Assembly: GCA_046350735.1 (NCBI GenBank)
Contig: JAXLZU010000001.1
Coordinates: 12,530 to 76,529 of the forward strand
Origin: Candidatus Saccharimonadota bacterium
Lineage (GTDB): Bacteria > Patescibacteriota > Saccharimonadia > CAILAD01 > BJGX01
Length of the DNA: 64,000 bases
Reading direction: 5' to 3'
Shown here: positions 1 to 64,000 of the stretch, one piece after another
Numbering within the stretch: the first letter of the stretch is position 1
Layout of the letters: each line of letters begins with the position of its first letter
Translations under genes and position numbers: made by a program
The notes under the pieces: generated by a model
What the model was told of the DNA's origin: nothing
The model's database searches: none
What the model saw: the letters and a program-made list of their open reading frames with translations, nothing else

Positions 1-174
1 CATAAGGTGGCCGGCATGGAGCGAACCATTGGCATTGGGTGGGGGCATAATAATACTAAACGATTTACCTTTAGCATTTTTTTGTGGAGCAAATGAATCT
101 GATTCTTGCCACAGCTTGAGAATATCTGTCTCGTACTTACTCGGTTCGTAGGCTTTGGGGAGTTCTTTTTTCAT
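1..174 (-). CDS. class I aminoacyl-tRNA synthetase, N-terminal fragment (Val/Ile/Leu type, ValRS-like); continues beyond window start
   Basis: Minus-strand ATG at 172-174 (cat). Translation MKKELPKAYEPSKYETDILKLWQESDSF...IMPPPNANGSLHAGH carries the class-I HIGH-region pattern PPPNxxGxLHxGH. Confidence 0.5.
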   Translation of the reverse strand, partial: MKKELPKAYEPSKYETDILKLWQESDSFAPQKNAKGKSFSIIMPPPNANGSLHAGHLM

Positions 175-225
175 AGGCTAAATTGTACCATTTTTCAGAT
201 GTAGTCGACTAGGGGTGGGCAATAT

Positions 226-255
226 TTGACAATCAAGCTTACGCTTCATTACAAT
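226..255 (+). promoter_or_regulatory. sigma70-like promoter TTGACA-N18-TACAAT upstream of 299..1159
   Basis: ttgaca at 226-231 and tacaat at 250-255, followed by RBS ggagagg before ATG 299. Confidence 0.45.
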
Positions 256-298
256 AAGCATAACTATTCTTTAATACTAACCGGCAGGAGAGGAACGA

Positions 299-1159
299 AT
301 GATGAAAGATATTTACAGCCCACTCGAAATAGACGAGCAATGGGATCAGCGAGCAGAAATGCAAGAAGGTGACGCCACTGCTGCACCTACTACAAGCGAG
401 GCGGGTGCTATGACCGCTACTATGGAGCCTGCTGTAGAGTCAAATGATGTCAAGGGCGTACCTGCGCCAGACCATGCCGAACCCGGATCGGTAGAACCTG
501 CTACTGAAGATACTCCGCACATTGCTTTGCATGCCGAAGATAATCAGATGGCCCCAGAGGCAGATGCTGCACTGGGTGGAATGAGTGATGATGAGGCTGT
601 AGCCAAACTTGCAGGAGACGACAAAACCGAAGATGCCACCACCGACCCAAGTGATAGTGCTATGGAATCTGGTAGCACTCTCAACCCACAGTCTGGTGAT
701 ACAGTTATTCCAACCACTAAGATAGAGCCTACCGAGCCACGCGTTCAGCCAGAAGAAAAATCTAATACTTCAATGACAGAGAATCATGATGGCGCCATAG
801 CAACCGATGTACCTGACACAACCAGTAACGAGCATTTTGTGCTGGGTGGACAACCAGAACCCAATACCGAAACTCCTGCTCACCCTGATACAGAAGAGGA
901 AGAAGCACCGCCGATTAGCCCAACCGAAACCGAAGAATCTACAGAAGAGGGAATTGATAGTGCTATCGATGCTGCAATGAGTAAAATTAAAGAAGCAGAA
1001 GAGATGCTAAAAGCAGAAAAAGAAAAGATTGCGGCACGTATTCAAGAACACGAACAAGCCGAGACTGAAGCCCGCACTAAAAAAGAGAGTGACCAAGAAG
1101 AGCTGAGACGAATAGAAGACGAGTTAGGCAAACTCGATAAACTTCAGCCAGCTGCATAA
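299..1159 (+). CDS. highly acidic low-complexity protein (E/D/T/P-rich) with C-terminal coiled-coil segment; function unknown
   Basis: 286-aa ORF. Strong RBS aggagagg. Composition dominated by E, D, T, A, P. C-terminus KIKEAEEMLKAEKEKIAARIQEHEQAETEARTKKE is heptad-like. Confidence 0.5.
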   Translation: MMKDIYSPLEIDEQWDQRAEMQEGDATAAPTTSEAGAMTATMEPAVESNDVKGVPAPDHAEPGSVEPATEDTPHIALHAEDNQMAPEADAALGGMSDDEAVAKLAGDDKTEDATTDPSDSAMESGSTLNPQSGDTVIPTTKIEPTEPRVQPEEKSNTSMTENHDGAIATDVPDTTSNEHFVLGGQPEPNTETPAHPDTEEEEAPPISPTETEESTEEGIDSAIDAAMSKIKEAEEMLKAEKEKIAARIQEHEQAETEARTKKESDQEELRRIEDELGKLDKLQPAA

Positions 1160-1181
1160 TTACATACAACTGTAACTATAT

Positions 1182-1209
1182 AAAAACTACCCCAGTTAGG
1201 GTAGTTTTT
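1182..1209. terminator. bidirectional intrinsic terminator between convergent genes
   Basis: Hairpin aaaaactaccc-cagtta-gggtagttttt has A-run and T-run on either side. Confidence 0.55.
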
Positions 1210-2251
1210 ATATAGCCTCTAGGCTCGAGTCTGCTCGTAATTGTTCTGGCGCAATAAACATATTGTTCTGAGCCATTTGTAGCGCCAGGGAGCCTATCAT
1301 GGCAGCATTATCGCTACAAAGCTTTGGTGGCACAAAAATTGCGTTAGGCAGCTTCTCATGCAAGCGTAAGCGTAATTCGCTATTACATGCCACACCGCCA
1401 CCAACTACAATGCTCTTTGGAGAAAATCGGGCGTTAGCAGCTAAAGTGTTTTTTATCAGAGCATCTACAACTGCCTTTTGAAAGCTCGCCGCAATATCAG
1501 CTACTACTTGAGTATCTAATGTGTAAGACTTTTGAGCATCAACAGCACCTAGGTTTTTGCCAGTAATTTCTTGTACTTGCCTAAGAACAGCTGTTTTTAA
1601 GCCAGAAAAACTAAAGTCGAGACTCTCTCTGCCCATATTGGCGATAGGAAACTGATATTTGCTAGCGTCACCATGCTTGGCAGCCTCACCAATTGCTGGG
1701 CCGCCAGGATATGGTAGGCCGAGTAGCTTGGCTACTTTATCGAAAGCTTCACCAGCGGCATCATCTAGTGTTTCGCCCAAAATCTCACGGCTTAGGTCTG
1801 CCTGATAAAGCGACAGGGCGGTATGCCCACCTGAGACGGTTAGAGCCAAGAAAGGAAATTCTGGCGGGGTTTCGGTAAGAAAAGCCGCAAAACCATGTGC
1901 ATAGATATGATTCACCCCAATAAGTGGTTTGTTTTTTACCGTCGCCAGCGTTTTGGCTGTTAGTACACCAATAAGCAACGAGCCAAGCAAGCCTGGGCCT
2001 TTAGTAACAGCAATAGCATCAATCTCATCCCAGTTGCAATTTGCATCGCCAAGAGCTTGCTCAATAACTGGTAAGATTACCTCTATATGACTCCGCGCGG
2101 CCACTTCTGGCACTACACCACCATATTGGGCATGAATCTCCACCTGGCTATTAATTACATTGCTCAAAATCTTGCCGGTATACTTACCAGTTTTTTCTAC
2201 TACTGCAGCGGCAGTTTCATCGCAGCTAGTTTCTATTGCAAGAATTCTCAT
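1208..2251 (-). CDS. tsaD: tRNA N6-adenosine threonylcarbamoyltransferase TsaD (Kae1/YgjD family)
   Basis: MRILAIETSCDETAAAVVEK N-terminus and overall 347-aa length are typical of TsaD/Gcp. Confidence 0.9.
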   Translation of the reverse strand: MRILAIETSCDETAAAVVEKTGKYTGKILSNVINSQVEIHAQYGGVVPEVAARSHIEVILPVIEQALGDANCNWDEIDAIAVTKGPGLLGSLLIGVLTAKTLATVKNKPLIGVNHIYAHGFAAFLTETPPEFPFLALTVSGGHTALSLYQADLSREILGETLDDAAGEAFDKVAKLLGLPYPGGPAIGEAAKHGDASKYQFPIANMGRESLDFSFSGLKTAVLRQVQEITGKNLGAVDAQKSYTLDTQVVADIAASFQKAVVDALIKNTLAANARFSPKSIVVGGGVACNSELRLRLHEKLPNAIFVPPKLCSDNAAMIGSLALQMAQNNMFIAPEQLRADSSLEAI

Positions 2252-2309
2252 GTGCTATATCGTAACATAAAAAGAAAAACTCCCTTACCATTATAGTAAG
2301 GGAGTTGAG

Positions 2310-2382
2310 TGGGGCAGGTGGGGATCGAACCCACGACCAAGGCATTATGAGTGCCACGCTCTAACCACTGAGCTACTGCCCC
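2310..2382 (-). tRNA. tRNA-Met (anticodon CAT; elongator-type; Ile-lysidine identity cannot be excluded)
   Basis: Reverse complement GGGGCAGTAGCTCAGTGGTTAGAGCG...CTCATAA...GGGTTCGATCCCCACCTGCCCC folds as a cloverleaf with anticodon loop CTCATAA. G1-C72 pair and no 3xGC anticodon stem, so not initiator-like. Confidence 0.85.
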
Positions 2383-2386
2383 GGTG

Positions 2387-2460
2387 CGCCGGTGGAGGGA
2401 CTCGAACCCACGACCAACAGATTAGAAGTCTGTTGCTCTATCCAACTGAGCTACACCGGC
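2387..2460 (-). tRNA. tRNA-Arg (anticodon TCT)
   Basis: Reverse complement GCCGGTGTAGCTCAGTTGGATAGAGCAACAGACTTCTAATCTGTTGGTCGTGGGTTCGAGTCCCTCCACCGGCG. Anticodon loop CTTCTAA. Confidence 0.85.
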
Positions 2461-2464
2461 TGGG

Positions 2465-2548
2465 TGCCCGCGGTGGGAATCGAACCCACACGCTCTTGCG
2501 AGCCGGGGGGTTTAAGCCCCCTGCGTCTGCCTATTACGCCACGCGGGC
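2465..2548 (-). tRNA. tRNA-Leu (anticodon TAA), long variable arm
   Basis: Reverse complement GCCCGCGTGGCGTAATAGGCAGACGCAGGGGGCTTAAACCCCCCGGCTCGCAAGAGCGTGTGGGTTCGATTCCCACCGCGGGCA. Anticodon loop CTTAAAC. 84 nt. Confidence 0.85.
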
Positions 2549-2554
2549 TGGGTC

Positions 2555-3250
2555 TTAGCACTGTGAGGCTATTGCCTGGGTTATAGCAGTAGCATAACCC
2601 GCATTACCAGCAGGGCTAAAATGCAAATCATCTGCAGCTTGCCAGTCGGTATGACCCGACATAGCAGCTTCCCAATCGAGAAAATGAGCATTTGGGTAGT
2701 TTGCCACATTCGCGCGAATAGTCGCGTTCATTTCTGGCCCAAGAACTTTTAGATTGCGCTCGGTATTGTGCTCTTGTACACCGACCCAAATCACACAAGG
2801 GGTATCACTAAGAGTCTGAAAAACAGCTTGCTGATGATTGCTAAGGTTAATCATATGCAAGGCATGCTCGTTGGGGTTCTGAGCCAAAAACACAGGAATC
2901 AAATCATTGGTACCAAGTGCAATAACCATTGCATCAGGGTGCCTGGTCTGATGTACCTCAGTAATGAGCGGCTGCAGCTGAACGGTAGAAGTACCAATTA
3001 CCCCATGAATTTCGGGGTTTTGATACCCAGCAAGTTGCATCTGTAGATCGCCTGTAGCGCCAAACACCAAGCTATCACCAAAAACTGCAACAGTATTTAC
3101 CTGCACGTGCGCCTTGGTGGTAGTTGGCGTAGCTGCAAAAGGAGATGACAAAGCATAACTCGAAAAGGTTCCGCTAATAACAAGGGCATTCACCCCAATA
3201 AGTATCGCGGCCAACAAACCCAATGCCATCAATATGTTCCTTCGCTGCAT
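2555..3250 (-). CDS. SGNH/GDSL-family hydrolase (secreted/membrane-anchored esterase-lipase fold)
   Basis: Start trimmed to MQRRNILMALGLLAAILIG (minus ATG at 3250; N-terminal TM/signal). Carries GDS block (VAVFGDSLVFG) and GTND block (IALGTNDL) of the SGNH fold. Confidence 0.7.
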   Translation of the reverse strand: MQRRNILMALGLLAAILIGVNALVISGTFSSYALSSPFAATPTTTKAHVQVNTVAVFGDSLVFGATGDLQMQLAGYQNPEIHGVIGTSTVQLQPLITEVHQTRHPDAMVIALGTNDLIPVFLAQNPNEHALHMINLSNHQQAVFQTLSDTPCVIWVGVQEHNTERNLKVLGPEMNATIRANVANYPNAHFLDWEAAMSGHTDWQAADDLHFSPAGNAGYATAITQAIASQC

Positions 3251-3360
3251 GTTCACAGCATCCACCTCTTTCAACGTTCTAGAACAGCAGTATAATAGCA
3301 TTTTTTTATACATTTGTAAATACTTTTCTAGGTTGTCTGCCAATTTGTTACAATAGAGGT

Positions 3361-4320
3361 ATGTCAAATTTACCCGCCAACTGGGATGATCATCAGCGAA
3401 CCATTAATGCTCATGTGTTGCAAAGTCATATATGGGCAGCATTTCAGACGCAAGTTGGGCGTAAGTTACACTATACATCTGGTAAAAACTTTAGTTGGGT
3501 AGGCTTCGAGCGTCGCAGTCATGGCTTGCACTATCTGGCCTTGCCCTATGGCCCAACTATACTTAGTGATGCCAAGTCGGCTTACCTCTCAATAATCAAT
3601 CAGGCCAAATCTGCCCATCTCGATCTTGTACGTGTTGAGCCGTTTGGCAGCGAAGATATCGAGATACTACAATCTTTTGGTGCCCGCAAGATTGCCGATG
3701 TTGAGCCACAATTTACCCAAGTAATAGATCTCAAAAAGCCCGAAGATGAGCTTCGAGCAGACCTAGCCTCGGGGCATCGTAATCGTATTAATACCGCGCC
3801 CAAGCGTGGGGTAGAGGTGTACAAGACTAACTCTCTAGATGAAATTGATGATTTCTTAGCGTTAATGCACGATACCGCTAAACATGCCGGTATCACCAAT
3901 CACCCAGACGAGTATTACCAACAAATGGCCGAGACAATGCTACCAAGCGGCCAAGCGAGTTTTTATGTCGCCAAGGCAGAAGGCAAAAAAGTAACCATCT
4001 CCCTTATTTATGACTACCATGGTACCCGCTACTATGCCCACACAGGTAGCAACCAAACACTCAATAGAAAGTACAATGCCGGAGTTTTCTTGGTTTGGCA
4101 AATGATATGTGATGCCAAGGCTGATGGATTTTCGCGCTTCGACCTCTGGGGGGTAGCCCCGCCCACATCAGATAGTACGCATAAATGGGCTGGCATTACT
4201 GCCTTTAAACAAGGTTTTGGTGGTGATACTGTTGGTACGCTAGGCACTTGGGATATTCCCATCAAAAAGAACAAATATAAGATATATGGTGTGTATCGAA
4301 AATTGCGGGGTAGAGCATGA
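3361..4320 (+). CDS. FemAB-family peptidoglycan interpeptide-bridge aminoacyltransferase (FemX/MurM-like), paralog 1
   Basis: 319-aa protein with FemAB-type architecture and length. Tandem with a second homologous gene overlapping by 4 nt. Confidence 0.65.
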   Translation: MSNLPANWDDHQRTINAHVLQSHIWAAFQTQVGRKLHYTSGKNFSWVGFERRSHGLHYLALPYGPTILSDAKSAYLSIINQAKSAHLDLVRVEPFGSEDIEILQSFGARKIADVEPQFTQVIDLKKPEDELRADLASGHRNRINTAPKRGVEVYKTNSLDEIDDFLALMHDTAKHAGITNHPDEYYQQMAETMLPSGQASFYVAKAEGKKVTISLIYDYHGTRYYAHTGSNQTLNRKYNAGVFLVWQMICDAKADGFSRFDLWGVAPPTSDSTHKWAGITAFKQGFGGDTVGTLGTWDIPIKKNKYKIYGVYRKLRGRA

Positions 4321-5387
4321 TTCGCTTTGCAAATGAGAACGAACTAAAAAGCTGGGACAGTCTTATTGCTGACAACCCAGATGGCGGGCACATTTACCAA
4401 AGTTATGCCTGGAGTCAATTTAAAAAAACCAATGGTTGGGAACCACTCTATTGTGTATACGAAGAACCTGGGGTAGTGGTCTACTTTACGCTCATCCGTA
4501 AGTCTGCAGGTCTGCTTGGTACGGTCTATTATTGCTCTAAGGGCCCAGGAATATTTAAAGACTTCGTAGCCGATAGCGACAGCAAGGCACATTTTGCCGA
4601 GCTCTGTACGCAATTACCCCATTTTATTGGTCGTCACGACAAGCGAGCCATCCTGGTAAAACTCGAGCCAGAGCTCGAGGATGAGCAATTAGACCTCGCT
4701 AAATTAGGGCTCATTAAAAGCAAGGCTGACTTACAGTTTAAAGCGACCATTTTTGTCGATCTTAACCCAAGTGAGGAAGACATTTTAGCTAGTTTTAAAC
4801 AAAAAACTCGCTACAATATTCGCCTGGCTGAGCGCAAAGGAGTAAAGACCGAATCACGTCCGATGGACAAGGACGGGGTAGACTTAATGTTCTCGCTTAT
4901 GTCTGCCACCCAAGAACGAGCCGGGTTTTTCTTACGTAAAAAAGACTATTTTGCCGGGTATTGGATGGAGTTATACCAAGCAGACATGGCCGAATTTTTG
5001 GTGGCCACCTATAACGACGAGGTGCTCGCCGGAGTATTTGCCACGGCTTTTGCTACCAAGAGTTATTACAAAGATGGTGGATCGTTCCCAATTCATCGTA
5101 ACTTAATGGCGCCATACTTGTTACAATGGCGAGCCATGCAATGGGCCAAAAAGAAGGGAGCAACAAGCTATGATATGGTAGCTGTACCGCCCAAGTCTCA
5201 GCTAGATAACCCCGAGCACCATCAGTATGGTTTGTATCAATTTAAACGCGGGTTTAACGAAGAAGTAACCGAGTTTGTTGGCTGTTACGATCTACCAGTT
5301 GATTCGAGAAAGTTTCGTATTTGGCAGCGGCAAGAGAGTTATTACTTGCGCTTATACGCCAAAATGACCAAGAATTTATTCTGGTAA
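4317..5387 (+). CDS. FemAB-family peptidoglycan interpeptide-bridge aminoacyltransferase, paralog 2
   Basis: 356 aa. Shares order of conserved blocks with the upstream gene (HIYQSYAWSQFK..., ...YNIRLAERKGV..., ...MQWAKKKGATSYDM...). ATGA overlap with upstream stop. Confidence 0.65.
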   Translation: MIRFANENELKSWDSLIADNPDGGHIYQSYAWSQFKKTNGWEPLYCVYEEPGVVVYFTLIRKSAGLLGTVYYCSKGPGIFKDFVADSDSKAHFAELCTQLPHFIGRHDKRAILVKLEPELEDEQLDLAKLGLIKSKADLQFKATIFVDLNPSEEDILASFKQKTRYNIRLAERKGVKTESRPMDKDGVDLMFSLMSATQERAGFFLRKKDYFAGYWMELYQADMAEFLVATYNDEVLAGVFATAFATKSYYKDGGSFPIHRNLMAPYLLQWRAMQWAKKKGATSYDMVAVPPKSQLDNPEHHQYGLYQFKRGFNEEVTEFVGCYDLPVDSRKFRIWQRQESYYLRLYAKMTKNLFW

Positions 5388-5413
5388 TTTTGGCTTTCTC
5401 GGCAAGGTAAAGG

Positions 5414-5449
5414 CCCCGAGAGTTTTTTATTACTCTCGGGGCGATTTTG
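5414..5449. terminator. intrinsic terminator (9-bp GC stem) after the fem pair; also closes the convergent small gene
   Basis: ccccgagag-ttttttatta-ctctcgggg followed by gattttgc. Confidence 0.55.
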
Positions 5450-5662
5450 CTAAATCCTACCTTGGTAGTGTAGAAAGTCTGCTTCTACAAACTCGTCGGC
5501 TGGTGAACACGTTTCCTGTTGGTGGGTATGGTATCGACGCACTTGACCAAGTCTTGCTTCAGTGTAAGCTTCCATTCCATTTGCTACTCTCAAGAGAGCT
5601 TCAGCCTGCTCTCTCAGGCTACTTGCCATCCGATCCAGATGTTGCAAATCGTGATTGTCCAT
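5450..5662 (-). CDS. small acidic helical protein (70 aa), unknown function
   Basis: On the minus strand it has its own ttgact-N17-taaact promoter (5690-5720 region), RBS aaggaaag and ATG at 5662. Moderately GC-rich relative to flanks. No family recognised. Confidence 0.35.
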   Translation of the reverse strand: MDNHDLQHLDRMASSLREQAEALLRVANGMEAYTEARLGQVRRYHTHQQETCSPADEFVEADFLHYQGRI

Positions 5663-5789
5663 GTCTGACTTTCCTTAAGGTACCCTTCGGGCTTTCCGAA
5701 GTTCTGAGCTAGTTTACTACATAACCATAATAAAGTCAATATATAATTGATAAAATATGGTATTATAAGGTTTATTTATAAAAATTTTT

Positions 5790-5832
5790 TTGTCAATATA
5801 ATCTTGACAATAACTAAATTATTCTGATAAAT
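5790..5832 (+). promoter_or_regulatory. perfect palindrome TTGTCAA-N7-TTGACAA overlapping a TTGACA-N17-ATAAAT promoter; ATG 5840 is only ~7 nt after the -10, so possibly a leaderless mRNA
   Basis: ttgtcaatataatcttgacaa at 5790-5810. Second half-site is the -35 hexamer. Ataaat at 5827-5832. Lies between divergent genes 5450..5662(-) and the TrmB-like regulator gene. Confidence 0.4.
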
Positions 5833-5839
5833 TACTAGT

Positions 5840-6625
5840 ATGAATACCAAAACACTCTTAGAGGCCGGCTTAAGTGAGTCTCAAGCCAAAGCTTATGTAG
5901 CCCTTATACAGCAAGGGCAGCTTTCACCACCACAACTTGCAGACCAAGTCAAAGAATCTCGCACCAATAGTTATATGATCTTAGAAAAGCTAGAAGAACT
6001 CGGCTTGGTAAAAAAAAGTGATAAGCAAAAAAAACTTGTCTACGAACCAGAAAATCCGGTAGCCTTAGAACGACTCATAGAAAATCGCCGTAATGAGATA
6101 CTTCGCACCGAAAAAGAACTTAAAGACAGCCTTCCAATGCTATTGAATTATTTTTACACCTATCAAAATAAACCTGGTGTAAAGTTTTTTGAAGGTAGAG
6201 AAGGAATTCTTGAAATGTATCAAGATCAACTACGGGTGCGCAAAGACATCTACTTTGTGCGTTCTGAAGGTGATATTAACCTACTTGGAGCTAAGATTTA
6301 TCAAATTATCGAAAGGCGACTCAAGCTTGGTATAAAAGTCTATGGTGTTGAAGAAGGCACAGAAAAGCTAAAACAATATTCTGCCGAAAATGATAAGCGT
6401 CTGGGGAGAGAGATGACATTTTTTCCTGTAGGTAGCTATACTGAGCCAGTTAACCTATATACCTATGGCGACAAAACTGCTCTCATATCTTTTGGTAAAG
6501 AGACTATAGGGATACTTATAGAAAGTCCTCAGATAGCTGCGGCTATGCGCCAGCTGTTTACATTCTTGCAGCTTGGTGCCAAAGCAATGATGAATAGCAC
6601 CCAATCTGAAAATTCTGTAGAATAA
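5840..6625 (+). CDS. TrmB-family (sugar-responsive) transcriptional regulator, wHTH N-terminus
   Basis: N-terminus LLEAGLSESQAKAYVALIQQGQLSPPQLADQVKESRTNSYMILEKLEELGLVKK matches the TrmB winged-helix. Neighbours are sugar-metabolism genes. Confidence 0.55.
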   Translation: MNTKTLLEAGLSESQAKAYVALIQQGQLSPPQLADQVKESRTNSYMILEKLEELGLVKKSDKQKKLVYEPENPVALERLIENRRNEILRTEKELKDSLPMLLNYFYTYQNKPGVKFFEGREGILEMYQDQLRVRKDIYFVRSEGDINLLGAKIYQIIERRLKLGIKVYGVEEGTEKLKQYSAENDKRLGREMTFFPVGSYTEPVNLYTYGDKTALISFGKETIGILIESPQIAAAMRQLFTFLQLGAKAMMNSTQSENSVE

Positions 6626-6696
6626 GCATATGAATCCCGTTAAAAACCATAACAAATTTTGGCACTTAACCCGTTTCAAGGAAGGTTTCTAACGGG

Positions 6697-8070
6697 ATGA
6701 AGTTTGATAAAGATATCTTTAAGGCCTACGACATTCGTGGGCTCAGCCCAGAAGAGCTTAGCCCTAAGGTAGCTTTTGCAATAGGGCGCGCCTTCGCCGA
6801 TTTTGTGCCTACTGGCAAAATCGCAGTTGGTAGAGACATGCGCAGCGATTCTGCCGAGCTAGCCGAAGCGCTTATTGCAGGACTACTAAAACAGGGGAGA
6901 GAAGTAATAAATCTAGGGTTAATTACTTCTGATACTATGTATTTTGCAGTAGGATCACTCAAGCTAGCCGGTGGAGCCATGATTACAGCTAGTCATAATC
7001 CTGGTGCCTACGATGGCATTAAACTCACTGGTCTTGGCGTAGTTCCTATTGGTATAGATAGTGGTCTCTTAACTATCGAAGAAGAGATTACAGCTGATAC
7101 ATTTAAGAACGTCTCGCAGTCTGGTACTCTGACAACGCAAGAAATAACAAGCGAATGGATAGAACACGCCCTAAATATTGCCGGCAAAATACATCAACCA
7201 CTTAAGATAGGTATCGATTTTGGCAATGGAATGGCCTCGCTTTATCTTAAAGACCTGCAGGCAAAAACCCCATTACACATAGATTATCTCTACGAAACAC
7301 TCGATGGCACTTTCCCTAACCACGTGGCTAATCCTCTATTGCCAGAAAATACTAAAGATATTCGAAGGCTAGTTAAGAGTAGGCGACTAGAATGCGGTAT
7401 TGCTTTTGATGGTGATGGCGATAGGGCATTCTTTTGTGATGAATCTGGCACAATGCTGAGTGGCAGCGAGCTAGGTGCACTACTGGCAATACATATTTTA
7501 AAGAAGAACCCCGGTGCGACAATTCTCTATAATGCAGTATGCTCGCGTATAGTACCACAAACTATCGAGGTATATGGTGGCAAGGCTATTCGTACAAAGG
7601 TGGGGCACAGTTTTATTAAAGCCGAGATGCGCAAGCATACAGCAGTCTTTGCGTGCGAACACTCTGGACACTTTTATTTTGCCGACAATTACAATGCCGA
7701 TAGTGGCCTCATTGCTGCGTTAATGCTTCTACATGTTCTATCTGCTAGCAAGGAATCTCTTTCTGAAATGGTTGCCCCGCTACGCAATCAGTACATACAA
7801 TCTGGCGAAATTAATATTACCTCAAAAGACATTCCTGCCGATCTTGAGAAAATAAAACAGGCTTTCTCTGATGGCAAAATAGATGAACTCGATGGAATAA
7901 CCATTAACTATCCTCATTACTGGGTAAATGTACGGCCAAGCAATACCGAGCCGCTCTTACGAATAAATATTGAGGCCGAAGACCCTGCTGTACTCGAGAG
8001 TACCAAGCAAAAGATAGAACACTTACTTGCTAAAAAGCCCTTGTCAGAACTTAGTTTGAGCGTACAATAA
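6697..8070 (+). CDS. phosphomannomutase/phosphoglucomutase (alpha-D-phosphohexomutase family)
   Basis: FKAYDIRG N-terminal motif, active-site TASHNPGAYDGIKL, GDGDRAFF metal-binding loop. 457 aa. Confidence 0.85.
   Translation: MKFDKDIFKAYDIRGLSPEELSPKVAFAIGRAFADFVPTGKIAVGRDMRSDSAELAEALIAGLLKQGREVINLGLITSDTMYFAVGSLKLAGGAMITASHNPGAYDGIKLTGLGVVPIGIDSGLLTIEEEITADTFKNVSQSGTLTTQEITSEWIEHALNIAGKIHQPLKIGIDFGNGMASLYLKDLQAKTPLHIDYLYETLDGTFPNHVANPLLPENTKDIRRLVKSRRLECGIAFDGDGDRAFFCDESGTMLSGSELGALLAIHILKKNPGATILYNAVCSRIVPQTIEVYGGKAIRTKVGHSFIKAEMRKHTAVFACEHSGHFYFADNYNADSGLIAALMLLHVLSASKESLSEMVAPLRNQYIQSGEINITSKDIPADLEKIKQAFSDGKIDELDGITINYPHYWVNVRPSNTEPLLRINIEAEDPAVLESTKQKIEHLLAKKPLSELSLSVQ
8041..8068 (+). 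promoter_or_regulatory. sigma70-like promoter TTGTCA-N16-TACAAT embedded in the last codons of the mutase gene
   Basis: ttgtca at 8041-8046 and tacaat at 8063-8068. Would start a transcript at ~8076, exactly where the GC-rich block begins. Confidence 0.45.
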
Positions 8071-8075
8071 CAAGT

Positions 8076-8393
8076 AGCACCTCTCACGTTCTGACCTAAG
8101 AGTCGCAAGGCACACAAACTTGCTCCAACCGGACCTCTCTGGAAGGAGCACCCGCGCGCTAACTGTTGAGTACCCGCACATGACATGCGGCGAAAACGGT
8201 CGGCTCTTAGGTCAACCTTTAGCTGGTGGTGCCACCGCATCCAGTCCCTACATACCACCAGCGTTTCCCGGACCGGCTTCTCCTCCCGCCCATGGTTAGT
8301 CGGTCTGGGAAATTCTTGAGGTAGCAGGGCACTGTTTGGATTCACCTCCCCTCTGTAGGTTAGTCCCGGCAGTGTCCTGCACCTCGGGCCAGC
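8076..8393 (+). ncRNA. GC-rich structured noncoding RNA candidate (~320 nt); identity unresolved (SRP-RNA-like GGAA-tetraloop hairpin noted; RNase P/tmRNA signatures not found)
   Basis: Abrupt GC rise in AT-rich context and no credible ORF. 14-bp long-range helix tgacctaagagtcg (8092-8105) pairs with cggctcttaggtca (8201-8214). Internal hairpins include gcaag-N9-cttgc, ctct-GGAA-ggag (8137-8148) and ccgcacatg-a-catgcgg. Bounded by own promoter and terminator. Confidence 0.45.
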
Positions 8394-8428
8394 GCATCTA
8401 GTCTTCTAGGTGCTTTTTTATTTTTTTG
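8394..8428 (+). terminator. intrinsic terminator ending the GC-rich RNA element
   Basis: gcatctag-tctt-ctaggtgc stem followed by ttttttattttttt. Confidence 0.65.
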
Positions 8429-8535
8429 CTTTTGCATTTGCCTCTTATCTGAAATAATACTAGTAATGAGTCTCGCTAGAGTTTGAACGCGGGGCCCACA
8501 GATATATATTGTTTAAGTAAAGGAACTCTAACGAG

Positions 8536-9402
8536 ATGAGTGTCGCTGCTACCGAAAAAAAACTCCGTTCTGCAATTATCTCAGTAATTTGTTATGGTGC
8601 TATTTATGGTGTAGCCTACACCGATAACGAAATTTTGCGCTATATTCCGGTAAAAGCGAGTATTGTTGGTCTTCGCAATCACTTAGCCAGACTACAAAAA
8701 CGCGGTATCATATCTGTCGATAAGCAAGGTAGATACAAGCTAAAAAGCTGTAGTTATCCCCCACAACGCACGCAGCAAAAAAACTGGCAAGAGATAGTGC
8801 ACTCTGCCAAGAAGCACACTCGCCTTCTACGCGCCATACCATTTATTAAGTCTATTGTAGTACTGCCACAAAGTGACGAGCGTAGTATACGTATAGCGGT
8901 TATTGCTTTGCCGGCACGTCTGCATCTTGCCAGGCTCTTGGTAGAAAAGTTTTTTGCCTCTCGCACTCTAGAAAACTCGCAAAAAAAACAAATAGAGGTA
9001 ATTGATACTCTGTATTTTACTACGGCCGGTCTGCGCTTTTTGGATGATTTTGGGTTTTCTGACTTAGACCGTACTGTTTGCCTACTTAATGCCAAGCCTA
9101 TTTTTGGCGAAAAAGTCTGGCAAACAATGCTAGAAAAAAACGACTATATTCGCACCCAATGCCCAAATTATATTTGGGCTCGTAATCATACTGCGGTGTA
9201 CGCCAGTTCTATTCGCTTTCTCGATAGTTACGACGATAAAGCATATAGAGCATTTTTACGTTCCATGGCACGCAAAAAAGAGTACCGCCACGGTGGAGCC
9301 TTACTACGAATTCGGCCCGATGTTATTATTGCCGACCCATATGCCAAAAAGAAAAAGATACTTAGCCAACGCTTTTCTCAGGCCATGCAAAAGGTGAAGT
9401 AA
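8536..9402 (+). CDS. hypothetical protein (288 aa), basic, no recognised family
   Basis: ORF with plausible RBS and codon usage matching the low-GC background. No motif recognised. Confidence 0.4.
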   Translation: MSVAATEKKLRSAIISVICYGAIYGVAYTDNEILRYIPVKASIVGLRNHLARLQKRGIISVDKQGRYKLKSCSYPPQRTQQKNWQEIVHSAKKHTRLLRAIPFIKSIVVLPQSDERSIRIAVIALPARLHLARLLVEKFFASRTLENSQKKQIEVIDTLYFTTAGLRFLDDFGFSDLDRTVCLLNAKPIFGEKVWQTMLEKNDYIRTQCPNYIWARNHTAVYASSIRFLDSYDDKAYRAFLRSMARKKEYRHGGALLRIRPDVIIADPYAKKKKILSQRFSQAMQKVK

Positions 9403-9432
9403 AAAATAATATTATAAAATAGTCAAAAGTTA

Positions 9433-9461
9433 TTGACAAATTTAGTAGGCTGTGCTAGAAT
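9433..9461 (+). promoter_or_regulatory. consensus sigma70 promoter TTGACA-N17-TAGAAT driving the large GC-rich element
   Basis: ttgaca at 9433-9438 and tagaat at 9456-9461. Confidence 0.6.
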
Positions 9462-9467
9462 ACTTGT

Positions 9468-10233
9468 TATCGCTTCGGGAGACCGAAGTGCGCAGCTTGA
9501 CGAAGTAAAGGAAAAAAGTCAAACAATCTTGGGACCGGCCACGTGCCACGGCAAATGCGAAGTCTAAGTGCCACGCTCGTCAGTAGTGTTTCACTGCTGT
9601 CCGGCAGTTCGGCAGTCGTCGCCGGTCTCAAGTGCGGCGGTGGCGGCCAGGTAACCAATCCTGGCGGCCACCGCCCTCGTCCCACCTACAACCCAGATAA
9701 GATGCTAAGGAGGTGATTCCGCCCGACTATTCGAGCCCCTGGCCGCAGGGTTGAGGGGCACGGGGAAAACCCGCACACGCACACGGATGCACACACAGAA
9801 CCGCCCGCCGGCGATCGAGCCGGCTTCGACGAGATACGATCTAACGGGGGAGCAATGATCGGACTTCTCACCAGTTAGCCTAGTCATCTTGCAGTTCTGT
9901 ACTCTGGTGTAGAGCGGTTGCTCTCGCAGTGTACAGAAAGGTGGCCGGGCACCCCTCATGGGGATGATCAGACAGAGAACAGCGTGCCGCGATAACAAAG
10001 GTATAGGCCGGTATGCGGACTTCGGAGGATGCTGAGCGATAAATCATACCGCATCAGCCACCAAAGTCGATACAACGCCCAGAACAGCCTTTGCTCGGCA
10101 TTTAACGCTGTCAGTTCCGTCGTCGCCGGGTGTGGTTCTCCGCCCAGGAGAACCCACCCGGCACGACACGACTTTTACTTCGTCGCTTTTCCAGATAGAT
10201 TAATTTGTTAATACATCTGTAGAAGAATAAAAA
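9468..10233 (+). ncRNA. large (~770 nt) GC-rich, highly structured noncoding RNA candidate upstream of groESL; family unknown
   Basis: No plus-strand ORF of 60 codons or more until a 60-aa GTG-initiated one at 10029..10211, despite high GC. 5' hairpin cttcgg-GAGA-ccgaag (9473-9488, GNRA loop). Closing helix gacgaagtaaa..aagtc (9499-9520) pairs with gacttttacttcgtc (10170-10184). Internal near-perfect 16-bp hairpin at 9636-9675 and 16-bp hairpin at 10126-10161. CA-repeat tract cacgcacacggatgcacacaca. Confidence 0.5.
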
Positions 10234-10255
10234 CACCCGACAAGGGTGTTTTTTG
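10234..10255 (+). terminator. intrinsic terminator of the large GC-rich element
   Basis: cacccgacaagggtg hairpin followed by tttttt. Confidence 0.65.
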
Positions 10256-10305
10256 TTATTTACCCCGTTAGAGTAAATAATTACTATTTCATTAGTCTAT
10301 CGGGG

Positions 10306-10334
10306 TTGACTATATTTTTGTCTCGCTTTACACT
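10306..10334 (+). promoter_or_regulatory. groESL promoter TTGACT-N17-TACACT
   Basis: ttgact at 10306-10311 and tacact at 10329-10334, immediately followed by CIRCE. Confidence 0.55.
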
Positions 10335-10339
10335 AAATA

Positions 10340-10366
10340 TTAGCACTCTCACTATTAGAGTGCTAA
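10340..10366 (+). promoter_or_regulatory. CIRCE operator (HrcA binding site), perfect consensus
   Basis: TTAGCACTC-tcactatta-GAGTGCTAA is an exact 9-N9-9 inverted repeat overlapping the transcription start of groES. Confidence 0.85.
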
Positions 10367-10454
10367 TGCTTTCAAATAACGACTACTGTTCGAGGTTTGT
10401 CGAGAATACGTTCTCGCTAATGCTCGAATAATAACCAAAGAAGGAGATAGCACA

Positions 10455-12367
<1,913 letters not shown>

Positions 12368-12390
12368 CTCGCTACTACACCATTAAAAAA

Positions 12391-12416
12391 GACCTCTGTA
12401 ACAGGGGTCTTTTTTA
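12391..12416 (+). terminator. groESL intrinsic terminator
   Basis: gacctctgt-a-acaggggtc followed by ttttttaat. Confidence 0.6.
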
Positions 12417-12479
12417 ATATTGACTATACTACTTTTTTATTATACTATGTCTATCTGCACCTACCCATGAGACATCAAG

Positions 12480-12941
12480 ATGAAAGCAGGTGTTATGCCA
12501 CCAGTTGGGAGTTTGGTACGGCGATCGCTACGCGAGGCGAGGCGTTCTACCGTAAGATATCGGGTTCCTGCAGTCGGTGAAATCTGTATTGTAAACGTCC
12601 TAGCATTTAACGAGGGTTTGGTGGAAGGCAAAGATAGACCAGGTGTTGTTATTGCACCATTTCGTGCACAAGCCAACCACTGGAAAGTAATGGGCCTTAC
12701 TTCTAAGCGTCAGTTTAATAACGGAGCACCTCGCAAACCACTGCTCGACTACGAGAAGTATGGGCTTAGTAGACAGAGTTGCCTCTGGAGTCCGCGACTA
12801 CCTATCTTGCCACAGTCTGATATTAAGCGAAGAATTGCAGTAATTACTCCAAAAGATGCAATGCAAATTATTCGCTACTGCAACCTGACAGATTATGAGG
12901 CAGAGTGTCTCATTAAGGCAGCTAGAGCTGCACATCTTTAA
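12480..12941 (+). CDS. PemK/MazF-like (Kid/CcdB fold) toxin-family protein with N-terminal extension; no cognate antitoxin gene seen
   Basis: Blocks EICIVNVLAFNEGLVEGKDRPGVVIAP, KVMGLTSK and IAVITPKDAMQIIRYC resemble the MazF/PemK pattern (G.I..V.F...E..K.RP.VVIS ... V.P.TS ... I). True start may be internal (ATG 12495 with aggtg RBS). Own promoter-like ttgact..tatact upstream and terminator downstream. Confidence 0.4.
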   Translation: MKAGVMPPVGSLVRRSLREARRSTVRYRVPAVGEICIVNVLAFNEGLVEGKDRPGVVIAPFRAQANHWKVMGLTSKRQFNNGAPRKPLLDYEKYGLSRQSCLWSPRLPILPQSDIKRRIAVITPKDAMQIIRYCNLTDYEAECLIKAARAAHL

Positions 12942-12947
12942 TTTAGT

Positions 12948-12970
12948 AACCTCTGGAATCAGAGGTTTTT
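12948..12970 (+). terminator. intrinsic terminator after MazF-like gene
   Basis: aacctctg-gaat-cagaggtt followed by ttt. Confidence 0.55.
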
Positions 12971-12978
12971 AATTTGTA

Positions 12979-13007
12979 TTGACTTTTTATAGTACTTATG
13001 CTACAAT
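12979..13007 (+). promoter_or_regulatory. consensus promoter TTGACT-N17-TGcTACAAT (extended -10) for the high-GC small gene
   Basis: ttgact at 12979-12984 and tgctacaat at 12999-13007. Confidence 0.6.
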
Positions 13008-13060
13008 AGCGCACGAGTCTGATAAGTAGATAAGTTCACGACTAGTACCAGGGAGAAGCA

Positions 13061-13351
13061 TTGACCAACATCATCGTGGTGCAGGGCCCCACCGGTGTGG
13101 CACACGTGGTTGACCTCGGCGAGGTCGAAGAGATCTTCGACTTGCCGGCCTACCAGGACGGCCCGCACGCGGCACCAGTGCACGACCCGGTCGAAGAGGA
13201 CGCCGTCTACGGCACCAGCTTCGACCCGCACCGGCAGCGGGTGCTCGAGGAGATCTCGCTTGGTGGGATCAGCCCATGCACGGTACGAGAGCACCGTCGC
13301 GAGCTCCGCACCGACGGCCACCCGGCCCGGCCCACCAAGTGGCACAAGTAG
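13061..13351 (+). CDS. high-GC (actinobacterial-style codon usage) small protein, 96 aa, TTG start; no recognised family
   Basis: RBS gggagaag 5 nt before TTG 13061. Third codon positions almost all G/C (acc aac atc atc gtg gtg cag ggc ccc acc ggt...). Surrounded by AT-rich promoter and terminator. Protein is acidic N-terminus plus basic tail. Confidence 0.5.
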   Translation: MTNIIVVQGPTGVAHVVDLGEVEEIFDLPAYQDGPHAAPVHDPVEEDAVYGTSFDPHRQRVLEEISLGGISPCTVREHRRELRTDGHPARPTKWHK

Positions 13352-13387
13352 CCACTTGCTGACAGCAGGTATAAGGCCTGACCACCC

Positions 13388-13425
13388 AGACCAGCTCACC
13401 CGAGCTGGTCTTTACTTTGTATCTT
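13388..13425 (+). terminator. intrinsic terminator of high-GC small gene
   Basis: agaccagctc-accc-gagctggtct followed by ttactttgtatctt. Confidence 0.55.
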
Positions 13426-13534
13426 ATAATCAGTTGTGAAATGTGTAAAAATTATAGTGCATTTCACAGCTAGAAATCGTATTATATATCTGATATACTA
13501 ATAACCGTTTCGTACCTAATACAAGGAGAGTGAG

Positions 13535-14335
13535 ATGGCCACTCCTCTAGAGTTACAGCGCCAAGCCGACGAGTTTCGTTGTGCAGGCAGGGGTGATAGA
13601 GCAATTCCTCGCTATCAAGAAGCAATAAGGTTGTATACAGAATCTGATCAGTTATTAGATGCTACAGAATGTCTCCATATGCTTGGAGTAAGTCTCATCT
13701 TCGAAGATAGATATGATGAAGGTAAAGCAGCACTCAAGCAGGCATTAGAAGAGAGAGAAAAACAGCAACGTGTGGTAGATGTGGCTCGAGTACAGCGTGA
13801 TATGGGTATTGCCGAGATGGTTATGCGACACTATCTGTTAGCAGTAGAGCTACTTCTAAAGAGTCGTGAAACCCTTTTGGTGATAGATAGCCATGGTGAA
13901 AGAGGTATTACCGAGGCCAAGCTAGGCAGGTTGTACTCTCTTACTGGTGAATTCTCTTCTGTAGATGAGTGCTTTGATGAGGCATATGTGCTAATTGGTA
14001 AGGCAGATAATCTATCTTACCTAGTAGCAGCACATATCGATAATGCAATTGCCTGTCTCGAAAGAGGTCAGTTTGGCCATCTAGATAATCACCTCACCAC
14101 TGCATGGCGTCTTCTAGAAGAATCTGGGCAGCTACAGCAACAAATACGACGTAAGCTACAGATCTATGCCCTCCAAGTGCGTAGCGCTGTTAACAAAGCC
14201 GAATGGGGCGTTGCGCGCTCTATTTACAAGCAATATTACCTAAATACTGCAGATGGCGTTTCACAAGGCAATCTGGCTTCTCTAGACAGAGAATTACGAG
14301 TAAGTGAATTACCATCTCTACTTAGTTTGCCATAG
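13535..14335 (+). CDS. TPR-like helical-repeat protein (266 aa), function unknown
   Basis: RBS aaggagag. Repeated amphipathic helix pairs (AIRLYTESDQLLDATECLHMLGVSLI, GIAEMVMRHYLLAVELLLKS, TEAKLGRLYSLTGEF...). Intermediate GC. Confidence 0.4.
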   Translation: MATPLELQRQADEFRCAGRGDRAIPRYQEAIRLYTESDQLLDATECLHMLGVSLIFEDRYDEGKAALKQALEEREKQQRVVDVARVQRDMGIAEMVMRHYLLAVELLLKSRETLLVIDSHGERGITEAKLGRLYSLTGEFSSVDECFDEAYVLIGKADNLSYLVAAHIDNAIACLERGQFGHLDNHLTTAWRLLEESGQLQQQIRRKLQIYALQVRSAVNKAEWGVARSIYKQYYLNTADGVSQGNLASLDRELRVSELPSLLSLP

Positions 14336-14338
14336 TTT

Positions 14339-14364
14339 ACCTATCCAAAATGGATAGGTTTTTT
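14339..14364 (+). terminator. intrinsic terminator after TPR-like gene
   Basis: acctatcc-aaaa-tggataggt followed by tttttt. Confidence 0.6.
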
Positions 14365-14429
14365 ATATCTTATAAACACTTTTTTATATCTGTAGAGTAG
14401 AAAAAATAGGGCTTTTTTGATAAAAAGTA

Positions 14430-14458
14430 TTGACATTTATTATAAAGTTTGCTATACT
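14430..14458 (+). promoter_or_regulatory. consensus promoter TTGACA-N17-TGcTATACT followed by a ~175-nt structured leader
   Basis: ttgaca at 14430-14435 and tatact at 14453-14458. Leader hairpins include acacttt-gaaa-agagtgt and gattaacc-N10-ggttaatc just upstream of RBS AGGAGG (14626-14631). Confidence 0.6.
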
Positions 14459-14641
14459 AAGCAGCGACACTTTGAAAAGAGTGTAGCAAGTTGCAAATAC
14501 GTCCCTAGACAAAAGCTTTGTAGCACTGGCTGGCAGATGCATACGCCAGCGTGTGCTGCAAAGCCGTATAAAGATAAGATGTCTTTATATGTAGATTAAC
14601 CGAAACCAAGTAGGTTAATCTGGCCCAGGAGGGCCTTTGTC

Positions 14642-15529
14642 ATGACCAAGACCACGAAGTCCACCCGCCGCAACAAGCCGATCCCCGTCCCCGTCGACCG
14701 CGAGAAGGTCACCGAGGAGCTCAACACCAGCATCCAGGCGTGCAACGCCGACCCTCGCTACGTCGAGGTGAAGCAGCACATCGAGGCCCACGACGCCGCC
14801 ATCGAGGCCGGCGCCGAGGGCAAGCCCCTGGGCTGGGTGCTCGACGCCCTGCAGATCCACGGCCAGGACGTCATGCGCAACAAGCGCATGATCGAGACCG
14901 CGGTGAAGGTGTTCAACGGCATCCTCTCGACCCTCGAGAGCGCCGACGGGCAGGCCGAGGCCGCGGCCCAGGTCGAGCTGACGCTCGAGCTGGCCAAGGA
15001 GCTCGACGAGTGGGCCAACAACGGCTGGGAGACCTACATGCAGGACTTCAAGCGCGAGGTCCGCGGCATGAGCGCCGAGTACCTCACCGACCGGCTGGGG
15101 TTCCCAGCCGATCAGGTGACCATCTCGGAGGGTCTCGGTACGGTGTCGATCTCCGACACCATCTACCACATCCTCAGCAACCCGAAGGTGCTCGAGCACC
15201 GGGGCTTCCGCAAGTTCGCCCTCAGCACCTTCGCGGCCTTCTACCGGTACGCCTTCGGGCAGACCGGTCGGGAGGACCAGGACCTGCTCGCCCAGGCCCG
15301 CGCCATCGACGTCTCCCTGTACGGGGAGGAGAAGGTGGCCGAGCGCGAGGCCGAGCGGGCCAAGCCCGCCCACGTGCAGACCTCGACCAGCTCGGGCGGC
15401 ACCGGCGGCCGCAAGACCGAGTCCAAGCGTCGCGCCCAGGAGCGCGGTCGTGCGGAGTACGACCAGCGGATGTCCAACCCCGAGACCAAGCGGGGGTACG
15501 AGCAGGTCGGTGGCCGCAAGGGCAAGTAG
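14642..15529 (+). CDS. high-GC (GC3 near 100%) protein of unknown function, 295 aa; probable horizontally acquired gene of actinobacterial-type composition
   Basis: AGGAGG RBS. ORF atg acc aag acc acg aag tcc acc cgc cgc aac aag ccg atc ccc... has G/C in nearly every third position. Multiple overlapping open frames on both strands are the expected artefact of GC-rich coding DNA. C-terminal basic tail KRRAQERGRAEYDQR. Confidence 0.55.
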   Translation: MTKTTKSTRRNKPIPVPVDREKVTEELNTSIQACNADPRYVEVKQHIEAHDAAIEAGAEGKPLGWVLDALQIHGQDVMRNKRMIETAVKVFNGILSTLESADGQAEAAAQVELTLELAKELDEWANNGWETYMQDFKREVRGMSAEYLTDRLGFPADQVTISEGLGTVSISDTIYHILSNPKVLEHRGFRKFALSTFAAFYRYAFGQTGREDQDLLAQARAIDVSLYGEEKVAEREAERAKPAHVQTSTSSGGTGGRKTESKRRAQERGRAEYDQRMSNPETKRGYEQVGGRKGK

Positions 15530-15671
15530 GCTTCAACGCCTACACGGTGGTAGCTCAGAACCACTGACAACACAAATCTGAGACTCAGCCCATCGCTGGG
15601 GTCGGAAGCTAGCACTTCGAGTGCTAAGTCTCCTACCGAGACTGCTTCCGGCCCCATGTGGGCCACACAGT

Positions 15672-15705
15672 CCGTAGTTTAGAAAAAGCTACGGGCTTTT
15701 TCTTT
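15672..15705 (+). terminator. intrinsic terminator of the high-GC gene
   Basis: ccgtag-tttagaaaaag-ctacgg followed by gctttttctttt. Confidence 0.55.
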
Positions 15706-15779
15706 TACAAAAATATTGTCATTCTGAGGCACACAGTTCTTACTTTGTTCAAACAATATTGTTCGAGGTAATCCGAGAA

Positions 15780-17105
15780 CTACTGCAAGCTCTTTTGTAT
15801 CTCTAGGGTTACCGCTGCAGCGGCTAGGTTGGTGGCTATCTTAGAATCGTACCCTGCTAAATAATTACTAACCATCTCGCGCAGATTGTTATTGGTGGCA
15901 TAGTTAATTCCCCTGTACCAATCACTAGCAGTGGCTATCTGGCGGGCAAATGGGGCCAAGTCTTTATCGTTATACTGTTGAGCAACAAGATCTCTCCTTG
16001 CTGCTGGCCATAGACTAGCCTGAGAGTAAAGTAGTTGTTGGTTTTTACTAGTAGCAAAGCCTAAGAAGTCCCAAGCAATCTCGCTATTCTTACTCGTCTT
16101 GCTTACTCCTTGTGTAAATATTACCCCATAATTAAGTGGTGTTTTAGGGTTGGTTTGTGGTAGAGCAACCATAGTAAAGGGTAGGTTGGTATTCTGTTTG
16201 CGTAGGGTCTTAGCTACCATTGGATAATCTATCATCATTTGTGTCTTTCCAGTTGCAAAGGCAGTTACGCTCGAGCCCAGCGCATCGCTCCAGGTATAGT
16301 TCTCTTTGCTGGGCTGAGCAAAGCTAGCATAATATTCTAATGCCTTGCTGCCAGATGAGTAGCCAGTACTATCTGCAAGCTGAAAAGTAGCTTTGGTAGG
16401 GGGTGAGTTTGTCATAACAGCACCATTTTGCATCATAAACATACTAATAATATCAGGGTAGCTATGAACAGCGGCAGTACCGAGAGCAGCTCCAGAACTA
16501 TATAGCGTCTGGCCTTGCTTATTACGAACACTACTATTGGCTTTATCAAACTCTTGCCAGGTACTTGGTGGTGAGCTAATATTGGCTTTTTTAAATGCAT
16601 CGGTATTATAAAACAAACCAAGTGTAGCAATACCAAACGGCATGCCATAGATGTTCTTGCCACTTACTAGGCTTTTACTAGCAAAATCGGCAAAGGTTTG
16701 ATTAAATTGCTCGGCAGTTATCACACTCTCAGGCGCAGGCTGGAGTGATTTTTGATAGAGCGGTAAGCCATCGTTACGAAATCCAAACATATCAGGCAAT
16801 GAACCAGCAGCCTGGGCCTGCAAAACTTTTGCCTGATAATTAGCCGGGTCTATATAGGTAATATTTACCGTAACATTAGGATGTAGCTTCTTATAGTTGG
16901 CCAATACTGCATCTAAATTACTGGCTTCATCACTTGGCAACCAGTAGCTAAGAGTAATTGGCGAGGTGGGGTAGACCACTTTTGACTGATACTCGATACT
17001 TGGTGAAGTAAAGAGTCCGCTACTCTGTGTAAGAACATAGATAAGTGTGGCGATAATTAATCCACATAGAATAAGTGCAGTCAGCTTGAGGTAGCGATGT
17101 TTCAT
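15780..17105 (-). CDS. ABC transporter extracellular solute-binding protein (family 1, sugar-type); orphan (no permease/ATPase adjacent)
   Basis: Start trimmed to MKHRYLKLTALILCGLIIATL (signal/anchor; minus ATG at 17105). ~440 aa with SBP_bac_1-like composition. Confidence 0.55.
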   Translation of the reverse strand: MKHRYLKLTALILCGLIIATLIYVLTQSSGLFTSPSIEYQSKVVYPTSPITLSYWLPSDEASNLDAVLANYKKLHPNVTVNITYIDPANYQAKVLQAQAAGSLPDMFGFRNDGLPLYQKSLQPAPESVITAEQFNQTFADFASKSLVSGKNIYGMPFGIATLGLFYNTDAFKKANISSPPSTWQEFDKANSSVRNKQGQTLYSSGAALGTAAVHSYPDIISMFMMQNGAVMTNSPPTKATFQLADSTGYSSGSKALEYYASFAQPSKENYTWSDALGSSVTAFATGKTQMMIDYPMVAKTLRKQNTNLPFTMVALPQTNPKTPLNYGVIFTQGVSKTSKNSEIAWDFLGFATSKNQQLLYSQASLWPAARRDLVAQQYNDKDLAPFARQIATASDWYRGINYATNNNLREMVSNYLAGYDSKIATNLAAAAVTLEIQKSLQ

Positions 17106-17143
17106 ATAAATATTGTACCAGACAAGCAAACTCAATAATGACT

Positions 17144-17232
17144 GGCGGAGAGGGAGGGATTCGAACCCTCGATAGAGTTGCCCCTATACCACCTTTCCAA
17201 GGTGGCGCACTCGGCCACTATGCGACCTCTCC
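17144..17232 (-). tRNA. tRNA-Ser (anticodon GGA), long variable arm, CCA encoded
   Basis: Reverse complement GGAGAGGTCGCATAGTGGCCGAGTGCGCCACCTTGGAAAGGTGG...GGGTTCGAATCCCTCCCTCTCCGCCA. Anticodon loop TTGGAAA. Confidence 0.85.
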
Positions 17233-17309
17233 GTATCTGACTACTTTATCAGTTTAGCAAGTTGTTATCTATTAAAAAACCGGCTCATGTCTATTAGAGC
17301 CGGAAATAC

Positions 17310-18257
17310 TTATTTACCATACGAAATACTACGTACGCCTGGCGTGTCCAGGACAATCTGATGCAGGTCTGTAGGGCTAGGTGGTCTTGGAGGTGCTGGA
17401 ACAGACCGACGAGGGTGCGTCGACCCTGGAGGAGGAGGAATTACCCGTTGAGGCGAACCTGGTTGCCTCTGTGTCCACAGCGATGTTGTCTCGCTAGTTC
17501 TTGAGGCAGACTCTGCACTATCATCGGCCTGAGGCAGCTTATTGCCTCTACGGCCAACAACCTTTACCGCATATCTATCAAAAGACTCGATGGTGCCAGG
17601 CGCTACATCGGCAATAGTTCTGGGAATGGGTGGTGGCACCCTAAATGCTCCTGGAATATCTCGAGAATCAATCACTTCAATCTTACTTCTCTGCAAGTCC
17701 GGTGAAATTGGCAAGAATGACACAAAGGCAGTTCTTAGACCAAGCCTGTGTGCTGACTCCAGTACCTTCCTAGTATTCTTACCATCAGGTGAAACGTTGA
17801 AATCATTGGTCATAATAACAAGTACATCACCCGTCTCGGCTTCCTCAATGAAAGCTAAAGCAAGCCCAATTAGATCATCATCGATGTCATTCACTTTATC
17901 ACTATAGAGGGTACCATCGGCCTGAGCTCGCACCTGTACATCCCAACCATCTCGCTCGAGAGCATACCGAAATTTATCTTGCTTATCCACCGAAGATTCT
18001 TCCTCACCATCAGGTGAAGAGTCAGAAACCCTCTTAATAAAGATTGTCTTCTGGAAATCACCATCATCAATACCAAACTTATCACACAAATACTTAGCAA
18101 CGGCGTCGTAACGCAGACCAAAATCTTGAGGGCGCTCCTCGTCGGAAGCCTCCCATAACTCTTTTACCTTAATCATTACGTTTGGGCCGTCCACCAAAAG
18201 CAGTCCTAGTGGACCTGCAGTATCTGTCGATACAACACCAATATTTTGCGTGGTCAT
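17310..18257 (-). CDS. NYN (LabA-like PIN-fold) domain protein with Pro-rich C-terminal tail
   Basis: N-terminal LGLLLVDGPNVMIK and central VLVIMTNDFNV acidic blocks fit the NYN/LabA nuclease-like fold. C-terminus PPPPGSTHPRRSVPAPPRPPSP. Confidence 0.5.
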   Translation of the reverse strand: MTTQNIGVVSTDTAGPLGLLLVDGPNVMIKVKELWEASDEERPQDFGLRYDAVAKYLCDKFGIDDGDFQKTIFIKRVSDSSPDGEEESSVDKQDKFRYALERDGWDVQVRAQADGTLYSDKVNDIDDDLIGLALAFIEEAETGDVLVIMTNDFNVSPDGKNTRKVLESAHRLGLRTAFVSFLPISPDLQRSKIEVIDSRDIPGAFRVPPPIPRTIADVAPGTIESFDRYAVKVVGRRGNKLPQADDSAESASRTSETTSLWTQRQPGSPQRVIPPPPGSTHPRRSVPAPPRPPSPTDLHQIVLDTPGVRSISYGK

Positions 18258-18339
18258 CTCTCTCTATCCTTTTTCTGGGGTACTACAATCACATTATTTA
18301 TATCATATTGATACAAATAATGCAATATTAATGTATTAG

Positions 18340-19380
18340 CTAGCTAAGTTGGGCTTTCAGCTTTTGAACTTGTGGGACTTTTTCTGGATCTACGCCATTG
18401 AGAAGCGCACAATAACCAGCTGTATAGCCGGCAAAAATTACTGCATAGAGTAGCTCTTGCAGAGGGGTTGTGCCTGCCATCTGCATGGTGTTAAATACTA
18501 CACCTTGCTCTTTTATTAGCTCGGTTGTTACTTGAATACGTTTTTTCATGCCCTTGTCTTCAAACTGCGAAACTATCTGTAAGCCCCCAAATTCTTTATG
18601 GGTAGGTAGCCTCCAGCCCTCAAGTTCGTTATGATCGAGCTCAGAATAAGTATTGTACCAGGCCATTTGCTTGGCATCCTCATTAAAGCTAATCTTCCAG
18701 ATATATGCTGCTGAGGCGAGCAGTGGACTAGCATACACAATAACTGGCTTGCCGGCTAGTTTTATGGCCAGTTTTTTTGCTGCATTGTCTTCGTCAATAT
18801 CAGGGCTGAGACGCAATTTGGCGGTATTTAAGAAGTCTGCTGTATCTTCGAGCTCTCGTACTACATCTATCGATACAAGTCCCATATTTTGTATGGCACA
18901 GGTAATAGCACGTAATCCTGCAAAGATTGCCAGACGAGGCTGATCACACTCGGGCAACTCTAAAACAACGCAGTTTTGCTCTCTGGCTTGCTCCAGTAAC
19001 TTGCCACCATTAGTAATTACGAGTATTTGGGCGTTATTCTTTTTAGCTTCTTCATAGGCATGGAGGGTTTCGGCAGTATCACCAGAGTAACTACTAATAA
19101 TAACTAGGCTATGCTCGTTAACATAGCCCGGCATCTGAGCACCACGACAGACCTCTAGTGGTACTGTAAGACGTGTGTAAAGCCAATTCTTAAGCAGGTT
19201 ACCCGGCAAGGCACTACCACCCATGCCACAAAAAACTATGTTATGAATGCCTTCACCATCTTGGTTTGTAAGAGTATCACGCATATCTTCGCCATAGGGA
19301 AGTCGCAAATGATCGGGCATTGCATCTACTGCCGAAAATATACCATTTAGCTTTGCATGGGAGAGATTAGTTAATTTCAT
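18340..19380 (-). CDS. bifunctional phosphoglucose/phosphomannose isomerase (SIS domain, PGI/PMI family)
   Basis: IVFCGMGGSALPGNLL, SYSGDTAETL SIS motifs. ~346 aa typical for the archaeal/bifunctional PGI-PMI family. Confidence 0.6.
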   Translation of the reverse strand: MKLTNLSHAKLNGIFSAVDAMPDHLRLPYGEDMRDTLTNQDGEGIHNIVFCGMGGSALPGNLLKNWLYTRLTVPLEVCRGAQMPGYVNEHSLVIISSYSGDTAETLHAYEEAKKNNAQILVITNGGKLLEQAREQNCVVLELPECDQPRLAIFAGLRAITCAIQNMGLVSIDVVRELEDTADFLNTAKLRLSPDIDEDNAAKKLAIKLAGKPVIVYASPLLASAAYIWKISFNEDAKQMAWYNTYSELDHNELEGWRLPTHKEFGGLQIVSQFEDKGMKKRIQVTTELIKEQGVVFNTMQMAGTTPLQELLYAVIFAGYTAGYCALLNGVDPEKVPQVQKLKAQLS

Positions 19381-19424
19381 CTACTTATTAGTATACTCTA
19401 GAAATTAAAAAAGCGACTGAAAAT

Positions 19425-20240
19425 TCAATCGCTATTCGATGCTTTCGCTACGAGATGACCCGACTCATCATAAAATACACCAGAGTACTGCATGCTTTTT
19501 AGCTCTTCTAGGATAGTTCTTAACTGTCTTAGGCTGAGATGTAGCAAGCCATGATGTCCACGGTATTCATCGTGGTAATTGTGGGACAGAAAGCTATCTG
19601 CCCCCTCAATGCTCATGATCTGTCGAATTAATGCTACTTTTCTCTCAAAGACACCAAGCTTGCCGGCGATTTCCTTAAGTTGCAAATACGTGCAGCTTGA
19701 GAGGGTTACTCCTGGGTATTCTGTACTGTAAAGATCAAAGAATTGATTCTGGCGAATTCGTTCGTAGATATTACACCAACGAAGTGCCTCTCGAGCCTCG
19801 TCGACTGTGGCTGAAAGCTCATTAAAGACGCGTCCGCGCATGGCCTCTTTGCGTATATATTGCTTGAGTGCCGGATGTGTAACCAATAAAGACATATAAT
19901 ACACATCTCTAGCAGAACGCCCAGCATAGAGCTTTAGTTGCTCTGCTTGCCAGTGGTCTTCCATAGGCATCAGTACGCGCTTAAAGAATTCTACCCACGA
20001 AGAAAGTACCGCATCTTCTATAAAACTCTCTTCGCTATATTTCCTTACCAGGCGAATACGTCTCTGCCAGCTTATGGAAAACTGCCTAAACAGTGGAGTG
20101 TTGTTATATACTTCTGCAATCAATAAATAGACCTGACTATTCTCGAGAGCATACAGATCTTCAATACTTCTAGGACTAATACGGGTATGGTCGTCGGCAA
20201 AGACGACTCGCTTAAGGCGTTCTTTCTTTTGGTTCGACAT
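19425..20240 (-). CDS. hypothetical protein (271 aa)
   Basis: ORF with upstream palindromes (gttgac...gtcaac; acaagtaa-aag-ttacttgt at 20296-20314). No family recognised. Confidence 0.35.
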   Translation of the reverse strand: MSNQKKERLKRVVFADDHTRISPRSIEDLYALENSQVYLLIAEVYNNTPLFRQFSISWQRRIRLVRKYSEESFIEDAVLSSWVEFFKRVLMPMEDHWQAEQLKLYAGRSARDVYYMSLLVTHPALKQYIRKEAMRGRVFNELSATVDEAREALRWCNIYERIRQNQFFDLYSTEYPGVTLSSCTYLQLKEIAGKLGVFERKVALIRQIMSIEGADSFLSHNYHDEYRGHHGLLHLSLRQLRTILEELKSMQYSGVFYDESGHLVAKASNSD

Positions 20241-20343
20241 CGTTCACCCCTTTTTGAAAGGTTGACGGTGTATGCACCATAATCTACAAGTAAAAGTTAC
20301 TTGTGTCAACGTAGCCTAACTACTACGGTCTGGGCAAGTACTA

Positions 20344-20372
20344 AAAAAGAGCCTTGTTTGGCTCTTTTTTAG
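20344..20372. terminator. bidirectional intrinsic terminator between convergent genes
   Basis: aaaaaagagc-cttgtttg-gctctttttt. Confidence 0.6.
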
Positions 20373-20389
20373 TGTATACAGAATAGTTA

Positions 20390-20824
20390 TTAAACCGGGT
20401 TTACCTTAATCTTCTTAACTTTGTCTTCTGGTACTACCTTTGGAATCTCGATAGTTAACACACCATCTTTAAGGCTAGCATTCGCTTTCTCAGAAACCGT
20501 ACTGGTAGGCAAAATAACTGAGCGGCTAAAACTTCCCCAGAAACATTCTTGTACATAGTAGTTGTCTTTCTCGATAGTTTTTTCTTCTTTGCGATCACCG
20601 CGAATAGTTACTACGTCTTCAGATATTGCTACATCAATGTCCTCAGGCTTTACACCAGCAATAGGTGCTTTAATAACTATCGTATCTTTGGTCTGATACA
20701 CATCTACAGCTAGCTGGCCTTCAAATTCTTCTTCACCAGCCCATTCTTCTACTGCACCTTGGCCTTCATCTAAAAACTCATCTTCTAAAATTTCTTGCTC
20801 AACCTGATTTTTACGTCTTGCCAT
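20390..20824 (-). CDS. Hsp20/alpha-crystallin family small heat-shock protein
   Basis: VYQTKDTIVIKAPIAGVKPEDIDVAI...GVLTIEIPK alpha-crystallin domain. Own TTGCAA-N18-TATAAT promoter and aaggag RBS. Confidence 0.8.
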   Translation of the reverse strand: MARRKNQVEQEILEDEFLDEGQGAVEEWAGEEEFEGQLAVDVYQTKDTIVIKAPIAGVKPEDIDVAISEDVVTIRGDRKEEKTIEKDNYYVQECFWGSFSRSVILPTSTVSEKANASLKDGVLTIEIPKVVPEDKVKKIKVNPV

Positions 20825-20898
20825 AAAAAATTACTCCTTATGTTTGCTCTTTTTTCTGTTACTTCTTATTATAATCAGATAACGTATAGGTTTGCAAG

Positions 20899-21564
20899 AT
20901 GAGTTTAGTAGAAAGTCTAATTCAGGTTATCGCTCCAAGTAGTTGCAAAATCTGTAATAGTGAGGGGAGCTTACTATGTACAGACTGTGTAGCAACCCAT
21001 ATTACCGCCAGAAAACCAGCCTGCTTCTGGTGTAATACACTAACTCCAAAAGGACAAACCTGTACACGATGTAAGAACAAGACATATCTAAGTGGAGCAA
21101 TTATTCCATTTCGTTACGAGACTGCTATTCGCGAGTTAATATATGCGCTTAAATATGATGGTAATAGAGAAGCTGCACGACTCTTTGCAGGTTTGCTTAG
21201 CAGTAGTATTGATACAAATAACTTTGATGTAATTAGCTTTGTACCTACCACTGGGGTATCTCAGCGCAAGAGAGGCTACAATCAGGCCCAGCTAATTGCT
21301 ACCCAAGTGGGTCGGCTAACTGGCCTACCGCTTGTTAATACCCTACTGAGAAATACACATATCGACCAAATTGGTTTAAACCGCACGCAGCGTCTAGAAG
21401 CAGTAAAGAACAATTTTACTCACACATCGCATAATATAGATAGCAAAAGAATACTATTGGTAGACGATGTTATTACCACCGGAGCAACCATAGATGAGTG
21501 TGCCTCTACTCTAAAAAAATCAGGTGCAAAACAAGTTTGGGCATTAGCCATCGCTAAGAAGTAG
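20899..21564 (+). CDS. comF: ComF-family protein (double zinc ribbon + phosphoribosyltransferase domain)
   Basis: CxxC...CxxC...CxxC N-terminal cysteines and PRTase motif LLVDDVITTGATIDE. Confidence 0.7.
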   Translation: MSLVESLIQVIAPSSCKICNSEGSLLCTDCVATHITARKPACFWCNTLTPKGQTCTRCKNKTYLSGAIIPFRYETAIRELIYALKYDGNREAARLFAGLLSSSIDTNNFDVISFVPTTGVSQRKRGYNQAQLIATQVGRLTGLPLVNTLLRNTHIDQIGLNRTQRLEAVKNNFTHTSHNIDSKRILLVDDVITTGATIDECASTLKKSGAKQVWALAIAKK

Positions 21565-21589
21565 TTAATTATCATATACAATACAATCT

Positions 21590-22423
21590 ATGGATTCACC
21601 GCCAAAAATAACTCCATTTCTCGATAAGCTTTATACATTCTATAGTCAGAATGGTCGCCACGATATGCCGTGGCGCAAAGATACTCGGGCCTACTATATT
21701 CTTCTCAGTGAAGTAATGTTGCAGCAGACCCAAGTAGAAAGAGTAAAGACAAAGTTTGTCGAGTTTGTAAAAGAGCTTCCTGACTGGAACAGCCTCGCAG
21801 AAGCAAAACAAAGCAGAGTAGTATCGCTTTGGCAGGGACTCGGTTATAATCGACGCGCTCTCTACTTATGCAGGTGCGCGGAGACTGTAGTAAATAACTA
21901 TAATGGCAATTTACCAAAAAATTCTACAGAACTCCAACGACTACCCGGTATAGGGCCAAATACTGCAGGGGCAATAATGGCATTTGCCTACGACCAGCCA
22001 GTGGTGTTTATCGAAACCAACATTCGTCGAGTATTATTACACGAGTTCTTTGTAGACAAAGAAAGTGTAGACGATAGTGAGTTACTACTTATTCTAGAAA
22101 AAATTATCGCGCAATTGCCAGGTTCGCAGTTTAGCTCGAGAACATTTTACTGGGCCATGATGGATTATGGCACCTATCTAAAGCAACAGGTCCCCAACCC
22201 AAATAGACGCAGTAAGCACTACACCAAACAGAGTCAGTTTGTTGGCTCAACAAGGCAACTGCGTGGCCTAATTCTAAAAGAATTATTGCGCTCCCCGCAG
22301 CAAAAATCTGTTTTGCAAACCGCTGTTAATGAAGTAGATAGTGAGCGATTTAACATAGTGATAAATTCTTTGCTGAAAGACGGTTTTGTTATTCAGCAGG
22401 GTGAGAGAATACAACTCAAATGA
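21590..22423 (+). CDS. HhH-GPD DNA glycosylase, MutY-like, apparently lacking the 4Fe-4S cysteine cluster and the NUDIX-like C-terminal domain
   Basis: PWRKDTRAYYILLSEVMLQQTQVERV, LPGIGPNTAGAIMAFAY HhH-GPD motifs. No Cx6Cx2Cx5C cluster in the C-terminal third. Confidence 0.6.
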   Translation: MDSPPKITPFLDKLYTFYSQNGRHDMPWRKDTRAYYILLSEVMLQQTQVERVKTKFVEFVKELPDWNSLAEAKQSRVVSLWQGLGYNRRALYLCRCAETVVNNYNGNLPKNSTELQRLPGIGPNTAGAIMAFAYDQPVVFIETNIRRVLLHEFFVDKESVDDSELLLILEKIIAQLPGSQFSSRTFYWAMMDYGTYLKQQVPNPNRRSKHYTKQSQFVGSTRQLRGLILKELLRSPQQKSVLQTAVNEVDSERFNIVINSLLKDGFVIQQGERIQLK

Positions 22424-22938
22424 TTATGATTCTTGCCCTTATACTGGTCAGTATGCTGTTTGTAGCGATTTGTGTTATTGCCTGGGATAAAATTGTTGTT
22501 GGCAAAGTGCCATTTATTTCTCTACCAAACGAAATTATCGAGCAGGTGCTTGCTAATGTCTTTATTCAGCCCAACAAAACGGTATACGACCTTGGCTGTG
22601 GCGATGGTAGAGTGTTGCTTGCTGCCGCCAAAAAGCAGCCTAAGGCCACTTACATTGGTATAGAACGGGCATTTTGGCCCTACTTGCTTGCCAAATACAA
22701 AACCCGCACGGTAGAGCAGATTTCTATTTATCGCGGCGATATTACCAAGCTAACCTTACAGCAGTCGGCTTTGGTGGTGTGCTATTTACTGCCAGAGCTA
22801 TTGGCAAAGATTCAATTTAACGGCCAAGATGTAGTAAGCATCGAGTACCAAATACCGGGCCGCAAACCAAATAAAACAATTGTATTAAAAAAACATTCCC
22901 GACTTGTCTCGAAAATGTTTTTTTATAACGCTAATTAA
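22420..22938 (+). CDS. small class I SAM-dependent methyltransferase
   Basis: Motif I VYDLGCGDGRVLLAAAKK. N-terminal TM segment. ATGA overlap with upstream gene. Confidence 0.5.
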   Translation: MIMILALILVSMLFVAICVIAWDKIVVGKVPFISLPNEIIEQVLANVFIQPNKTVYDLGCGDGRVLLAAAKKQPKATYIGIERAFWPYLLAKYKTRTVEQISIYRGDITKLTLQQSALVVCYLLPELLAKIQFNGQDVVSIEYQIPGRKPNKTIVLKKHSRLVSKMFFYNAN

Positions 22939-23318
22939 ACCTTAAAGATACCAAGTACAAAGTTAACAATAACAAAAGAGAGTATCGCTACAATCAAACC
23001 AATCACCGAGTAGAGAATAGTATCTTTGGCGGCTCGTACGGCATTTTCGTCACCATTAGACAAAGTATAGCGAAAACCACCAATAATTATCATAATTACC
23101 GATACAATGCCAATTGCTACCAAGAGGAAGTTAACAATAATCGACACGTAGCCACCAGAGCCCGTAACACTACCCTTGGCCAATCCATTTGCGCTACCTG
23201 CAGCATTTACGCCTGCCTGCAAGCCACCAGATACATCGTCAGCAAATGCAGTTGGGACTGCCAAGAAGGTAGCACCAAGTACAGTAGCAGTAGTAATTGT
23301 TTTGAGTGTGTTTTTCAT
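22935..23318 (-). CDS. VirB2/TrbC-like putative T4SS pilin, paralog 1
   Basis: Start trimmed to MKNTLKTITTATVLGATFLAVPTAFA (signal peptide; minus ATG 23318). Two hydrophobic helices flank loop GGFRYTLSNGDENAVRAAKDT. Core shared with three neighbours. Confidence 0.5.
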   Translation of the reverse strand: MKNTLKTITTATVLGATFLAVPTAFADDVSGGLQAGVNAAGSANGLAKGSVTGSGGYVSIIVNFLLVAIGIVSVIMIIIGGFRYTLSNGDENAVRAAKDTILYSVIGLIVAILSFVIVNFVLGIFKV

Positions 23319-23337
23319 TTTAGAAAAGAATTCTATA

Positions 23338-23706
23338 TTAAACACCAAATCTGGCAAGAACAAAGTTGACGATAGCAAAGCTAAGCAACGCAACCACAAT
23401 ACCAATTACGGCATAAAGAATAGTATCTTTAGCGCCAGAAACGGATTTTTCGTTACCGTTAGAAAGTACATAACGAAAACCACCAACAATAAGCATAATT
23501 ACAGCAACAATACCAATAACAATAAGCATTACGTTAATGATGTTCTTAACATTTTCTTGCAGGCTACCGCTAGCAGCGTTAGAAGGTTGTACTGCATCTA
23601 CTGCACCGCTAATGCTTTCGTCAGCACGAGCAGCTACCGGCAATAGAGCTACTGCAGTACCACCACTTACAATTGCGAGTTTCTTTAGTTTGTCTTGGCT
23701 TAACAT
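23338..23706 (-). CDS. VirB2/TrbC-like putative T4SS pilin, paralog 2
   Basis: Signal peptide MLSQDKLKKLAIVSGGTAVALLPVAARA, then IINVMLIVIGIVAVIMLIVGGFRYVLSNGNEKSVSGAKDTILYAVIGIVVALLSFAIVNFVL. Confidence 0.5.
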   Translation of the reverse strand: MLSQDKLKKLAIVSGGTAVALLPVAARADESISGAVDAVQPSNAASGSLQENVKNIINVMLIVIGIVAVIMLIVGGFRYVLSNGNEKSVSGAKDTILYAVIGIVVALLSFAIVNFVLARFGV

Positions 23707-23828
23707 TTTTTTGTCTTTCTCCTTTGGTTGAATAACGTTATTTTATTACCTTGTATTATGGCTTATATTCTACCAGAAAACAAGCAAAAAGAAAAAAGAC
23801 TAAGCTTACTTAATATAATTAGTATCTT

Positions 23829-24119
23829 TTACTTAAATACCGAGATAACAAAGTTAACTATTACAAAGGCAAGAATAGTAACTATTAAGCCAATTACTGC
23901 ATTAGTAATGGTACTCTTGGCAGTCCGGGTCTTATCTTCGCTACCACCCGAGGTAGAATATTGAATCCCTCCAACAATAATGAAGATTACAGCCACTGCA
24001 CCGGCAACGAAGAGTAGAATATTAGTTACTCTACTTATTAACACAGTAAAATCTGACGGCCCAGGCACGCCATTTGGTACATTAAAAGTGTCTGATAATA
24101 GGAATTTTATATAGTTCAT
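23829..24119 (-). CDS. VirB2/TrbC-like putative T4SS pilin, paralog 3
   Basis: ILLFVAGAVAVIFIIVGGIQYSTSGGSEDKTRTAKSTITNAVIGLIVTILAFVIVNFVI has the same two-helix core. Confidence 0.5.
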   Translation of the reverse strand: MNYIKFLLSDTFNVPNGVPGPSDFTVLISRVTNILLFVAGAVAVIFIIVGGIQYSTSGGSEDKTRTAKSTITNAVIGLIVTILAFVIVNFVISVFK

Positions 24120-24161
24120 ATTGTCTAAAGTATAGTTTTTTTACCACCTAAAAAGCAACCC

Positions 24162-24797
24162 TTACTTAACAAATGCATTTAAGACACTAATGACTATACC
24201 TACCGACAACGACATTATTAACCCAATAATTGCATAGGTTATTGTAGTTTTAGCTTTAGTTACCTTGTTAGAATCACCAGCTGAAGTTGTATACTGTATT
24301 CCACCAATAATAATAAAAATGACTGCTAGGGCACCGACTGCAAAGAGCAGAACACTTATAACATTATTACTTAAATCAGTAACTCCCTTGAGTTTAGTTG
24401 TATCAACATTTGCAAATATTCTAGTATTTAATAAATTGAAAATTGCGTTAAAAGAGATTAGAAATCCTAGGCTAACTGCTGCTTGCACCAGTCTGTCCTT
24501 GGCCGATTTTATTCTATCTGGACTACCACCTGACGTTACGTATTGTATAGCTGATACAAGTATTACTATTGTTAATACAATACCAACTATGCCAATTAAA
24601 TAGAGAACGATATTACCTATTACAACGCTTAATGCATTGTCACCCGAAATACTACCTTGGTTTGCGCAAAAAATCTGCTTTCCTGCATCACTTAATTTCG
24701 AGCAATCGAGGTCTGCAGCAAAAGCCGGTACATTAATAAACACAATAGCTAAAACCGCAGTAAGTATTGATAATAAAAGCATTTTTGTTCGGCCCAT
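24162..24797 (-). CDS. tandem-duplicated (two-module) VirB2-like pilin paralog 4
   Basis: Two successive copies of the core: ...IVLYLIGIVGIVLTIVILVSAIQYVTSGGSPDRIKSAKDRLVQAAVSLGFLISF... and ...LLFAVGALAVIFIIIGGIQYTTSAGDSNKVTKAKTTITYAIIGLIMSLSVGIVISVL... N-terminal signal/TM. Confidence 0.5.
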   Translation of the reverse strand: MGRTKMLLLSILTAVLAIVFINVPAFAADLDCSKLSDAGKQIFCANQGSISGDNALSVVIGNIVLYLIGIVGIVLTIVILVSAIQYVTSGGSPDRIKSAKDRLVQAAVSLGFLISFNAIFNLLNTRIFANVDTTKLKGVTDLSNNVISVLLFAVGALAVIFIIIGGIQYTTSAGDSNKVTKAKTTITYAIIGLIMSLSVGIVISVLNAFVK

Positions 24798-24875
24798 TTG
24801 TTTATTATTTTAGCGTGAATTTCGTTTTTTTGCTATTACGAGCACAGATATCTATAATATTAAGCACAAGCGCTT

Positions 24876-27155
24876 ATGAAAAAAATCCTCCAAATCCTTA
24901 GCGTACTACTATTGTCGTGCCTGGCGGTAGTGCTTTTTGGTGTAGCAAATCACCAAGAAGCGAAAGCTGATGATTGTGGGGCAATAAATAAATACAACTT
25001 TATTAATGCTTCCGTTATTAAATACTGTGGAGGTGGAGACTACTATTACAGCCCTGCTCTAACAGCAGCAAATTCTGCAGCCGGGTCACCAATCTTTGTT
25101 AAAGGGACATTTGATACTAATACAAAAATCTTTACGCCTGATAGTAGCAACCAGGTTCTTCAGATTATTACTAACCCCAATGATGCTGCACAAACTTTGG
25201 CATGTATAGGTGTAAAAGGAGGTGCACAATCTCCCTGTGACTCAGATAATAATTTACTTGGTGTACAACAAGCTAAGTCAGTAGTGCCAGAATTAAAAGA
25301 TTATTGTGCAGTTACTCAAACAGGAAGTTGTAAAGATATTACGAATGGTCAGACAGTAAGTAATCCTAAAACACCTTTTACCGACAAGATTGGAGAAATA
25401 CAGGGCGCTCAAGCAAAAGTCGGACAAGATGGGGACTGTATTGATAATCCATTAAGTTTTTTCCTGTGCCCATTGTATAGTGCGATAGGCGAAACGGTAG
25501 ATGGACTTAGTAAGTTCTTAGTAGATCAATTAACGATTGAATCTCTAACCGGGCAAGATGCAGGTAGCAATGGGGGTATTACTGGTGGTTTTAATAGGTT
25601 AAGAAACGTTGCAAATTCTGTCTATATATTAATATTCCTCATAATAATATTCTCTAATTTTGTTAATTTTGGATTAGAGAATTATACAGTCAAGAAACTT
25701 CTGCCGCGACTCATAGCCGCGATAATTTTAACCCAATTTGCTTTTTTAATTTGTACATTATTAGTTGACTTTTCAAATGTGTTGCTTGCAACCATACCTT
25801 CTATTATTCAGGGGGCAAACCCTAAAAGCTTAGGGGAGTCAGTGCAAAGTAATTTCGCAACTTTGGTCAATCAACAAGGTACAAATGGTGCTGCAGCAGC
25901 ATTAAATGGGCTAGTAACTGGTATGGCATATTTTGTTTTGATTTTGATTTTAGCAGTTCTCGCATTAGTAATTATAATAATCGCACTTGCATATATAGTA
26001 TTTCGTAATATATTTCTTATTATTCTTGTGTTCCTCAGTCCATTAGCAATCGCAGCTTGGGTATTACCACAAACCCAAACTTATGCAAAAAAATGGTTTA
26101 CATGGTTTATTAAGCTACTCTTAATGGGGCCAATAATAGGCTTGATACTTTCAGTTGTTGTCGTAGTCCAGCAAATATTTCAGAGTTCAAATAATAAATT
26201 TTTATTAGCTATCTCAGTGTTTGTGCCGTTTTTTGGATTAGCAATCATACCAAAATCTCTAAAATGGAGTGGGGATGTTATGAGTGCAACTGGCAGTTTA
26301 GTTACAAAATCTGCGGTTGGCAAAGCCGCTGGTGGTGCTGTTAAAAAGAGTGCAAAAGAAGGCACTATAGCCGAGAAGAGTGGTAAAGCTATTGAATCCT
26401 TTGGTAAGCGCACAGGTAGTGTTGCTCTTGAGGCTAGAGGAGCACAGCTTAGCAAAGTAAAAGCTGGAATTGCCCGAGAACGTATCTCTAAGCTCAGTCT
26501 TGATAGACAAATTGAATTGGCAAGCAAGGGTAAGGGGAACTCCAAAGCACTTGCACAAGCTGCTATTAATGAGAAGCGTCAGCAGTTATTAAATTACAGA
26601 AATCTAGATGGTCAACAGCTGAGAGACCTGGAACGTTTGCATGGTAAATCAGATGCAGATATCGCTGCGCAATATGGGTTAAATATTGAAGATGGCAAGG
26701 TTAAACCTCAATATGATAATACAGGCCAATTAATAGCAGGGGACCCTAACAACGTTAGCTACAACAATCCATATTGGAATAGTGGGGGCCAAACCGGACC
26801 ACAACCGGGTACCGGCACTAACACTGCTACACCAGCAGCCCCAACCCCTCCCGCAGGAGCCACACCCGGTGGCGGAGGCGGCGGAAGACCAGCACCTGCC
26901 GCTGCGCCCGGAGGAACAGGAACCTCAGGTACCGCAACGCCTGGTACCGGAGCAGGTCCCGGCCAGGCTCGCAGCTCAGCAGCACAGTTTAATCGTGGAG
27001 CAAGAGCAGGGCGAGCTGCAACAGGTTCTAGCGCTGCACCGCTTTCTAACCCGAATGCTACACCTCCACCAAATCCAGCCGGTGGGCCTCCTGGCGGAGG
27101 TGGCACACCGCCAGCACCTCCAGCCGGGCCACCACCAGGTTTCCCCGGGCCATAA
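24876..27155 (+). CDS. VirB6/TrbL-like polytopic T4SS membrane protein with Cys-rich N-terminal ectodomain and Pro/Gly/Thr-rich low-complexity C-terminal tail
   Basis: Signal peptide, ~230-aa Cys-containing ectodomain, 5-6 TM helices (LLPRLIAAIILTQFAFLICTLLVDF...), K-rich cytoplasmic region. C-terminus PAPAAAPGGTGTSGTATPGTGAGPG...PPGGGGTPPAPPAGPPPGFPGP is encoded by a local GC-rich tract (26750-27155). Shares LSFFLCPLY motif with downstream paralog. Confidence 0.55.
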   Translation: MKKILQILSVLLLSCLAVVLFGVANHQEAKADDCGAINKYNFINASVIKYCGGGDYYYSPALTAANSAAGSPIFVKGTFDTNTKIFTPDSSNQVLQIITNPNDAAQTLACIGVKGGAQSPCDSDNNLLGVQQAKSVVPELKDYCAVTQTGSCKDITNGQTVSNPKTPFTDKIGEIQGAQAKVGQDGDCIDNPLSFFLCPLYSAIGETVDGLSKFLVDQLTIESLTGQDAGSNGGITGGFNRLRNVANSVYILIFLIIIFSNFVNFGLENYTVKKLLPRLIAAIILTQFAFLICTLLVDFSNVLLATIPSIIQGANPKSLGESVQSNFATLVNQQGTNGAAAALNGLVTGMAYFVLILILAVLALVIIIIALAYIVFRNIFLIILVFLSPLAIAAWVLPQTQTYAKKWFTWFIKLLLMGPIIGLILSVVVVVQQIFQSSNNKFLLAISVFVPFFGLAIIPKSLKWSGDVMSATGSLVTKSAVGKAAGGAVKKSAKEGTIAEKSGKAIESFGKRTGSVALEARGAQLSKVKAGIARERISKLSLDRQIELASKGKGNSKALAQAAINEKRQQLLNYRNLDGQQLRDLERLHGKSDADIAAQYGLNIEDGKVKPQYDNTGQLIAGDPNNVSYNNPYWNSGGQTGPQPGTGTNTATPAAPTPPAGATPGGGGGGRPAPAAAPGGTGTSGTATPGTGAGPGQARSSAAQFNRGARAGRAATGSSAAPLSNPNATPPPNPAGGPPGGGGTPPAPPAGPPPGFPGP

Positions 27156-27162
27156 AAACCCT

Positions 27163-27196
27163 ATCGTTATTTGATAGGGTTTTATCTTTATCCATT
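27163..27196 (+). terminator. intrinsic terminator after first VirB6-like gene
   Basis: aaaaaccctatc-gttatttg-atagggtttt followed by atcttt. Confidence 0.55.
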
Positions 27197-27346
27197 ATAC
27201 TAGTACAAAAACATTTACTTTATTATATAGTTCTGATATAATTACTCATTAACTCTCCAGATAGAGTCTCGGTTAAAAAATTCGAGAGTTAATATCTGCA
27301 AGATAATAAGCCAAATGGCTACAAAAGAGTTAGTGAGTACTATGTA

Positions 27347-29314
27347 ATGGCAAACAAATCTACAAAATTTGCCCGTATATTCTCTGCGCGAAAAAGTATT
27401 ATTGTCGTGTCGCTTTTGGTTATGCTAATATCTAGTATTTTGCCGGCTGTTGCAACTGCCGCACCAGATACACAACAGACAACTAATACTTCAACCACAC
27501 AGGCAGTTAACTCAGTACAACCAACTACTCCAACCACCATCACCCAAACCACTGTGCCAGATAGCCCAGATAGCATGCAGACCTGCGACCAAGCTGCCGG
27601 GCCACTAAGCTTCTTCTTGTGCCCACTCTATGCCATGATAATGAAGGGTATTAATTGGTTGGCAGGGCCAGACGATAGTATCTTGGTACAGATGCTGCGT
27701 GTCCCACCATTGCAATTTACTAAAGACGTTGGGCTTAGCCGTGCCTATGGCAACATATTAGCATTTGTAAATAGCTTATTTATATTAGTCTTCTTAGTAA
27801 TTATTATTCTTAGTCTCATAAAAGACTTTAGTTTTTTAGAAAATTATCATCTCAAACAAACTCTGCCAAGGCTTATTGCAGCAATTATCTTGGCACAATT
27901 TGGATATCTTATATGTGCAGCACTGGTAGATATTGGTAATATTCTTGGCGCTCTGGCTCCTCAAACCTTAGCTGCTGGGGTACTTGGTACAAATGCCAAG
28001 CTGCCAGGATTGGCTGATAGTATTGTTGGTCTACTTGCATTTGGCAATGCAAAGGCAGTAGGTACTGGTACTGCAGTGGTTACGAATGTACTCTTTGGTG
28101 GCGGTACCGGTATTGTATTTATCTTAATGTTCTTAATGGCAATTGCCGTGCTCTTTGCATTATTGCTTGCTTTTATTTATATGGTGGCACGTAATTTAAT
28201 AATTGTCTTACTTGTACTAGCAGCACCATTAGCCTTCTTGGCCTGGGTATTACCGGGTACACAAAGCTTCTTCTTTAGATGGGGAAGAAATCTTATTAAG
28301 CTAATTATGATGTATCCTCTTGTAGTAATCGTTATTACAACCGCTGAGATACTAGCGTTTCTTTTGCAACATCCAAGTCTCGACCCAAATGTCTATACCG
28401 ATAATAGACTGTATCTATTAATTGGTGGTTTGATACCGTTTATTGCATTATTAATGATTCCAAAACTACTTAAACTCTCAGGCGATATCATGGAGGTAAC
28501 TGGTGGTGCTGTGGCCGGCTTTGTGGCTGGCAAGGTAGCTAGTAAGGGTATGGAAAGTGGAAGGAATGCACATGCCGGTGCAAGAGATAGGCTTGCCCAG
28601 TCTAAATTTGGCCAAGAGAACCGCTTTGGCCGAGCTATGGCAGGTGGTGGTACTATGGCCCTCGTTTCGCCAAACAATACTAAATCAATCAAACGATTGG
28701 GTGAAGCCCGGAAACGTGCCAATGCAGAATACGAAAGTGCTGCCAACCTTGGCACTGATGATGAGCTAAAAGCAATGCTTGGCCACAAAGATACAGTGGC
28801 TCGCCAAAATGCTATTATTGGTTTGGCCAAACGTGGCAAGCGCGACATTATTGCCGAAGGTCTGCAGTCTGGTCAAATAAAACCTATTGATATGACTGCC
28901 TTAAAAAATGCTAAATTCGATAGTATGGATTCGATGCCAGACTTACGAAGCTGGGAATTCGAGACTGATCCTGCCAAAGGTACACCAGGTGTTCCAAATT
29001 CCTTCTATACTAATCTAAACGCTGGTGGCTGGGCAGGTGCAAATGGTGCAACTCAGCAAGATTGGACTATGAACCGTGTCTTTAACCAAGCGAAAAATAA
29101 ATATGAATATGTTGGTTATTCTGCCCAAAAGATTCAACGATTTAAAGCTAGTCAGTTAGAGTCTATTTTGCAAGATAAAGAAGTGCGTAAGAAAATGGAC
29201 GAAACTGTTCGACAAGAACTCTTTAATTACGCACAGGCCAATGGCGGAATTCATGGTAATGACCATGCTAAAGCTATTATGAATAATATGACCAATACCG
29301 GGTCATGGTCGTAA
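27347..29314 (+). CDS. VirB6/TrbL-like polytopic T4SS membrane protein, paralog 2
   Basis: Signal peptide, T-rich linker, CDQAAGPLSFFLCPLY motif. TM core LPRLIAAIILAQFGYLICAALVDIGNIL... is collinear with paralog 1. Cytoplasmic C-terminal domain. Confidence 0.55.
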   Translation: MANKSTKFARIFSARKSIIVVSLLVMLISSILPAVATAAPDTQQTTNTSTTQAVNSVQPTTPTTITQTTVPDSPDSMQTCDQAAGPLSFFLCPLYAMIMKGINWLAGPDDSILVQMLRVPPLQFTKDVGLSRAYGNILAFVNSLFILVFLVIIILSLIKDFSFLENYHLKQTLPRLIAAIILAQFGYLICAALVDIGNILGALAPQTLAAGVLGTNAKLPGLADSIVGLLAFGNAKAVGTGTAVVTNVLFGGGTGIVFILMFLMAIAVLFALLLAFIYMVARNLIIVLLVLAAPLAFLAWVLPGTQSFFFRWGRNLIKLIMMYPLVVIVITTAEILAFLLQHPSLDPNVYTDNRLYLLIGGLIPFIALLMIPKLLKLSGDIMEVTGGAVAGFVAGKVASKGMESGRNAHAGARDRLAQSKFGQENRFGRAMAGGGTMALVSPNNTKSIKRLGEARKRANAEYESAANLGTDDELKAMLGHKDTVARQNAIIGLAKRGKRDIIAEGLQSGQIKPIDMTALKNAKFDSMDSMPDLRSWEFETDPAKGTPGVPNSFYTNLNAGGWAGANGATQQDWTMNRVFNQAKNKYEYVGYSAQKIQRFKASQLESILQDKEVRKKMDETVRQELFNYAQANGGIHGNDHAKAIMNNMTNTGSWS

Positions 29315-29376
29315 GACAGAGTTAAAGCATAAGCCTCATCTTGCCACTCAAGATATAATACGGCATACTTATAGAT

Positions 29377-30198
29377 ATGGGTCAGTATAAAGTTCCTCAA
29401 GATGTCGAAACCGAAGATAAAATCTTAGGGCCACTTTCTGTTAAGCAATTTATCTATGTAATTATTGGTGTACTCTGGGCATTTTTAATGTGGCGATTGT
29501 TTAGTTGGTTCTTGCCACTCGCTGCAATCTTAGCCCTGCCAGTAACTGGTTTTATGTTACTACTTGGTTTTGGTCAGCGCGAAGGTGTGCCATTTGAAGA
29601 CTATGTAGTGGCATTTATTCGCTTTTTAGTCTTACCGCGTAAATTAGAATGGCAGAAAGACGATACCAAAGAAACTATTACCAAAGATTTGGCTCCTAAA
29701 GAATCTAACGAGCCAACCCAAAAGAACGTTACTAAAGGTCAATTAAAACAGTTAGCAAGTATTATCGATACACGTGGTGGTGGTAAAGACTCAAGCATTC
29801 AATTACAAGAAAATGATACCGCAGCCGAATATGCCTCGCGCGTTATTGGTCCTCAATCGGCCGGCCCCAGTGGTGCTGTAGTAACGGTACAGAATCAATT
29901 TGCCACTCCAAAAGATGATATTTTTGAAGACACCCAACAGTCACAGGGTGTAGGACAGCTTTTACAAAATGCTGAGGTCGATGCACGCCAACAAGCAGTT
30001 GCGCAAGTACAGACTGTATTAGCCAACCCAACAGCTGCTGCTCCGTCACCTCAACCAGCCTCTGCACCAAATCCTGCAGCAGCACTATTGGCTCGTAAAA
30101 ATAGCAATTTACCTGTTGCCACGGTCGCAAGGCGCGCCGCCGAACAACAACTTAGTCCTGGTGAAGTAGTACAGTTAAGACAGGGTGGTGCACAATAA
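29377..30198 (+). CDS. small bitopic membrane protein with Q/A-rich tail; VirB3-like by position/topology (upstream of VirB4)
   Basis: Two N-terminal TM helices (FIYVIIGVLWAFLMWRLFSWFLPLAAILALPVTGFMLLLGF) followed by a hydrophilic tail. Gene-order argument only. Confidence 0.3.
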   Translation: MGQYKVPQDVETEDKILGPLSVKQFIYVIIGVLWAFLMWRLFSWFLPLAAILALPVTGFMLLLGFGQREGVPFEDYVVAFIRFLVLPRKLEWQKDDTKETITKDLAPKESNEPTQKNVTKGQLKQLASIIDTRGGGKDSSIQLQENDTAAEYASRVIGPQSAGPSGAVVTVQNQFATPKDDIFEDTQQSQGVGQLLQNAEVDARQQAVAQVQTVLANPTAAAPSPQPASAPNPAAALLARKNSNLPVATVARRAAEQQLSPGEVVQLRQGGAQ

Positions 30199-30247
30199 AA
30201 GACCACCTGTAAAACACTCGTGTTTTCTTATATAATAAAAGATTACT

Positions 30248-31111
30248 ATGACAGAAAATCAACCACCCCAATTAACCCCTGGTCAGCGTGAATACGTTAA
30301 TTCAGTAACGCCGCCCAAAAAATCCAAAAACAAGCAATTAAGCACCCAAGCTCATTTGCAATTTTCGGAAATAAAAGATGGGGTAGTAATTATGCGCGAT
30401 GGTAGCTTGCGTATGGTAATTCTATGTAGTCCAACCAACTTCGACCTCAAAAGTCCTGCCGAAAAAGATGCTGTTGAGTTTGCTTTTCAGGGCTTCTTAA
30501 ATGGCCTTCATTTTCCTATTCAAATTGTTATACAATCTCGCCGTATCGACCTCGATGGGTATTTAGAAAAACTCGAGAAAATCCAGAGTGATCAGCCTAA
30601 CCCACTTCTTTCTAGCCTTATGGAAGACTATATCTACAATATTCGTGGTCTTTTAGAAGAAGTGAATATTATGGAGAAAAGATTTTATGTGGTGGTACCA
30701 TACTATGTGGCCGGGGTTAGTAAAGAAAATATTCTTACCAAATTAAAAGGCGTGTTCTCAAATGAAGAAGCAACCCAAACAGTTGGTGAATACGAAAAAC
30801 GTAAAAACGAGCTTGTACAGAGAACGAATCAAGTAGCTCAGGGCTTGGCCCAGGTGGGAGTACGCTCGGTTATTCTTAACACCCAAGAAATAATTGAGTT
30901 ATTCTATAACTCCTATAATATTGATGAGTCACAAAATCAATCGCTGGCTGATGTTTCGCAAATTAATGCACCTGCTGTTACCCGCAAGGGTGGTCCAGCC
31001 ACGCTGCATCCACCTACCCCACAAGAAGCCATGCCAGATGATCTATTTTCGGCGGCGCAAAAACAAGCTATGCAAAATCAGAATCCACAAAATCAAGGAG
31101 TACCACAATAA
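30248..31111 (+). CDS. T4SS protein resembling a VirB4 N-terminal-type domain (possible split VirB4 partner), translationally coupled to VirB4
   Basis: KDGVVIMRDGSLRMVILCSPTNFDLKSPAEKDAVEFAFQGFLNGL..IQIVIQSRRIDLDGYLE resembles VirB4/TrbE N-terminal blocks. Stop TAA overlaps the VirB4 ATG (TAATG at 31109-31113). Confidence 0.35.
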   Translation: MTENQPPQLTPGQREYVNSVTPPKKSKNKQLSTQAHLQFSEIKDGVVIMRDGSLRMVILCSPTNFDLKSPAEKDAVEFAFQGFLNGLHFPIQIVIQSRRIDLDGYLEKLEKIQSDQPNPLLSSLMEDYIYNIRGLLEEVNIMEKRFYVVVPYYVAGVSKENILTKLKGVFSNEEATQTVGEYEKRKNELVQRTNQVAQGLAQVGVRSVILNTQEIIELFYNSYNIDESQNQSLADVSQINAPAVTRKGGPATLHPPTPQEAMPDDLFSAAQKQAMQNQNPQNQGVPQ

Positions 31112-32985
31112 TGGCATTCAAAAAAACGGCCCAACCCAAACTTACTCCTGCCCAGCAAGCCCAAATGGCTCGTCAAGAACAGGCTGAGCAAATTTATCGC
31201 CAAGGTGTCGTTACCTTGCGCGACGTTATTGCACCAAGCTCAATAGAGGTAGAAGCTAACTTTATAAAAATTGGTACTCGTTACGCACGTACACTCTTTG
31301 TATATGCATATCCACGAAGTCTGTTTACTGGTTGGCTTAGCCCTGTAATAAATATTGATGAAGTGGTAGATATTAGTCTAAATATCGAACCTGTCGAGAG
31401 TAGGGTGGTACTAGAAAACCTCAAAAAGAAAGTTGGCCAACTAGAAGCTAACTATTCGATTAATGCAGAGAAAGGAAAAGTACGCGACCCAGGACTAGAG
31501 GCAGCAATTTCAGATGCCGAAGAGTTACGAGACAAATTGCAAGTGGGCGAAGATAGATTCTTCCGTCTGGGTGTTTATCTAACTGTCTATGGCAAAAGTT
31601 TGGACGACCTAGACCAGGTGGTAAAAAAAATTGAATCTATTCTAGGTCAAGAACTTATTTATACCAAACCAAGCACTATTCAAATGGAACAAGGTTTTAA
31701 TTCAACCTTACCTATTGGCCTCGATCAACTTAGTATTAATCGCAATATGGATACTGGTGCAATTGGTACAAGCTTTCCGTTTACCACTGCTAATTTAAGT
31801 AACGAAGAGGGAATATTGTATGGCATTAATCGCCACAACAATGGTTTGGTACTGTTTGATCGTTTTAGTCTAGAAAATGCCAATATGGTAGTATTTGCCA
31901 AATCTGGTGCAGGTAAATCATTTGCTGTTAAGCTTGAGGCGTTAAGAAGCTTAATGTTTGGCACAGAAATTATTATTGTCGATCCAGAAAATGAATATAA
32001 GAGCCTTTGTGAGGCAGTGGGTGGCAGCTTCTTACAACTTAGCCTTACTAGTAATACACATGTTAATCCATTTGAACTTCCCCGAACAGTTGACCCAGAA
32101 GAAGCCGATAATGCCTTGCGGGCAAACATTATTATGCTACATGGTCTTTTACGTCTAATGATGGGTGATATGAGTGCAGCCGAAGAATCAGATTTAGATG
32201 TTGCTCTTATTGCCACGTATGCGCAAAAAGGTATTACTAACGACCCGCTCACCCATACTGCCGAGCCACCAGTAATGGCTGATTTGTACAACACTCTCAA
32301 TACTACCGGAGGAAATGGACCAGCTCTCGCCGCCCGCTTGCGTCGCTATACAGAAGGAACGTTTTCTGGCATATTCTCACAGCAAAGTAATGTAGATCTG
32401 AATAATCCATTTGTAGTCTTTAATATTCGTGATCTCGAAGACGAATTGCGACCAATTGGTATGTATATTGTTCTTAATTATATTTGGAACAAAGTAAAAT
32501 CCGAGAAGAAGAAACGTATCTTGATTGTTGATGAAGCCTGGCAACTCATGCAATACCAAGACTCAGCAATGTTTATGTTTTCTATTGCTAAGCGCTGCCG
32601 CAAATACTACCTTGGTCTAACAACAATCAGCCAAGATGTAGAAGACTTCTTAAGTACACGTCTGGGCCGGGCAATTGTAAACAACTCTTCTCTGCAGCTT
32701 TTACTCAAGCAAAACCCCGCCGCAGTCGACATTGTTGCCGATACTTTTAAACTAACTTCTGAAGAGAAGAAGCGCTTAAGCCAATTCCCAGTTGGAGAAG
32801 GACTATTCTTTGCTGGGCTAAGCCATATTATAATGAGAATTATTGCCAGTCCTACCGAAGAACAACTTATTACTACCAATCCTAAGGATTTACTTGAGGC
32901 AGGTAAAATAACACAAGCTGAAGCTGGTCAAATTGCCGAACAATCGACCAATGATCGCAGTATCGAAGTAGATAGCGCAGCATAG
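31111..32985 (+). CDS. VirB4/TraE-type T4SS ATPase (Gram-positive style)
   Basis: Walker A FAKSGAGKSFAVK, Walker B ILIVDEAWQL. N-terminal YARTLFVYAYPRSLFTGWLSPV block typical of Gram-positive VirB4 homologs. 624 aa. Confidence 0.8.
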   Translation: MAFKKTAQPKLTPAQQAQMARQEQAEQIYRQGVVTLRDVIAPSSIEVEANFIKIGTRYARTLFVYAYPRSLFTGWLSPVINIDEVVDISLNIEPVESRVVLENLKKKVGQLEANYSINAEKGKVRDPGLEAAISDAEELRDKLQVGEDRFFRLGVYLTVYGKSLDDLDQVVKKIESILGQELIYTKPSTIQMEQGFNSTLPIGLDQLSINRNMDTGAIGTSFPFTTANLSNEEGILYGINRHNNGLVLFDRFSLENANMVVFAKSGAGKSFAVKLEALRSLMFGTEIIIVDPENEYKSLCEAVGGSFLQLSLTSNTHVNPFELPRTVDPEEADNALRANIIMLHGLLRLMMGDMSAAEESDLDVALIATYAQKGITNDPLTHTAEPPVMADLYNTLNTTGGNGPALAARLRRYTEGTFSGIFSQQSNVDLNNPFVVFNIRDLEDELRPIGMYIVLNYIWNKVKSEKKKRILIVDEAWQLMQYQDSAMFMFSIAKRCRKYYLGLTTISQDVEDFLSTRLGRAIVNNSSLQLLLKQNPAAVDIVADTFKLTSEEKKRLSQFPVGEGLFFAGLSHIIMRIIASPTEEQLITTNPKDLLEAGKITQAEAGQIAEQSTNDRSIEVDSAA

Positions 32986-33051
32986 TAAAACCACCTGCAT
33001 ATCTGGTACAATAATACATAGTCTTAGTAACCATAAGAGCTTTGTTTTGCA

Positions 33052-36000
33052 ATGGCAGATAGTTTTGGACCAGATAATTTACCAGATGAAGAGGTAAGTA
33101 AAAAGGTATCTTCGGATTCCGGATTTAGTGCACCAGGTGATTTTGGCGACTTACCCGTATCACCAGTTGGTAATAAATCGGGTAGTAGTCAAAAAAATCG
33201 TATGGGTTATAATGCCGATTCACTCCCTGGAAATGATAAGGTGCCCGGTGGATACAGTAATCTTGCTAATGCTGCCAGTGGCGAAGGAAGTGCGAGTGAT
33301 AAAGCCCAAGAAGCTGGCAGGCAGGCTCTAAAGTCTGCAGCAACTGGAGGTGAGGGTGGCTTACCAGGTGGTGCCGGAAAAGTTCCAGGCTTGGGTGGTA
33401 GTGGCCCAGTTACAAAAGGTGACAAAGAAGCTGAAGCAAAAAAAGGCAATACTGAAAAGAACGTTGATGCCGCAGCAGTGGCAGCAGCTAGCTATTTTGG
33501 TACGCCCGCAGCAGGTGCGGCTGTTGAAAAACTTGGTGGTGTTCGGGGAATCACCAAGAAAGTTGGTGTTATTTCTCTCATACTTCTTGTTCCTTTTGTT
33601 CTGTTAGGTTTTCTAGTTGCATATATTATTAGTAATCCCTGGGAAGCCCTCCAGCATGTTCTTCTCGACAAAAAAACTCGTGAGTTTACCTTACAAGTAG
33701 CTGATAATTGGTCTCAAAATAACGGGTTAGTAAATGGTGCAGTAAAAGTTTCTCAAAAATTAAATGAATTTACATATACTCCAGATGGTAATCACGTAAT
33801 TGCTGCCAATCAAGTGACTAAGCCAGAGCCAGGATCTATAGAGGAAAAGTTTGAGAAAATAGATTGGGCTAAATCACAGTATCAAACATTGCCAAGAAAC
33901 GACTGCCGTTATGATTTTGAGCTACAGCAAGTAATAGGTAGTGATGGAAAGCCCCGTAGTATACCAAAATCTGTACTCGATAAACAAACTGGTAAAACAA
34001 CACCTGTAGATCAGCTTAACAGTAACACTGAGGCTGGATACTGTATTGCGCAGAAATACCCTATATACAATCTTATGTGGCGTCAGCCTATGGCGAGAGA
34101 TATAAATAAAAAAGCTAACCTATATCTTAGCTATGCAGCAAATAAAGATTCAAAAGATGTAAATGGTAGTAATTCTGAAGTCGAAAAATATGTTTATGAC
34201 AAAACTCTCAAGAGAATAACTCCTGTTCCAAAAGATTCGCTAGATTTTGGACCATTCGTTGAGGATATTAATGCGATAGAAAGACAATATGCCTATGAGG
34301 TAAAGATCTGGAATGACGCACATCCAAATGACCTAATACCTTTTGATGAGAGTAAACGTGATATTCCAAAAGGTATGCAAAGAATGTATGACGATATGAA
34401 GAACGGCAAAAGTCCCTATGATATTAATATTGCCGACTATATAAATGTCCCTACTAAAGACACCGCCAATGGTTCTGCCGTAGTTCCGACTGGTATAGCA
34501 ATTAGTATATGTCCATATGTTTTTGCATTTATGGATACAGGAAATAGTGATCCAAATAGAGCCACTGCTGCTGCACATAATGCCCGCCTTGCTATTGAAA
34601 GTCGGTTAAATGGGGCGGAAAGAAGTAGTGCAAAAACACTTACCCTTACAGATACTCGTAAGGCAAATGCACTCAACACTAATGAGAGCAATGTAACAAT
34701 TCAACAAAACGATAATTGGGCCTCTTCAACCGCTTATCAATTGGATGTATATAACCAGCTAAGAGGAAACCAAATGAACCCAGAGGGCACTCATAATCGT
34801 GCATATAACGTACCATTAAATTTAGATAGTGGTCCTATGAATGTTATAAAAAGAGCATGTCCATTGATTGCGGCAGCAGGTAAAGAAACGGGTTCTGGTA
34901 ATTTCTTAGGAAGTATTTTCTCGACACTTACAGGTCTTTTTGGTTCTCTTACGCAGGAAACCGGACAAGACGGTAATCAAATTATGATAAATGGCTATAC
35001 TGATCTAAAAACACAAATCTTAAATAATTCACAAGGTGTATTTAGTAGTACAAGCAGTTTTGGTTTGGAACAAATTATGACTTCATATGTAAGAACTGGT
35101 TCTTCAACCTCGGTGAGCGGTCTCGAGCCTGGCCCTAATAATTATAATCGTCAAAGTATGGGTTTACGTCAATTAATGAACGATTACACACTCGGAATTG
35201 GCGGAAGATTTTTAACCCCTTACGAATCAAGAGATTTAGCGCTGAGAGCAGATAATATCGACAGCAAACTACAAAAAAATAATGGTATTGCTTATAGACT
35301 ATTCAATACAGCTAATATCCATTCATTGGCAAGTATTATTATACAAAATACAACTACGCCCAATACTGCAAAAACCGCAATGATAGGAGGTTTTAAATCA
35401 ATTCTAGATCCGTTATGGTCTCTAGCAGATATTCATAGTGGTGTCTTATTCTACGCAACCGGAGAAAAAAACAATGCCTTAGCAGCAGATATTACAGGAG
35501 ATCAGTATTTTAAGATTGAAACAGCCGGCTTTACACCACAAGAGCTTGCATTAGATCCAATCGATAACGCTCACATTATTGAAGCGGTTAAAAAAAGTAA
35601 TGACGAAAATCAAAAACGGAAATTTTCTCACTATGATCAATGCTTTAAAGCAAAAATTCCAACAGCGTTATATTTTGAAATTAAAGAAAGAGAAGTTAGG
35701 GATGATAAAGGTACCCTTACTGGCTATAAGAGATATTTCACTTATTATCCAGATAAATCTGTCGATCTTAATCTAGATAAACAACCTATAAATGATTCTC
35801 CAGATTCAGAATTTAATAAATTTAATGACTGTAAATTTCTTCTACAGGAAGCTAAAGACCTAAACAACCCTAATCAGTTACTCGCAATTCGATATCGTCT
35901 CTATAACTATTACAATACCCAATTAGATTATTTAGGTAAGCTTAGTAGCGACCAGAGCGACACAAGTATCTATGCTGGCAGCTCGGGTGGTAGTGGGTCA

Positions 36001-36447
36001 CTAGAAAATAATGGGCAGTCATCTACCAATTTTATTTGGCCTGTAGAAGAGCCTTATGGTATTAGTCGTTGTACTAAAGGACATGGCTTTCCTGCAGTTG
36101 ATATTTATTTTCCAGGCAAAGAAACTGCTAAGATTTATGCAGTCGCCGATGGTGAGGTGGCCGCAATTCGACCAGTAGAAGGGAGTGGTGGATATGGTAA
36201 TTTTGTAATACTTAAGCATAAAGATGGGCTCTACACTGCATATGCCCATAATAAAGAAATACTTGTTAAAAATGTTGGTGACCTAGTTAAGCAAGGAGAT
36301 GTTATTGCTATCGGAGATAATACAGGAAAATCTACAGGGCCACACTTACATTTTGAGGTACGAAAAGACGGTGTAGAGGGAGCAAAACAAAACCCCGCAG
36401 ACTATCTACCAGACAAGGCAAATATTAGGAGTATCTGTAGTCAATGA
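33052..36447 (+). CDS. giant (1131 aa) T4SS-associated membrane-anchored cell-wall hydrolase with C-terminal M23 (LytM) peptidase domain
   Basis: Gly-rich N-terminus, TM helix VISLILLVPFVLLGFLVAYII. C-terminal HGFPAVDIY...GYGNFVILKH...GPHLHFEV gives the M23 HxxxD/HxH metal ligands. Confidence 0.7.
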   Translation: MADSFGPDNLPDEEVSKKVSSDSGFSAPGDFGDLPVSPVGNKSGSSQKNRMGYNADSLPGNDKVPGGYSNLANAASGEGSASDKAQEAGRQALKSAATGGEGGLPGGAGKVPGLGGSGPVTKGDKEAEAKKGNTEKNVDAAAVAAASYFGTPAAGAAVEKLGGVRGITKKVGVISLILLVPFVLLGFLVAYIISNPWEALQHVLLDKKTREFTLQVADNWSQNNGLVNGAVKVSQKLNEFTYTPDGNHVIAANQVTKPEPGSIEEKFEKIDWAKSQYQTLPRNDCRYDFELQQVIGSDGKPRSIPKSVLDKQTGKTTPVDQLNSNTEAGYCIAQKYPIYNLMWRQPMARDINKKANLYLSYAANKDSKDVNGSNSEVEKYVYDKTLKRITPVPKDSLDFGPFVEDINAIERQYAYEVKIWNDAHPNDLIPFDESKRDIPKGMQRMYDDMKNGKSPYDINIADYINVPTKDTANGSAVVPTGIAISICPYVFAFMDTGNSDPNRATAAAHNARLAIESRLNGAERSSAKTLTLTDTRKANALNTNESNVTIQQNDNWASSTAYQLDVYNQLRGNQMNPEGTHNRAYNVPLNLDSGPMNVIKRACPLIAAAGKETGSGNFLGSIFSTLTGLFGSLTQETGQDGNQIMINGYTDLKTQILNNSQGVFSSTSSFGLEQIMTSYVRTGSSTSVSGLEPGPNNYNRQSMGLRQLMNDYTLGIGGRFLTPYESRDLALRADNIDSKLQKNNGIAYRLFNTANIHSLASIIIQNTTTPNTAKTAMIGGFKSILDPLWSLADIHSGVLFYATGEKNNALAADITGDQYFKIETAGFTPQELALDPIDNAHIIEAVKKSNDENQKRKFSHYDQCFKAKIPTALYFEIKEREVRDDKGTLTGYKRYFTYYPDKSVDLNLDKQPINDSPDSEFNKFNDCKFLLQEAKDLNNPNQLLAIRYRLYNYYNTQLDYLGKLSSDQSDTSIYAGSSGGSGSLENNGQSSTNFIWPVEEPYGISRCTKGHGFPAVDIYFPGKETAKIYAVADGEVAAIRPVEGSGGYGNFVILKHKDGLYTAYAHNKEILVKNVGDLVKQGDVIAIGDNTGKSTGPHLHFEVRKDGVEGAKQNPADYLPDKANIRSICSQ

Positions 36448-37433
36448 TGAAGAATCGAACAATACTATTTGTAGTAATCGCCGTTTTAGGGATTTTAGTT
36501 TTTGGTATAACTATTACATTTATACTCTCTTTACAATCATTACCGTTACTAAAACCAGAACTGGTTGCACAGAATGCCGGTATATTATCTGTAGTTAATG
36601 ATGAACCGTTTTTAATTAATAGTAATAAACTCTATAAAATAGAGGCATCTCAACTCACTTTAAAAAAAGAATTCGCAAATGATAGTCAGTTAGAATTAAA
36701 TCCATTTGGTAAATATATTACTGAAAAAAGACCTAACTTAAAAACGGTTTATACAATTGATAATTTTCAATCAATTCAACAAAATACTGGTAGATTCTTT
36801 GCATGGTTAACAAGTGATAGCTACTTAATTACTAATGCCACCAATTCAACCGAGGGAACAGATGCTGGTGAGCTTACAGAAACCGCCTTTGAAGGAACAG
36901 TGTTAAATAGTCAAAAGAAGAATTTATTTACAAGTAATTTTATTATTTACATGCTACTTGCACATGATTCATATATAGATATCGCGCAAATAGATGAAGA
37001 GGATAATTATGATAATCTAATAGTTAATCAGTTTACCTATAAAGATGGGTTACAAAAGATTAGTAATAAAAGAAATTTTGGCTATAAACCCTTTATAAAA
37101 TTTGGATTTAGTTTAATACAAGAAAATACTGCTTCAAGAGATATTTTCTTGTTAAAAGATAAACAATTGAATCAATTAAAGATAAGTAATAGTGTTAACA
37201 TACAGGCTGTATCAGCGATTAATAATTCTACACTTATATATTTTGACAAAGATAGTAAAGAAGATAAGATATTTCTTTATACATACAATATAAACAACCA
37301 GGAATCAAAGAAAATCGCAAAACTACCAGTTGAATTCACACAAATCACAAGTTTAGCAGTTAACTCCCAATATATTTATATTAATTGTAAGCAAGGAATC
37401 TATAAAATTAGCATTAAGGATATAAATGGGTAA
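36444..37433 (+). CDS. N-terminally anchored N/I/K-rich protein (329 aa), unknown function, T4SS island
   Basis: Single N-terminal TM (ILFVVIAVLGILVFGITITFIL). Strongly AT-biased coding. ATGA overlap with upstream gene. Confidence 0.35.
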   Translation: MMKNRTILFVVIAVLGILVFGITITFILSLQSLPLLKPELVAQNAGILSVVNDEPFLINSNKLYKIEASQLTLKKEFANDSQLELNPFGKYITEKRPNLKTVYTIDNFQSIQQNTGRFFAWLTSDSYLITNATNSTEGTDAGELTETAFEGTVLNSQKKNLFTSNFIIYMLLAHDSYIDIAQIDEEDNYDNLIVNQFTYKDGLQKISNKRNFGYKPFIKFGFSLIQENTASRDIFLLKDKQLNQLKISNSVNIQAVSAINNSTLIYFDKDSKEDKIFLYTYNINNQESKKIAKLPVEFTQITSLAVNSQYIYINCKQGIYKISIKDING

Positions 37434-39867
37434 GTTTAAACACATAACTACAATCTTATTAATAGTTTTCTCTACTCTATTACCTTTTCAAGCCTTGGCT
37501 TTTACACCACAGCAAAGATTTGAGATAGAGAGGACACCACAGTTTGACCCAACCGACGTACCATGCGGAACAACTACTATTACTACCTCTGTTAGCTCTA
37601 CACTACCCAATGATTTACCTGAGCCAGTAAGAACAATGATAACTAAAGCCGCCAATAGTCAGCAGACTGATCCACTCGCATTAATGGCACTATTTATGGT
37701 AGAAAATGGTATTCAAGATTACAGGAAGGCAAATATTAAAGGCTCTAACCCTGAAGACTACAACAAAGGCTGGCCAACAAGTAGTGCGGGTGCCCAAGGA
37801 CCATTTCAATTTTTACCTAGTTCTTTTCCAAAAGATGCAGGAGATATTAATAATTTTCAAGACGCTGCCAATGCCGCTGCGAAGGTATTTTTGAAAGATA
37901 TTGCTCAAATACCAGCCAGTGGAGCAAAGGAAGGCGAATTGGCAGCAAAAGAAAAGGGTACTCTTAGCTACTTATTTGGTGCATACAACGGTGGCCCCGG
38001 CTATAGTCCTGGTAGCGTGCAGGGCTACGTTACACTTGCTTTAAAGCATTATAAAGAACTACAAGCAGGGAGCTCGGGAAGTGGTGGTGCAGGTAGTGGC
38101 ACAATCCCGGCCCAGACTACTCACAAAGATAACCCCTTACTTCCTGCGGCACATGCTGAAGAAACTCAACCAACCACAGTAGATAATAAACCAGCTCCTG
38201 GTAAAGTCTTTGTAATTGGTGACTCAATAACATTTCAATCTAAAGCAAACATACTTGCTAAGTTTGCGGCTGTCGGTTATACCGATGTAGAAGTGGATGG
38301 TTTAAGTAGTAGAGGATTAACTGGGGGAGGACCAAGCCCAACTGGTTTAGAAGTTATAAATTCGAGTACAGAAAAAATTAAAGCTTCTAAGGCGGTAGTT
38401 ATTGCACTAGGGACAAATGCCTATAATGTAACTACATTTGGTAACGATATAAAAACTGCAATTGGTGCTGTGAAGGCTGCCAACCCAGAGGCTAAAATCT
38501 ACTGGGTTGATGTGGCAGGTAGATTTCAAGACAAGCCATCTTTGGCTAGTATATATCAAAATATTAATAAGGCAATTTATGATAATAAAGCTGAGGGATA
38601 TTCAGTTATTTCTTGGTTTAAAACTGTATATCCGCAAGGCGATCCGACAGACATTAAGCCTGGTTTAGTAGATACTAATAATCTAATAACTAACTCAGAT
38701 GGATTAGCTGTTCATCCAACTAGTCCTGCAGGCCAAGATGCCTTTGGTGCGGTTATTGCAGAAAATGTTTCTAATGGTGGCGGGAGTGCAGTCGGTGTAC
38801 AAAAATCTAATGATTGTAATAAAAATGGTGCTCAGGGAGTTGGAACTTGTGTGGATGATGGCCGATTATTTACCATTAATGTAAGTGATGAAGAACTTGG
38901 CAAAGTTATAGATGACTATGCTAAATCTAAAGGCTTGGGCGATGCACCACTTGCTAACTTAGGTGCAAAGTTTGTATCTGGAGCAAAGCGAGCTGGTGTT
39001 AACCCATTCTTACTTGTACAAATTGCTATACAAGAATCAAGTTACGGTAAAGCTATACCAGATAATAGTTACAACTCTTTTGGCAGAACAGCCACCGCAT
39101 CACAACCTAACGTTACAGCAAATGGCCGCCTCTGGTATAAATATGATTCATTTTCTGACAGCTTAGATGGAGGTGGAATTAAAGATGATCAACCAACTTA
39201 TGTAAAAAAAGTGTATTTAGATGAAGGTAAAATTACTATTAGTGATATTATTATGAAATATGCACCACCTGGTGATGGCGGTAATAATCCAGAACAATAC
39301 ATTGCAGGTATAAAGAAAACTATTCAAGAACTTGTAACAGCTTCTGGGGATAAGATATCTTGTGGAGAATCCACTTCATCAGCTAGTGCTGATCAAGATA
39401 CATCAAATATTCCATGTCCAACAATTCCTGGTATTAGTGAGGTTGGTATAGAACAAGATAAGGGCCCCGGGGGTGTGGATACCGTTAAGATTATGGTTTG
39501 TAATGTAGACGGAATACAAGTAAATACTACAATAGCCTCTAAATTAAAGGAATTACTCAATGCTGCAAAAGCAGATGGAGTAATATTTGGTGGTGGTGGC
39601 TTTAGATCATTCCAGCGTCAAGTTGAATTACGTACTATTAATGGGTGCCCAGATGTCTACACTGCACCAGCTAGTTCTTGCAGAGTGCCTACTGCAATAC
39701 CAGGAACATCAATGCATGAAGTAGGTTTAGCGATCGATTTTACTCAGAATGGTAGCACACTAAGTAAAGGGTCGTCGGGTTATAATTGGTTAAAGACGAA
39801 TGCAGATAAATATGGCTTTAAAAATTTACCAAGCGAACCTTGGCATTGGTCGATAAATGGGAAATAA
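37426..39867 (+). CDS. secreted tri-domain peptidoglycan hydrolase: lytic transglycosylase (SLT-like) + SGNH/GDSL esterase + VanY/M15-type D,D-carboxypeptidase-like domain
   Basis: Signal peptide. SLT-like ALMALFMVENG...GAQGPFQFLPSSF. SGNH block KVFVIGDSITFQS...ALGTNA. C-terminal GGGGFRSFQRQVEL...PGTSMHEVGLAIDF (LAS/M15 zinc peptidase His/Asp ligands). Confidence 0.6.
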   Translation: MGKFKHITTILLIVFSTLLPFQALAFTPQQRFEIERTPQFDPTDVPCGTTTITTSVSSTLPNDLPEPVRTMITKAANSQQTDPLALMALFMVENGIQDYRKANIKGSNPEDYNKGWPTSSAGAQGPFQFLPSSFPKDAGDINNFQDAANAAAKVFLKDIAQIPASGAKEGELAAKEKGTLSYLFGAYNGGPGYSPGSVQGYVTLALKHYKELQAGSSGSGGAGSGTIPAQTTHKDNPLLPAAHAEETQPTTVDNKPAPGKVFVIGDSITFQSKANILAKFAAVGYTDVEVDGLSSRGLTGGGPSPTGLEVINSSTEKIKASKAVVIALGTNAYNVTTFGNDIKTAIGAVKAANPEAKIYWVDVAGRFQDKPSLASIYQNINKAIYDNKAEGYSVISWFKTVYPQGDPTDIKPGLVDTNNLITNSDGLAVHPTSPAGQDAFGAVIAENVSNGGGSAVGVQKSNDCNKNGAQGVGTCVDDGRLFTINVSDEELGKVIDDYAKSKGLGDAPLANLGAKFVSGAKRAGVNPFLLVQIAIQESSYGKAIPDNSYNSFGRTATASQPNVTANGRLWYKYDSFSDSLDGGGIKDDQPTYVKKVYLDEGKITISDIIMKYAPPGDGGNNPEQYIAGIKKTIQELVTASGDKISCGESTSSASADQDTSNIPCPTIPGISEVGIEQDKGPGGVDTVKIMVCNVDGIQVNTTIASKLKELLNAAKADGVIFGGGGFRSFQRQVELRTINGCPDVYTAPASSCRVPTAIPGTSMHEVGLAIDFTQNGSTLSKGSSGYNWLKTNADKYGFKNLPSEPWHWSINGK

Positions 39868-40891
39868 TATGATTACTAAAAAAAATATCTTTCTCCTTAT
39901 TTTAATCATTATCATTACGGTAATCACTATAATAATCGTTATCTTTGTTGTAGGGTCAAATAATACAAAGGTCACGCTTATTTCAAAGGATAAATTAGAC
40001 CAATCGCAACAAATAATTGCAAGTGATAATGCGGTTTTTTATATTTCTGAAGATGGATATTTAAAGAAAATTACCAATTCTACTGTGTCTACTATTAGTT
40101 CTATTAATACAAATTTTTCTCCGAAAATTAGCTATAGTGGTGAAAATATTAGCTATATAAATCCTACTACTCGAGAGCTTACTGTTTATAGAACAGATCA
40201 GCAGGGAACAGAAAATACCCCTTTATTAAAAATTGATAGAGTGGCTTTTACACAATGGCAGGACAATAATAACCTTATACTAGTACAACTTAAACCAGGT
40301 GATTCTAATTTTGGTGAGTATTTTAACACAGAAGATGTCCGCCCAAATATACAAGGGTCATTAGTGCGTGTAAATGTATTAACAAAAAATACAGAATTGC
40401 TTGGGGGGATTAATCTTCAAGAACTTTTATTGTCTAATACTAATTACGTTTTATTTACTACAAAAGAAACCGACACACTACTTCAAATTAATAAGTTTGA
40501 TATAACTTCAAAACGAGTGACAGAGGTTACTAAGCAAGCAATTACACAAGTAAAAATTATTAATAATAACAATGTTTTAATAAAATCACCTGTAGATAAT
40601 TTTCCAAAATTAATACAAGGGGCATCAGTTCAGAATATTGATATTTCAACAAATACCAACCTAATTACTGGGTTAAACAACCAATCAATTCAGTCGCTTT
40701 TCTTTATTTCTAGAGAGGGAGATGATAATCTCTTTAATAAATATAATTTATCAAAATCAACACAGAATGTATTACAAAGGATCGATCCAGTTATTACTAA
40801 TCCAATAAATACCGTTATTTTACCTAAGCAACTCATTATTTTTTCTCAAGATGGGGTATATGTAATTAACAACAATAAGGTAACAGAATGA
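39857..40891 (+). CDS. N-terminally anchored N/I/T-rich protein (344 aa), unknown function
   Basis: TM ILLILIIIITVITIIIVIFVV. Repetitive beta-rich composition. Confidence 0.35.
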   Translation: MGNNMITKKNIFLLILIIIITVITIIIVIFVVGSNNTKVTLISKDKLDQSQQIIASDNAVFYISEDGYLKKITNSTVSTISSINTNFSPKISYSGENISYINPTTRELTVYRTDQQGTENTPLLKIDRVAFTQWQDNNNLILVQLKPGDSNFGEYFNTEDVRPNIQGSLVRVNVLTKNTELLGGINLQELLLSNTNYVLFTTKETDTLLQINKFDITSKRVTEVTKQAITQVKIINNNNVLIKSPVDNFPKLIQGASVQNIDISTNTNLITGLNNQSIQSLFFISREGDDNLFNKYNLSKSTQNVLQRIDPVITNPINTVILPKQLIIFSQDGVYVINNNKVTE

Positions 40892-41505
40892 AAAAGATTA
40901 TCATTATTATTCTTCTAGTTATAATTGTAGCCTTTATTACAGGATTTATTTATTTCACAGTTAATAACAATCGGGATCAGAGTTTTTCATTAATAAAAAC
41001 TAAACCTAATAATTATAGTAAAGAGGTAAATGTTAATTCAGAGATAACCTTTGAGTTTTCTGAACCACTTTCTAAAAACGAATCAAAAAATACAGTCGAA
41101 GTAATACCAAATTCATTTCTTATAAAAACTATTAACGATAAGGTATTAACCTTAAAACCAAATATTACTCTAAAAGAAAACACACAGTACACTATAAAGA
41201 TTTCTAATATTGAGTCAATTAATAATGAGAAACTTAGCCCAATAACATTAATATTTACAACCGGAACGGATAACTCAGATCGAACTAGATTTATTAAATC
41301 GCTTCCAATACAGGCTGAGGGTTTTTATATTGAGTATGATGATTTAACTAATATATTCATTGTTACAATACAAAAAAATCCATATGATAAATATAAACAG
41401 AATGCGATAGATTACTTAAACTCAAAAGGTATAAATACCAATACAGAACAAATCCAATATAAAGAACTCCGTTTTCTTCAAGGTAATGGTGCTCCTCCTG
41501 GTTAG
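40888..41505 (+). CDS. N-terminally anchored protein (205 aa), unknown function
   Basis: TM IIIIILLVIIVAFITGFIYF. ATGA overlap with upstream gene. Confidence 0.35.
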   Translation: MKKIIIIILLVIIVAFITGFIYFTVNNNRDQSFSLIKTKPNNYSKEVNVNSEITFEFSEPLSKNESKNTVEVIPNSFLIKTINDKVLTLKPNITLKENTQYTIKISNIESINNEKLSPITLIFTTGTDNSDRTRFIKSLPIQAEGFYIEYDDLTNIFIVTIQKNPYDKYKQNAIDYLNSKGINTNTEQIQYKELRFLQGNGAPPG

Positions 41506-41508
41506 TAA

Positions 41509-41772
41509 TTAACTAATTACAATGCTTATTTGAGATATATTATATTTTTCTAGCTGCTTTAGTAAGGAGTATTGTATTAACCTTAATTCGCTTGCTGCAG
41601 AAGCATTAGGAGTAGAAATAATTAAGATTGGTGGCTGAAATTTCTTAATAGTAACTTGTATTTGAGTAGCTTGTAAGATTGTATTTTGAATTTCTAATAT
41701 CGTTTTTTGCGTATCTGTATAATACGTATGTTTACCAAATTGATGTTTCTTAATTCGCTCTAAATCGCTCAT
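41509..41772 (-). CDS. DUF721 family protein (DciA-like, candidate replicative helicase operator)
   Basis: Located immediately downstream of recF in the dnaA-dnaN-recF block. PILIISTPNASAASELRLIQYSLLKQL matches the DUF721 core pattern. Confidence 0.45.
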   Translation of the reverse strand: MSDLERIKKHQFGKHTYYTDTQKTILEIQNTILQATQIQVTIKKFQPPILIISTPNASAASELRLIQYSLLKQLEKYNISQISIVIS

Positions 41773-42815
41773 ACCAACTCTATATGCTGAAAATCTTTAA
41801 TAACATTACTAGGAATATTTGTACTGGTAATAATTGTCTGATATTTTTTGGTATTTTTTATAAGTAGTTTTTGACGGTTTTCATCAAGCTCACTAAAGAC
41901 ATCATCGAGAAGTAATATTGGCAGCTCTTTAGATTGATTAAATAGCTCTAATTCAGTAAATTTAAATGCTAAAAGTAATGAGCGAATCTCACCGCGCGAG
42001 GCAAAATTCTTTACCTGGTCATTATTAAACAGCACAACAAAATCCTCACGATGGGGCCCTATTAGGGTTAATCCTACCAAGCTGTCTATGTTCCAGTTAC
42101 TCTGAATCTTTTCTAATAAGTCTTCTTCTGAGACATTTGAAGCAATAAATTCAGTTTGAATTTGTTTATTATCAGAAGAAACGCTCATATAAAATTCTTG
42201 TACTAGCGGGGTAATTTTAGTTAGTAATTCTCTACGTTTCTTTGTAATATACGACCCAGCAGTTGCGAGTTGAATATTATAAATATAGATCTGCTCATTT
42301 ATCTTTGGTTTGATACCTGATTGTTTATATTTCTTTAAAAGAGCATTTCTTTGTCGAAGTGTTTTGCTATATATAATACTATTTTGAACATATGTAGGAT
42401 CGAGTTGATAGAGAAGAGTATCAAGATACTTACGACGTATACTTGGGCTCAGAGAAAATAATAATATAGAATTAGGCTCAAACAAAACTACCGGAAATGT
42501 ACCGATACTTTTTTTTAATGTAGTGATTTTACTATTATGTTTAATAGTTTTTTTTGGTTTTGGTTGAATAGTATAATGATATGCTAAAGTATTTTTTGGA
42601 AATTTTAACTCTACTCGAAAGTAATCTGTATTATTTTGTATAAGTTGACTATCATGGGCACGAAAAGATTTTGTAAACAATCCAACAAAAATTGATTCGA
42701 GTATATTGGTTTTACCTATAGCATTTCTACCAGTAATTATAGTAGTAGAGTGGGTTAATTGAATTGTTTTATCTGAATAGTTACGAAAATTAGTAAGGGC
42801 GATACTATTTAACAT
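41769..42815 (-). CDS. recF: DNA replication and repair protein RecF
   Basis: Walker A ITGRNAIGKTNILESI. SMC-like ABC architecture. Position after dnaN. Confidence 0.85.
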   Translation of the reverse strand: MLNSIALTNFRNYSDKTIQLTHSTTIITGRNAIGKTNILESIFVGLFTKSFRAHDSQLIQNNTDYFRVELKFPKNTLAYHYTIQPKPKKTIKHNSKITTLKKSIGTFPVVLFEPNSILLFSLSPSIRRKYLDTLLYQLDPTYVQNSIIYSKTLRQRNALLKKYKQSGIKPKINEQIYIYNIQLATAGSYITKKRRELLTKITPLVQEFYMSVSSDNKQIQTEFIASNVSEEDLLEKIQSNWNIDSLVGLTLIGPHREDFVVLFNNDQVKNFASRGEIRSLLLAFKFTELELFNQSKELPILLLDDVFSELDENRQKLLIKNTKKYQTIITSTNIPSNVIKDFQHIELV

Positions 42816-42816
42816 T

Positions 42817-43917
42817 CTAACTACGAAGTGGCATTATTATATGGACATAGTCAGAATGATATTTACCTTCTGGTCTTACCACACAAGGCTCTAGCTTATC
42901 GGTAAATGAAAGTTGTAGAGTATCTTTCTTAATTGCATTCGCTGCATCTAATAGATAGCGTGCGTTTACGTTAATAGTAATAGGTTTACCCGATACCTTA
43001 GCAGGTATCTTTGAAGAATTTGTACCAATGTCGCTTGCTTTAGAGTTAATAACCAATTCTTTTGCATCTACAACCAATTCTATACTATGTGCATTTTCTC
43101 GAGAGAAAAGTGAGGCAATTTTAATAGCGCGAATTAATTCTTTCTTTTCGAGAGTAACTTGAGTAGAAGAAGATTCAGGAATTATTTTTTTATAATCTGG
43201 ATATTGACCTTCTATAAGCTGGCTAATTATCTGTGCTTGTCCGAGTTCAAAGATTATTTCAGTCTCACTAAGCTGTATTGTTACTTCATCTGGAGAGAGA
43301 ATCGAAGCTACTCGTATTACCTCAGAAAGAGTAGAGGCAGGCACTATAACTGAAATGTCTTCATTAGAGTTAATAGTAAGCTTATTTTGTGCAAGACGAT
43401 AACTATCTGTACCAGCCAGTAATAATTCTTTCTTAGTAATATTTATCAATACTCCAGCTAGAATTGGCCTCGACTCATCTATACTTACTGCTGGTAATAT
43501 TTCTTCGACTGAAGTTATAAATACATCTAAGGGAAGAGTAATAGTATTTTTTGTAGTAATTTCTGGTATCTGTGGGAATTCACTTGCATTTAGGCCATTC
43601 ATTTCCGCTTCAAAGCCATCAGTGCGCAGAATAATATTATCATTATTAGATGTAAGCTGAATTTTATCTTCATTAAGTGAGTGTACAATATCAAAGAAGA
43701 GGCGAGCGGGGAGAGAACAATTACCATCCTCTTCTACCTTAGCTGGCAAACTATATCGAATAGAGAGCTCGAGATTAGTTGCCTGTAACTCTATCATTCC
43801 TTTCTTTGCAAGTACAAGGATATTACCAAGTATAGGTAGACTATTTGTAGGTTGAACTATCCGAGAAGTTATAGAAAGACCTGTATCAATATTTTGTTGT
43901 AATAGAGAAACCTTCAT
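42817..43917 (-). CDS. dnaN: DNA polymerase III beta sliding clamp DnaN
   Basis: 366 aa three-domain clamp. Position between dnaA and recF. Confidence 0.85.
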   Translation of the reverse strand: MKVSLLQQNIDTGLSITSRIVQPTNSLPILGNILVLAKKGMIELQATNLELSIRYSLPAKVEEDGNCSLPARLFFDIVHSLNEDKIQLTSNNDNIILRTDGFEAEMNGLNASEFPQIPEITTKNTITLPLDVFITSVEEILPAVSIDESRPILAGVLINITKKELLLAGTDSYRLAQNKLTINSNEDISVIVPASTLSEVIRVASILSPDEVTIQLSETEIIFELGQAQIISQLIEGQYPDYKKIIPESSSTQVTLEKKELIRAIKIASLFSRENAHSIELVVDAKELVINSKASDIGTNSSKIPAKVSGKPITINVNARYLLDAANAIKKDTLQLSFTDKLEPCVVRPEGKYHSDYVHIIMPLRS

Positions 43918-44194
43918 AATTAATATTGTACTAGATTAAATAAGTGATAGTAGTAATAGGGGCTGTGGAAATTGTGGAGAACGTTATTTTTTACTTTTAC
44001 TATAGCTAAAATGGCTATTCTTACGTTGTGGTTAAATTGTGAATTATAAAAGGATAACATGTGTGTAAAGACCGAGTTATACATAGCTAGTATAACTACT
44101 TCTCGAGTGCTGTGTACAAATGCTATTTTTCTACACATATCTTGCACAAGACTTACACACAATTCCCACAACTTATACACATACTTTTCCACAA
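43918..44194. other. probable oriC: DnaA-box cluster in the dnaA-dnaN intergenic region
   Basis: Perfect box TTATACACA (44172-44180). Near-consensus boxes ttttccacaa (44185-44194), ttcccacaa (44163-44171), tgtggaaat/tgtggagaa (43975-43992), ttatacata (~44075). AT-rich. Confidence 0.6.
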
Positions 44195-45547
44195 CTAGAA
44201 TATCTCAGCTTTTAGTTTATTAATATCTGCAGCCAAATCAGTATCTGTGGGTATTGTCTTCTCGAGTTTTTTAACACCGTGCATAACTGTAGTATGGTCT
44301 CTACCACCTAGTTTCGAGGCAATAATAGGAAAGCTAAGATGAAGCTCAGTACGCATAAAATACATGGCAATCTGGCGAGGTAAGACTATTTCCTTATTTC
44401 TACGAGTACCGGTAATTTCGTCATATGAGATATTGTAGTAACTGGCTGTTTTTTGTAGGATATCCTTTACCTCAACTCGTTTTTTTTGTTTATTCTGCTC
44501 CCCGAGGGCCATTTCGGCTACTTCAAAGGTTAGTTCTGTATTATGGGCCAAACAGTACCCTAGTACCTTAGTTAAGGCACCCTCTAATTCACGTATATTC
44601 ATCTCAGCCGATCGGGCAATTAAATCTGCCACCGATTCATCGAGAGTAATTCCTTTATCTTGGGCCTTTTGCATTACAATAGCAATTCGTGTTTCTAGGT
44701 CTGGTGGTTGAATATCGGCAACCATACCCCATTCAAATCGTGAGCGCAAACGAGCTTCTAATGTTGGGATTTCTTTCGGTGGACGGTCAGAACAGAGTAC
44801 TATCTGACGATTGTTCTGATGAAGTGTATTAAAAGTATGGAAAAACTCTTCTTGGGTTTTTTCAGCACCTGCAATAAATTGCATGTCGTCTACTAATAAT
44901 ACATCTACCTCACGGTACTTATTAGTAAATTTCTCACCCTTGCGGATAGCTTGCACAAACTCACTAATTATCTGCTCACTTGTAACATACACAATTCGCG
45001 CATCTGGATTTAATTTATGTATCTCAGTATTAATTGCCCACATTAGGTGAGTTTTACCAACCCCGGCTGGTCCATATAGAAAGAGAGGATTGTAAGCAGT
45101 ACCAGGCTTCTCTACAACCAACTGTGCTGCTGAGAAGGCTAATCTATTACCAGAGCCAACAATAAAGTTAGAAAAATTATATTTACTCTGAAACGGTGTA
45201 GTTGTAGGCGGCACTGCTGCTTCAGGAGCTGGCTTTTTATCTGGTAGATTTACATTTTGGCTCGTAGATTCTGGCTTTGGTAGTGCAGATTTACTAATTT
45301 TTCCAATACTAAAACTGAGTTTTTCAATAGGATGATCTATATTAGTAAAAGCATCTAGAATATCCTGATAAAACTTTGTTTCTAGGTAGTGCTTTGTCAT
45401 ATAGTTAGGCACACGAATATGGGCTGAAGTCTTTGTAATAGACTCTGCTTGGGTTGGTGCTATCCAAGTAGAAAAGTTAGCCGAAGATAATGATAATTGT
45501 AAATTACCACGTACTAACTCCCATAACTTTGCTTCTGAGTTTTCCAC
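44195..45547 (-). CDS. dnaA: chromosomal replication initiator DnaA
   Basis: AAA+ Walker A GPAGVGKTHL, Walker B LLVDDMQF. C-terminal DnaA-box binding domain. 450 aa. Confidence 0.95.
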   Translation of the reverse strand: MENSEAKLWELVRGNLQLSLSSANFSTWIAPTQAESITKTSAHIRVPNYMTKHYLETKFYQDILDAFTNIDHPIEKLSFSIGKISKSALPKPESTSQNVNLPDKKPAPEAAVPPTTTPFQSKYNFSNFIVGSGNRLAFSAAQLVVEKPGTAYNPLFLYGPAGVGKTHLMWAINTEIHKLNPDARIVYVTSEQIISEFVQAIRKGEKFTNKYREVDVLLVDDMQFIAGAEKTQEEFFHTFNTLHQNNRQIVLCSDRPPKEIPTLEARLRSRFEWGMVADIQPPDLETRIAIVMQKAQDKGITLDESVADLIARSAEMNIRELEGALTKVLGYCLAHNTELTFEVAEMALGEQNKQKKRVEVKDILQKTASYYNISYDEITGTRRNKEIVLPRQIAMYFMRTELHLSFPIIASKLGGRDHTTVMHGVKKLEKTIPTDTDLAADINKLKAEIF

Positions 45548-45705
45548 TCGTTATCTCACCCCTTCTTTACTACTAATAATAATCGCTAAAAAAGTTTTCC
45601 ACAACCAAACAAAAACCAGAAATATATATCTAACCAAGAGCTTGTGGAAAAATATACTATTTAGATTGACTAATGTAATAAAAATCTGTAGTATATATAA
45701 GACCT
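45548..45705. promoter_or_regulatory. dnaA/rpmH divergent control region with inverted DnaA-box pair and rpmH promoter
   Basis: ttttccacaa (45595-45604) and cttgtggaaaa (45641-45652) in inverted orientation. TTGACT-N17-TAGTAT (45665-45693) before rpmH. Confidence 0.5.
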
Positions 45706-45843
45706 ATGAGTAAAAAAACCTACCAACCAAAGAAACGCTATCGATCTCGAGTACATGGCTTTTTTGCCAGAATGAGTACACGACAAGGTCAAGCTGTATT
45801 AAAAAGACGCAAGTTAAAAGGCCGAAAAAAGATTTCTGCCTAA
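45706..45843 (+). CDS. rpmH: 50S ribosomal protein L34
   Basis: [45 protein letters not shown] (45 aa). Below the ORF-track length cutoff but unmistakable. Confidence 0.95.
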
Positions 45844-45850
45844 TTTATAT

Positions 45851-46186
45851 ATGGAACCACTCCGAAAAAAGGTAGAATTTGCAAAAACCTATCGGCTTGG
45901 TAAATCTGTTCGAACGCCCAATTTTACAATTAAGGCCCTTCAAGTAAAAGAGTCTACTATTAAGCTTGGTATTGTGGTGCCAAAAAAGGTAAGTAAAAAA
46001 GCAGTAGTAAGAAATCGTGCACGCCGTCGCGTGAGAGAGATAATACGAAAAAATATTTCATTGGCGATACCTGGTTTTTTCGTTATAGTAAATATATACA
46101 CTGACCTTTCAGAGATAAATCATACTAATTTAGAAAAGAGCCTTATACAGAGCCTTCAGAGCCTTAAAGTATTTAAAACCCAATGA
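45851..46186 (+). CDS. rnpA: RNase P protein component RnpA
   Basis: Basic 111-aa protein. RNR motif region VVRNRARRRVREIIRK. Follows rpmH. Confidence 0.85.
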   Translation: MEPLRKKVEFAKTYRLGKSVRTPNFTIKALQVKESTIKLGIVVPKKVSKKAVVRNRARRRVREIIRKNISLAIPGFFVIVNIYTDLSEINHTNLEKSLIQSLQSLKVFKTQ

Positions 46187-46434
46187 AACCTATTATTATT
46201 ACATCAATCAATCTTTATCAAAAAACCCTATCACCAGACCATGGGTTATTAAAATCACGCTACCCGTATGGTTTTTGCCGTCACTACCCAAGTTGTAGTG
46301 AATATACTAAGCAAGCATTTATTCATCAGCCACTACTGAAGGCAGTTGGTTTAAGTACCAAACGGATACTTAGCTGTAATCCATTTGTAAGCCCACGTGT
46401 GGACATGAGTTATTTACCTAAGGAGATGCAATGA
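46183..46434 (+). CDS. yidD: membrane protein insertion efficiency factor YidD
   Basis: FCRHYPSCSEY conserved cysteine motif. 83 aa. Confidence 0.85.
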   Translation: MKPIIITSINLYQKTLSPDHGLLKSRYPYGFCRHYPSCSEYTKQAFIHQPLLKAVGLSTKRILSCNPFVSPRVDMSYLPKEMQ

Positions 46435-47252
46435 GCCCAATTTTTCATTTATTACAAGTAATTTTTCTACAGCCATTATTAAACTTACTCTTTTTAATTT
46501 ATGGAATTATTCCAGGGCACGACTTTGGAGTAAGTGTTATTATTCTTACCCTTATTATTCGATTTGCTCTTTGGCCACTTACATCTAAACAACTACGTAG
46601 CCAAAAAAAGATGCAAGCCTTACAGCCAGAAATTGCAAAACTTAAGAAAAAAGCTAATGGCGACAAAACTCTCGAGTCTCAAATGTTAATGGAGCTTTAT
46701 AAAGAAAAAGAAATTTCTCCGTTTTCAGCTTGTCTTCCTGTACTCTTACAATTTCCATTTCTTATTGCACTATATTTTGTATTTCAGGCGGCTACACATA
46801 ATACATCTGAATTAGTAAACCTACTCTATATACCTATTCAAAATTTAAGCGCCGTCCAAGCAATAATTCAAAATCCTTCTAGTTTTCAGCCAACCTTACT
46901 AGGAATAATTTCAATGACAAATCCAAGTATTCCACTTGCTATTCTTGCAGGGGTTACACAGTTCATTCAGGTGCAGATGATTACACCAAAACAAACCGAT
47001 AAATCAGACCCAAGTGCTGCGGCAACCAAAATGATGAACTATGTTTTTCCGCTTATTACCGTATTTATTGCCTGGAAGCTCCCTGCTGCCTTACCACTAT
47101 ACTGGCTAACCGCTAATTTAGTTTCTATTTTGCAGCAAAAAGTAGTTATGGGTGAAGAAGTTGAAGAAATGGAAGAGGTAACGGTGGTTAAAAAGATTGC
47201 CGAGCCAAAGAAGCAGAAAGTTAAACCTTCAGGAAAGCGACGTGGAAAGTAA
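46431..47252 (+). CDS. yidC: membrane protein insertase YidC (short Oxa1-type)
   Basis: 5 TM core with ILTLIIRFALWPLTSKQ... and C-terminal basic tail KKQKVKPSGKRRGK. Confidence 0.85.
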   Translation: MSPIFHLLQVIFLQPLLNLLFLIYGIIPGHDFGVSVIILTLIIRFALWPLTSKQLRSQKKMQALQPEIAKLKKKANGDKTLESQMLMELYKEKEISPFSACLPVLLQFPFLIALYFVFQAATHNTSELVNLLYIPIQNLSAVQAIIQNPSSFQPTLLGIISMTNPSIPLAILAGVTQFIQVQMITPKQTDKSDPSAAATKMMNYVFPLITVFIAWKLPAALPLYWLTANLVSILQQKVVMGEEVEEMEEVTVVKKIAEPKKQKVKPSGKRRGK

Positions 47253-47679
47253 GATACTTGCTCAAGAAATTACTGAAAATCTTCTCGACCGACTTAATGT
47301 TAGTTATACTATTACCACAACAGAAGAAAACGGGATAACCATCGATAGTCCAGACCATGCTCTATTAATTGGTAAAAAAGGTGATAATTTACGTTCTTTG
47401 CAACATTTGGTAAATAGTATTATGAAGCGCCAAGATCCACACGTAGAATGGTGTGTAATAGATGTGGCGGGGTATAAAAAAGAGCGCATAGAAAAGTTGC
47501 GTTCTATTGCTGAGAGTATTGCCAAAGAAGTTATTACTAGTGGTAGACCAAAGAGATTGCCAGCCATGAACTCTTTTGAGCGAAGAGCAATTCATACATA
47601 CCTAGCCGAAAATAATGAGGTTGTTACTGAAAGTGAAGGTCAAGAACCTAATCGCTCGATTGTGGTTAAAAAAGCCTAG
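47242..47679 (+). CDS. Jag/KhpB-like RNA-binding protein (KH + R3H domains)
   Basis: R3H motif SFERRAIHTYLAE. Start likely GTG 47242 with aggaaag RBS (track start 47197 would overlap yidC by 56 nt). Confidence 0.7.
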   Translation: MESKILAQEITENLLDRLNVSYTITTTEENGITIDSPDHALLIGKKGDNLRSLQHLVNSIMKRQDPHVEWCVIDVAGYKKERIEKLRSIAESIAKEVITSGRPKRLPAMNSFERRAIHTYLAENNEVVTESEGQEPNRSIVVKKA

Positions 47680-47702
47680 TTACTTTATTAAGTAAGTAAT
47701 AT

Positions 47703-49073
47703 ATGAAATCATCCAACGAAGATACTATAGTAGCTCTAGCTACACCTACTGGGGTTGGTGCCTTAGCAATTATTCGTGTGTCTGGTAATCTCTCAAAGAC
47801 TATATTAGACAAACTTTTTAGACCTATTAATAATCAGTCAATTAAGCCACGAGAGCTACAACTTGGCTGGATACAAGAAGGTAGTAAGAAGTTAGATCAG
47901 GCAATGGCCGTATATATGCCAAACCCAAATAGTTTTACCGGAGAAGATGTAGTGGAGTTTCATCTGCACGGCTCTCCCGCAATTATTCAAAGCTTAATTA
48001 GTAGTATTATTACACACCCTGGAATACGTCAGGCTGAGGCGGGTGAGTTTACTCGACGAGCGTTTATGAATGGAAAAATAGACCTTGTGCAGGCAGAGGC
48101 AGTTGCCGAACTTATTAGTGCCCAAAATGAACGCTCAGCTAAGCAAGCTAGTAGCTTATTAAATGGCGAGCTCTCTAACCAAATTGAAAAGCTAAAGAGC
48201 AAAGTTATATCGCTAAGTGCATTCTATATAGCAAATATTGATTTTTCAGAAGAAGATATACCGGCAATTTCGCCAACCAAAGCACTACAGACTATTACAG
48301 AAATAAAACAGACCATAGAGCAACTTATACAGAATGCAAAGCACCAAAATGTTATACGAGAGGGGTTTAAAGTAGCACTTGTGGGTCTACCAAATGCTGG
48401 CAAGAGCACATTACTTAATAACTTACTAGGATACGATAGGGCATTGGTGAGTGATATTGCTGGTACAACTAGAGATATACTTTCAGAATCTATAACAATT
48501 AATGGTGTGCATTATATACTAACCGATACAGCTGGTCTCCATACTACTAAAGACACAGTGGAGCGTTTGGGTATAGAGAGAACTAAAGCAGAGATAGAGC
48601 AGAGTGATATTGTATTATTGTTAATAGAACCAGGTGAGCAAGCCGACACACAGAAATATTTAGAAGATAATAATCTACTTTATTCTCTAAAGCAGAGCAA
48701 AGTTTTAGTAGTATTTACCAAGTCAGATATAACGACTGAGCCAATTAGTAAATTCTTTTCAGGATTTACCTCTATTACTATTAGCTCAGAAGATAGGCAG
48801 CTTGTAACTAACCTAACTAAATCACTCGAAAAACTCACCAGTGATATCAATCTCGAGAGTGTACAACTGCTTACAAATCGACAGTTATCGTTATTTAATG
48901 AGGCAGTAAAACAACTAGAGCTTTTAGAAAAGCTTTTAATTGATCAAGAAAGTGATGATATTATTCTTGTTGAGTTACAAGCTGTAGTTGATATATTTAA
49001 TTCATTAAGTGGCAAACAAACTTCTGGGGAGATGATTAATGAAGTATTTGCTAACTTCTGTATAGGAAAATAA
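47703..49073 (+). CDS. mnmE: tRNA modification GTPase MnmE (TrmE)
   Basis: G-domain GLPNAGKSTLLN, DTAG, TKSD. C-terminal CIGK. 456 aa. Confidence 0.9.
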   Translation: MKSSNEDTIVALATPTGVGALAIIRVSGNLSKTILDKLFRPINNQSIKPRELQLGWIQEGSKKLDQAMAVYMPNPNSFTGEDVVEFHLHGSPAIIQSLISSIITHPGIRQAEAGEFTRRAFMNGKIDLVQAEAVAELISAQNERSAKQASSLLNGELSNQIEKLKSKVISLSAFYIANIDFSEEDIPAISPTKALQTITEIKQTIEQLIQNAKHQNVIREGFKVALVGLPNAGKSTLLNNLLGYDRALVSDIAGTTRDILSESITINGVHYILTDTAGLHTTKDTVERLGIERTKAEIEQSDIVLLLIEPGEQADTQKYLEDNNLLYSLKQSKVLVVFTKSDITTEPISKFFSGFTSITISSEDRQLVTNLTKSLEKLTSDINLESVQLLTNRQLSLFNEAVKQLELLEKLLIDQESDDIILVELQAVVDIFNSLSGKQTSGEMINEVFANFCIGK

Positions 49074-50813
49074 CTAGTCGGTAATAGGGAAATCGAGAGA
49101 GCTTTGGTAATAGGTGTGTATTGTATCGGTTTTCGTAACCTTGCCATTTAGGTCTAGTACATCACGATAAAATACTGTGTGAGATGGAATAGTAGGGTCT
49201 GCATTACCAGATATGTATTCAGGCCCTCTAATTACACCAGACTTTGTTTTTGTACCATAAAAATCAAATTTTAAGGTAGTACCATACATTTGGGTTTGAA
49301 TAAGAATATAGTGACCAGTGTCATTTAAGAATTTCATGTCTACTTGTGGATAGTAGATGGTAGCATCTACACCTGGCACGCCATACGGAGCGGTATAATA
49401 ACTAATTGCAAAAGCGTGGTTAGTGCGTTGTAAGATTGGCAAACCCGCAAGCAGAGCGGCTCTATAGGCCGTAGAAGAGACTTGGCAGAGCCCACCGCCA
49501 TAAGCCTTTTCTTCATGATCACCAAGAATAATAAGACCAGGTGCATACCCAGTAGCTGCACTAACCTCGCCCAAATACTCACCAAAGCTAAAGACTTGCC
49601 CAGGTTTTAGTAAAACACCATTAAACTTCTTCGCACCAGTGCGGACGTTTTGTAAACGGTTAGCCGGCGAGCCAGGAAAGTAGGTTACGCCTTCAGAAAT
49701 CAGCTCTTTAATACCGAGCTTGTCGATATTTTCATTACTTACAGCGGCTGGTATAGTTTTTACACTCAGAGCAATTTGTCCGTTCGTTGTTTGACTATTA
49801 AGATAACTAGTAATAGCACTAATTGTAGTGGCTTCATCGAGCTGTAGACCATTTCTACTTTGCGCAAAAACTGTAGCTCGACCATCAACAATAGTAAGCT
49901 CGGCATCTTGTGGCTCGGTATTAATTTTGCCAGCCAAATCTTTTACCCAAGCAGCAATTTTTAGGCTGTCAAAATAGGTGGAAGAATTTTCTGAAGGTGG
50001 AGTGTAGTAATTAGTAAGTATATCTTTCTTTAGTGGTAAGTCAGTGGGTGTAGCTGCAAGCCAATTTGCCACAGTATTTGAATCTATCTTCCAGGAATTA
50101 CCCGCATAGCTAAGAGTGATAGGTTGGGTATTAATTGCTTGCCAAAGATTAGTATAGGTTTTGAGTTGGCTACTACTAATCGTTGGTTGAACTTGAAAAA
50201 GTGGAACGACACCGGGTTTATTATTTTGACTACCAAAGTAACTAGCAAGCCAAAGTTGGGTAGTATAAAGATTTAGACGATTTCCAGCTAAACTCTCAGA
50301 AATTGTCACATTCCCATCGGTAAAGTTAATAGCAGAGTTTTGTACTGGCTGACTAAGAGCTTGATTTTGACTAACCAGAAAATCACTTATTTTATTAGGG
50401 TCAAAACTCACAACGGCAATTGGTGTTTGTCTGCCAACCAGTGCCGCTACTTGAGCTGAAATATTTTCAAATATATTACCACCCCGGCCTATCATTAGTG
50501 CTTGGTTAGATGCTACCGCATTATTATAAGTTGCCCCAAGATCGTTTGCTGAGACAGTAACGGTTTTATTAGCAAAGCTAAGACTCTGAGGCTGATCAGC
50601 ATACTTAGTGGTTTGTTTTTGTAGCTCCTTCTGTGCATCGGCAGTAGTTAACCCTCCTAGATAAACGCCATTTGCACTTACTCCTGGATATATTCGTCCA
50701 AAATAGGCGAGACGCAGACCGATTATGAGGAATACAAAAAGAGCCAGTATTACACCGAGCCCAATGAGAGATTTTTTTACCCAAGATAATTGTTGTAGTT
50801 TTTGCATTGTCAC
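49074..50813 (-). CDS. VanW-family protein (N-terminal TM anchor + VanW domain)
   Basis: GGGLCQVSSTAYRAALLAGLPILQRTNH and PGQVFSFGEYLG blocks match VanW/YoaR. Confidence 0.6.
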   Translation of the reverse strand: MTMQKLQQLSWVKKSLIGLGVILALFVFLIIGLRLAYFGRIYPGVSANGVYLGGLTTADAQKELQKQTTKYADQPQSLSFANKTVTVSANDLGATYNNAVASNQALMIGRGGNIFENISAQVAALVGRQTPIAVVSFDPNKISDFLVSQNQALSQPVQNSAINFTDGNVTISESLAGNRLNLYTTQLWLASYFGSQNNKPGVVPLFQVQPTISSSQLKTYTNLWQAINTQPITLSYAGNSWKIDSNTVANWLAATPTDLPLKKDILTNYYTPPSENSSTYFDSLKIAAWVKDLAGKINTEPQDAELTIVDGRATVFAQSRNGLQLDEATTISAITSYLNSQTTNGQIALSVKTIPAAVSNENIDKLGIKELISEGVTYFPGSPANRLQNVRTGAKKFNGVLLKPGQVFSFGEYLGEVSAATGYAPGLIILGDHEEKAYGGGLCQVSSTAYRAALLAGLPILQRTNHAFAISYYTAPYGVPGVDATIYYPQVDMKFLNDTGHYILIQTQMYGTTLKFDFYGTKTKSGVIRGPEYISGNADPTIPSHTVFYRDVLDLNGKVTKTDTIHTYYQSSLDFPITD

Positions 50814-50882
50814 TTTGGCCTTTTGATGGCTTAATTATATACTACTTCACTCGCTATACAAAGCATAAGCTTTGCAGGTTAG

Positions 50883-51914
<1,032 letters not shown>

Positions 51915-51981
51915 CTTCTTGCATTTTAACTAGCATTCGCTATACTACACCTGTTGTACCTTCCCACGACAGGAGAGCAGC

Positions 51982-52554
51982 ATGGAAGTTGAAGACCTTG
52001 GTCTAAATGGCGCACTACTGATAAAACCGACGATTTTTGGTGATGATCGAGGTTACTTTTTAGAAACCTACCGCCGCGAGGCCTATCGCGAGGCAGGGGT
52101 GATTCTTGATGAAGTTCAAATGAATCGTTCGCGTTCGAGCCATGGAGTGCTAAGAGCAATTCATTTTCAGCTCAGCCCTGGCCAGCCTAAGCTGGTAAGC
52201 TGTGCACATGGAGAAGTATTTAATGTAGCTGTAGATTTACGACTGCAGTCACCTACCTTTGGTATGTATGCCGGTGTAGCACTCACTGAGAGAAACGGCT
52301 ATCAACTGTATCTCCCAGTTGGTTTTGGTAATGGTTTTGTGGTGGTTTCAGATACCGCTTCGTATAACTATATTGTAGGCAGTCTCTACGACCCAGCTAA
52401 CGAGGCCGAAATTGCCTATAACGACCCCGATATTGATATCGATTGGCCAGTTGATGATCCAATTGTTTCTGAGCGCGACAAGCAAGCTCCACTTCTGAAA
52501 GATTTTGACTGGAGTAGGTGTACATGGCAAAACCAACCGACCTTATTTAGTTAA
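51982..52554 (+). CDS. rfbC: dTDP-4-dehydrorhamnose 3,5-epimerase
   Basis: FGDDRGYFLETY cupin signature. 190 aa. Confidence 0.85.
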   Translation: MEVEDLGLNGALLIKPTIFGDDRGYFLETYRREAYREAGVILDEVQMNRSRSSHGVLRAIHFQLSPGQPKLVSCAHGEVFNVAVDLRLQSPTFGMYAGVALTERNGYQLYLPVGFGNGFVVVSDTASYNYIVGSLYDPANEAEIAYNDPDIDIDWPVDDPIVSERDKQAPLLKDFDWSRCTWQNQPTLFS

Positions 52555-52596
52555 TAAGGTCTTTTTTGTTATAATTACAGATAGAAAAGGAGCTTT

Positions 52597-53466
52597 GTGA
52601 AAGGAATTATTCTAGCTGGCGGGAGTGGCACCCGTTTATATCCAATTACTAAAGGTATTAGCAAGCAGCTAATGCCGATTTATGATAAACCAATGATTTA
52701 TTATCCGCTCAGTACGCTAATGATGGCAGGTATTAAAGATGTTCTTATTATTACTACCCCGCATGATAGTGATCAGTTTCAACGACTTTTAGGCGATGGT
52801 AGTGTGTTGGGTATTAATTTGCAGTATGCTGTTCAACCCAGTCCAGACGGTCTCGCCCAGGCATTTATTATTGGTGAGGAATTTATTGGTAACGATAAGG
52901 TTGCCCTTATATTGGGCGACAATATTTTTCATGGGCATGAGTTTGGCCTAAGCTTAAAAGAGTGCAGTAATCCAGACGGCGGAATTATCTTTGCCTATCA
53001 GGTATCAGACCCAGAGCGTTACGGTGTAGTAGAATTCGATAGTAATAAGCAAGCTCTTTCAATAGAAGAAAAACCCGCCAAACCAAAGTCTAATTATGCT
53101 GTTGTGGGCTTATATTTTTATGATAATGATGTAGTAGAAATTGCCAAAAATATACAACCAAGTGATAGGGGTGAGCTAGAAATAACTACCGTTAACGAAG
53201 AATATCTAAAACGTAAGAAATTGCAAGTACAGATAATGGAGGCTGGCTCCGCCTGGCTTGATACTGGTACTTTTGCTTCTATGATGGACGCTGCCGAATA
53301 TATTAGTGTTATAGAAAAAAGAACAGGATATAAGATAGGCTGTATAGAAGAGGTAGCATATCAGCAAGGGTTTATTACTAGGCGACAGTTAAACAAGCTT
53401 GCCGAACCACTTGTTAAGAGTGGATATGGAACATACCTCAATAAAATATTAGAGAAAGTAGAGTAA
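52597..53466 (+). CDS. rfbA: glucose-1-phosphate thymidylyltransferase (GTG start)
   Basis: [18 protein letters not shown]-terminal motif. 289 aa. Confidence 0.85.
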
Positions 53467-53470
53467 AAAA

Positions 53471-54169
53471 ATGAGAGTGGCATTTGTAATACCAGCTTAC
53501 AATGAAGCAACAGTAATTCCTAACGTCTTAAAAGACTTAAAAAAAGCTCTTGCCAAGACAAAATTAGATTATGAAATTGTTGTTGTTGACGATGGTAGTA
53601 GTGACAAGACAGGAGAAATTGTAAAAAATGAAGATGTTTTTGTAATCTCGCATATTCTTAATTCTGGTAGTGGTAGCGCTACGGCAACGGGACTCAGCTA
53701 TGCCCAACAAAGTGGATTTGATATCGCCGCTACTTTAGATGCGGATGGTCAGCATGATCCTAGTGAAGTAATTAAGGGTGTGGAATTAATCCAAAAGAAA
53801 AAAACCGACCTCCTTATAGGTAGTCGACTTATTAATTCTAAAGGGATGTCTAAAACAAAAGTTGCTGGCAATAAAGGTCTGAGCTATATTACCTTTTTAC
53901 TTTTTGGTATTAAGGTTACCGACTCACAGTCAGGGATGCGTATTTATTCTAAAAAAGCCCTAGATAATCTTAAGTGGAAAAGCAGTGGGTATGAGTTTTG
54001 CTCAGAAATGTTATGGCGAGCAAAACAGCAGAACATGAAAGTAGATGAATATCCAATTACTGCAATTTATACAGACTATTCAAAAGCAAAAGGCCAAAAT
54101 AATTGGAATTCATTTAATATTATTAAATCACTTTTGCAACGGAGAATAATGGAGGTGTTTGGTGAGTAG
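53471..54169 (+). CDS. GT2-family polyprenol-phosphate glycosyltransferase (GtrB/DPM1-like)
   Basis: AFVIPAYNEATVI and VVVDDGSSDKT (DxD-type). Confidence 0.7.
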   Translation: MRVAFVIPAYNEATVIPNVLKDLKKALAKTKLDYEIVVVDDGSSDKTGEIVKNEDVFVISHILNSGSGSATATGLSYAQQSGFDIAATLDADGQHDPSEVIKGVELIQKKKTDLLIGSRLINSKGMSKTKVAGNKGLSYITFLLFGIKVTDSQSGMRIYSKKALDNLKWKSSGYEFCSEMLWRAKQQNMKVDEYPITAIYTDYSKAKGQNNWNSFNIIKSLLQRRIMEVFGE

Positions 54170-54527
54170 ATATTTATTACTAGTTTTACTTAATACTCCA
54201 TTAATAATTTTAGGAATTACTAATGCTCTAGTGGCATACAAACTAGAACGTACTAGTCGAAGGAGATTTATATTCAGGCTAGTATTATGGCTTGGAATAT
54301 TTACTGGGTTAGTATTTGCAGAACCAATATATAACTTTTTATTTTCTAAGGGTCTGACACAAACTGAACCACTCAGTTTGTTTGATGTGATCCAAATAAC
54401 TGCGATTATACTAGTATTGTTTTTAGCTAATCTTGCTAATAGCCGAGTAGCTATATTAGAAAAACAAGTAAGAGACTTACATCAAGAGCTCTCTATTCGC
54501 CTTTCAGAAAAACAAAACAAAAAATAG
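54159..54527 (+). CDS. small membrane protein (DUF2304-like partner of GtrB-type GT2)
   Basis: 122 aa, 3-4 TM plus C-terminal coiled coil. Gene overlap with GT2. Confidence 0.35.
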   Translation: MVSRYLLLVLLNTPLIILGITNALVAYKLERTSRRRFIFRLVLWLGIFTGLVFAEPIYNFLFSKGLTQTEPLSLFDVIQITAIILVLFLANLANSRVAILEKQVRDLHQELSIRLSEKQNKK

Positions 54528-54581
54528 TTAGAATAATCAGGTTAAATCTGCTACTATACTAGATATAACTTTGTGGAGAAT

Positions 54582-55616
54582 ATGAGTAATTTTACGAATA
54601 AAACATTATTAATTACCGGAGGAACTGGCTCTTTCGGTAATACAGTTTTGCGTCGATTTTTAAAAACTGACATTAAAGAAATAAGAGTTTTTTCTCGAGA
54701 TGAGAAAAAACAAGATGATATGCGAAAAGCTTTGGCTAGTGAAAAAGTTAAGTTTTACATTGGGGATGTAAGAAACCCAGAAAGTATACATGATGCATTA
54801 GTTGGTGTGGATTATGTTTTTCACGCAGCGGCACTTAAACAGGTTCCATCATGTGAGTTCTTTCCAATGGAAGCAGTAAGGACTAATGTATTGGGGACTG
54901 ACAATGTATTGAATGCTGCCATTCGTGAAGGCGTAAAAAAGGTAGTGTGTCTGTCTACCGATAAAGCTGCTTACCCAATTAATGCTATGGGTACATCTAA
55001 GGCAATGATGGAGAAAGTAATTGTTGCCAAGTCTCGAACGGTTGACTCTAAAGATACAACCATCTCGGTTACGCGCTATGGGAATGTTATGGCCTCTCGT
55101 GGTTCAGTAATACCATTATTCATAGAGCAGATTAAAGCCGGCAAACCACTTACTATTACTGATCCTACTATGACTCGCTTTTTAATGAATTTAGATGAAG
55201 CAGTAGATTTGGTACTATTTGCTTTTGAAAATGCCAACCAAGGCGATTTATTTGTCCAGAAATCACCCGCCTCCACAATTGAAGTGTTGGCCCAAGCAGT
55301 AAAAGAACTATTTGAGGCAAAGAACGAGATAAAAATTATTGGTACTCGACATGGCGAAAAAAAAGATGAAACACTACTAACTAGAGAAGAACGTGTAAAA
55401 GCAGATGATTTAGGTGGATATTTTAGGGTTCCGGCCGATACTCGCGACCTTAATTATGGCAAATTTGTTGAAAATGGCGAACAGGGATTAGGGGAGGTTG
55501 TTGAATACACATCAGATAATACCGACAGGCTAAATGTTGAAGAAGTTAAGAATAAACTTCTTACTGTTGAGTATGTTAAAGCAGAGCTTGCAAATAAAAA
55601 AGGAGAATTACTATAA
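54582..55616 (+). CDS. UDP-N-acetylglucosamine 4,6-dehydratase family (CapD/PseB/FnlA-like)
   Basis: LLITGGTGSFG N-terminal motif. SDR extended fold. ~344 aa. Confidence 0.7.
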   Translation: MSNFTNKTLLITGGTGSFGNTVLRRFLKTDIKEIRVFSRDEKKQDDMRKALASEKVKFYIGDVRNPESIHDALVGVDYVFHAAALKQVPSCEFFPMEAVRTNVLGTDNVLNAAIREGVKKVVCLSTDKAAYPINAMGTSKAMMEKVIVAKSRTVDSKDTTISVTRYGNVMASRGSVIPLFIEQIKAGKPLTITDPTMTRFLMNLDEAVDLVLFAFENANQGDLFVQKSPASTIEVLAQAVKELFEAKNEIKIIGTRHGEKKDETLLTREERVKADDLGGYFRVPADTRDLNYGKFVENGEQGLGEVVEYTSDNTDRLNVEEVKNKLLTVEYVKAELANKKGELL

Positions 55617-56476
55617 AAACAAAAAATATTCTTGTTTTAGGTGCTGCCGGAATGGCAGGCCATGTAGTTTCGCTATACTTGCGGGAAGAGGGTTTTGATG
55701 TAAAAACCCTATCTGCACGTAATAAGCTAGACGAAAACACCACTCTCTTAGATGTTACAAATCCAGAAGATCTAAAAAACTATCTCAATAATAATAAGTT
55801 TGACGTAGTAGTTAACTGTATTGGTCTGCTTATTAAACAAAGTGAAGAACGAAAAGACCTAGCAGTGTATCTTAACTCTTATCTGCCGCACTTCTTAGAG
55901 AACTATTACAAAGATAGTAAGACAAAAATAATACATCTTAGTACTGATTGTGTTTTTTCCGGTAAGAACCCTCCATACAAAGAAGATAGCTGGTTTGATG
56001 GTGAGCTTTTTTATGACAGAAGTAAGGCTCTTGGTGAAATTATTAACGACAAAGACCTCACTTTTAGAATGTCTATTATTGGGCCTGATATGCAAGAGGA
56101 TGGTGTAGGATTGTTTAATTGGTTTTATGCTCAAAGTGGTGAGGTATTTGGGTATACTAAAGCGGTATGGAATGGAATTACTACTATTGAACTCGCTAAG
56201 GCAATTAAAGTTGCAATAGAAAAGAATCTGACAGGTCTCTACCAATTAGTCCCTAGTGGTAATATAACTAAATACAACCTATTGCAACTGTTTAAGAAAG
56301 AGTTTAATCGCAATGATATTACTATTAGCCCCAAAGAGGAAGTTGCTCTAGATAAAACACTTGTTAATACTAGAAAAGATTTTAACTTTAAAGTTTCTGA
56401 ATATCCAGATATGATAAAAGAGATGAGAATGTGGATAGAAAAACATAATAATTTATATAGGCACTACAAAAAATGA
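55613..56476 (+). CDS. RmlD-like NAD(P)-dependent sugar-nucleotide reductase (dTDP-4-dehydrorhamnose reductase family); apparent non-canonical ATA start
   Basis: Rossmann GxxGxxG (NILVLGAAGMAGHVV) lies upstream of the first ATG (55652). In-frame ATA at 55613 sits 7 nt after AGGAG (55601-55605), giving MKTKNILVLGAAGMAG. Confidence 0.5.
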   Translation: MKTKNILVLGAAGMAGHVVSLYLREEGFDVKTLSARNKLDENTTLLDVTNPEDLKNYLNNNKFDVVVNCIGLLIKQSEERKDLAVYLNSYLPHFLENYYKDSKTKIIHLSTDCVFSGKNPPYKEDSWFDGELFYDRSKALGEIINDKDLTFRMSIIGPDMQEDGVGLFNWFYAQSGEVFGYTKAVWNGITTIELAKAIKVAIEKNLTGLYQLVPSGNITKYNLLQLFKKEFNRNDITISPKEEVALDKTLVNTRKDFNFKVSEYPDMIKEMRMWIEKHNNLYRHYKK

Positions 56477-57243
56477 ATGATTTAAAAAAGATAGCAATTG
56501 AATGTTCAAATAAAATTATCAAGGCAAAAAAAAATGGAAAAGTTATACAAAAACCCTATAAACATTTGATAATAGACGATTTTTTTCCAAATGAATTGGC
56601 AAAAGATTGTCTAAATGCATTCCCAGATCTAGATGCAGATATTTGGGATAAGTCTAACGATCCTGATATTGAAATAAAGATGAGATCTAATTATCAATCT
56701 GAATTTGATTTTCCTAAAGAAATTAACAAAGTTGTAAGAATCATGAACTCATCTATGTTTCTAAAAGCCATGTCAGCAGCATTAGATATCCCTAAGTTAG
56801 TTCCCGATCCTTATTATTCAGGAGGCGGCCTGAATGTTACTGTTAGTGGCGGCCTCTTAGATGTGCATGTTGATGGTAATTATCATGATGCCACTGGTTT
56901 GAATAGGCGAGTCAATGCTATTCTTTTTCTTAACCCGGGGTGGAAAAAAGAATGGGGTGGTGAGTATGGTGTATATGATAATAAAGGAGAGGAACTAGTT
57001 GAGGCTGTTGCCCCACTTATGAATCGTTTGGTAATTTTTGATACTCATGACTTTTCATTTCACGGTACTCCAAACCCTATTAAATTTCCAAAAGGTACTG
57101 CCCGTAGATCCGTAATACTGTACTATTACACCAAAGAACCGCGGCCATCGAGCCAGATATCAGTAGAAAAACCACACAGTGCGTTATGGAAGAAAAAGAA
57201 TTTTACCGATAAAAAAGGTAATGTAACGCGAGAATATAAGTAG
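56473..57243 (+). CDS. 2OG-Fe(II) oxygenase-superfamily-like protein in glycan cluster
   Basis: HxD...H...RxS pattern: LDVHVDGNYHD ... FSFHGTP ... ARRSVILYYY. Confidence 0.4.
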   Translation: MNDLKKIAIECSNKIIKAKKNGKVIQKPYKHLIIDDFFPNELAKDCLNAFPDLDADIWDKSNDPDIEIKMRSNYQSEFDFPKEINKVVRIMNSSMFLKAMSAALDIPKLVPDPYYSGGGLNVTVSGGLLDVHVDGNYHDATGLNRRVNAILFLNPGWKKEWGGEYGVYDNKGEELVEAVAPLMNRLVIFDTHDFSFHGTPNPIKFPKGTARRSVILYYYTKEPRPSSQISVEKPHSALWKKKNFTDKKGNVTREYK

Positions 57244-57250
57244 GTATACT

Positions 57251-58387
57251 ATGAGTGAAAGTAAGTTAAAAGTAGCTACCATTATTGGCACTCGTCCTGA
57301 GATTATTAAGTTAGCACCAACAATAAAGGCATGCAATGAGTATTTTGAGCACATACTTATTCATACTGGTCAGAATTATGATTATACACTTAACGAAATT
57401 TTCTTTGAAGAACTTGGGTTGCGCAAACCAGATTACTTTTTAGAGTGCGTAGGTGAAAATTTAGGTGAGACAATGGGGAATGTAATTGCGAAATCATACG
57501 AAGTTTTACTAAAAGAACAGCCTGACGCAGTTCTGATCTTGGGTGACACTAATAGTGCACTCAGTGCAATCTCTGCCAAACGGCTAAAAATACCTATTTT
57601 CCACATGGAAGCTGGTAATAGGTGTTTTGATGAAAATTTGCCAGAAGAGATTAATCGTAAGATTGTAGACCACATTAGTGATATTAACTTGCCATATACA
57701 GAACATGCCCGCCGCAACTTAATAAGCGAAGGTTTACGCAAAGAACACATATTTGTAACTGGCTCACCAATGACAGAGCTTATAGAAAACCACAAAAAAG
57801 ATATAGAAAAAAGCCCTGTTCTCTCTAAGATTAAATTAGAAAAAGATAAATATATACTTGTATCAGCTCATCGTGAAGAAAATATTGATAATCCTGATAA
57901 TTTTAAATCTTTAATGAATGCAATAAATGATATTGCTGAGCAATATAAGCTACCGATTATATTTTCTACCCACCCGCGAACTCAAGATAGAATTAAAAAG
58001 AATAATTTTAAACTTCACCCATTAGTGCAAAGCTTAAAACCGTTTGGGTTTTTCGACTACAACAGACTACAACTAGATAGCTTCTGTGTATTATCAGATA
58101 GCGGTACATTAGCAGAAGAAGGTTCTATATTAGGATTCTATGGAGTTTCGTTACGTACCTCTACAGAAAGGCCAGAAGTGTTAGATAAAGGATCGTTTAT
58201 TGTGGGCGGTATTACCACTAAAGACATTACTCAGTCTATTGAGCTTGCACGTTCATTAAAACAAAATAATGGGCCAATTCTTTTAGCTGGCGACTATATA
58301 GACAAAAATGTTTCTGAGAAAGTAGTAAAAATCATTCAAAGCTATACCAAGATAATTAATCAGGTAGTTTGGCATAAATCTGAATGA
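57251..58387 (+). CDS. UDP-N-acetylglucosamine 2-epimerase (non-hydrolysing; WecB/FnlC family)
   Basis: KVATIIGTRPEIIKLAPTI N-terminus. 378 aa. Confidence 0.8.
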   Translation: MSESKLKVATIIGTRPEIIKLAPTIKACNEYFEHILIHTGQNYDYTLNEIFFEELGLRKPDYFLECVGENLGETMGNVIAKSYEVLLKEQPDAVLILGDTNSALSAISAKRLKIPIFHMEAGNRCFDENLPEEINRKIVDHISDINLPYTEHARRNLISEGLRKEHIFVTGSPMTELIENHKKDIEKSPVLSKIKLEKDKYILVSAHREENIDNPDNFKSLMNAINDIAEQYKLPIIFSTHPRTQDRIKKNNFKLHPLVQSLKPFGFFDYNRLQLDSFCVLSDSGTLAEEGSILGFYGVSLRTSTERPEVLDKGSFIVGGITTKDITQSIELARSLKQNNGPILLAGDYIDKNVSEKVVKIIQSYTKIINQVVWHKSE

Positions 58388-59610
58388 AAAAAAAGAAGAT
58401 TCTCATAATTTGTCAGCACTTTTGGCCTGAAGGGTTTCGTGTAAATGATATTTGCGATTATTTTGTAGAAAATAATTATGAAATAGAAGTATTGTGTGGT
58501 ATCCCAAACTACCCCAAAGGAAAGTTTTTTGATGGCTATTCTTATTTTAAAAATCGTCGACAGGTTCATCATAATGCAATTATTCATAGGACTTTTGAGA
58601 TTCCACGGGGTAATAATACAAATATAAAAATATTCCTTAACTATATATCTTTTCCGCTTGCTAGCTTGTTTCACATACCTAGGCTACTAACAAAACGCTA
58701 TGACAAAATTTTTATTTATCAATTATCACCAGTAATGATGAGCCTAGCAGGTGTTATTATTGGGCGCTTAAAAAAGATCGAGACTACAATGTATGTTCTA
58801 GATCTATGGCCAGAAAATTTATACTCAGTAATAGATGTCAAGAATAAAGCTATGCGTTGGCTTGCAGAAAAACATTCACACTGGTACTACAAAAAAGCCG
58901 ATAAACTGGTTGGCCTTTCTAATGCCATGCAAACTAAGCTACTTGAAGCTACGGGCAAGCCAAAAAACAGGGTAATTGTATTACCACAGGCCTGCGAGAA
59001 GGTATACGAAGAAACTATACACGACAAAGTACTTGCCAAACGTTTTTCAGACAGTTTTAACGTTTTGTTTGCTGGTAATATTAGCCCTGCTCAATCGTTT
59101 GAGACTATCCTGGAGGCTGCACAAATATTAAAGAACTCAGGGTTGAGAGATATTAATTGGATAATTGTGGGTGACGGCATGTCGCGTAATTGGCTAGAGA
59201 AAGAAGTAAATAACGCCGGGTTAAAAAATAATTTTTATTTTGAGGGCCACAAGCCAATTGGTGATATACCTAAATATACCGATATAGCAGATGTTTTAGT
59301 TGGGTGCTTAGTAAAGAGCAACTTACTAGAGGCTACTATACCGGCCAAAGTAATGAGTTATATTGCTGCTGGTAAACCTATAGTACTGGCGATGGATGGC
59401 GAAGTCCAAGAATTGATCAACAAAACAATTAAGTGTGGTTTTGTAGGGCCAACTGAAGATGCTAAACAGCTGGCCAATAATATAAAAAAGGTCTACACTA
59501 TGTCTGATTTACAAAGAAATGCGATGGGTAAAAGAGGTAGGAACTATCATATGAAACACCTTGAGAGAAATATAACATTAAACAAACTCCTCAATTTTAT
59601 GTTTAGTTAG
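58384..59610 (+). CDS. GT4-family glycosyltransferase (WbuB-like)
   Basis: GT-B fold, C-terminal EG..P/E..A.G.P motif region. Typical partner of the CapD/WecB nucleotide-sugar branch. Confidence 0.65.
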   Translation: MKKKKILIICQHFWPEGFRVNDICDYFVENNYEIEVLCGIPNYPKGKFFDGYSYFKNRRQVHHNAIIHRTFEIPRGNNTNIKIFLNYISFPLASLFHIPRLLTKRYDKIFIYQLSPVMMSLAGVIIGRLKKIETTMYVLDLWPENLYSVIDVKNKAMRWLAEKHSHWYYKKADKLVGLSNAMQTKLLEATGKPKNRVIVLPQACEKVYEETIHDKVLAKRFSDSFNVLFAGNISPAQSFETILEAAQILKNSGLRDINWIIVGDGMSRNWLEKEVNNAGLKNNFYFEGHKPIGDIPKYTDIADVLVGCLVKSNLLEATIPAKVMSYIAAGKPIVLAMDGEVQELINKTIKCGFVGPTEDAKQLANNIKKVYTMSDLQRNAMGKRGRNYHMKHLERNITLNKLLNFMFS

Positions 59611-59631
59611 TTTTTTAGGTATAATAATTAA

Positions 59632-59985
59632 ATGCAGAAAATCTTATTACCACTATATGTATTAGCTACTTCAGCCGCACTAATTATTATCAAATTAAGT
59701 ACTGCAAATGGTGCTCCTATTTACTATCTTAATAACAAGCTTCACTTTAATATTAATTTACTTACAATTTTAGGGCTGGTATTGTACGTCGTTAGCTTTT
59801 TAACCTACTTATTGTTGATTTCTAAGTTTGAACTTGGTTATATTATTCCTCTTACTACAGGTCTTGTGTATATTCTTATTTTTACTGCCTCATACTTTAT
59901 CTTCAAAGAAGTATTTAGTGTTCCAAAAATATTAGGCATTACCCTAATAATTGCTGGTATTCTTTTGCTGAATTTAAAAAAATAG
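59632..59985 (+). CDS. small 4-TM membrane protein (GtrA/ArnE-like flippase-type)
   Basis: 117 aa, four hydrophobic helices. Confidence 0.35.
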   Translation: MQKILLPLYVLATSAALIIIKLSTANGAPIYYLNNKLHFNINLLTILGLVLYVVSFLTYLLLISKFELGYIIPLTTGLVYILIFTASYFIFKEVFSVPKILGITLIIAGILLLNLKK

Positions 59986-59989
59986 AACT

Positions 59990-61954
59990 ATGAAATCTTT
60001 TCTAAAGCCTTATAAACAAGCAGAAAAGTATTATGTTTGGATATTTCCAGCTATTAGTGTGCTTGTTTTCCTTATACTATGCATAGGTAAAATCCATGGT
60101 TCATCAATTGGTTTGTATGAGGCCACTGCTAACCCTGGCCTCAAAGATAAGAATTTACTCTTTGGTTTTCCTAGGCAGATTCGTAGCGACGAATGGGTGG
60201 TTAATTCTCCATTGCAATATGCCCAAAAAGCTACAAATTTTGCAAGTATCAATCCAAATATTGGTAATGGTCAAGATATGGCTATTGTGCTCGATATGCC
60301 AGTAGGTGACTGGAGTGTAATATTTAAACCGCAGAACATAGCCTTTTTGTTTTTACCGTTCTCTATAGCATTTTCATTTCATTGGTGGTTTATGCTACTC
60401 GCACTGTTAATTGGGGCATATCTGTTATTCAGAACACTAATACCTCCACCTAAAAATAACCTCTTAAGCGCTTTGCTTGCTACTGCATTTTCGTTTAGTC
60501 CTTTTATTATGTGGTGGTACACCAATGGTACCCTACTCTCAATTGCATATGTTTTTTGGATGTTATTCTTTTTTATTGAAATCTTAAAATGTACTAACCT
60601 CAAATACAAAATAGCATATGGTGTAGGATTGGCATATTTTGTGGTGTGCTTAGCACTAACATTCTATGCACCATTTATAATTGCAACTTGTTTAGCTGGG
60701 TTATTTATTGCGGCTGGCTATCTTTTTTCCCAGAAGAACCTAAAGAAATTTATTACAAAACAAAATATTCTCATTCTTTCCCTAGCAGTTTTTGCAGCAG
60801 CTATACTATTAGGAATTTTTTATATTATTCATAAAGAAGCAATACATTTGGTTCAGAGTACTGTTTATCCAGGGCGCAGAAGCAATGTAGATTCACCAGC
60901 CGAATTAAGTGCTCTCTTTGATGTATTTAAATTGTTTTTCCTGCAAAGTAAGGAATTTATTACACGAAACATGATTAACCAGAGCGAGGCATCAAATTTT
61001 GTCTATATGTTTATATATTTGTTAGTGCCTGCAGCTTACATAATTTATGAGGGTGTAAAGCACAAAAAAAATGATTGGTTTCTGATAATAATTAGTCTAG
61101 GCATAATTGTCTTTTTAACAAGAATGCTAGTACCGGCTGATACGGATTTTGTTTTTAAATTATTGCTCTTGGATAAGTCAGCCAAAAAACGACTTCTAAT
61201 TGGATTAGGAGTTTTAAATATTTCTTTTATTATAGCTATTATTCGAAACGTTAGACTTCGCGCAAAGCCGTTACCGAGGTTTGTAATTATTATCACTACG
61301 TTTACTACTACAGTAATGCTAATAGCGCAATACTTTATATTTATAAATAAGCTTGAATTTATTTCAAGTCATACGAAGCAATATATCATCATATTATCCA
61401 TACTTATATTATCTGCAATAGTCTTTCTTTTATATAAACGCACCGTTATCTATGCGGCTCTTTGCTTACTCTTAATAAGTATGGCAATGTCATTTTATAT
61501 TAATCCAATCTATAAGGAGGTTCCATTTGAGTATGATACGGTCGTAAAACGCATTTCTCAACAAAATGCAGCTCAATCGGGTACCTGGGTAGTATTAGAA
61601 AATATTACATTAGAACAGTATCCCCAAATGGCAGGTGCAAATTCTATTTCAGGTGTAATGATTTACCCACAATATGGTGTGTGGGAAGACTTCCCGAACT
61701 ATGAGCAGTATAAAGATATTGTAAATCGATATGCACACGTGACATTTAAACTGAACAACGAGAAAATGGATTATATATATTTAAACCAAGCTGATCTAAT
61801 GACGGTAAATATTGATCCATGTAATGCTTTTGCTCAACAACACATTATGTACTTTATAAGTACTAAAGTAGAGGTGAGTCCATGCATCAATCAGATTAAC
61901 AGATTTTATAATGGCCAGCAGCTTATATATATTTATAAGATCATAAAGATATGA
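59990..61954 (+). CDS. large polytopic membrane protein, probable GT-C-type glycosyltransferase (YfhO/GtrC-like)
   Basis: 654 aa with ~12 TM helices and a C-terminal extracytoplasmic domain. Genetic context is GT2 plus small flippase. Confidence 0.4.
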   Translation: MKSFLKPYKQAEKYYVWIFPAISVLVFLILCIGKIHGSSIGLYEATANPGLKDKNLLFGFPRQIRSDEWVVNSPLQYAQKATNFASINPNIGNGQDMAIVLDMPVGDWSVIFKPQNIAFLFLPFSIAFSFHWWFMLLALLIGAYLLFRTLIPPPKNNLLSALLATAFSFSPFIMWWYTNGTLLSIAYVFWMLFFFIEILKCTNLKYKIAYGVGLAYFVVCLALTFYAPFIIATCLAGLFIAAGYLFSQKNLKKFITKQNILILSLAVFAAAILLGIFYIIHKEAIHLVQSTVYPGRRSNVDSPAELSALFDVFKLFFLQSKEFITRNMINQSEASNFVYMFIYLLVPAAYIIYEGVKHKKNDWFLIIISLGIIVFLTRMLVPADTDFVFKLLLLDKSAKKRLLIGLGVLNISFIIAIIRNVRLRAKPLPRFVIIITTFTTTVMLIAQYFIFINKLEFISSHTKQYIIILSILILSAIVFLLYKRTVIYAALCLLLISMAMSFYINPIYKEVPFEYDTVVKRISQQNAAQSGTWVVLENITLEQYPQMAGANSISGVMIYPQYGVWEDFPNYEQYKDIVNRYAHVTFKLNNEKMDYIYLNQADLMTVNIDPCNAFAQQHIMYFISTKVEVSPCINQINRFYNGQQLIYIYKIIKI

Positions 61955-61976
61955 TATAGTCGGTAATGCTTAAATC

Positions 61977-62540
61977 ATGGGGGGGGTGAACGGTATGAAA
62001 AAAGGTAAAAAAAATAAAATTATAGTTCTTACTGTGCTAGCCGTATTGTTAATGGCTACTATTATTGTGGGAATAGTTATATATAAAAATCAACAAGCAA
62101 AAAAACTATCTGCTGCAAATCAACTACAATCAAATCAAGAAGAGGGTAGTAATACTGAAGATCAGAATAACCAGACAGAAAGTCAGTCAACCCCCACAAA
62201 TACTAGTACACCGCAAAATAACCAGACAAACTCTCCTTCAGTGCCTGAGAAACCTACATTTACAAAAAGTAGTGGTAATAATGGACCGATACCACAAAAT
62301 GTTTTAGTTGAGTTTGTCTGCACTACTTTGCCAGGGCTAGAATGTCAAATTATTCTCGTTAATAGTAATGGACAGAAAATTACCTTACCATTCAAGCCAG
62401 TAGCAGATAATGGTAGAGGACAATACTTCACGAGTTGGCAATGGAAAGGCCAGCAAGGTAACTGGTCAATAACTGCTCAATCCAAAAACAGTGAAGGTGG
62501 AACAAACACTTCCGAAAAGCAAACATTGGTGGTAAAATAA
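61977..62540 (+). CDS. secreted/anchored Q-N-T-rich protein (187 aa)
   Basis: N-terminal TM IIVLTVLAVLLMATIIVGIVI, low-complexity linker, Cys-containing C-terminal domain. Confidence 0.4.
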   Translation: MGGVNGMKKGKKNKIIVLTVLAVLLMATIIVGIVIYKNQQAKKLSAANQLQSNQEEGSNTEDQNNQTESQSTPTNTSTPQNNQTNSPSVPEKPTFTKSSGNNGPIPQNVLVEFVCTTLPGLECQIILVNSNGQKITLPFKPVADNGRGQYFTSWQWKGQQGNWSITAQSKNSEGGTNTSEKQTLVVK

Positions 62541-62545
62541 TAAGC

Positions 62546-63742
62546 ATGAGAAAATTGTTATTCTTATTAATGGCATCTATATTTTTGGCAAGTTCTTTTG
62601 TTGTTTCTACACCATCACAGAGATCCGCCAAAGCATATAGTAATAGCTTAATGATTACTGATGGTAACTTTGATCGTTCTGGCAGTATGTCTGCTGCTGA
62701 TATACAGAACTTTCTTAATAAATATCCTAACAGCTGCCTAAAGAATTATACCGATGAGTATCCAAGTAATTACTTTACGTATAGTGGTTCTGCAAGCGCT
62801 GCGTCAATTATACGTAAAGTATCAGATTTATGGGGCATTAATCCCCAGGTAATGTTAACCAAGCTAGAACAAGAAGAAAACTTAGTAACAGGCAATGCAG
62901 GATGTCCATTATATAGATATGTTAGTGCAGTTGGATTCAATTGTCCTGGCCCTACCAGAAATGCTGTCTTTAGAGGTACACCGGTTGTTACTTGTGTGCA
63001 AAGCGATGCTAATATGGGGTTCAGTAGACAAGTTACAAAAGGTGCATGGCTGCTTAAATGGGGTAAAGAGCGAGCAAATGGCAATCTCAGCTGGTTAGTA
63101 CCAGATGATGCAAGCTATTACTATGGTGGCCCAATGACACAAGGCAATCGGCAAAGAAGCTCAAGTAGCCCAGTAGTGTATTATGATGGCTATTGGAATG
63201 GGGTATTGCTAGGTAGTGGAGCAACTGCCTCTTTGTACAATTACACTCCATTTTTAAATCAGGCTTTTTCGTCTGTATTTCAAAACTTTTTCGGCTATGA
63301 CCCAGCCGTTGATCCAAACCCTTATCATTCAGCTTCGATTTTCCGTTCTTACTTCCCAAGAACAGGTGAGCATTTTTATACCCAAGATTATATAGAGTGG
63401 CAAACTACAGTTCGTAATGGAGCTGTACCAGAGGGAGTAGTCTATCTGATGCCTCATACAGCTACCTCAAAACCTGTTTATCGATTACTAACAAATGTAG
63501 GCCTGCATTTTTATACTAGCGATGTAGCTGAAAAAGATTATCTAGTAAATACTATAAGATTTAAATTCGAGGGTATAGCTTTTTATGCTGAACCTAATCA
63601 AATACCATCTACGTTTCCTATCTATAGATTAAGAAATGATTTAAATGGTGACCACTTGTATACTGCAAGTACAGGAGAGAGGGACAACCTTACAAAATAT
63701 CCGGGTTGGAAGTACGATGGTATAGCCTGGTATGCCTACTAG
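62546..63742 (+). CDS. secreted protein (398 aa) with three C-terminal ~40-aa repeats carrying a conserved HFYT/HLYT core
   Basis: Signal peptide. Repeats IFRSYFPRTGEHFYTQDYIEW..., VYRLLTNVGLHFYTSDVAEKDYLV..., IYRLRNDLNGDHLYTASTGERDNL... each end with G(I/V)A(F/W)YA. Confidence 0.45.
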   Translation: MRKLLFLLMASIFLASSFVVSTPSQRSAKAYSNSLMITDGNFDRSGSMSAADIQNFLNKYPNSCLKNYTDEYPSNYFTYSGSASAASIIRKVSDLWGINPQVMLTKLEQEENLVTGNAGCPLYRYVSAVGFNCPGPTRNAVFRGTPVVTCVQSDANMGFSRQVTKGAWLLKWGKERANGNLSWLVPDDASYYYGGPMTQGNRQRSSSSPVVYYDGYWNGVLLGSGATASLYNYTPFLNQAFSSVFQNFFGYDPAVDPNPYHSASIFRSYFPRTGEHFYTQDYIEWQTTVRNGAVPEGVVYLMPHTATSKPVYRLLTNVGLHFYTSDVAEKDYLVNTIRFKFEGIAFYAEPNQIPSTFPIYRLRNDLNGDHLYTASTGERDNLTKYPGWKYDGIAWYAY

Positions 63743-64000
63743 AATTAACTAATTTAATAACCTTTTTTCATTAAGTGCCATAAATAGTTTTTATCTATGT
63801 TCCGACTTTTGTTAAGTCTTAATCTCTTAATATAGAAGATAGGTAAAAGTAGTAGGCCAAACAACCGTCCCTTAACTACTGCTTTCGCTTCTTCTTTTCT
63901 ACCAAGCTGTCTAAGATGTTTAACGCGTGCCCTATCTGAACTAATAACTCTAAAGAGGAGCTTTGCAAGAGTACCGATAGGTAAGTTTTTAACTAATAAT

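Follow-up and report, generated by a model that had tools for sequence, protein, structure and literature searches.

What lies in the GC-rich interval between two genes of a Candidatus Saccharimonadota contig? The interval is in a 64,000-nt stretch of contig JAXLZU010000001.1 (hereafter, the window), downstream of an ORF (6697–8070) encoding a 457-aa mutase of the PGM/PMM family and upstream of a gene encoding a 288-aa protein. The original prediction described a structured RNA candidate that could be a divergent form of a housekeeping RNA gene (ffs, rnpB, or ssrA) or an unrelated structured RNA. Here, we examine the composition, fold, relatives, and possible function of this candidate.

A noncoding interval with predicted transcription signals

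The GC content is 0.59–0.60 over positions 8100–8400 but 0.40 in the whole window, and the ~320 nt after the predicted promoter contain 58% GC, compared with 40% in the genome. The GC-rich segment of ~350 nt noted at this site was thus confirmed, as was its lack of a credible ORF. The GC content by codon position is flat (0.62/0.58/0.55), whereas the values are 0.65/0.44/0.97 for a high-GC island of the window that does encode protein. ORFs inside the interval had no match in Pfam, and no stop-free frame is kept among the orthologues.

The promoter scan found the predicted TTGTCA-N16-TACAAT element in the last codons of the mutase gene, with 10 of 12 consensus positions matched, overlapping the final 10 codons and the stop codon (at 8070). 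The −35 box, the spacing, and the −10 box are kept across all orthologues. In the orthologous loci L035 and L041, the mutase ORF ends earlier, which places the RNA promoter between the genes and shows that its overlap with the ORF in the window is incidental. In comparison with L001, positions 8041–8113 are near-invariant. The distance to the −10 box suggests a transcription start at ~8074–8076, and the motif of the 5′ leader is G[C/U]ACCU in every family member.

The strong terminator of the original prediction was also found by the terminator scan. Its DNA (8394–8413) reads GCATCTAG-TCTT-CTAGGTGC, followed by T6AT7, and the stem (GCAYCUAG...CUAGRUGC) is kept in the orthologues, including one compensatory pair. 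The promoter and terminator calls on the RNA gene are consensus matches only. This terminator is the only one downstream of the mutase ORF, and none is present between the stop codon and the RNA. Mutase transcripts must therefore enter the RNA and end at 8413–8428, and for this reason the RNA is probably also the 3′ end of mutase read-through transcripts, in addition to being putatively transcribed on its own from the promoter at 8041–8068. The downstream 288-aa gene has its own predicted promoter (8431–8458) between the RNA terminator and the ATG. In L042, L044, L035, and L041, the promoter of this gene is ~7 nt before the ATG, which is a leaderless arrangement.

Table 1. Predicted features of the RNA gene and its transcription signals (window coordinates)
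Feature	Positions	Strand	Description	Basis
Promoter, sigma-70-type	8041–8068	+	−35 TTGTCA (8041–8046), 16-nt spacer, −10 TACAAT (8063–8068)	Promoter scan
5′ leader, single-stranded	8074–8091	+	Motif UAGCACCU, then UCUG	Alignments; unpaired in MFE fold
5′ core domain	8092–8214	+	P1 helix closing a three-way junction	MFE fold and RNAalifold
P2 arm	8109–8160	+	Variable in length and sequence	MFE fold, comparison
P3 arm	8158–8200	+	UAAC junction, two helices, internal loop	Alignment columns, covariation
Hairpin H2	8222–8262	+	10-bp stem GCUGGUGGUG/UACCACCAGC, C-rich loop	MFE fold, covariation
Hairpin H3	8263–8313	+	16-bp stem GUUUCCCGGACCGGCU/AGUCGGUCUGGGAAAU, loop CUUCUCCUCCCGCCCAUGG	MFE fold, covariation
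Hairpin H4	8315–8388	+	Irregular stem of ~30 bp, apical loop CACCUCCCCUCU	MFE fold, comparison
Intrinsic terminator	8394–8428	+	8-bp stem GCAUCUAG/CUAGGUGC, loop UCUU, then U6AU7	Terminator scan

Predicted fold

The minimum free energy (MFE) of the plus strand was −153.7 kcal/mol, compared with −111.1 ± 5.7 kcal/mol for shuffled sequences (z = −7.5), and none of the 100 shuffles was as good. The z score of the minus strand was −2.9. The 14-bp long-range helix proposed from the sequence, here designated P1 (8092–8105/8201–8214), was recovered as an identical helix in the MFE fold. RNAalifold gave compensatory changes at 9 of its 14 pairs, and 95% of the cells are paired in a model-based alignment of 10 sequences. 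The domain closed by P1 spans just the first 125 nt of the RNA, leaving the 3′ 200 nt outside, and the 5′ and 3′ ends of the RNA are unpaired with each other.

The P2 arm holds the helix GCUCC (8122–8126)/GGAGC (8145–8149) and a "GGAA" loop region. A ctct-GGAA-ggag hairpin had been drawn here in the original prediction. Its letters are present at 8137–8148, but the comparison favors the GCUCC/GGAGC pairing, and the GGAA loop is not conserved. In the P3 arm, the first helix pairs ACUGUU with AACGGU (8162–8167 with 8195–8200), and the second is a CCGCA/UGCGG hairpin (8174–8178 with 8186–8190). Compensatory changes were found at three of the six and all four pairs of the two helices, respectively. 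In the internal loop between them, GAGUAC (8168–8173) faces CGAA (8191–8194). The invariant alignment columns of P3 are UAAC, GAA, and CGGU. The AGUA opposite GAA suggests that the internal loop is a loop-E/sarcin–ricin module, and this loop is missing in L041.

Three pairs of H2 show compensatory changes among the close orthologues. Those of H3 are at alignment columns 207/255, 213/249, 214/248, and 219/243, and a stem resembling H3 (GACCGG...CGGUCUGGG) is present in L041 and L038. H4 is shorter in L001 because of a 14-nt deletion.

Relatives, covariation, and selection

The alignment of this locus in related genomes, which had been suggested as a check, yielded a family with a kept core, covariation, and conservation above that of synonymous sites. 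The family set consists of eight orthologues on related metagenomic contigs and a tandem paralogue, and the 5′ domain is common to all of them. In the core, 89.8% of the cells are paired and 16 of 24 pairs are changed on both sides, and in the full-length alignment of five close orthologues, 18 of 105 pairs are compensatory, with counts that are inflated by shared ancestry because the ~10 distinct sequences come from one clade. None of the 500 shuffles reached the level observed for the core, and slid controls were 26–44% paired. A covariance model built from the eight orthologues recovered the tandem paralogue, which was not in the seed, with 38 and 29 bits (E = 5e-7 and 7e-5); the top match of the same model in 844 kb of unrelated DNA scored 14.8 bits. 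When the whole 64-kb window was searched with the filters off, the RNA itself was the sole scoring match.

At third codon positions, the flanking genes are 51–57% identical to those of L001 and L042. Against the same two loci, the RNA is 83–85% identical in the core and 70–71% in the 3′ half. The 3′ half is made up of fast-evolving long hairpins with compensatory changes, followed by the conserved terminator. Its length differs by more than 100 nt between orthologues, and the RNA is 345–550 nt long over the family. The RNA stretch is noncoding, single-copy, and under purifying selection.

The orthologues are always at the same locus, where the RNA is co-oriented with and directly upstream of the 288-aa gene. 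Tandem and internal duplications are seen in the family. L036 and L038 contain an inserted tandem paralogue that has a promoter and a terminator of its own, and the paralogue in L173 seemingly lacks the P1-enclosed core. L002 and L003 have the same two flanking genes back to back with the RNA absent, and more distant Saccharibacteria do not have it at this site. In the search for wider homologues, a 14-mer scan of viral contigs gave random matches only, and a 20-base gapped pattern found one true homologue (L171) and six chance matches in a transposase gene among the JGI metagenomes. A mobile or dispersed repeat (REP/BIME or MITE) was considered and rejected on the basis of the single copy in 64 kb (nhmmer and covariance model) and of the orthologues being at one locus.

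Identity and proposed mechanism

We propose that positions 8074 to ~8420 of the plus strand are a real, independent ncRNA gene of ~345 nt representing a new family, an assignment that we regard as probable. The folding energy, the covariation, a conservation exceeding that of synonymous sites, and the conserved promoter and terminator favor an unrelated structured RNA, the second option of the original prediction. Since no Rfam family matches and more distant Saccharibacteria do not have the RNA at this site, it appears to be new, clade-restricted, and stand-alone. The family is previously undescribed and confined to one narrow clade of Saccharibacteria (CPR).

The RNA is suggested to act in trans. 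The likeliest mechanism, which we put forward tentatively as it falls short of an even chance, is that of a protein-binding RNA working as an RNP. A specific protein, perhaps one of the ribosomal type or another that binds RNA, would dock on the 5′ domain at the invariant junction and the putative loop-E module. The hairpins of the 3′ half may confer nuclease resistance and provide lineage-specific extra surfaces. The long near-perfect hairpins and the rapidly changing 3′ half are atypical of protein-docking RNAs, and the missing loop-E-like loop in L041 and the seemingly coreless L173 paralogue also speak against the proposal.

The neighboring 288-aa protein was considered as the partner of the RNA. 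It had no family match in Pfam, NCBIfam, PADLOC, PHROGs, or PDB sequences. AlphaFold gave a model of mediocre quality (pLDDT 69). In a Foldseek search with this model against the PDB, the best E-value was 0.012, with winged-helix repressors and a weak resemblance to MNT-like nucleotidyltransferases. None of the family or fold matches was significant, and the gene also occurs without the RNA in L002 and L003, so the protein gave no usable link to the RNA.

Alternative explanations

Among the alternatives, a base-pairing regulatory sRNA survives best, although we consider it unlikely. The leader UAGCACCU or the C/U-rich loops, which are CCUCC-like and resemble anti-Shine–Dalgarno sequences, would bind purine-rich ribosome-binding sites to repress translation, in the manner of RsaE/RoxS with their C-rich loops. 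Of the unpaired stretches, the 5′ leader is indeed conserved best, every orthologue carries CCUCC or CUCCU in one or more apical loops, and the unpaired bases are 38–43% C and 5–10% G in the close clade. However, the counts of CUCC/CCUC and CCUCC/CUCCU were not above the dinucleotide-shuffled expectation (P = 0.07–0.86), and the pyrimidine content of the loops is barely above what composition predicts. The leader complement AGGTGCTA occurs 58 times in the window with one mismatch or fewer, compared with 57.6 expected, and has no link to start codons. An anti-Shine–Dalgarno decoy or seed was rejected, as the motifs are not enriched and the loop pyrimidines are mostly a matter of composition. 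The loop UUGGAUUCACCUCC, which resembles the 16S 3′ end, is specific to the window and not kept in L001 or L042.

The arrangement of the gene also recalls a known sRNA class. Type I 3′-UTR sRNAs such as DapZ and MicL start from a promoter within the final part of the upstream ORF and share the terminator of the mRNA. By its predicted signals, the RNA studied here has both a promoter within the upstream ORF and a terminator common to the two, and the same terminator must end the upstream mRNA. RNAs of the DapZ/MicL class are weakly structured, Hfq-dependent base-pairers of ~80–300 nt with a conserved seed. The RNA studied here, in contrast, is 345–550 nt long and mostly double-stranded (~65% of its bases are paired), so that both its size and its degree of structure far exceed those of a typical base-pairing sRNA. 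It does have a conserved 5′ motif, G[C/U]ACCU, but neither the complement of the leader in the 64-kb window nor the anti-Shine–Dalgarno motifs were enriched.

Less probable still is a cis-acting element, either a structured 3′ UTR by which the mutase mRNA would be stabilized or terminated, or a long 5′ leader, with a riboswitch or attenuator, that would govern read-through into the 288-aa gene. The read-through from the mutase gene up to 8413–8428, the invariable position and orientation of the RNA directly upstream of the 288-aa gene, and the terminator at its end, as in riboswitch expression platforms, fit such an element. On the other hand, the promoter is kept relative to the RNA and not to the mutase ORF, which it does not overlap in L035 and L041. 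Past the terminator, the separate promoter of the 288-aa gene is conserved, and this gene is leaderless in four lineages. Both genes are present without the RNA in L002 and L003, and the paralogue in L036 and L038 has its own promoter and terminator. Rfam riboswitch families had no match to the RNA at E ≤ 10, and inspection of the orthologue sequences revealed no covarying anti-terminator pairing. A pairing of the leader with the 3′ strand of the terminator (AGCACCU/AGGUGCU) was rejected: it is possible in four lineages but shows no covariation in L042, L035, and L038 by inspection.

A second RNA of ~790 nt, RNA2, is located one gene away. The RNA (RNA1), the tandem paralogue (RNA1b), and RNA2 may form a set of large, lineage-specific, fast-evolving structured RNAs, all of them kept under selection in the ~1 Mb genome of an episymbiotic Saccharibacterium. 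They might have an undescribed bacterial RNA function, for example as a new RNP enzyme or scaffold or as RNAs that act on the high-GC actinobacterial host or are exported to it. This reading is speculative, and we give it slightly less credence than the cis-acting element.

A highly divergent housekeeping RNA (SRP RNA, RNase P RNA, tmRNA, 6S RNA, or a 5S-like RNA) is very improbable, and this reading is already largely refuted. Its size falls within the range of rnpB and ssrA, and ffs, rnpB, and ssrA were not found by Rfam elsewhere in the 64 kb. Nevertheless, the covariance-model search suggested together with the ffs, rnpB, or ssrA assignment gave no match to SRP RNA, RNase P RNA, or tmRNA, and that assignment was not upheld. 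With Rfam 15 at the gathering score, four tRNAs were the only matches in the whole window. The SRP, RNase P, tmRNA, 5S, and 6S models were without matches at E ≤ 10 in the 2.6-kb region 7900–10500 and in 8070–8425 alone (356 nt). The matches that Rfam returned at the permissive E ≤ 10 are hairpin- or terminator-level noise. Five orthologous loci likewise had no Rfam family match, and ARAGORN found four tRNAs and no tmRNA in the window. In addition, the two ends of the RNA do not pair with each other, unlike those of RNase P RNA, tmRNA, 6S RNA, and SRP RNA. The absence of the RNA at the syntenic site in other Saccharibacteria, the fast 3′ half with length differences above 100 nt, and a paralogue that may lack the core are not expected of an essential universal RNA.

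The resemblance to SRP RNA had been seen in P2, where CUGGAAGGAGCAC looks like the SRP GGAA tetraloop followed by AGCA. The GGAA loop with the following GGAGCA is indeed similar to GGAA-GGAAGCAGC of SRP RNA domain IV (helix 8); a possible similarity of GCUAACUGCUUAGUACC to the 3′ part of B. subtilis scRNA was given no weight. However, the conserved pairing here is GCUCC/GGAGC, and the symmetric and asymmetric loops of domain IV are not present. The bacterial SRP RNA models RF00169 and RF01854 matched neither the window, the 356-nt element, nor the orthologues. The GGAA loop is found only in the window and L044, with UUUCGGGCC in L001, CUCAGGAU in L042, and CUCUGGCU in L171 at this site. The flanking proteins of the relatives with UUUCGGGCC or CUCAGGAU are 86–87% identical. 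In SRP RNA, no element is more conserved than this hairpin, and a change of GGAA in such close relatives is incompatible with it.

The other candidates fared no better. For RNase P RNA, there was no match to RF00010 or RF00011 and no conserved GGAAAGUCC-like (CR-I) block in the alignments. For tmRNA, neither Rfam nor ARAGORN gave a match, and the orthologues have no conserved open frame. 6S RNA (RF00013) had no match, and the fold is a 5′ junction domain with separate hairpins, not a rod. The ~125-nt core, with a closing helix leading to a three-way junction and an AGUA/GAA-type loop beside the closing helix, is superficially like 5S rRNA. Unlike 5S rRNA, the orthologues do not have a CCGAAC-type loop C, the second arm (P2) is not conserved, the loop-E-like loop is missing in L041, and the RNA continues well past the domain, which accounts for just its 5′ third. 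RF00001 had no match at E ≤ 10.

Nonfunctional DNA, in the form of a decaying high-GC fragment acquired horizontally, a pseudogene, or a mobile-element remnant, is already disfavored and equally improbable. The high-GC islands of the window at 14642–15529 and 13060–13345 look horizontally acquired, and the element, which is inserted when compared with L002 and L003, has undergone duplications. However, its conservation is well above that of synonymous sites, its helices are kept intact by compensatory substitutions, and the promoter and the terminator are both conserved. The element shows neither codon periodicity nor protein similarity, it is single-copy in the window, and phage and plasmid collections gave no match.

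Comparison with known ncRNAs and significance

The preferred reading, a new family of stand-alone structured ncRNA, places the gene beside the large orphan structured ncRNAs, of which raiA, OLE, ROOL, and GOLLD are examples; the RNA had no Rfam 15 match to any of these four. To our knowledge, orphan structured RNAs of more than 300 nt are few, and past cases have proved to be ribozymes, scaffolds of RNPs, or regulators with global effects. In the GC-IGR approach, orphan structured ncRNAs are sought as GC-rich intergenic regions of AT-rich bacterial genomes (PMC8632094, PMC11109978). Like the orphans found in this way, the RNA is a long, noncoding intergenic element with a GC content of 0.59 against 0.40 and a covarying structure. 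In contrast to them, it has a far narrower range, a single Saccharibacteria clade represented by roughly a dozen contigs, and the conserved multi-helix junction occupies only the 5′ third, the rest being simple, quickly changing long hairpins.

The very small genomes of Saccharibacteria and other CPR bacteria are almost unexplored for ncRNA, and the surveys checked do not cover these groups. The main text of a 2024 survey of 50 genomes does not mention CPR or Saccharibacteria, and a literature search on ncRNAs in Saccharibacteria or CPR and on the contig accessions found nothing relevant. The value of the present result is modest: it provides a well-delimited ncRNA candidate with a covariance model and a structure, and it corrects the idea of a housekeeping RNA in disguise. 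The RNA is kept under purifying selection and duplicated in some branches, with RNA2 nearby, which suggests that these RNAs are useful to an obligate episymbiont.

Delimitation and coding potential of RNA1

The mutase ORF (6697–8070) encodes 457 amino acids and retains all four PGM/PMM domains, and RNA1, a candidate noncoding RNA gene of ~345 nt on the plus strand (8074 to about 8420), lies directly 3′ of it. The original prediction had described a TTGTCA-N16-TACAAT promoter buried in the last codons of the mutase gene, a strong terminator at 8394–8428, and a 14-bp long-range helix. A consensus scan recovered both signals, and the helix is identical to that of the minimum-energy fold. The features are listed in the table. 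The GC content at 8100–8400 is 0.59–0.60, compared with a mean of 0.40 for the 64-kb window. The minimum free energy (MFE) of the plus strand (8069–8428) is −153.7 kcal/mol versus −111.1 ± 5.7 kcal/mol for dinucleotide shuffles (z = −7.5), and that of the minus strand gives z = −2.9. The interval is noncoding, as had been proposed from the lack of a credible ORF. Its GC content by codon position is flat (0.62/0.58/0.55), whereas genuine high-GC genes are strongly periodic, as are two other GC-rich islands in the window. A Pfam search of ORFs in the interval gave zero family matches, the alignment with the closest relative contains 1-nt indels and one 14-nt deletion, and no stop-free frame common to the distant orthologues was found.

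Features of the RNA1 locus and its neighborhood (window coordinates unless a locus is named)
Feature	Position	Strand	Description
RNA1 promoter	8041–8068	+	TTGTCA-16-TACAAT; within last codons and stop codon of mutase ORF
Leader	directly 3′ of promoter	+	single-stranded; motif G[C/U]ACCU
P1	8092–8105/8201–8214	+	3′ of leader; closes three-way junction
P2 arm		+	variable
P3 arm		+	entered via invariant UAAC; hairpin at tip; 3′ strand continuous with that of P1
RNA1 terminator	stem 8394–8413	+	8-bp GC-containing stem, then T6AT7
RNA1b	L038:445–990; L036:72–625		about 550 nt; own promoter and terminator; between RNA1 and 288-aa gene
RNA2	9433–10260	+	GC-rich noncoding RNA candidate, about 790 nt; between 288-aa gene and groES
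RNA2 promoter	9433–9461	+	TTGACA-17-TAGAAT with TG extension
RNA2 terminator	10229–10253	+	
CIRCE element	10340–10366		perfect; TTAGCACTC-N9-GAGTGCTAA; between promoter-like site 10306–10334 and groES
Small high-GC island	13060–13345	+	strong three-base periodicity, 0.86/0.75/0.44 in frame tried
295-aa ORF	14642–15529	+	codon-position GC 0.65/0.44/0.97; leader from about 14431, tail to about 15700

Of the two readings offered at the outset, an unrelated structured RNA stands and a divergent ffs, rnpB, or ssrA does not. At gathering thresholds, Rfam 15 matched only four tRNAs in the whole window. At E ≤ 10, a 2.6-kb region and the 356-nt element alone gave only hairpin- or terminator-level noise, with no match to the SRP, RNase P, tmRNA, 5S, or 6S models; the orthologous loci were likewise negative, and ARAGORN found zero tmRNAs. 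The conserved pairing is a different one from the GGAA hairpin once likened to SRP domain IV, and the loop of that hairpin is changed in the orthologues L001, L042, and L171. Because of these results, and because the 5′ end is not paired with the 3′ end in the MFE fold, the housekeeping reading was rejected.

Distribution and conserved anatomy

The DNA comes from a Saccharibacteria-like member of the CPR; among GTDB genomes, the closest named relatives of the mutase are "Candidatus Saccharibacteria" MAGs (53–59% identity). Related loci were gathered from three sources: the mutase gene led to L001, one pattern scan of JGI metagenomes to L171, and the 288-aa protein encoded downstream to the loci of its 12 database relatives (65–100% identity). 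In every locus with enough upstream sequence, RNA1 lies between the mutase and 288-aa genes (the window, equivalent to L040; L001; L042, equivalent to L043; L044; L171; L035; L041; and L038), and the gene maps of two further contigs have a gene-free gap of matching size at the same place. In L002 and L003, from more distant Saccharibacteria, the mutase gene directly adjoins the 288-aa gene and there is no RNA1-like RNA between them. This distribution indicates that RNA1 is an addition specific to one narrow clade. Another distant MAG has a different arrangement 3′ of the mutase (L004:7150–7925): a promoter and a short transcript ending in a hairpin are accompanied by 550 nt at about 60% GC with a terminator at the end, a segment that is unrelated to RNA1 in sequence and only moderately structured (z = −3.2).

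The −35 and −10 boxes are kept in all RNA1 orthologues. The promoter goes with RNA1 and not with the mutase ORF: in L035 and L041, whose ORF is 11 codons shorter at its 3′ end, the promoter lies in intergenic sequence. In the window clade, the mutase is 11 residues longer (457 versus 446 amino acids; window 8035–8070 versus L035:5455–5470), and its frame runs through the promoter, which encodes the C-terminal tail KKPLSELSLSVQ. Alignment of the mutase-downstream regions revealed a shared promoter, P1-enclosed core, and terminator. RNAalifold recovered P1 from nine sequences, with compensatory changes in 9 of its 14 pairs. In the model-based alignment of the core (n = 10), 89.8% of cells are paired and both sides change in 16 of 24 pairs; this covariation was reached by none of 500 column shuffles, and structures slid by 1–3 columns gave only 26–44% pairing. 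The P3 internal loop is of the AGUA/GAA type (loop-E-like) in most family members. Long hairpins in succession (H2, H3, and H4 in the window) make up the 3′ half, the length of which ranges from about 200 to about 330 nt. Of 105 pairs predicted for the five close orthologues, 18 show compensatory changes; when the close clade is compared with L035, L041, and L038, the terminator (GCAYCUAG-N4/5-CUAGRUGC-U6) is the only alignable part of this half. An internal duplication in L171 (L171:30–460, minus strand) of a module with leader-like sequence (GUACCUCAAAGUAGAUC) and two hairpins shows that modular duplication is how the 3′ half expands. Relative to L001 and L042, the core is 83–85% and the 3′ half 70–71% identical, compared with 51–57% for third codon positions of both flanking genes; 8041–8113 (promoter, leader, and first half of P1) is near-invariant against L001.

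R1, a covariance model of the core seeded with eight orthologues, detected an unseeded second RNA, the tandem paralogue RNA1b, in L038 (38 bits, E = 5e-7) and L036 (29 bits, E = 7e-5). The best score across 844 kb of unrelated loci was 14.8 bits (E = 1), and RNA1 was the sole match in the window with filters off. Phage and plasmid collections contained zero sequences similar to RNA1. The RNA1b lineages are those with 65–72% identity in the 288-aa protein. The 3′ parts of RNA1b also occur in L172:1–230 and L173:1–420, and the latter seems to have kept the leader and 3′ domain without the P1-enclosed core.

Neighboring features

The 288-aa protein (8536–9402) adjoins the mutase across Saccharibacteria (33% identity in L002, 25% in L003). 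Owing to an insertion of about 68 nt, the gene in the window and L001 has only a 6-codon mini-ORF (ATG 8466 to TGA 8486) where it originally started; the true start is now at 8536, preceded by an AAGGAA ribosome-binding site, and the first codons (ATGAGT) are duplicated. The protein matched no protein family; its AlphaFold model (pLDDT 69) gave no significant Foldseek match (best E = 0.012). The modeled N terminus looks like a winged-helix domain, and the remainder bears a weak resemblance to MNT-type nucleotidyltransferases; this gave no usable clue to RNA1 function.

RNA2 is also highly structured (MFE −338.7 kcal/mol, z = −11.5), its 5′ and 3′ ends pair, and it has neither codon periodicity nor an Rfam match. 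It contains a perfect Shine–Dalgarno-like AAGGAGGUGAU with no start codon after it. RNA2 is conserved in L001, L042, L036, and L038, and its motif GGTGATTCCRCCCGAC also occurs in the distant L002 (3400–3830), which makes RNA2 the older and more widely distributed of the two RNAs. The CIRCE element was listed by the scan as a terminator-like hairpin. The 295-aa ORF seems to have been acquired horizontally in the recent past from a donor of high GC content, possibly an actinobacterial host or the host's phage; it is served by an AT-rich promoter of its own (TTGACA...TATACT) and has structured flanks. It had no significant match in Pfam, NCBIfam, PADLOC, or PHROGs; an NCBIfam BimD match was far below threshold (14.6 bits versus a cutoff of 200). 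The small high-GC island probably represents a further acquired ORF, also small, and not an RNA.

Proposed role of RNA1

Here, we propose that RNA1 may act in trans as an RNP, with the loop-E-like module as a docking site. Its anatomy is that of one invariant junction and a loop-E-like module inside an otherwise plastic, very stable RNA, and loop-E-type modules in known RNAs are protein or RNA docking sites; for this reason, the RNP role is tentatively favored, ahead of base pairing and then a purely cis role. Base pairing, in which the C/U-rich loops or the 5′ leader would serve as anti-Shine–Dalgarno-like seeds, is rather unlikely: such motifs occur in the apical loops of every orthologue, but only as often as expected from the C-rich composition, the pyrimidine richness of the loops is only marginally above expectation, and the complement of the leader is not enriched in the window. 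A purely cis role would suit the lack of a terminator between the mutase ORF and RNA1 in the window, because of which mutase transcripts probably also end at 8413–8428, but it is the least plausible of the three, since several facts favor an independent gene over a UTR or riboswitch: separate conserved promoters serve RNA1 and the 288-aa gene (8431–8458 for the latter); in L042, L044, L035, and L041, the −10 box of the second promoter is about 7 nt from the ATG, making the 288-aa gene leaderless; and L002 and L003 keep both genes without the RNA. Whichever way it acts, RNA1 is probably a genuine RNA with well-defined limits, from a new family of structured noncoding RNAs restricted to one clade. 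As an orphan noncoding RNA, it would be a finding of a common type, made in a bacterial group that is unusual and has been little studied.

Follow-up and report, generated by a model that had tools for sequence, protein, structure and literature searches.

To our knowledge, few classes of bacterial non-coding RNA (ncRNA) exceed 500 nt and carry complex conserved folds, these being the rRNAs, RNase P RNA, tmRNA, the group I and II introns, OLE, GOLLD, ROOL and HEARO. Large ncRNAs whose role has been worked out are ribozymes, components of ribonucleoproteins (RNPs) or guide RNAs. The OLE RNA (RF01071) is a structured RNA of ~600 nt that belongs to one bacterial group, is non-essential and functions in an RNP whose proteins are dedicated to it (PMC9723947, PMC12265935), and RNAs such as GOLLD (RF01998) and ROOL (RF03087) can form RNA-only homo-oligomeric assemblies (PMC12286853). 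The Candidate Phyla Radiation (CPR), with genomes of ~1 Mb, has no validated small RNAs (bioRxiv 10.1101/2022.03.25.485537). With so little DNA to spare, 0.8 kb of apparently strongly promoted non-coding sequence would be a large investment.

Here we describe such a sequence in a 64-kb stretch of Candidatus Saccharimonadota DNA (the window). It very probably constitutes a gene of its own, encoding a large structured ncRNA of ~790 nt, termed RNA2. The family is previously undescribed and has so far turned up in one subgroup of environmental Candidatus Saccharibacteria and nowhere else (Table 1), and it would place a large structured ncRNA class in the CPR. The literature that we searched on structured RNAs of Saccharibacteria and the CPR held no description of it. 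Like OLE, RNA2 is a highly structured, separately conserved bacterial ncRNA with conserved junction nucleotides that is found in one bacterial group, but the two match neither in sequence nor in structure; OLE is encoded in Bacillota within an operon that also carries its Oap genes, whereas RNA2 has its own promoter and terminator, occurs in Saccharibacteria and adjoins no membrane-protein partner gene. With GOLLD and ROOL it shares the size class of 500-800 nt, an ornate multi-domain fold and a variable periphery. Those RNAs typically reside in prophages or beside tRNA genes, whereas RNA2 sits in a housekeeping neighbourhood (FemAB, PGM, groESL), matches neither model and had no phage, plasmid or viral relative in our searches. 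RNase P RNA (RF00010, RF00011) likewise has an end-pairing helix, a conserved core with lineage-specific peripheral helices, a high G+C content in AT-rich genomes and a separate gene with promoter and terminator; RNA2 differs from it in lacking the P4/CR-I/CR-V sequences and any model match, in being twice the usual length and in its absence from the locus in relatives. The raiA motif RNA and HEARO (the IscB omega RNA) are also large structured bacterial ncRNAs that emerged from comparative genomics, yet raiA is ~200 nt long and its hosts are Bacillota and Actinomycetota, HEARO goes with a gene for the IscB nuclease, of which there is none at the RNA2 locus, and neither model matches RNA2.

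Table 1. Predicted features of the RNA2 locus, in window coordinates.
Feature	Position	Strand	Description
Second structured RNA	8069-8413		of no recognised kind; opposite side of p288 gene from RNA2
p288 gene	8536-9402		orphan 288-aa winged-helix protein; between the two RNAs
RNA gene	9433-10259	+	separate transcription unit: promoter, body, intrinsic terminator
Promoter of RNA gene	9433-9461	+	scores 11/12, TG present; -35 TTGACA 9433-9438, 17-nt spacer, -10 TAGAAT 9456-9461
RNA2, large ncRNA transcript	9468-10259	+	~790 nt; from promoter/terminator signals and fold
P0, 5'-terminal hairpin	9471-9490	+	GNRA cap (GAGA); MFE fold and homologues
P1 5' strand, UGACGAAGUAAAGG	9498-9511	+	closing helix, 12-14 bp; MFE fold
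P2 5' strand, CUUGGGACCGGC	9528-9539	+	pairs with 9621-9632; MFE fold
P2 3' strand, GCCGGUCUCAAG	9621-9632	+	MFE fold
P3, 15-bp hairpin	9636-9675	+	loop GGUAACCA at 9650-9657
Central domain	9706-9773	+	purine-rich UAAGGAGGUGAUUCC 9706-9720, motif GUGAUUCCGCCCGAC 9713-9727, Ha, Hb
Hairpin Ha of central domain	9735-9759	+	variable sequence
Hairpin Hb of central domain, CGGGGAAAACCCG	9761-9773	+	ACGGG-loop-CCCG type
Internal hairpin UUCUGUAC...GUACAGAA	9895-9938	+	four double compensatory changes versus L011
3' domain	9979-10111	+	closed by long-range helix 9979-9989 / 10096-10111
P-last, 21-bp hairpin	10119-10167	+	directly 5' of P1 3' strand
P1 3' strand, CUUUUACUUCGUCG	10172-10185	+	partner of 9498-9511
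3' hairpin CUUUUCCAGAU...AUCUGUAGAAG	10186-10225	+	between P1 and terminator
Intrinsic terminator	10229-10259	+	10-bp stem 10229-10253, then T-run/U-tract
groES promoter	10306-10334		downstream of RNA2 terminator
CIRCE operator of groES	10340-10366		after groES promoter

The gene is bounded by two signals that the initial annotation had already read, a TTGACA-N17-TAGAAT promoter and an intrinsic terminator, and both readings held. The promoter has in addition an extended -10 element (TGcTAGAAT, 9453-9461, with the TG at 9453-9454) and would be a strong sigma-70-type extended -10 promoter; one of the form TTGAC(A/T)-17-TGnTAnnAT lies at the equivalent place in all homologues, and every full-length homologue ends in an equivalent terminator. 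From sequence signals we infer both ends of the transcript (the 5' end ~7 nt past the -10, the 3' end set in the U-tract) and likewise its abundance. Searches with nhmmer returned one copy only, on the plus strand, in the window and in each homologous locus, and the G-U pairs of P1, P2, P3 and the 3' hairpin are compatible with that strand only.

The ~790-nt block of high G+C in AT-rich DNA that had been pointed out is real, the RNA body having a G+C content of 0.555-0.645 across 9500-10200 versus 0.40 for the whole window. Long G+C-rich, ORF-free stretches in the 64 kb comprise only RNA2, the tRNA cluster (G+C 0.57) and the second structured RNA of Table 1, and high G+C is also seen in stable RNAs of the same genome, namely the tRNA cluster, which speaks against recently acquired host DNA. 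Plus-strand ORFs in the region are limited to 44, 57 and 60 aa; the longest of these (10029-10211) had been given its correct length and strand, but it starts with ATG rather than GTG. Minus-strand ORFs reach 97 aa, and a Pfam search with all ORFs of the region on both strands gave no match. Between the window and its closest relative, the homologous locus L011, the three codon positions have taken up similar numbers of substitutions (47/37/37), without codon periodicity, and 10 of the 12 indels are not multiples of three. Homologous ORF remnants, periodicity and in-frame indels, the marks of a protein-coding gene or pseudogene, are all absent, and by these signs the region is evidently not translated. 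A decayed coding gene, as had been suggested, or high-G+C DNA from a host Actinobacterium would account for a G+C-rich block in a genome of 40% G+C and for the 97-aa frame; we nevertheless consider such an origin extremely improbable, given the Pfam, substitution and indel results, a promoter, terminator and helices conserved with compensatory changes, and inheritance at one locus across deep Saccharibacteria lineages. The suggested host origin, if taken as recent, likewise had to be given up, as RNA2 occupies one syntenic site across lineages in which the flanking protein is down to 29-37% identity.

The Rfam search that the initial annotation had proposed was run with Rfam 15 on the window, on 2.7 kb and on the 806-nt element alone, and no family matched RNA2 either at the gathering score or at E <= 10 with relaxed filters; nor did any in 13 related loci at thresholds of E <= 0.1-10. 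Specifically, the OLE, GOLLD, ROOL, HEARO and raiA models had no match in the window or the 13 related loci, the SRP RNA and 6S RNA models none in the window or homologues, and the RNase P models none in the window element or homologues. ARAGORN found 4 tRNAs only and no tmRNA in the window, where the Rfam tmRNA models also failed to match, and the group I and II intron models gave no match to RNA2, which interrupts no gene. It thus appears highly unlikely that RNA2 is a divergent, expanded RNase P, tmRNA, SRP or 6S RNA missed by these models, the more so as it is missing at the locus in 4 of 15 lineages, which would be unexpected of an essential RNA. Its closing helix and multi-domain fold with variable periphery would also fit RNase P, and the hairpin CCAGGUAACCAAUCCUGG resembles what we take to be the segment GCCAGGUAACGCCUGG of E. 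coli M1 RNA. The P4 strands of RNase P are CR-I GAGGAAAGUCC... and CR-V ACAGAA..GGCUUA, and none of these consensus sequences occurs in the blocks that the family conserves; a tRNA-like domain with its tag frame and the domain IV motif of SRP RNA are likewise absent from them. A segment that had been likened to CR-I (9937-9954) is not conserved in L014, L015 and L021 and drew no RNase P model match. No housekeeping RNA besides tRNAs was found within the 64 kb, but this is a small fraction of the genome.

Homologues of RNA2, 424-930 nt in length, occupy the same position between the orphan p288 gene and groES in 11 of the 15 sampled Saccharibacteria lineages, the sampling covering p288-linked loci (a search with the p288 alignment contributed 2 metagenome loci and 5 genome loci). 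Seven of them are joined to the window by nhmmer at E = 1e-13 to 1e-52 (L011, L014, L015, L018, L021, L022 and L027). L023, L032 and L038 are linked to the family by a motif and hairpins, and their membership is putative, at the level of motif similarity; with a sequence HMM built on the central domain, L023 was a marginal match (E = 0.66) and L032 no match. The family is delimited by the promoter, the terminator, P0, P1 (UUGAYGAAGUA / UACUUCRUC), the GGUCUUGAGGACCGGCC and CACAACGCCCAGAA blocks and the 3' hairpin. The window carries all of these and L011, L021, L022 and L027 have the full set, while L014, L015 and L018 share the parts available in them, some as variants. In the 4 lineages without RNA2 at the locus it is therefore either dispensable or placed elsewhere, and because these related lineages lack it there, the role of RNA2 is probably accessory rather than essential.

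The minimum free energy (MFE) of the window RNA is -340.5 kcal/mol versus -269.6 +/- 6.1 kcal/mol for dinucleotide shuffles (z = -11.6), and the homologue L021 likewise folds far below its shuffled counterparts (z = -14.0). The predicted fold is closed and runs from P0 through P1, which clamps the ends, P2, P3, the central domain, the 3' domain and P-last to the 3' hairpin and terminator. Elements that had been picked out by eye can all be read directly in the sequence and recur in it: the GNRA hairpin cttcgg-GAGA-ccgaag (9473-9488), the long-range closing helix (P1), the hairpins at 9636-9675 and 10125-10162, and a CA-rich tract (9774-9798).

When these elements are followed through the homologues, conserved junction sequences alternate with hairpins that are replaced in sequence but still paired. 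P0 is a hairpin in every homologue, with stems of 6-12 bp that differ in sequence and with loops that are mostly of the GNRA type (GAGA, GAAA, GCAA). All 12 pairs of P1 are 100% paired across 5 lineages, with compensatory changes of C-G to U-A in L022 and L027 and of A-U to C-G in L015. The 5' strand of P2 lies within the most conserved 5' block (GGUCUUGAGGACCGGCCRCG in relatives); the helix is retained in L021, L018 and L022 with 1-2 mismatches, and its 3' strand is lost in L027. In P3 the loop is identical in the window, L011, L014, L015, L021 and L018, whereas the stems differ wholly in sequence among homologues while retaining 15-19 bp, 8 of the 15 pairs being changed on both sides. The central domain motif GKGRTTCCRCCSGRC has a single plus-strand occurrence, is found only in RNAs between the p288 gene and groES (window, L011, L023, L032 and L038), and is always followed by Ha and an ACGGG-loop-CCCG hairpin. 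The 3' domain, with five double compensatory changes versus L011, contains the motif ACAACGCCCAGAA (10072-10084), conserved family-wide, and CACAACGCCCAGAA(AGAACC) is kept in all full-length relatives. At the position of P-last, where two compensatory changes separate the window from L011, hairpins of unrelated sequence (6-24 bp) stand in L011, L015, L021, L022 and L027. The 15 pairs of the 3' hairpin, common to L011, L021, L022 and L027, are 96% paired and 2 have changed on both sides (A-U to U-A, U-A to C-G). Taken together, pairing in P1 and the 3' hairpin stands at 97.8% versus 38-53% with slid partners, and 3 of their pairs have changed on both sides.

Since MAFFT aligned P3, P0 and the central domain in structurally inconsistent ways, we read the helices one by one and with our own scripts, and the covariation evidence consists of helix-level counts and pairwise reshuffling tests over about 8-11 lineages. 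The window and L011 differ by 12 double compensatory changes in MFE pairs versus 2.2 +/- 1.3 expected (maximum 8 in 1000 reshuffles), and L032 and L038 differ by 8 versus 2.1 expected. Between the window and L011, 49 MFE pairs vary and 28 of these are broken, and because the mid-molecule helices rest on single-sequence MFE folds the detailed structure is only partly right. The lack of an Rfam family, the syntenic homologues and the compensatory changes bear out well the original proposal, a large ornate ncRNA that is new and has a promoter and a terminator of its own.

Smaller roles within the molecule were also considered. One idea was that the segment UAAGGAGGUGAUUCC acts as a sponge that takes up the 16S 3' tail, or else the CCUCC loops of the upstream RNA; L014, L015 and L021 have not conserved this segment, and its predicted partner is CCACCU within the molecule. 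A 13-codon mini-ORF with a GUG start (MIPPD...) has a poor start context and is missing in half of the family. Both ideas were set aside.

P0, P3 and P-last have exchanged their sequences and retained their hairpins, and peripheral hairpins have been gained, lost or swapped whole across lineages, as in an 83-nt indel between L022 and L027. Fixed junctions and loops, re-paired helices and a swapped periphery would be the pattern of RNAs whose three-dimensional shape is their function; it would be unlike that of base-pairing sRNAs or mRNA leaders and like that of ribozymes and RNP or RNA-only scaffolds (RNase P, OLE, ROOL, GOLLD). Because its conservation matches that of such RNAs, RNA2 would most likely act in trans as an abundant, stable structural (scaffold) or catalytic RNA. 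Its natural size series of 424-930 nt marks core versus dispensable periphery and makes the family a good target for cryo-EM or chemical probing, and a way to ask which RNA-based functions epibiotic bacteria retain.

The neighbours of RNA2 are FemAB, TrmB, PGM, p288 and groESL. The placement upstream of groESL in the initial annotation was correct as to position, but RNA2 would be separate from the groESL transcript, as a groES promoter and CIRCE operator (10306-10366) follow its terminator. Where present, RNA2 always lies directly upstream of groES, and in most lineages the U-tract of its terminator is 6-9 nt from the groES -35. This would suit a cis element for groESL acting through regulated terminator read-through or through interference at the groES promoter. 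We regard that reading as quite improbable, since behind a strong terminator groES has a full promoter and CIRCE operator, so that an independent promoter lies between element and ORF where a leader or riboswitch has none; the same TTTGTTTATGC-TTGACT context stands unchanged in lineages without RNA2; a 47-nt hairpin insertion (10263-10305) parts terminator from promoter in the window; and a conserved multi-domain structure of 500-900 nt far exceeds the needs of known leaders. Because groES has its own promoter and CIRCE, the same without RNA2, RNA2 lies outside the design of the groESL transcript.

The variable presence of RNA2 at one site among related lineages, together with the swapping of peripheral domains between close relatives such as L022 and L027, could also be expected of a mobile or defence-type RNA (guide/omega-like, retron-like, left over from an intron, or ornate and carried by phages as GOLLD and ROOL are). 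Such an identity is very unlikely: no nuclease, reverse transcriptase, integrase or transposase adjoins the single copy per locus, the empty sites have no target-site duplication, and no Rfam intron, HEARO, GOLLD or ROOL model matched. In 50,697 phage and 72,556 plasmid records blastn ('distant' mode) found no similarity, and three motifs of the family, searched for exactly in viral contigs, gave 0, 26 and 4 matches, about the chance expectation, with the similarity ending at the motif in all of them by nhmmer.

RNA2 in its preferred reading, as a trans-acting structural or catalytic RNA, may work with a protein, for which p288 is the sole candidate in view. A narrower version of this explanation, which we put forward tentatively and as an unlikely one, is that RNA2 is the RNA part of an RNP with p288, possibly including the second structured RNA, as one module beside groESL. 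Against it, L029-L031 carry p288 without either RNA alongside, and the two RNAs occur independently, only the upstream one in L017, L024 and L034 and only the downstream one in L023, L032 and L038. Most winged-helix domains bind DNA. Over the whole domain, the best matches of p288 are transcription regulators, including HrcA (1stz), so that it may be just a groESL regulator; tblastn on the window with an approximate B. subtilis HrcA query gave no match. Although speculative, and in our view a minor possibility, RNA2 could be a large ribozyme of a new kind, or an RNA or RNP machine that assembles itself, specific to a clade of ultrasmall epibionts, and perhaps working together with the second RNA and p288. 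The three genes would then form a module centred on RNA next to the chaperonin operon, in genomes of ~1 Mb that are otherwise shedding non-essential DNA. The second structured RNA and the orphan protein, being at the same locus, in any case broaden the target.

The ~790-nt element directly upstream of groES (9433-10259, + strand) is a separate, non-coding and structurally constrained RNA gene, and we judge it probable that the gene is genuine and represents a new family of structured ncRNA. Its promoter is as the initial annotation had described it (TTGACA-N17-TAGAAT), matching consensus at 11 of 12 positions and, by virtue of a TG at 9453-9454, belonging to the extended -10 type, and the reported intrinsic terminator takes the form of a 10-bp stem with a T-run. 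Between the two the G+C content is 0.555-0.645 versus 0.40 for the whole window, which bears out the earlier description of a high-GC block in AT-rich DNA; long ORF-free stretches of raised G+C in the 64 kb were limited to the tRNA cluster, the element and a block at 8069-8413. The element's + strand ORFs measure just 44, 57 and 60 aa, the longest being the 60-aa frame previously noted, which does exist but starts with ATG and not GTG, and ORFs on the - strand are at most 97 aa. A promoter-like site on the - strand (9411-9439, TTGTCA-17-TATAAT, 11/12), having the palindromic TTGACAA in common with the element's -35, is directed back into the 3' end of the upstream gene p288 and could be a divergent antisense promoter or a fortuitous match within AT-rich spacer DNA.

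Coordinates and sequences of features at and around the element
Feature	Position	Strand	Sequence or basis
Element -35	9433-9438	+	TTGACA
Element -10	9456-9461	+	TAGAAT, 17-nt spacer
Element terminator-like site	10229-10253	+	10-bp stem with T-run
groES promoter	10306-10334	+	TTGACT-17-TACACT
CIRCE operator, perfect inverted repeat	10340-10366	+	TTAGCACTC-N9-GAGTGCTAA
groES	10455-10724	+	gene
Upstream RNA promoter	8041-8068	+	TTGTCA-16-TACAAT
Upstream RNA terminator	8394-8419	+	sequence
tRNA-Met, tRNA-Arg, tRNA-Leu cluster	2309-2548	-	Rfam/ARAGORN
tRNA-Ser	17143-17232	-	Rfam/ARAGORN
Conserved block		+	GCAACUUGAYGAAGUAAA (family comparison)
Conserved block		+	GGUCUUGAGGACCGGCCRCG (family comparison)
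Conserved block		+	GGUAACCA (family comparison)
Conserved central block		+	GUGAUUCCRCCCGAC (family comparison)
Conserved block		+	CACAACGCCCAGAA(AGAACC) (family comparison)

The possibility that the block is the remnant of a decayed gene was rejected, as none of its six longest ORFs had a Pfam match at E <= 1, and as substitutions relative to locus L011, its closest distinct relative (84% identical), are spread 47/37/37 over the three phases, with only 2 of 12 indels in multiples of three. A blastn search covering 50,697 records of phages and 72,556 of plasmids gave no match to the element. With Rfam 15 (4227 families) at the gathering score, and with ARAGORN, the tRNA cluster and tRNA-Ser (four tRNAs) were the sole matches in the whole window, and no tmRNA was found by ARAGORN. 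The initial annotation had been unable to assign the element to a known RNA, and Rfam likewise returned nothing believable at E <= 10 for 2.7 kb or for 806 nt alone, the best ‘hits’ being terminator look-alikes. Tested with the Rfam models, the element proved not to belong to OLE, GOLLD, ROOL or RNase P RNA, and the blocks conserved across the family do not include the sequence cores that define RNase P, tmRNA and SRP RNA. In PMC and bioRxiv, full-text searching turned up no account of such a structured RNA from Saccharibacteria or CPR.

The + strand folds to an MFE of -340.5 kcal/mol versus -269.6 +/- 6.1 for shuffles (z = -11.6), while the reverse strand gives z = -8.5 and the homologue from locus L021 z = -14.0. 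We take the + strand as the RNA strand because of G-U pairs in helices P1, P2 and P3 and in the 3' hairpin, together with the direction of the promoter and terminator. The GNRA hairpin, long-range closing helix and two long hairpins recognized by eye in the initial annotation all recur in the MFE fold. Full-length members have a common outline, in which a 5' hairpin (P0) is followed by the closing helix P1 (UUGAYGAAGUAAA with UUUUACUUCRUC), internal domains and a last hairpin (P-last) before the 3' strand of P1; a further 3' hairpin precedes the terminator in all except L015, whose P1 is a bulged variant.

Covariation was assessed over few lineages. In a five-lineage alignment 97.8% of cells in P1 and the 3' hairpin are paired, versus 38-53% after shifting the 3' partners by 1-3 columns, and both partners have changed in three pairs (one in P1, C-G to U-A, and two in the 3' hairpin, A-U to U-A and U-A to C-G), with a further A-U to C-G change in P1 from L015. 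Six lineages have an identical P3 (9636-9675) loop motif, GGUAACCA, on a 15-19-bp stem that is entirely different in sequence; in a four-sequence alignment 8 of 15 P3 pairs have changed on both sides. P0 and P-last are hairpins at the same place in each lineage with unrelated stem sequences. For the molecule as a whole we mapped the MFE pairs of the window onto L011, taking as null the same substitutions reshuffled 1000 times among paired positions, and found 12 double compensatory changes versus 2.2 +/- 1.3 (maximum 8 in 1000), located in hairpins 9579-9601, 9895-9938 and 10134-10154 and the 3' domain 9979-10111; loci L032 and L038 differ by 8 such changes versus 2.1 reshuffled. MAFFT alignments of the variable hairpins are structurally inconsistent. 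Of the 49 MFE pairs in which the window and L011 differ, 28 are broken, and the interior of the structure model is therefore provisional.

The gene order FemAB-FemAB-(TrmB)-phosphoglucomutase-gap1-p288-gap2-groES-groEL is conserved, and the element occupies gap2. The 288-aa winged-helix protein p288 (8536-9402) is an orphan, with 31 relatives among 5.8 billion proteins and no match in Pfam, NCBIfam, PADLOC or PDB sequences. Sampling of the RNA ran exclusively through p288-linked loci, the gap2 content being examined in 15 p288 lineages. Profiles (nhmmer) of its 5' and 3' ends matched one + strand copy in gap2 (E 1e-13 to 1e-52) of the window lineage, L011, L014, L015, L018, L021, L022 and L027, with no matches outside gap2 in the window and loci; in some of these lineages p288 is only 31-36% identical to that of the window. 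In gap2 of three other lineages (L023, L032 and L038) there is an RNA 424-930 nt long, running from promoter to terminator, in which, as in the element, a variable hairpin and then an ACGGG-loop-CCCG hairpin come after motif GKGRTTCCRCCSGRC (0.05 matches expected in the window); these RNAs also have a similar 3' block in common. These we count only as probable family members, with homology at the motif level, because the sequence HMM alone gives no link to the element. In four lineages (L017/L020, L024-26, L029-31 and L034-37) gap2 is 150-210 nt with no such RNA, and because some lineages lack it we infer that the element is accessory, not essential.

Lengths of the RNA are 424 (L023), 556 (L022), 647 (L027), 779 (L011), 793 (window), 841 (L021), 925 (L015) and 930 nt (L038), and whole hairpins have been gained or lost among relatives. 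The most conserved sequence lies in unpaired stretches or junctions. L022 (3537-4302) and L027 (4394-5238) are 91.5% identical, L027 having an additional 83-nt block that contributes a hairpin, CCUGUAGCCUGUCUGG...CCAGGCAGG, apparently in place of two parts seen in L022, the 3' strand of P2 and the neighbouring GGAGCC hairpin, which on sequence comparison we regard as an example of recent domain swapping. An 18-nt block, GGGAGAGAAAAAGAAUCC, is common to L014, L015 and L021 and missing from the window. Such a fixed core with a modular periphery is as in RNase P, group I/II introns and ornate RNAs.

The groES promoter and CIRCE operator are kept in relatives whether or not these have the RNA, those without it having the same TTTGTTTATGC-TTGACT promoter and CIRCE, and the element's terminator lies upstream of that promoter; the element is therefore read as an independent gene. 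Its conserved position most simply reflects shared ancestry of the locus. A less probable reading is that it affects groESL by read-through or interference. The CIRCE operator implies HrcA-type heat-shock control of groES; a tblastn search of the window with one B. subtilis HrcA query detected no HrcA-like ORF. Between the element's terminator and the groES -35 is a 43-nt hairpin, CCCCGUUAGAG...CUAUCGGGG (10263-10305), which was absent from L011 and L015 in an initial alignment; in the other relatives, 6-9 nt separate the terminator from the -35.

Because of the strong promoter, protected 5' and 3' ends, end-clamping helix, conserved junctions and modular periphery, we suggest that the independent RNA would be a stable trans-acting molecule, either structural or catalytic, or else an RNP scaffold; granted a real new-family ncRNA, we give a trans-acting scaffold or ribozyme mechanism roughly even chances. 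In architecture it comes closest to RNase P RNA; in kind its nearest counterparts are the large ornate RNAs OLE, GOLLD and ROOL, whose function is unexplained and which form RNPs or RNA-only assemblies (PMC12286853, PMC9723947).

A second, ORF-poor candidate structured RNA of ~345 nt (8041-8419, + strand; G+C 0.59, MFE z = -7.3) lies in gap1, between the phosphoglucomutase gene and p288, with no Rfam hit even at E <= 10. Related forms, likewise without Rfam match, occur in gap1 of L011, L014, L015, L017, L021, L022, L024, L027 and L034: a ~340-nt type (window, L011, L014 and the first of two tandem RNAs in L022), a ~520-nt type (L015, L021, L027 and the second block of L022) and a variant form (L017/L024). 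Most start with a common 5' GCACCU..UCUGACC, and all except L034 have a last hairpin with an ACCUCC-like loop; the RNA is absent beside p288 in L023, L029, L032 and L038. Two C/U-rich loops in the window copy, CUCCUCCC (8280-8287) and GGAUUCACCUCCCC (8338-8351), resemble the anti-Shine-Dalgarno, the 16S 3' end being GGAUCACCUCCUUA.

Within the element, UAAGGAGGUGAUUCC (9706-9720) has the potential to pair over 14 consecutive positions (one of them G-U) with the conserved 3' tail of 16S rRNA, and it matches the upstream RNA's GGAUUCACCUCC loop (8338-8349) with 11/12 complementarity. The MFE fold pairs it with CCACCU (9683-9687), and its purine-rich character is kept in L014, L015 and L021, its exact sequence not. 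A 13-codon GUG-initiated frame, MIPPDYSSPWPQG* (9713-9754, + strand), overlaps the conserved central motif and has counterparts in L011 (MIPPDCSSPWPQG*), L023 (MIPPDT*) and L032 (MVPPGN*); of the three variable motif positions, two are at the third position of a codon. Ribosome stalling at PPD and PPG motifs depends on EF-P. The frame has poor Shine-Dalgarno spacing, is absent from L014, L015 and L021, and probably arises by coincidence from an RNA motif.

Follow-up and report, generated by a model that had tools for sequence, protein, structure and literature searches.

The window analysed here, a stretch of 64,000 nucleotides from a Candidatus Saccharimonadota bacterium, contains an array of four consecutive minus-strand open reading frames (22935-24797) that encode five pilin modules. 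Array position 5 is occupied by g1 (22935-23318; 127 aa), position 4 by g2 (23338-23706; 122 aa) and position 3 by g3 (23829-24119; 96 aa), each a single-module T4SS_pilin, and positions 1 and 2 together by g4 (24162-24797), a two-module pilin of 211 aa. An earlier note on this DNA had proposed four consecutive pilin-like genes, which is borne out by the open reading frames and by their scores for the Pfam family PF18895 (T4SS_pilin; gathering score 26.6 bits), which were 37.4 bits for g1, 39.6 for g2, 50.9 for g3 and 67.6 for g4, all above the gathering score and the last in two stretches. For g1 a TTG start at 23405, as listed, was rejected as an over-extension into g2; relatives call a protein of 127 aa, which favours the ATG at 23318 as the true start. 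The g1 protein has a long Gly/Ala-rich N-tail between its predicted signal peptide and the two-helix core, and g2 is preceded by an AGGAG ribosome-binding site. Three independent assemblies (L092, L096 and L098) are 99.95-99.99% identical to the window and the four-gene order was found again in diverged relatives, so that the array is not a product of chance or of assembly. A candidate terminator of the pilin transcript lies shortly behind the g1 stop codon, where an inverted repeat on the minus strand (I3; 22886-22925) could form a hairpin with arms of 17 nt and a T-run comes after it.

The array lies back-to-back with a monoderm-type T4SS operon on the plus strand, 78 bp from the gene for VirB6-like protein a and 6.3 kb from that for VirB4. 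The 78-bp divergent intergenic region (24798-24875) contains overlapping promoter-like hexamers on both strands, TTGCTA-17-TATAAT (24830-24858, plus) and TTTTCA-17-TATTAT (24882-24854, minus), which are consensus matches only, the counts in our promoter and terminator scans not being above shuffled expectation. VirB6-like protein a (24876-27155; 759 aa) matches PF04610 (TrbL) weakly, and its orthologues match PF19590 (TrbL_3); it consists of a signal peptide, an N-terminal domain rich in Cys (about 210 aa), a polytopic membrane region at about aa 241-462, a charged stretch and a Pro/Gly-rich C-terminus. It is followed by VirB6-like protein b (27347-29314; 655 aa; PF04610, E 0.0029, with TrbL_3 in orthologues), a PrgI-family (VirB3-like) protein (29377-30198; PF12666, 59.3 bits), a TraC-like protein that resembles the N-terminal part of VirB4 (30248-31111; PF26593 in orthologues; NF045975 VirB4_plasma, E 1.2e-5) and the VirB4-type ATPase itself (31111-32985; PF19044, 99.1 bits; PF03135 CagE_TrbE_VirB), the signature protein of a T4SS. 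The part of the operon annotated as cell-wall remodelling comprises an M23 peptidase (33052-36447), a gene without assigned family (36444-37433) and a multidomain hydrolase in which SLT, GDSL, glucosaminidase and VanY domains are combined (37426-39867). The proposed association of a pilin array with a T4SS thus holds true, with two VirB6-like proteins, PrgI, the TraC-like protein, VirB4 and wall hydrolases encoded directly adjacent. With dnaN and recF at 41769-43917 and DnaA at 44195-45547 (TIGR00362, 498 bits), about 20 kb from the array, the locus lies on the chromosome of a Saccharibacterium, and no relaxase or T4CP family was found among the window ORFs scanned, some small ORFs lying outside the scan. 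At least two tandem PF18895 genes beside virB4 and other T4SS genes, in a chromosomal position near the origin and with no relaxase, are what characterizes the T4SS pilin arrays of Saccharibacteria and the CPR.

The conserved two-helix core that had been described for these proteins is visible in their alignment, in which a hydrophobic helix is followed by GG(F/I)xY, an S-x-G-acidic loop, AK(D/S/T)T and a second helix. This motif is clean in g1 to g3 and has diverged further in both modules of g4 (SAIQY...SAKDR...FNLL and GGIQY...KAKTT...ISVL). The two long hydrophobic helices take up about 70 of the roughly 100 mature residues, and the loops between them carry a net charge of +2. An AF2 model of g2 has two helices joined by a short charged loop (core hairpin H49-81/H86-120, pLDDT 82-89), and the model of g4, built from 13 sequences, has four long helices at low confidence (pLDDT 63.6, pTM 0.37), too uncertain for the packing of the two hairpins and hence kept out of the fold search. 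Scores for the VirB2/TrbC family PF04956 (gathering score 27.9 bits) were below threshold for g2 (21.1 bits, E 3.6e-4) and g3 (18.2 bits, E 0.003), and the same Pfam search listed no match for g1 and g4. The NCBIfam model NF045849 (Mbov_0395 'pilin-like conjugal transfer protein' of the Mycoplasma ICE; curated cutoff 40 bits) gave 40.0 bits for g1, exactly the cutoff, and lower scores for g2 (35.9), g3 (33.9) and g4 (36.6), which indicates that the array proteins are related to that family and not equivalogs of it. Moreover, an hhalign comparison with a protein annotated as 'TrbC/VirB2 family' on a conjugative Enterococcus plasmid gave 85% probability (E 5.9e-6), which together with the sub-threshold PF04956 scores suggests a kinship with VirB2 that is remote but real. 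The family also has a member in a Priestia replicon, where 34% identity was found to a single-copy gene directly upstream of PrgI-like/VirB4 genes. For the fold comparison proposed earlier, the g2 model was searched against the PDB with Foldseek. The 50 matches listed were helical hairpins of a generic kind, chemoreceptors, CnrX and ATP synthase subunit c among them, at E values of 1.1 or more, and they included no conjugative pilin; for so simple a hairpin fold Foldseek is uninformative. A profile search of PDB sequences likewise gave no pilin and a single chance match (E 0.37). The designation as VirB2-like pilins is consequently apt as regards the PF18895 hairpins and the similarity detected by hhalign, and does not reach to membership in PF04956 or a match to solved pilins.

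Signal peptides, judged by eye and hydropathy, had been expected on every gene, and leaders of the n-h-c type are present on three of the four: g1 (aa 1-26, AFA|DD), g2 (aa 1-28, ARA|DE) and g4 (aa 1-27, AFA|AD). The g3 protein of this strain begins with MNYIKFLLSDTFNVPNGVPGPSD and showed no signal peptide by eye or hydropathy, the maximal 12-residue hydropathy before the core being 0.68, and module B of g4 has no leader of its own. Leader presence also varies by allele, since some g4 alleles are without it and one g3 allele, that of strains L003 and L090, has 111 aa with a canonical leader ahead of a core identical to that of the window. A reciprocal distribution (g4 only in the window, g3 only in L003) was considered and dropped because L006 appears to lack both. 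That some members are leaderless, and that alleles differ by gain or loss of a leader, is relevant to the route by which these hairpins arrive in the membrane.

As had been claimed, the fourth gene carries two complete cores. Behind its signal peptide and a Cys-Cys N-tail (aa 28-55), a module HMM locates module A at aa 56-128 (nt 24414-24632) and module B at aa 139-211 (nt 24165-24383), with a linker at aa 129-138 between the two HMM envelopes. Fused orthologues were found (P0001-P0013), and one orthologue of g4 (L017) has an extra N-terminal domain of 212 aa, whereas in sister lineages (L010, L011, L015, L018 and L020-L022) g4 corresponds to two adjacent genes, one stop codon apart or overlapping by a few bases. 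The junction is homologous in both states (RIFANVDTTKL in the window, TLFEGVDTNSL when split), and in a neighbour-joining tree of VirB4, which carries no support values, the split state is nested within fused lineages. A multi-module gene is present in 26 of 89 loci, and chains of 2-8 modules occurred in 142 of the 147 additional representatives scanned. Core identities among the paralogues of the window are 25-62%, and in a neighbour-joining tree, again without support values, modules group by array position across lineages and not by genome, so that the paralogues appear to be old and specialised. The array does not, then, consist of recently amplified, interchangeable copies of one pilin.

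Comparison with a handful of strains that are about 98% identical to the window in the flanks (L093, seemingly another variant, was left out owing to 1507 N) revealed a mosaic. Identity to L003 was 100% for VirB4 and g2, 99% for g1, 85% for g3, 76% for VirB6-like protein b, 51% for g4 and 45% for VirB6-like protein a, and the last fell to 36% against L001, though VirB4 was 98% identical. At the nucleotide level, identity drops from 98-100% to 28-63% over about 24030-26850 and about 28550-29300. The strain-variable parts are g4, the N-terminal ~30 codons of g3 (24031-24119), the body of VirB6-like protein a (nt 24968-26852) and the C-terminal ~255 aa of VirB6-like protein b (nt 28546-29314), and a conserved island at 24829-24967, 97% identical to L003, lies between two variable blocks. 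L090 has other breakpoints and a third allele of VirB6-like protein a. Strict co-variation of g4 with this protein was rejected, since L090 pairs an L003-like g4 with a window-like N-domain of VirB6-like protein a, and the two alleles are thus not strictly linked. For g1, g2 and the g3 core, selection was assessed from synonymous and nonsynonymous counts; for g4, amino-acid identity per region was used, as dN/dS on the g4 loop, an analysis called for earlier, is not meaningful between the available alleles because the variable block (28-63% identity) is beyond nucleotide alignability. Among g4 alleles the N-tail (29% mean pairwise identity) and the linker (37%, here the broader segment aa 128-145) are the least conserved, as against 62-86% for the loops. 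In contrast, g1 differs from near-identical strains by 0-1 nonsynonymous versus 1-11 synonymous codons, and g2 by 0 versus 2-6 and, relative to L001, by 3 versus 20; the synonymous/nonsynonymous counts of 11/0, 6/0 and 20/3 across these comparisons show strong purifying selection on both genes. The idea of a diversifying host-contact structure put forward in the earlier note is therefore supported for g4, the N-tail of g3 and both VirB6-like genes and contradicted for g1 and g2, a division that indicates which parts are likeliest to come into contact with the host.

On balance, we lean towards the view that the array encodes non-redundant VirB2-like subunits of a chromosomal monoderm-type T4SS, which would build a pilus-like conduit of mixed composition, its exposed part varying between strains. 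Each module is predicted to insert so that both of its termini lie on the outside of the membrane and the short loop, with its net positive charge, on the inside, a topology proposed on the basis of the loop charge, the neutral or acidic and least conserved N-tail and linker of g4, and the hairpin in the g2 model. The Sec leaders would serve g1, g2 and g4, and the leaderless g3 and module B would probably be inserted via YidC. The modules might then be extracted onto a VirB6-like platform and stacked into a mixed pilus-like tube or stalk reaching the host bacterium. Within it, g4 would act as a covalent pair of position-1 and position-2 subunits, its linker connecting the outside C-end of module A with the outside N-end of module B and holding the two at 1:1, side by side. 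The conserved structural core would be formed by g1 and g2. The recombination-prone, strain-variable part, which probably meets the host surface, would comprise the VirB6-like proteins together with the N-tail of g3 and the linker and N-tail of g4, both predicted to lie outside. Non-redundancy is suggested by the grouping of modules by position together with the six pilin genes of Southlakia epibionticum ML1 (SEML1_0014-0019), for each of which Table S1 of Wang 2023 gives a Tn-seq score of GD/ES/ES, although polar effects may contribute to essentiality scores in an operon of such tiny genes. Co-assembly is suggested by the equivalence of g4 to two adjacent, tightly coupled genes elsewhere and by the widespread multi-module chains. 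The natural fusions would thus indicate which subunits sit side by side in equal numbers, and so constrain structural models.

That the two-module g4 is an artefact, whether of sequencing, of assembly or of a recent read-through that joined two genes in the course of pseudogenisation, is hardly credible. The halves in L010 and L011 are in the same frame with a single stop codon between them, so that one base change interconverts the two states, but the same fused ORF occurs in all three independent assemblies, fused orthologues are intact down to 35-37% identity (L014, L016 and L023), loop 1 retains 86% mean identity among alleles and the start codon of module B is lost at the fused junction. 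Subunit switching, in which the paralogues would be alternative major subunits used singly for antigenic or host-range variation as proposed for the arrays of Bartonella Trw and of the Anaplasma VirB2 paralogues, would account for multiple diverged tandem copies and for the strong variability of g4 between strains, and the Bartonella/Anaplasma comparison is drawn by Quiñonero-Coronel (2025). However, we found no invertible element, no long identical repeats and no obvious phase-variable tracts in the array (the repeat scan excludes 1-3-base runs; the sequence was inspected by eye). Its paralogues are old and keep their positions across lineages, purifying selection acts on g1 and g2, and all six Southlakia genes scored as essential. 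The natural fusions likewise argue against simple switching, since 2-8 modules in one chain force co-expression. Switching, raised by the earlier note alongside heteropolymeric pili, accordingly appears improbable, and it is the heteropolymer that is favoured by positional orthology, the fusions and the published essentiality of each Southlakia gene. Still less probable is the original proposal for TM7x that the small proteins are Sec-exported T4SS substrates or effectors, forming a multi-subunit complex like the S1-S5 array of pertussis toxin (McLean 2020). The signal peptides on three of four proteins, the adjoining T4SS apparatus genes and the toxin analogy itself speak for it, but two long hydrophobic helices are typical of integral membrane hairpins and not of soluble toxins, PF18895 membership and TrbC similarity point elsewhere, g3 and module B are leaderless, and the quoted likeness to S1 amounts to 11% identity (McLean 2020).

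The hairpins could also stay in the membrane as accessory subunits of the translocon, for instance as a c-ring-like ring at the VirB6/VirB3/VirB4 complex, in which case 'pilin' would be a misnomer and the fusions would merely encode a multi-hairpin membrane protein. Chains of 6-8 modules in a row (P0121-P0125 and P0136) resemble a closed ring of fixed stoichiometry more than an open-ended polymer, the fold searches return only generic hairpins, and variable outside-facing tails would fit a membrane-resident ring as well. Moreover, we know of no pilus seen on any Saccharibacterium for this T4SS, which speaks for such a ring and counts against a mixed pilus. For SEML1_0018, Table S2 of Wang 2023 lists ECOD matches that include 'F1F0 ATP synthase subunit C', which points in the same direction. 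Nevertheless, we consider a purely membrane-resident ring rather doubtful, given the homology to TrbC/VirB2-annotated proteins and the experimental support for the PrgF pilus of pCF10 (ter Beek et al., 2025 preprint), and given that the predicted outside parts vary between strains, one being able to bear a 212-aa extra domain, which fits exposure to the environment. Tentatively, and with somewhat more confidence than for the ring, we also entertain a position-specific hetero-oligomer of fixed stoichiometry on the VirB6-like platform, with one copy of each paralogue per layer or short stalk instead of a conventional homopolymeric pilus. Fusion and fission of adjacent subunits (2-8 modules per chain in the CPR) would then mirror physical neighbours and record their order. 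Saccharibacteria are naturally competent, and g4 (positions 1 and 2) with the VirB6-like genes might form an exchangeable host-specificity cassette that moves between strains by homologous recombination and sets which host can be parasitised.

Saccharibacterial pilin arrays have already been published (McLean 2020; Wang 2023; Quiñonero-Coronel 2025), including the TM7x 'secreted array' (McLean 2020) and a CPR-wide survey of 441 arrays (Quiñonero-Coronel 2025). The window array is a further example of this published feature, and its classification is unchanged. Like the Southlakia, TM7x and other CPR arrays, it belongs to PF18895, is oriented divergently from a VirB6-like/PrgI/TraC-like/VirB4/hydrolase operon and mixes members of about 95 and about 125 aa. 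The layout is the same as that of Southlakia SEML1_0006-0019, including Hsp20 nearby and dnaA close, and differs in that five modules are encoded in four genes with positions 1 and 2 fused, as opposed to six separate genes. A requirement of such pilins for epibiotic growth is known for Southlakia ML1 only (Wang 2023). Before that of the Saccharibacteria, no T4SS had been reported as essential for its own carrier. The literature searched on these arrays made no mention of multi-module pilins and their fission or fusion between lineages, of positional orthology of the modules, or of strain-level replacement of the pilin/VirB6 cassette.

A monoderm T4SS context of the MPF-FATA type is shared with PrgF of pCF10, the NF045849 proteins of the Mycoplasma ICE and the pLS20-like 'TrbC/VirB2 family protein', which likewise form a hairpin with a charged loop. 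These Gram-positive and Mollicutes systems are, however, single-copy, reside on mobile elements with relaxase and coupling protein and serve DNA transfer, whereas the array of the window is chromosomal and multi-paralogue, with no relaxase or coupling protein among the ORFs scanned. The diderm VirB2/TrbC/TraA pilins (T-pilus, F-pilus, R388) are similarly small, provided with a signal peptide (as most of the array proteins appear to be), built of two hydrophobic helices with a short charged loop, encoded alongside VirB4, VirB6 and VirB3 homologues and proposed to assemble on a VirB6 platform. In contrast to these, the host of the window is monoderm, its proteins score below the PF04956 threshold and match no solved pilin by sequence or Foldseek, five specialised paralogues take the place of one major pilin, and no VirB5-like tip protein was identified; tandem fusions of classical VirB2 are, to our knowledge, not known. 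Finally, the Rickettsiales rvh and Bartonella Trw systems also combine tandem VirB2-like genes with enlarged VirB6-like proteins, and their variation has been proposed to serve host-surface interaction, a likeness that is an analogy only, as lineage and envelope type are unrelated to those of the window. Unlike in those systems, the paralogues described here are ancient, fixed in position and probably co-assembled, and their variation takes the form of allelic replacement between strains, while in Rickettsiales and Bartonella it occurs among copies within a genome.

The window contains four consecutive minus-strand genes at 22935-24797, as the earlier note had recognized: g1 (22935-23318, 127 aa), g2 (23338-23706, 122 aa, with an AGGAG site upstream), g3 (23829-24119, 96 aa) and g4 (24162-24797, 211 aa), all four of which exceeded the Pfam gathering score of PF18895 (T4SS_pilin). 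The real start of g1 is the ATG at 23318; a TTG at 23405 from a mechanical listing was rejected, as it extends the gene into g2 and 127 aa are called in relatives. Alignment of the five modules (two-helix hairpins) displayed the two-helix core and loop motif described in that note, and the two cores proposed for the fourth gene were borne out by two PF18895 matches in g4, with modules A and B placed at aa 56-128 and 139-211. Core identities among the paralogs were 25-62%, with g1/g2 and g3/g4-module-B as the closest pairs. A divergently transcribed T4SS operon begins 78 bp from the array and encodes VirB6-like a (24876-27155, plus strand) and VirB6-like b (27347-29314, plus strand), both matching TrbL_3 in orthologs, together with a VirB3-like PrgI, a TraC-like protein, VirB4 (31111-32985), an M23 peptidase and a multidomain wall hydrolase. 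This proximity and the presence of PF18895 in 4/4 genes uphold the pilin/T4SS reading, and g1-g4 belong to PF18895 and to the Saccharibacterial pilin array.

The remaining window is ordinary chromosome (GroEL, TsaD, PGM, Hsp20). Homologs and related loci came nearly all from Saccharibacteria MAGs which, with recF and dnaN at 41769-43917 and dnaA at 44195-45547, puts the array about 20 kb away from a Saccharibacterial replication origin. At 26700-27155 VirB6-like a ends in a long Pro/Gly/Ala/Thr-rich low-complexity tract (aa ~610-759), which accounts for the higher GC there and for spurious ORFs that overlap on the two strands. Possibly another low-complexity gene is located at 14600-15700, where GC reaches 0.54 compared to ~0.40-0.45 in the surroundings and several long ORFs overlap (14615-15373 minus, 14642-15529 plus, 14740-15567 plus), the one ORF tested having no Pfam match. 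Furthermore, a plus-strand cluster of lower GC at 50916-62000 (dTDP/GDP-sugar dehydratase, nucleotidyl transferase, Polysacc_synt_2, UDP-GlcNAc 2-epimerase, glycosyltransferase, DUF7657/DUF7654) represents sugar-nucleotide/polysaccharide biosynthesis and likely makes a cell-surface glycan.

Fused g4 orthologs (186-211 aa, 44-83% identity in the family alignment) were confined to a small clade. The fused-1-1-1 arrangement of the window was shared by the compared loci L001, L003, L006, L014, L016 and L023, while five single-module genes were present in L010, L011, L015, L018, L020 and L022, and four were seen in L021, which lies near a contig end. In the split arrays genes one and two correspond to g4 modules A and B, with gene A ending in ...ILALLGI and gene B starting with MKFLLAVTLFEGVDTNSL..., a sequence with homology to the linker RIFANVDTTKL of the window. 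Between the two genes there is either an overlap of a few bases or a single in-frame stop codon. In L010 (TAG, 2544-2546) and L011 (TAA, 7224-7226) both modules share one frame with a lone stop between them and an ATG within 3 nt, so that, judging from the sequence, one substitution would switch between the fused and the split state. Since the split lineages L015 and L020 were nested among fused ones in a VirB4 neighbour-joining tree, which carries no support values, splitting of an originally fused gene is a slightly more parsimonious explanation than three independent fusion events. Multi-module genes occurred in 26 of 89 loci at varying array positions, one of them with three modules. Of 147 further representatives that an exhaustive search listed, 142 had 2-8 modules per chain; a query with two modules of its own biases this list towards multi-module proteins. 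In eight proteins of 500-1040 aa (P0121-P0125, P0136, P0157, P0206) five to eight consecutive T4SS_pilin modules make the whole 'array' in effect one chain.

Comparison of the window with L003 (GCA_964570715.1), L090 and L097, strains otherwise 97-100% identical, revealed three replaced blocks. Identity to L003 was 97-98% at 14213-24030, 24829-24967, 26853-28545 and 29377-34738, and no nucleotide similarity was detectable in 24031-24828 (entire g4 and the first ~30 codons of g3), 24968-26852 (VirB6-like a body) and 28546-29376 (C-terminal part of VirB6-like b). Correspondingly, VirB4, the TraC-like protein and g2 were 100% and g1 99% identical at the protein level, in contrast to 51% for g4, 85% for g3, 45% for VirB6-like a and 76% for VirB6-like b; the last ~100 residues of VirB6-like a are kept between strains. 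L090 had different breakpoints, with a window-like VirB6-like a N-domain, a third allele in the remainder of this protein and an L003-like g4. The L003-type allele is not an assembly chimera, as several unrelated samples contain it between the same flanks. Overall, the three blocks resemble a hotspot for recombination around the divergent promoter. Moreover, g1 (window ~22850-23400) was 100% identical in nucleotides to L001 11479-11862, although L001 differs at the species level and its flanking genes show only 60-85% identity, suggesting recent transfer or gene conversion between lineages.

The earlier note had assigned a signal peptide to each gene. As judged by eye and hydropathy, leaders end AFA|DD in g1, ARA|DE in g2 and AFA|AD in g4, while g3 of this strain has no signal peptide. 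Two alleles of g3 have the same transmembrane core: a leaderless one of 96 aa (window and L001) and a 111-aa one whose canonical leader ends in AHA|DL (L003 10612-10947, L090 5543-5878). Conversely, it is the fused pilin whose leader is merely stunted in the L003/L090 allele. Leaderless forms may insert through YidC, whose gene is present at 46431-47252. Among g4 alleles the signal peptide (23% mean pairwise identity), N-tail (29%) and linker (37%) were least conserved, compared to helices (53-65%) and loops (62-86%). The low conservation of N-tail and linker and the net-positive loops fit a topology in which the termini and the linker face outwards and the loops face the cell interior, as in VirB2. 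A conserved cysteine pair lies in the N-tail of the mature position-1 pilin (window 24714-24662, g4 aa 28-46), with C32 invariant among g4 orthologs and the second cysteine 8-13 residues further on, possibly forming a disulfide-stapled exposed loop; a Cys pair also occurs in position-5 pilins of relatives and is absent from g1 of the window. In a Saccharibacteria MAG (L017 2443-3594) the fused-pilin ortholog has 376 aa, including an extra 212-aa N-terminal region with a signal peptide and a probable globular domain before the Cys-Cys tail, and the position-1 pilin can therefore bear an appended ectodomain.

The subunit switching suggested by the earlier note is unlikely, since no invertible segment or long repeat able to drive it was found and the paralogs grouped by array position across lineages in a module tree of 15 loci, six- or seven-gene lineages included. 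Synonymous versus nonsynonymous codon differences of 11/0, 6/0 and 20/3 demonstrate strong constraint on g1 and g2, and the paralogs appear old and specialised. Positional grouping, this constraint, published per-gene essentiality and the fusions together favour co-assembling, non-redundant subunits over interchangeable copies. An artefact is likewise unlikely, the fused g4 ORF being identical in three independent assemblies. The array of TM7x was likened to pertussis toxin subunits (McLean et al., 2020); for these genes of a T4SS pilin family we consider a role as secreted effectors unlikely.

We lean, by a modest degree, towards the five modules being non-redundant subunits of a mixed pilus-like conduit on a VirB6-like platform, in which g4 would provide two neighbouring, covalently paired subunits, g1 and g2 the conserved core, and the g4 and g3 tails with the VirB6-like proteins an exchangeable, host-facing part. 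The main rival, in which the hairpins never leave the membrane and form a ring-like component of the translocon, accommodates the 6-8-module chains well; we rate it as rather improbable. Any step that goes further than family membership, linkage, fusion/fission, positional orthology, mosaicism and selection is inferred. In the literature searched on these pilin arrays no mention was found of the fused subunit, its split counterparts or the strain-variable cassette, with which the published question of what the pilins build becomes more testable.

With this array the window adds another instance of a feature described in publications of 2020 to 2025. In TM7x, 4-6 small proteins with Sec signals form a conserved array beside VirB4/VirB6 (McLean et al., 2020), and the Southlakia proteins are predicted pilins within an essential T4SS cluster (Wang et al., 2023), in which 6/6 genes (SEML1_0014-0019) were scored GD/ES/ES (their Table S1) and whose layout matches the window locus, including the nearby Hsp20 gene. 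In 383 CPR assemblies 441 arrays of 2-11 VirB2-like genes with a mean within-array identity of 25% were reported (Quiñonero-Coronel et al., 2025), as repeated in a 2025 review. Kinship of g1-g4 with VirB2 is probable as remote homology, and we do not assert membership: PF04956 (TrbC/VirB2) gave sub-threshold matches only, while NF045849, an NCBIfam model of a pilin-like conjugal transfer protein of Mycoplasma ICEs, was matched by g1 exactly at its cutoff and by g2-g4 slightly below. A profile of 37 single-module homologs matched an Enterococcus conjugative-plasmid protein annotated as 'TrbC/VirB2 family' with 85% probability (E 5.9e-6), and AF2 modelled the g2 core as a confident hairpin (pLDDT 82-89). 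In addition, Priestia megaterium pFDU301A, a Bacillota replicon, carries an unannotated 132-aa ORF (L099 8995-9393), 34% identical to g2 and with the same GGLRYILSNGD loop motif. It immediately precedes PrgI-like and VirB4-like ORFs and represents a single-copy relative of the CPR pilins outside CPR. According to a December 2025 preprint, the VirB2-like PrgF is essential in pCF10 conjugation and was modelled as a pilus atop a VirB6-like pentamer.
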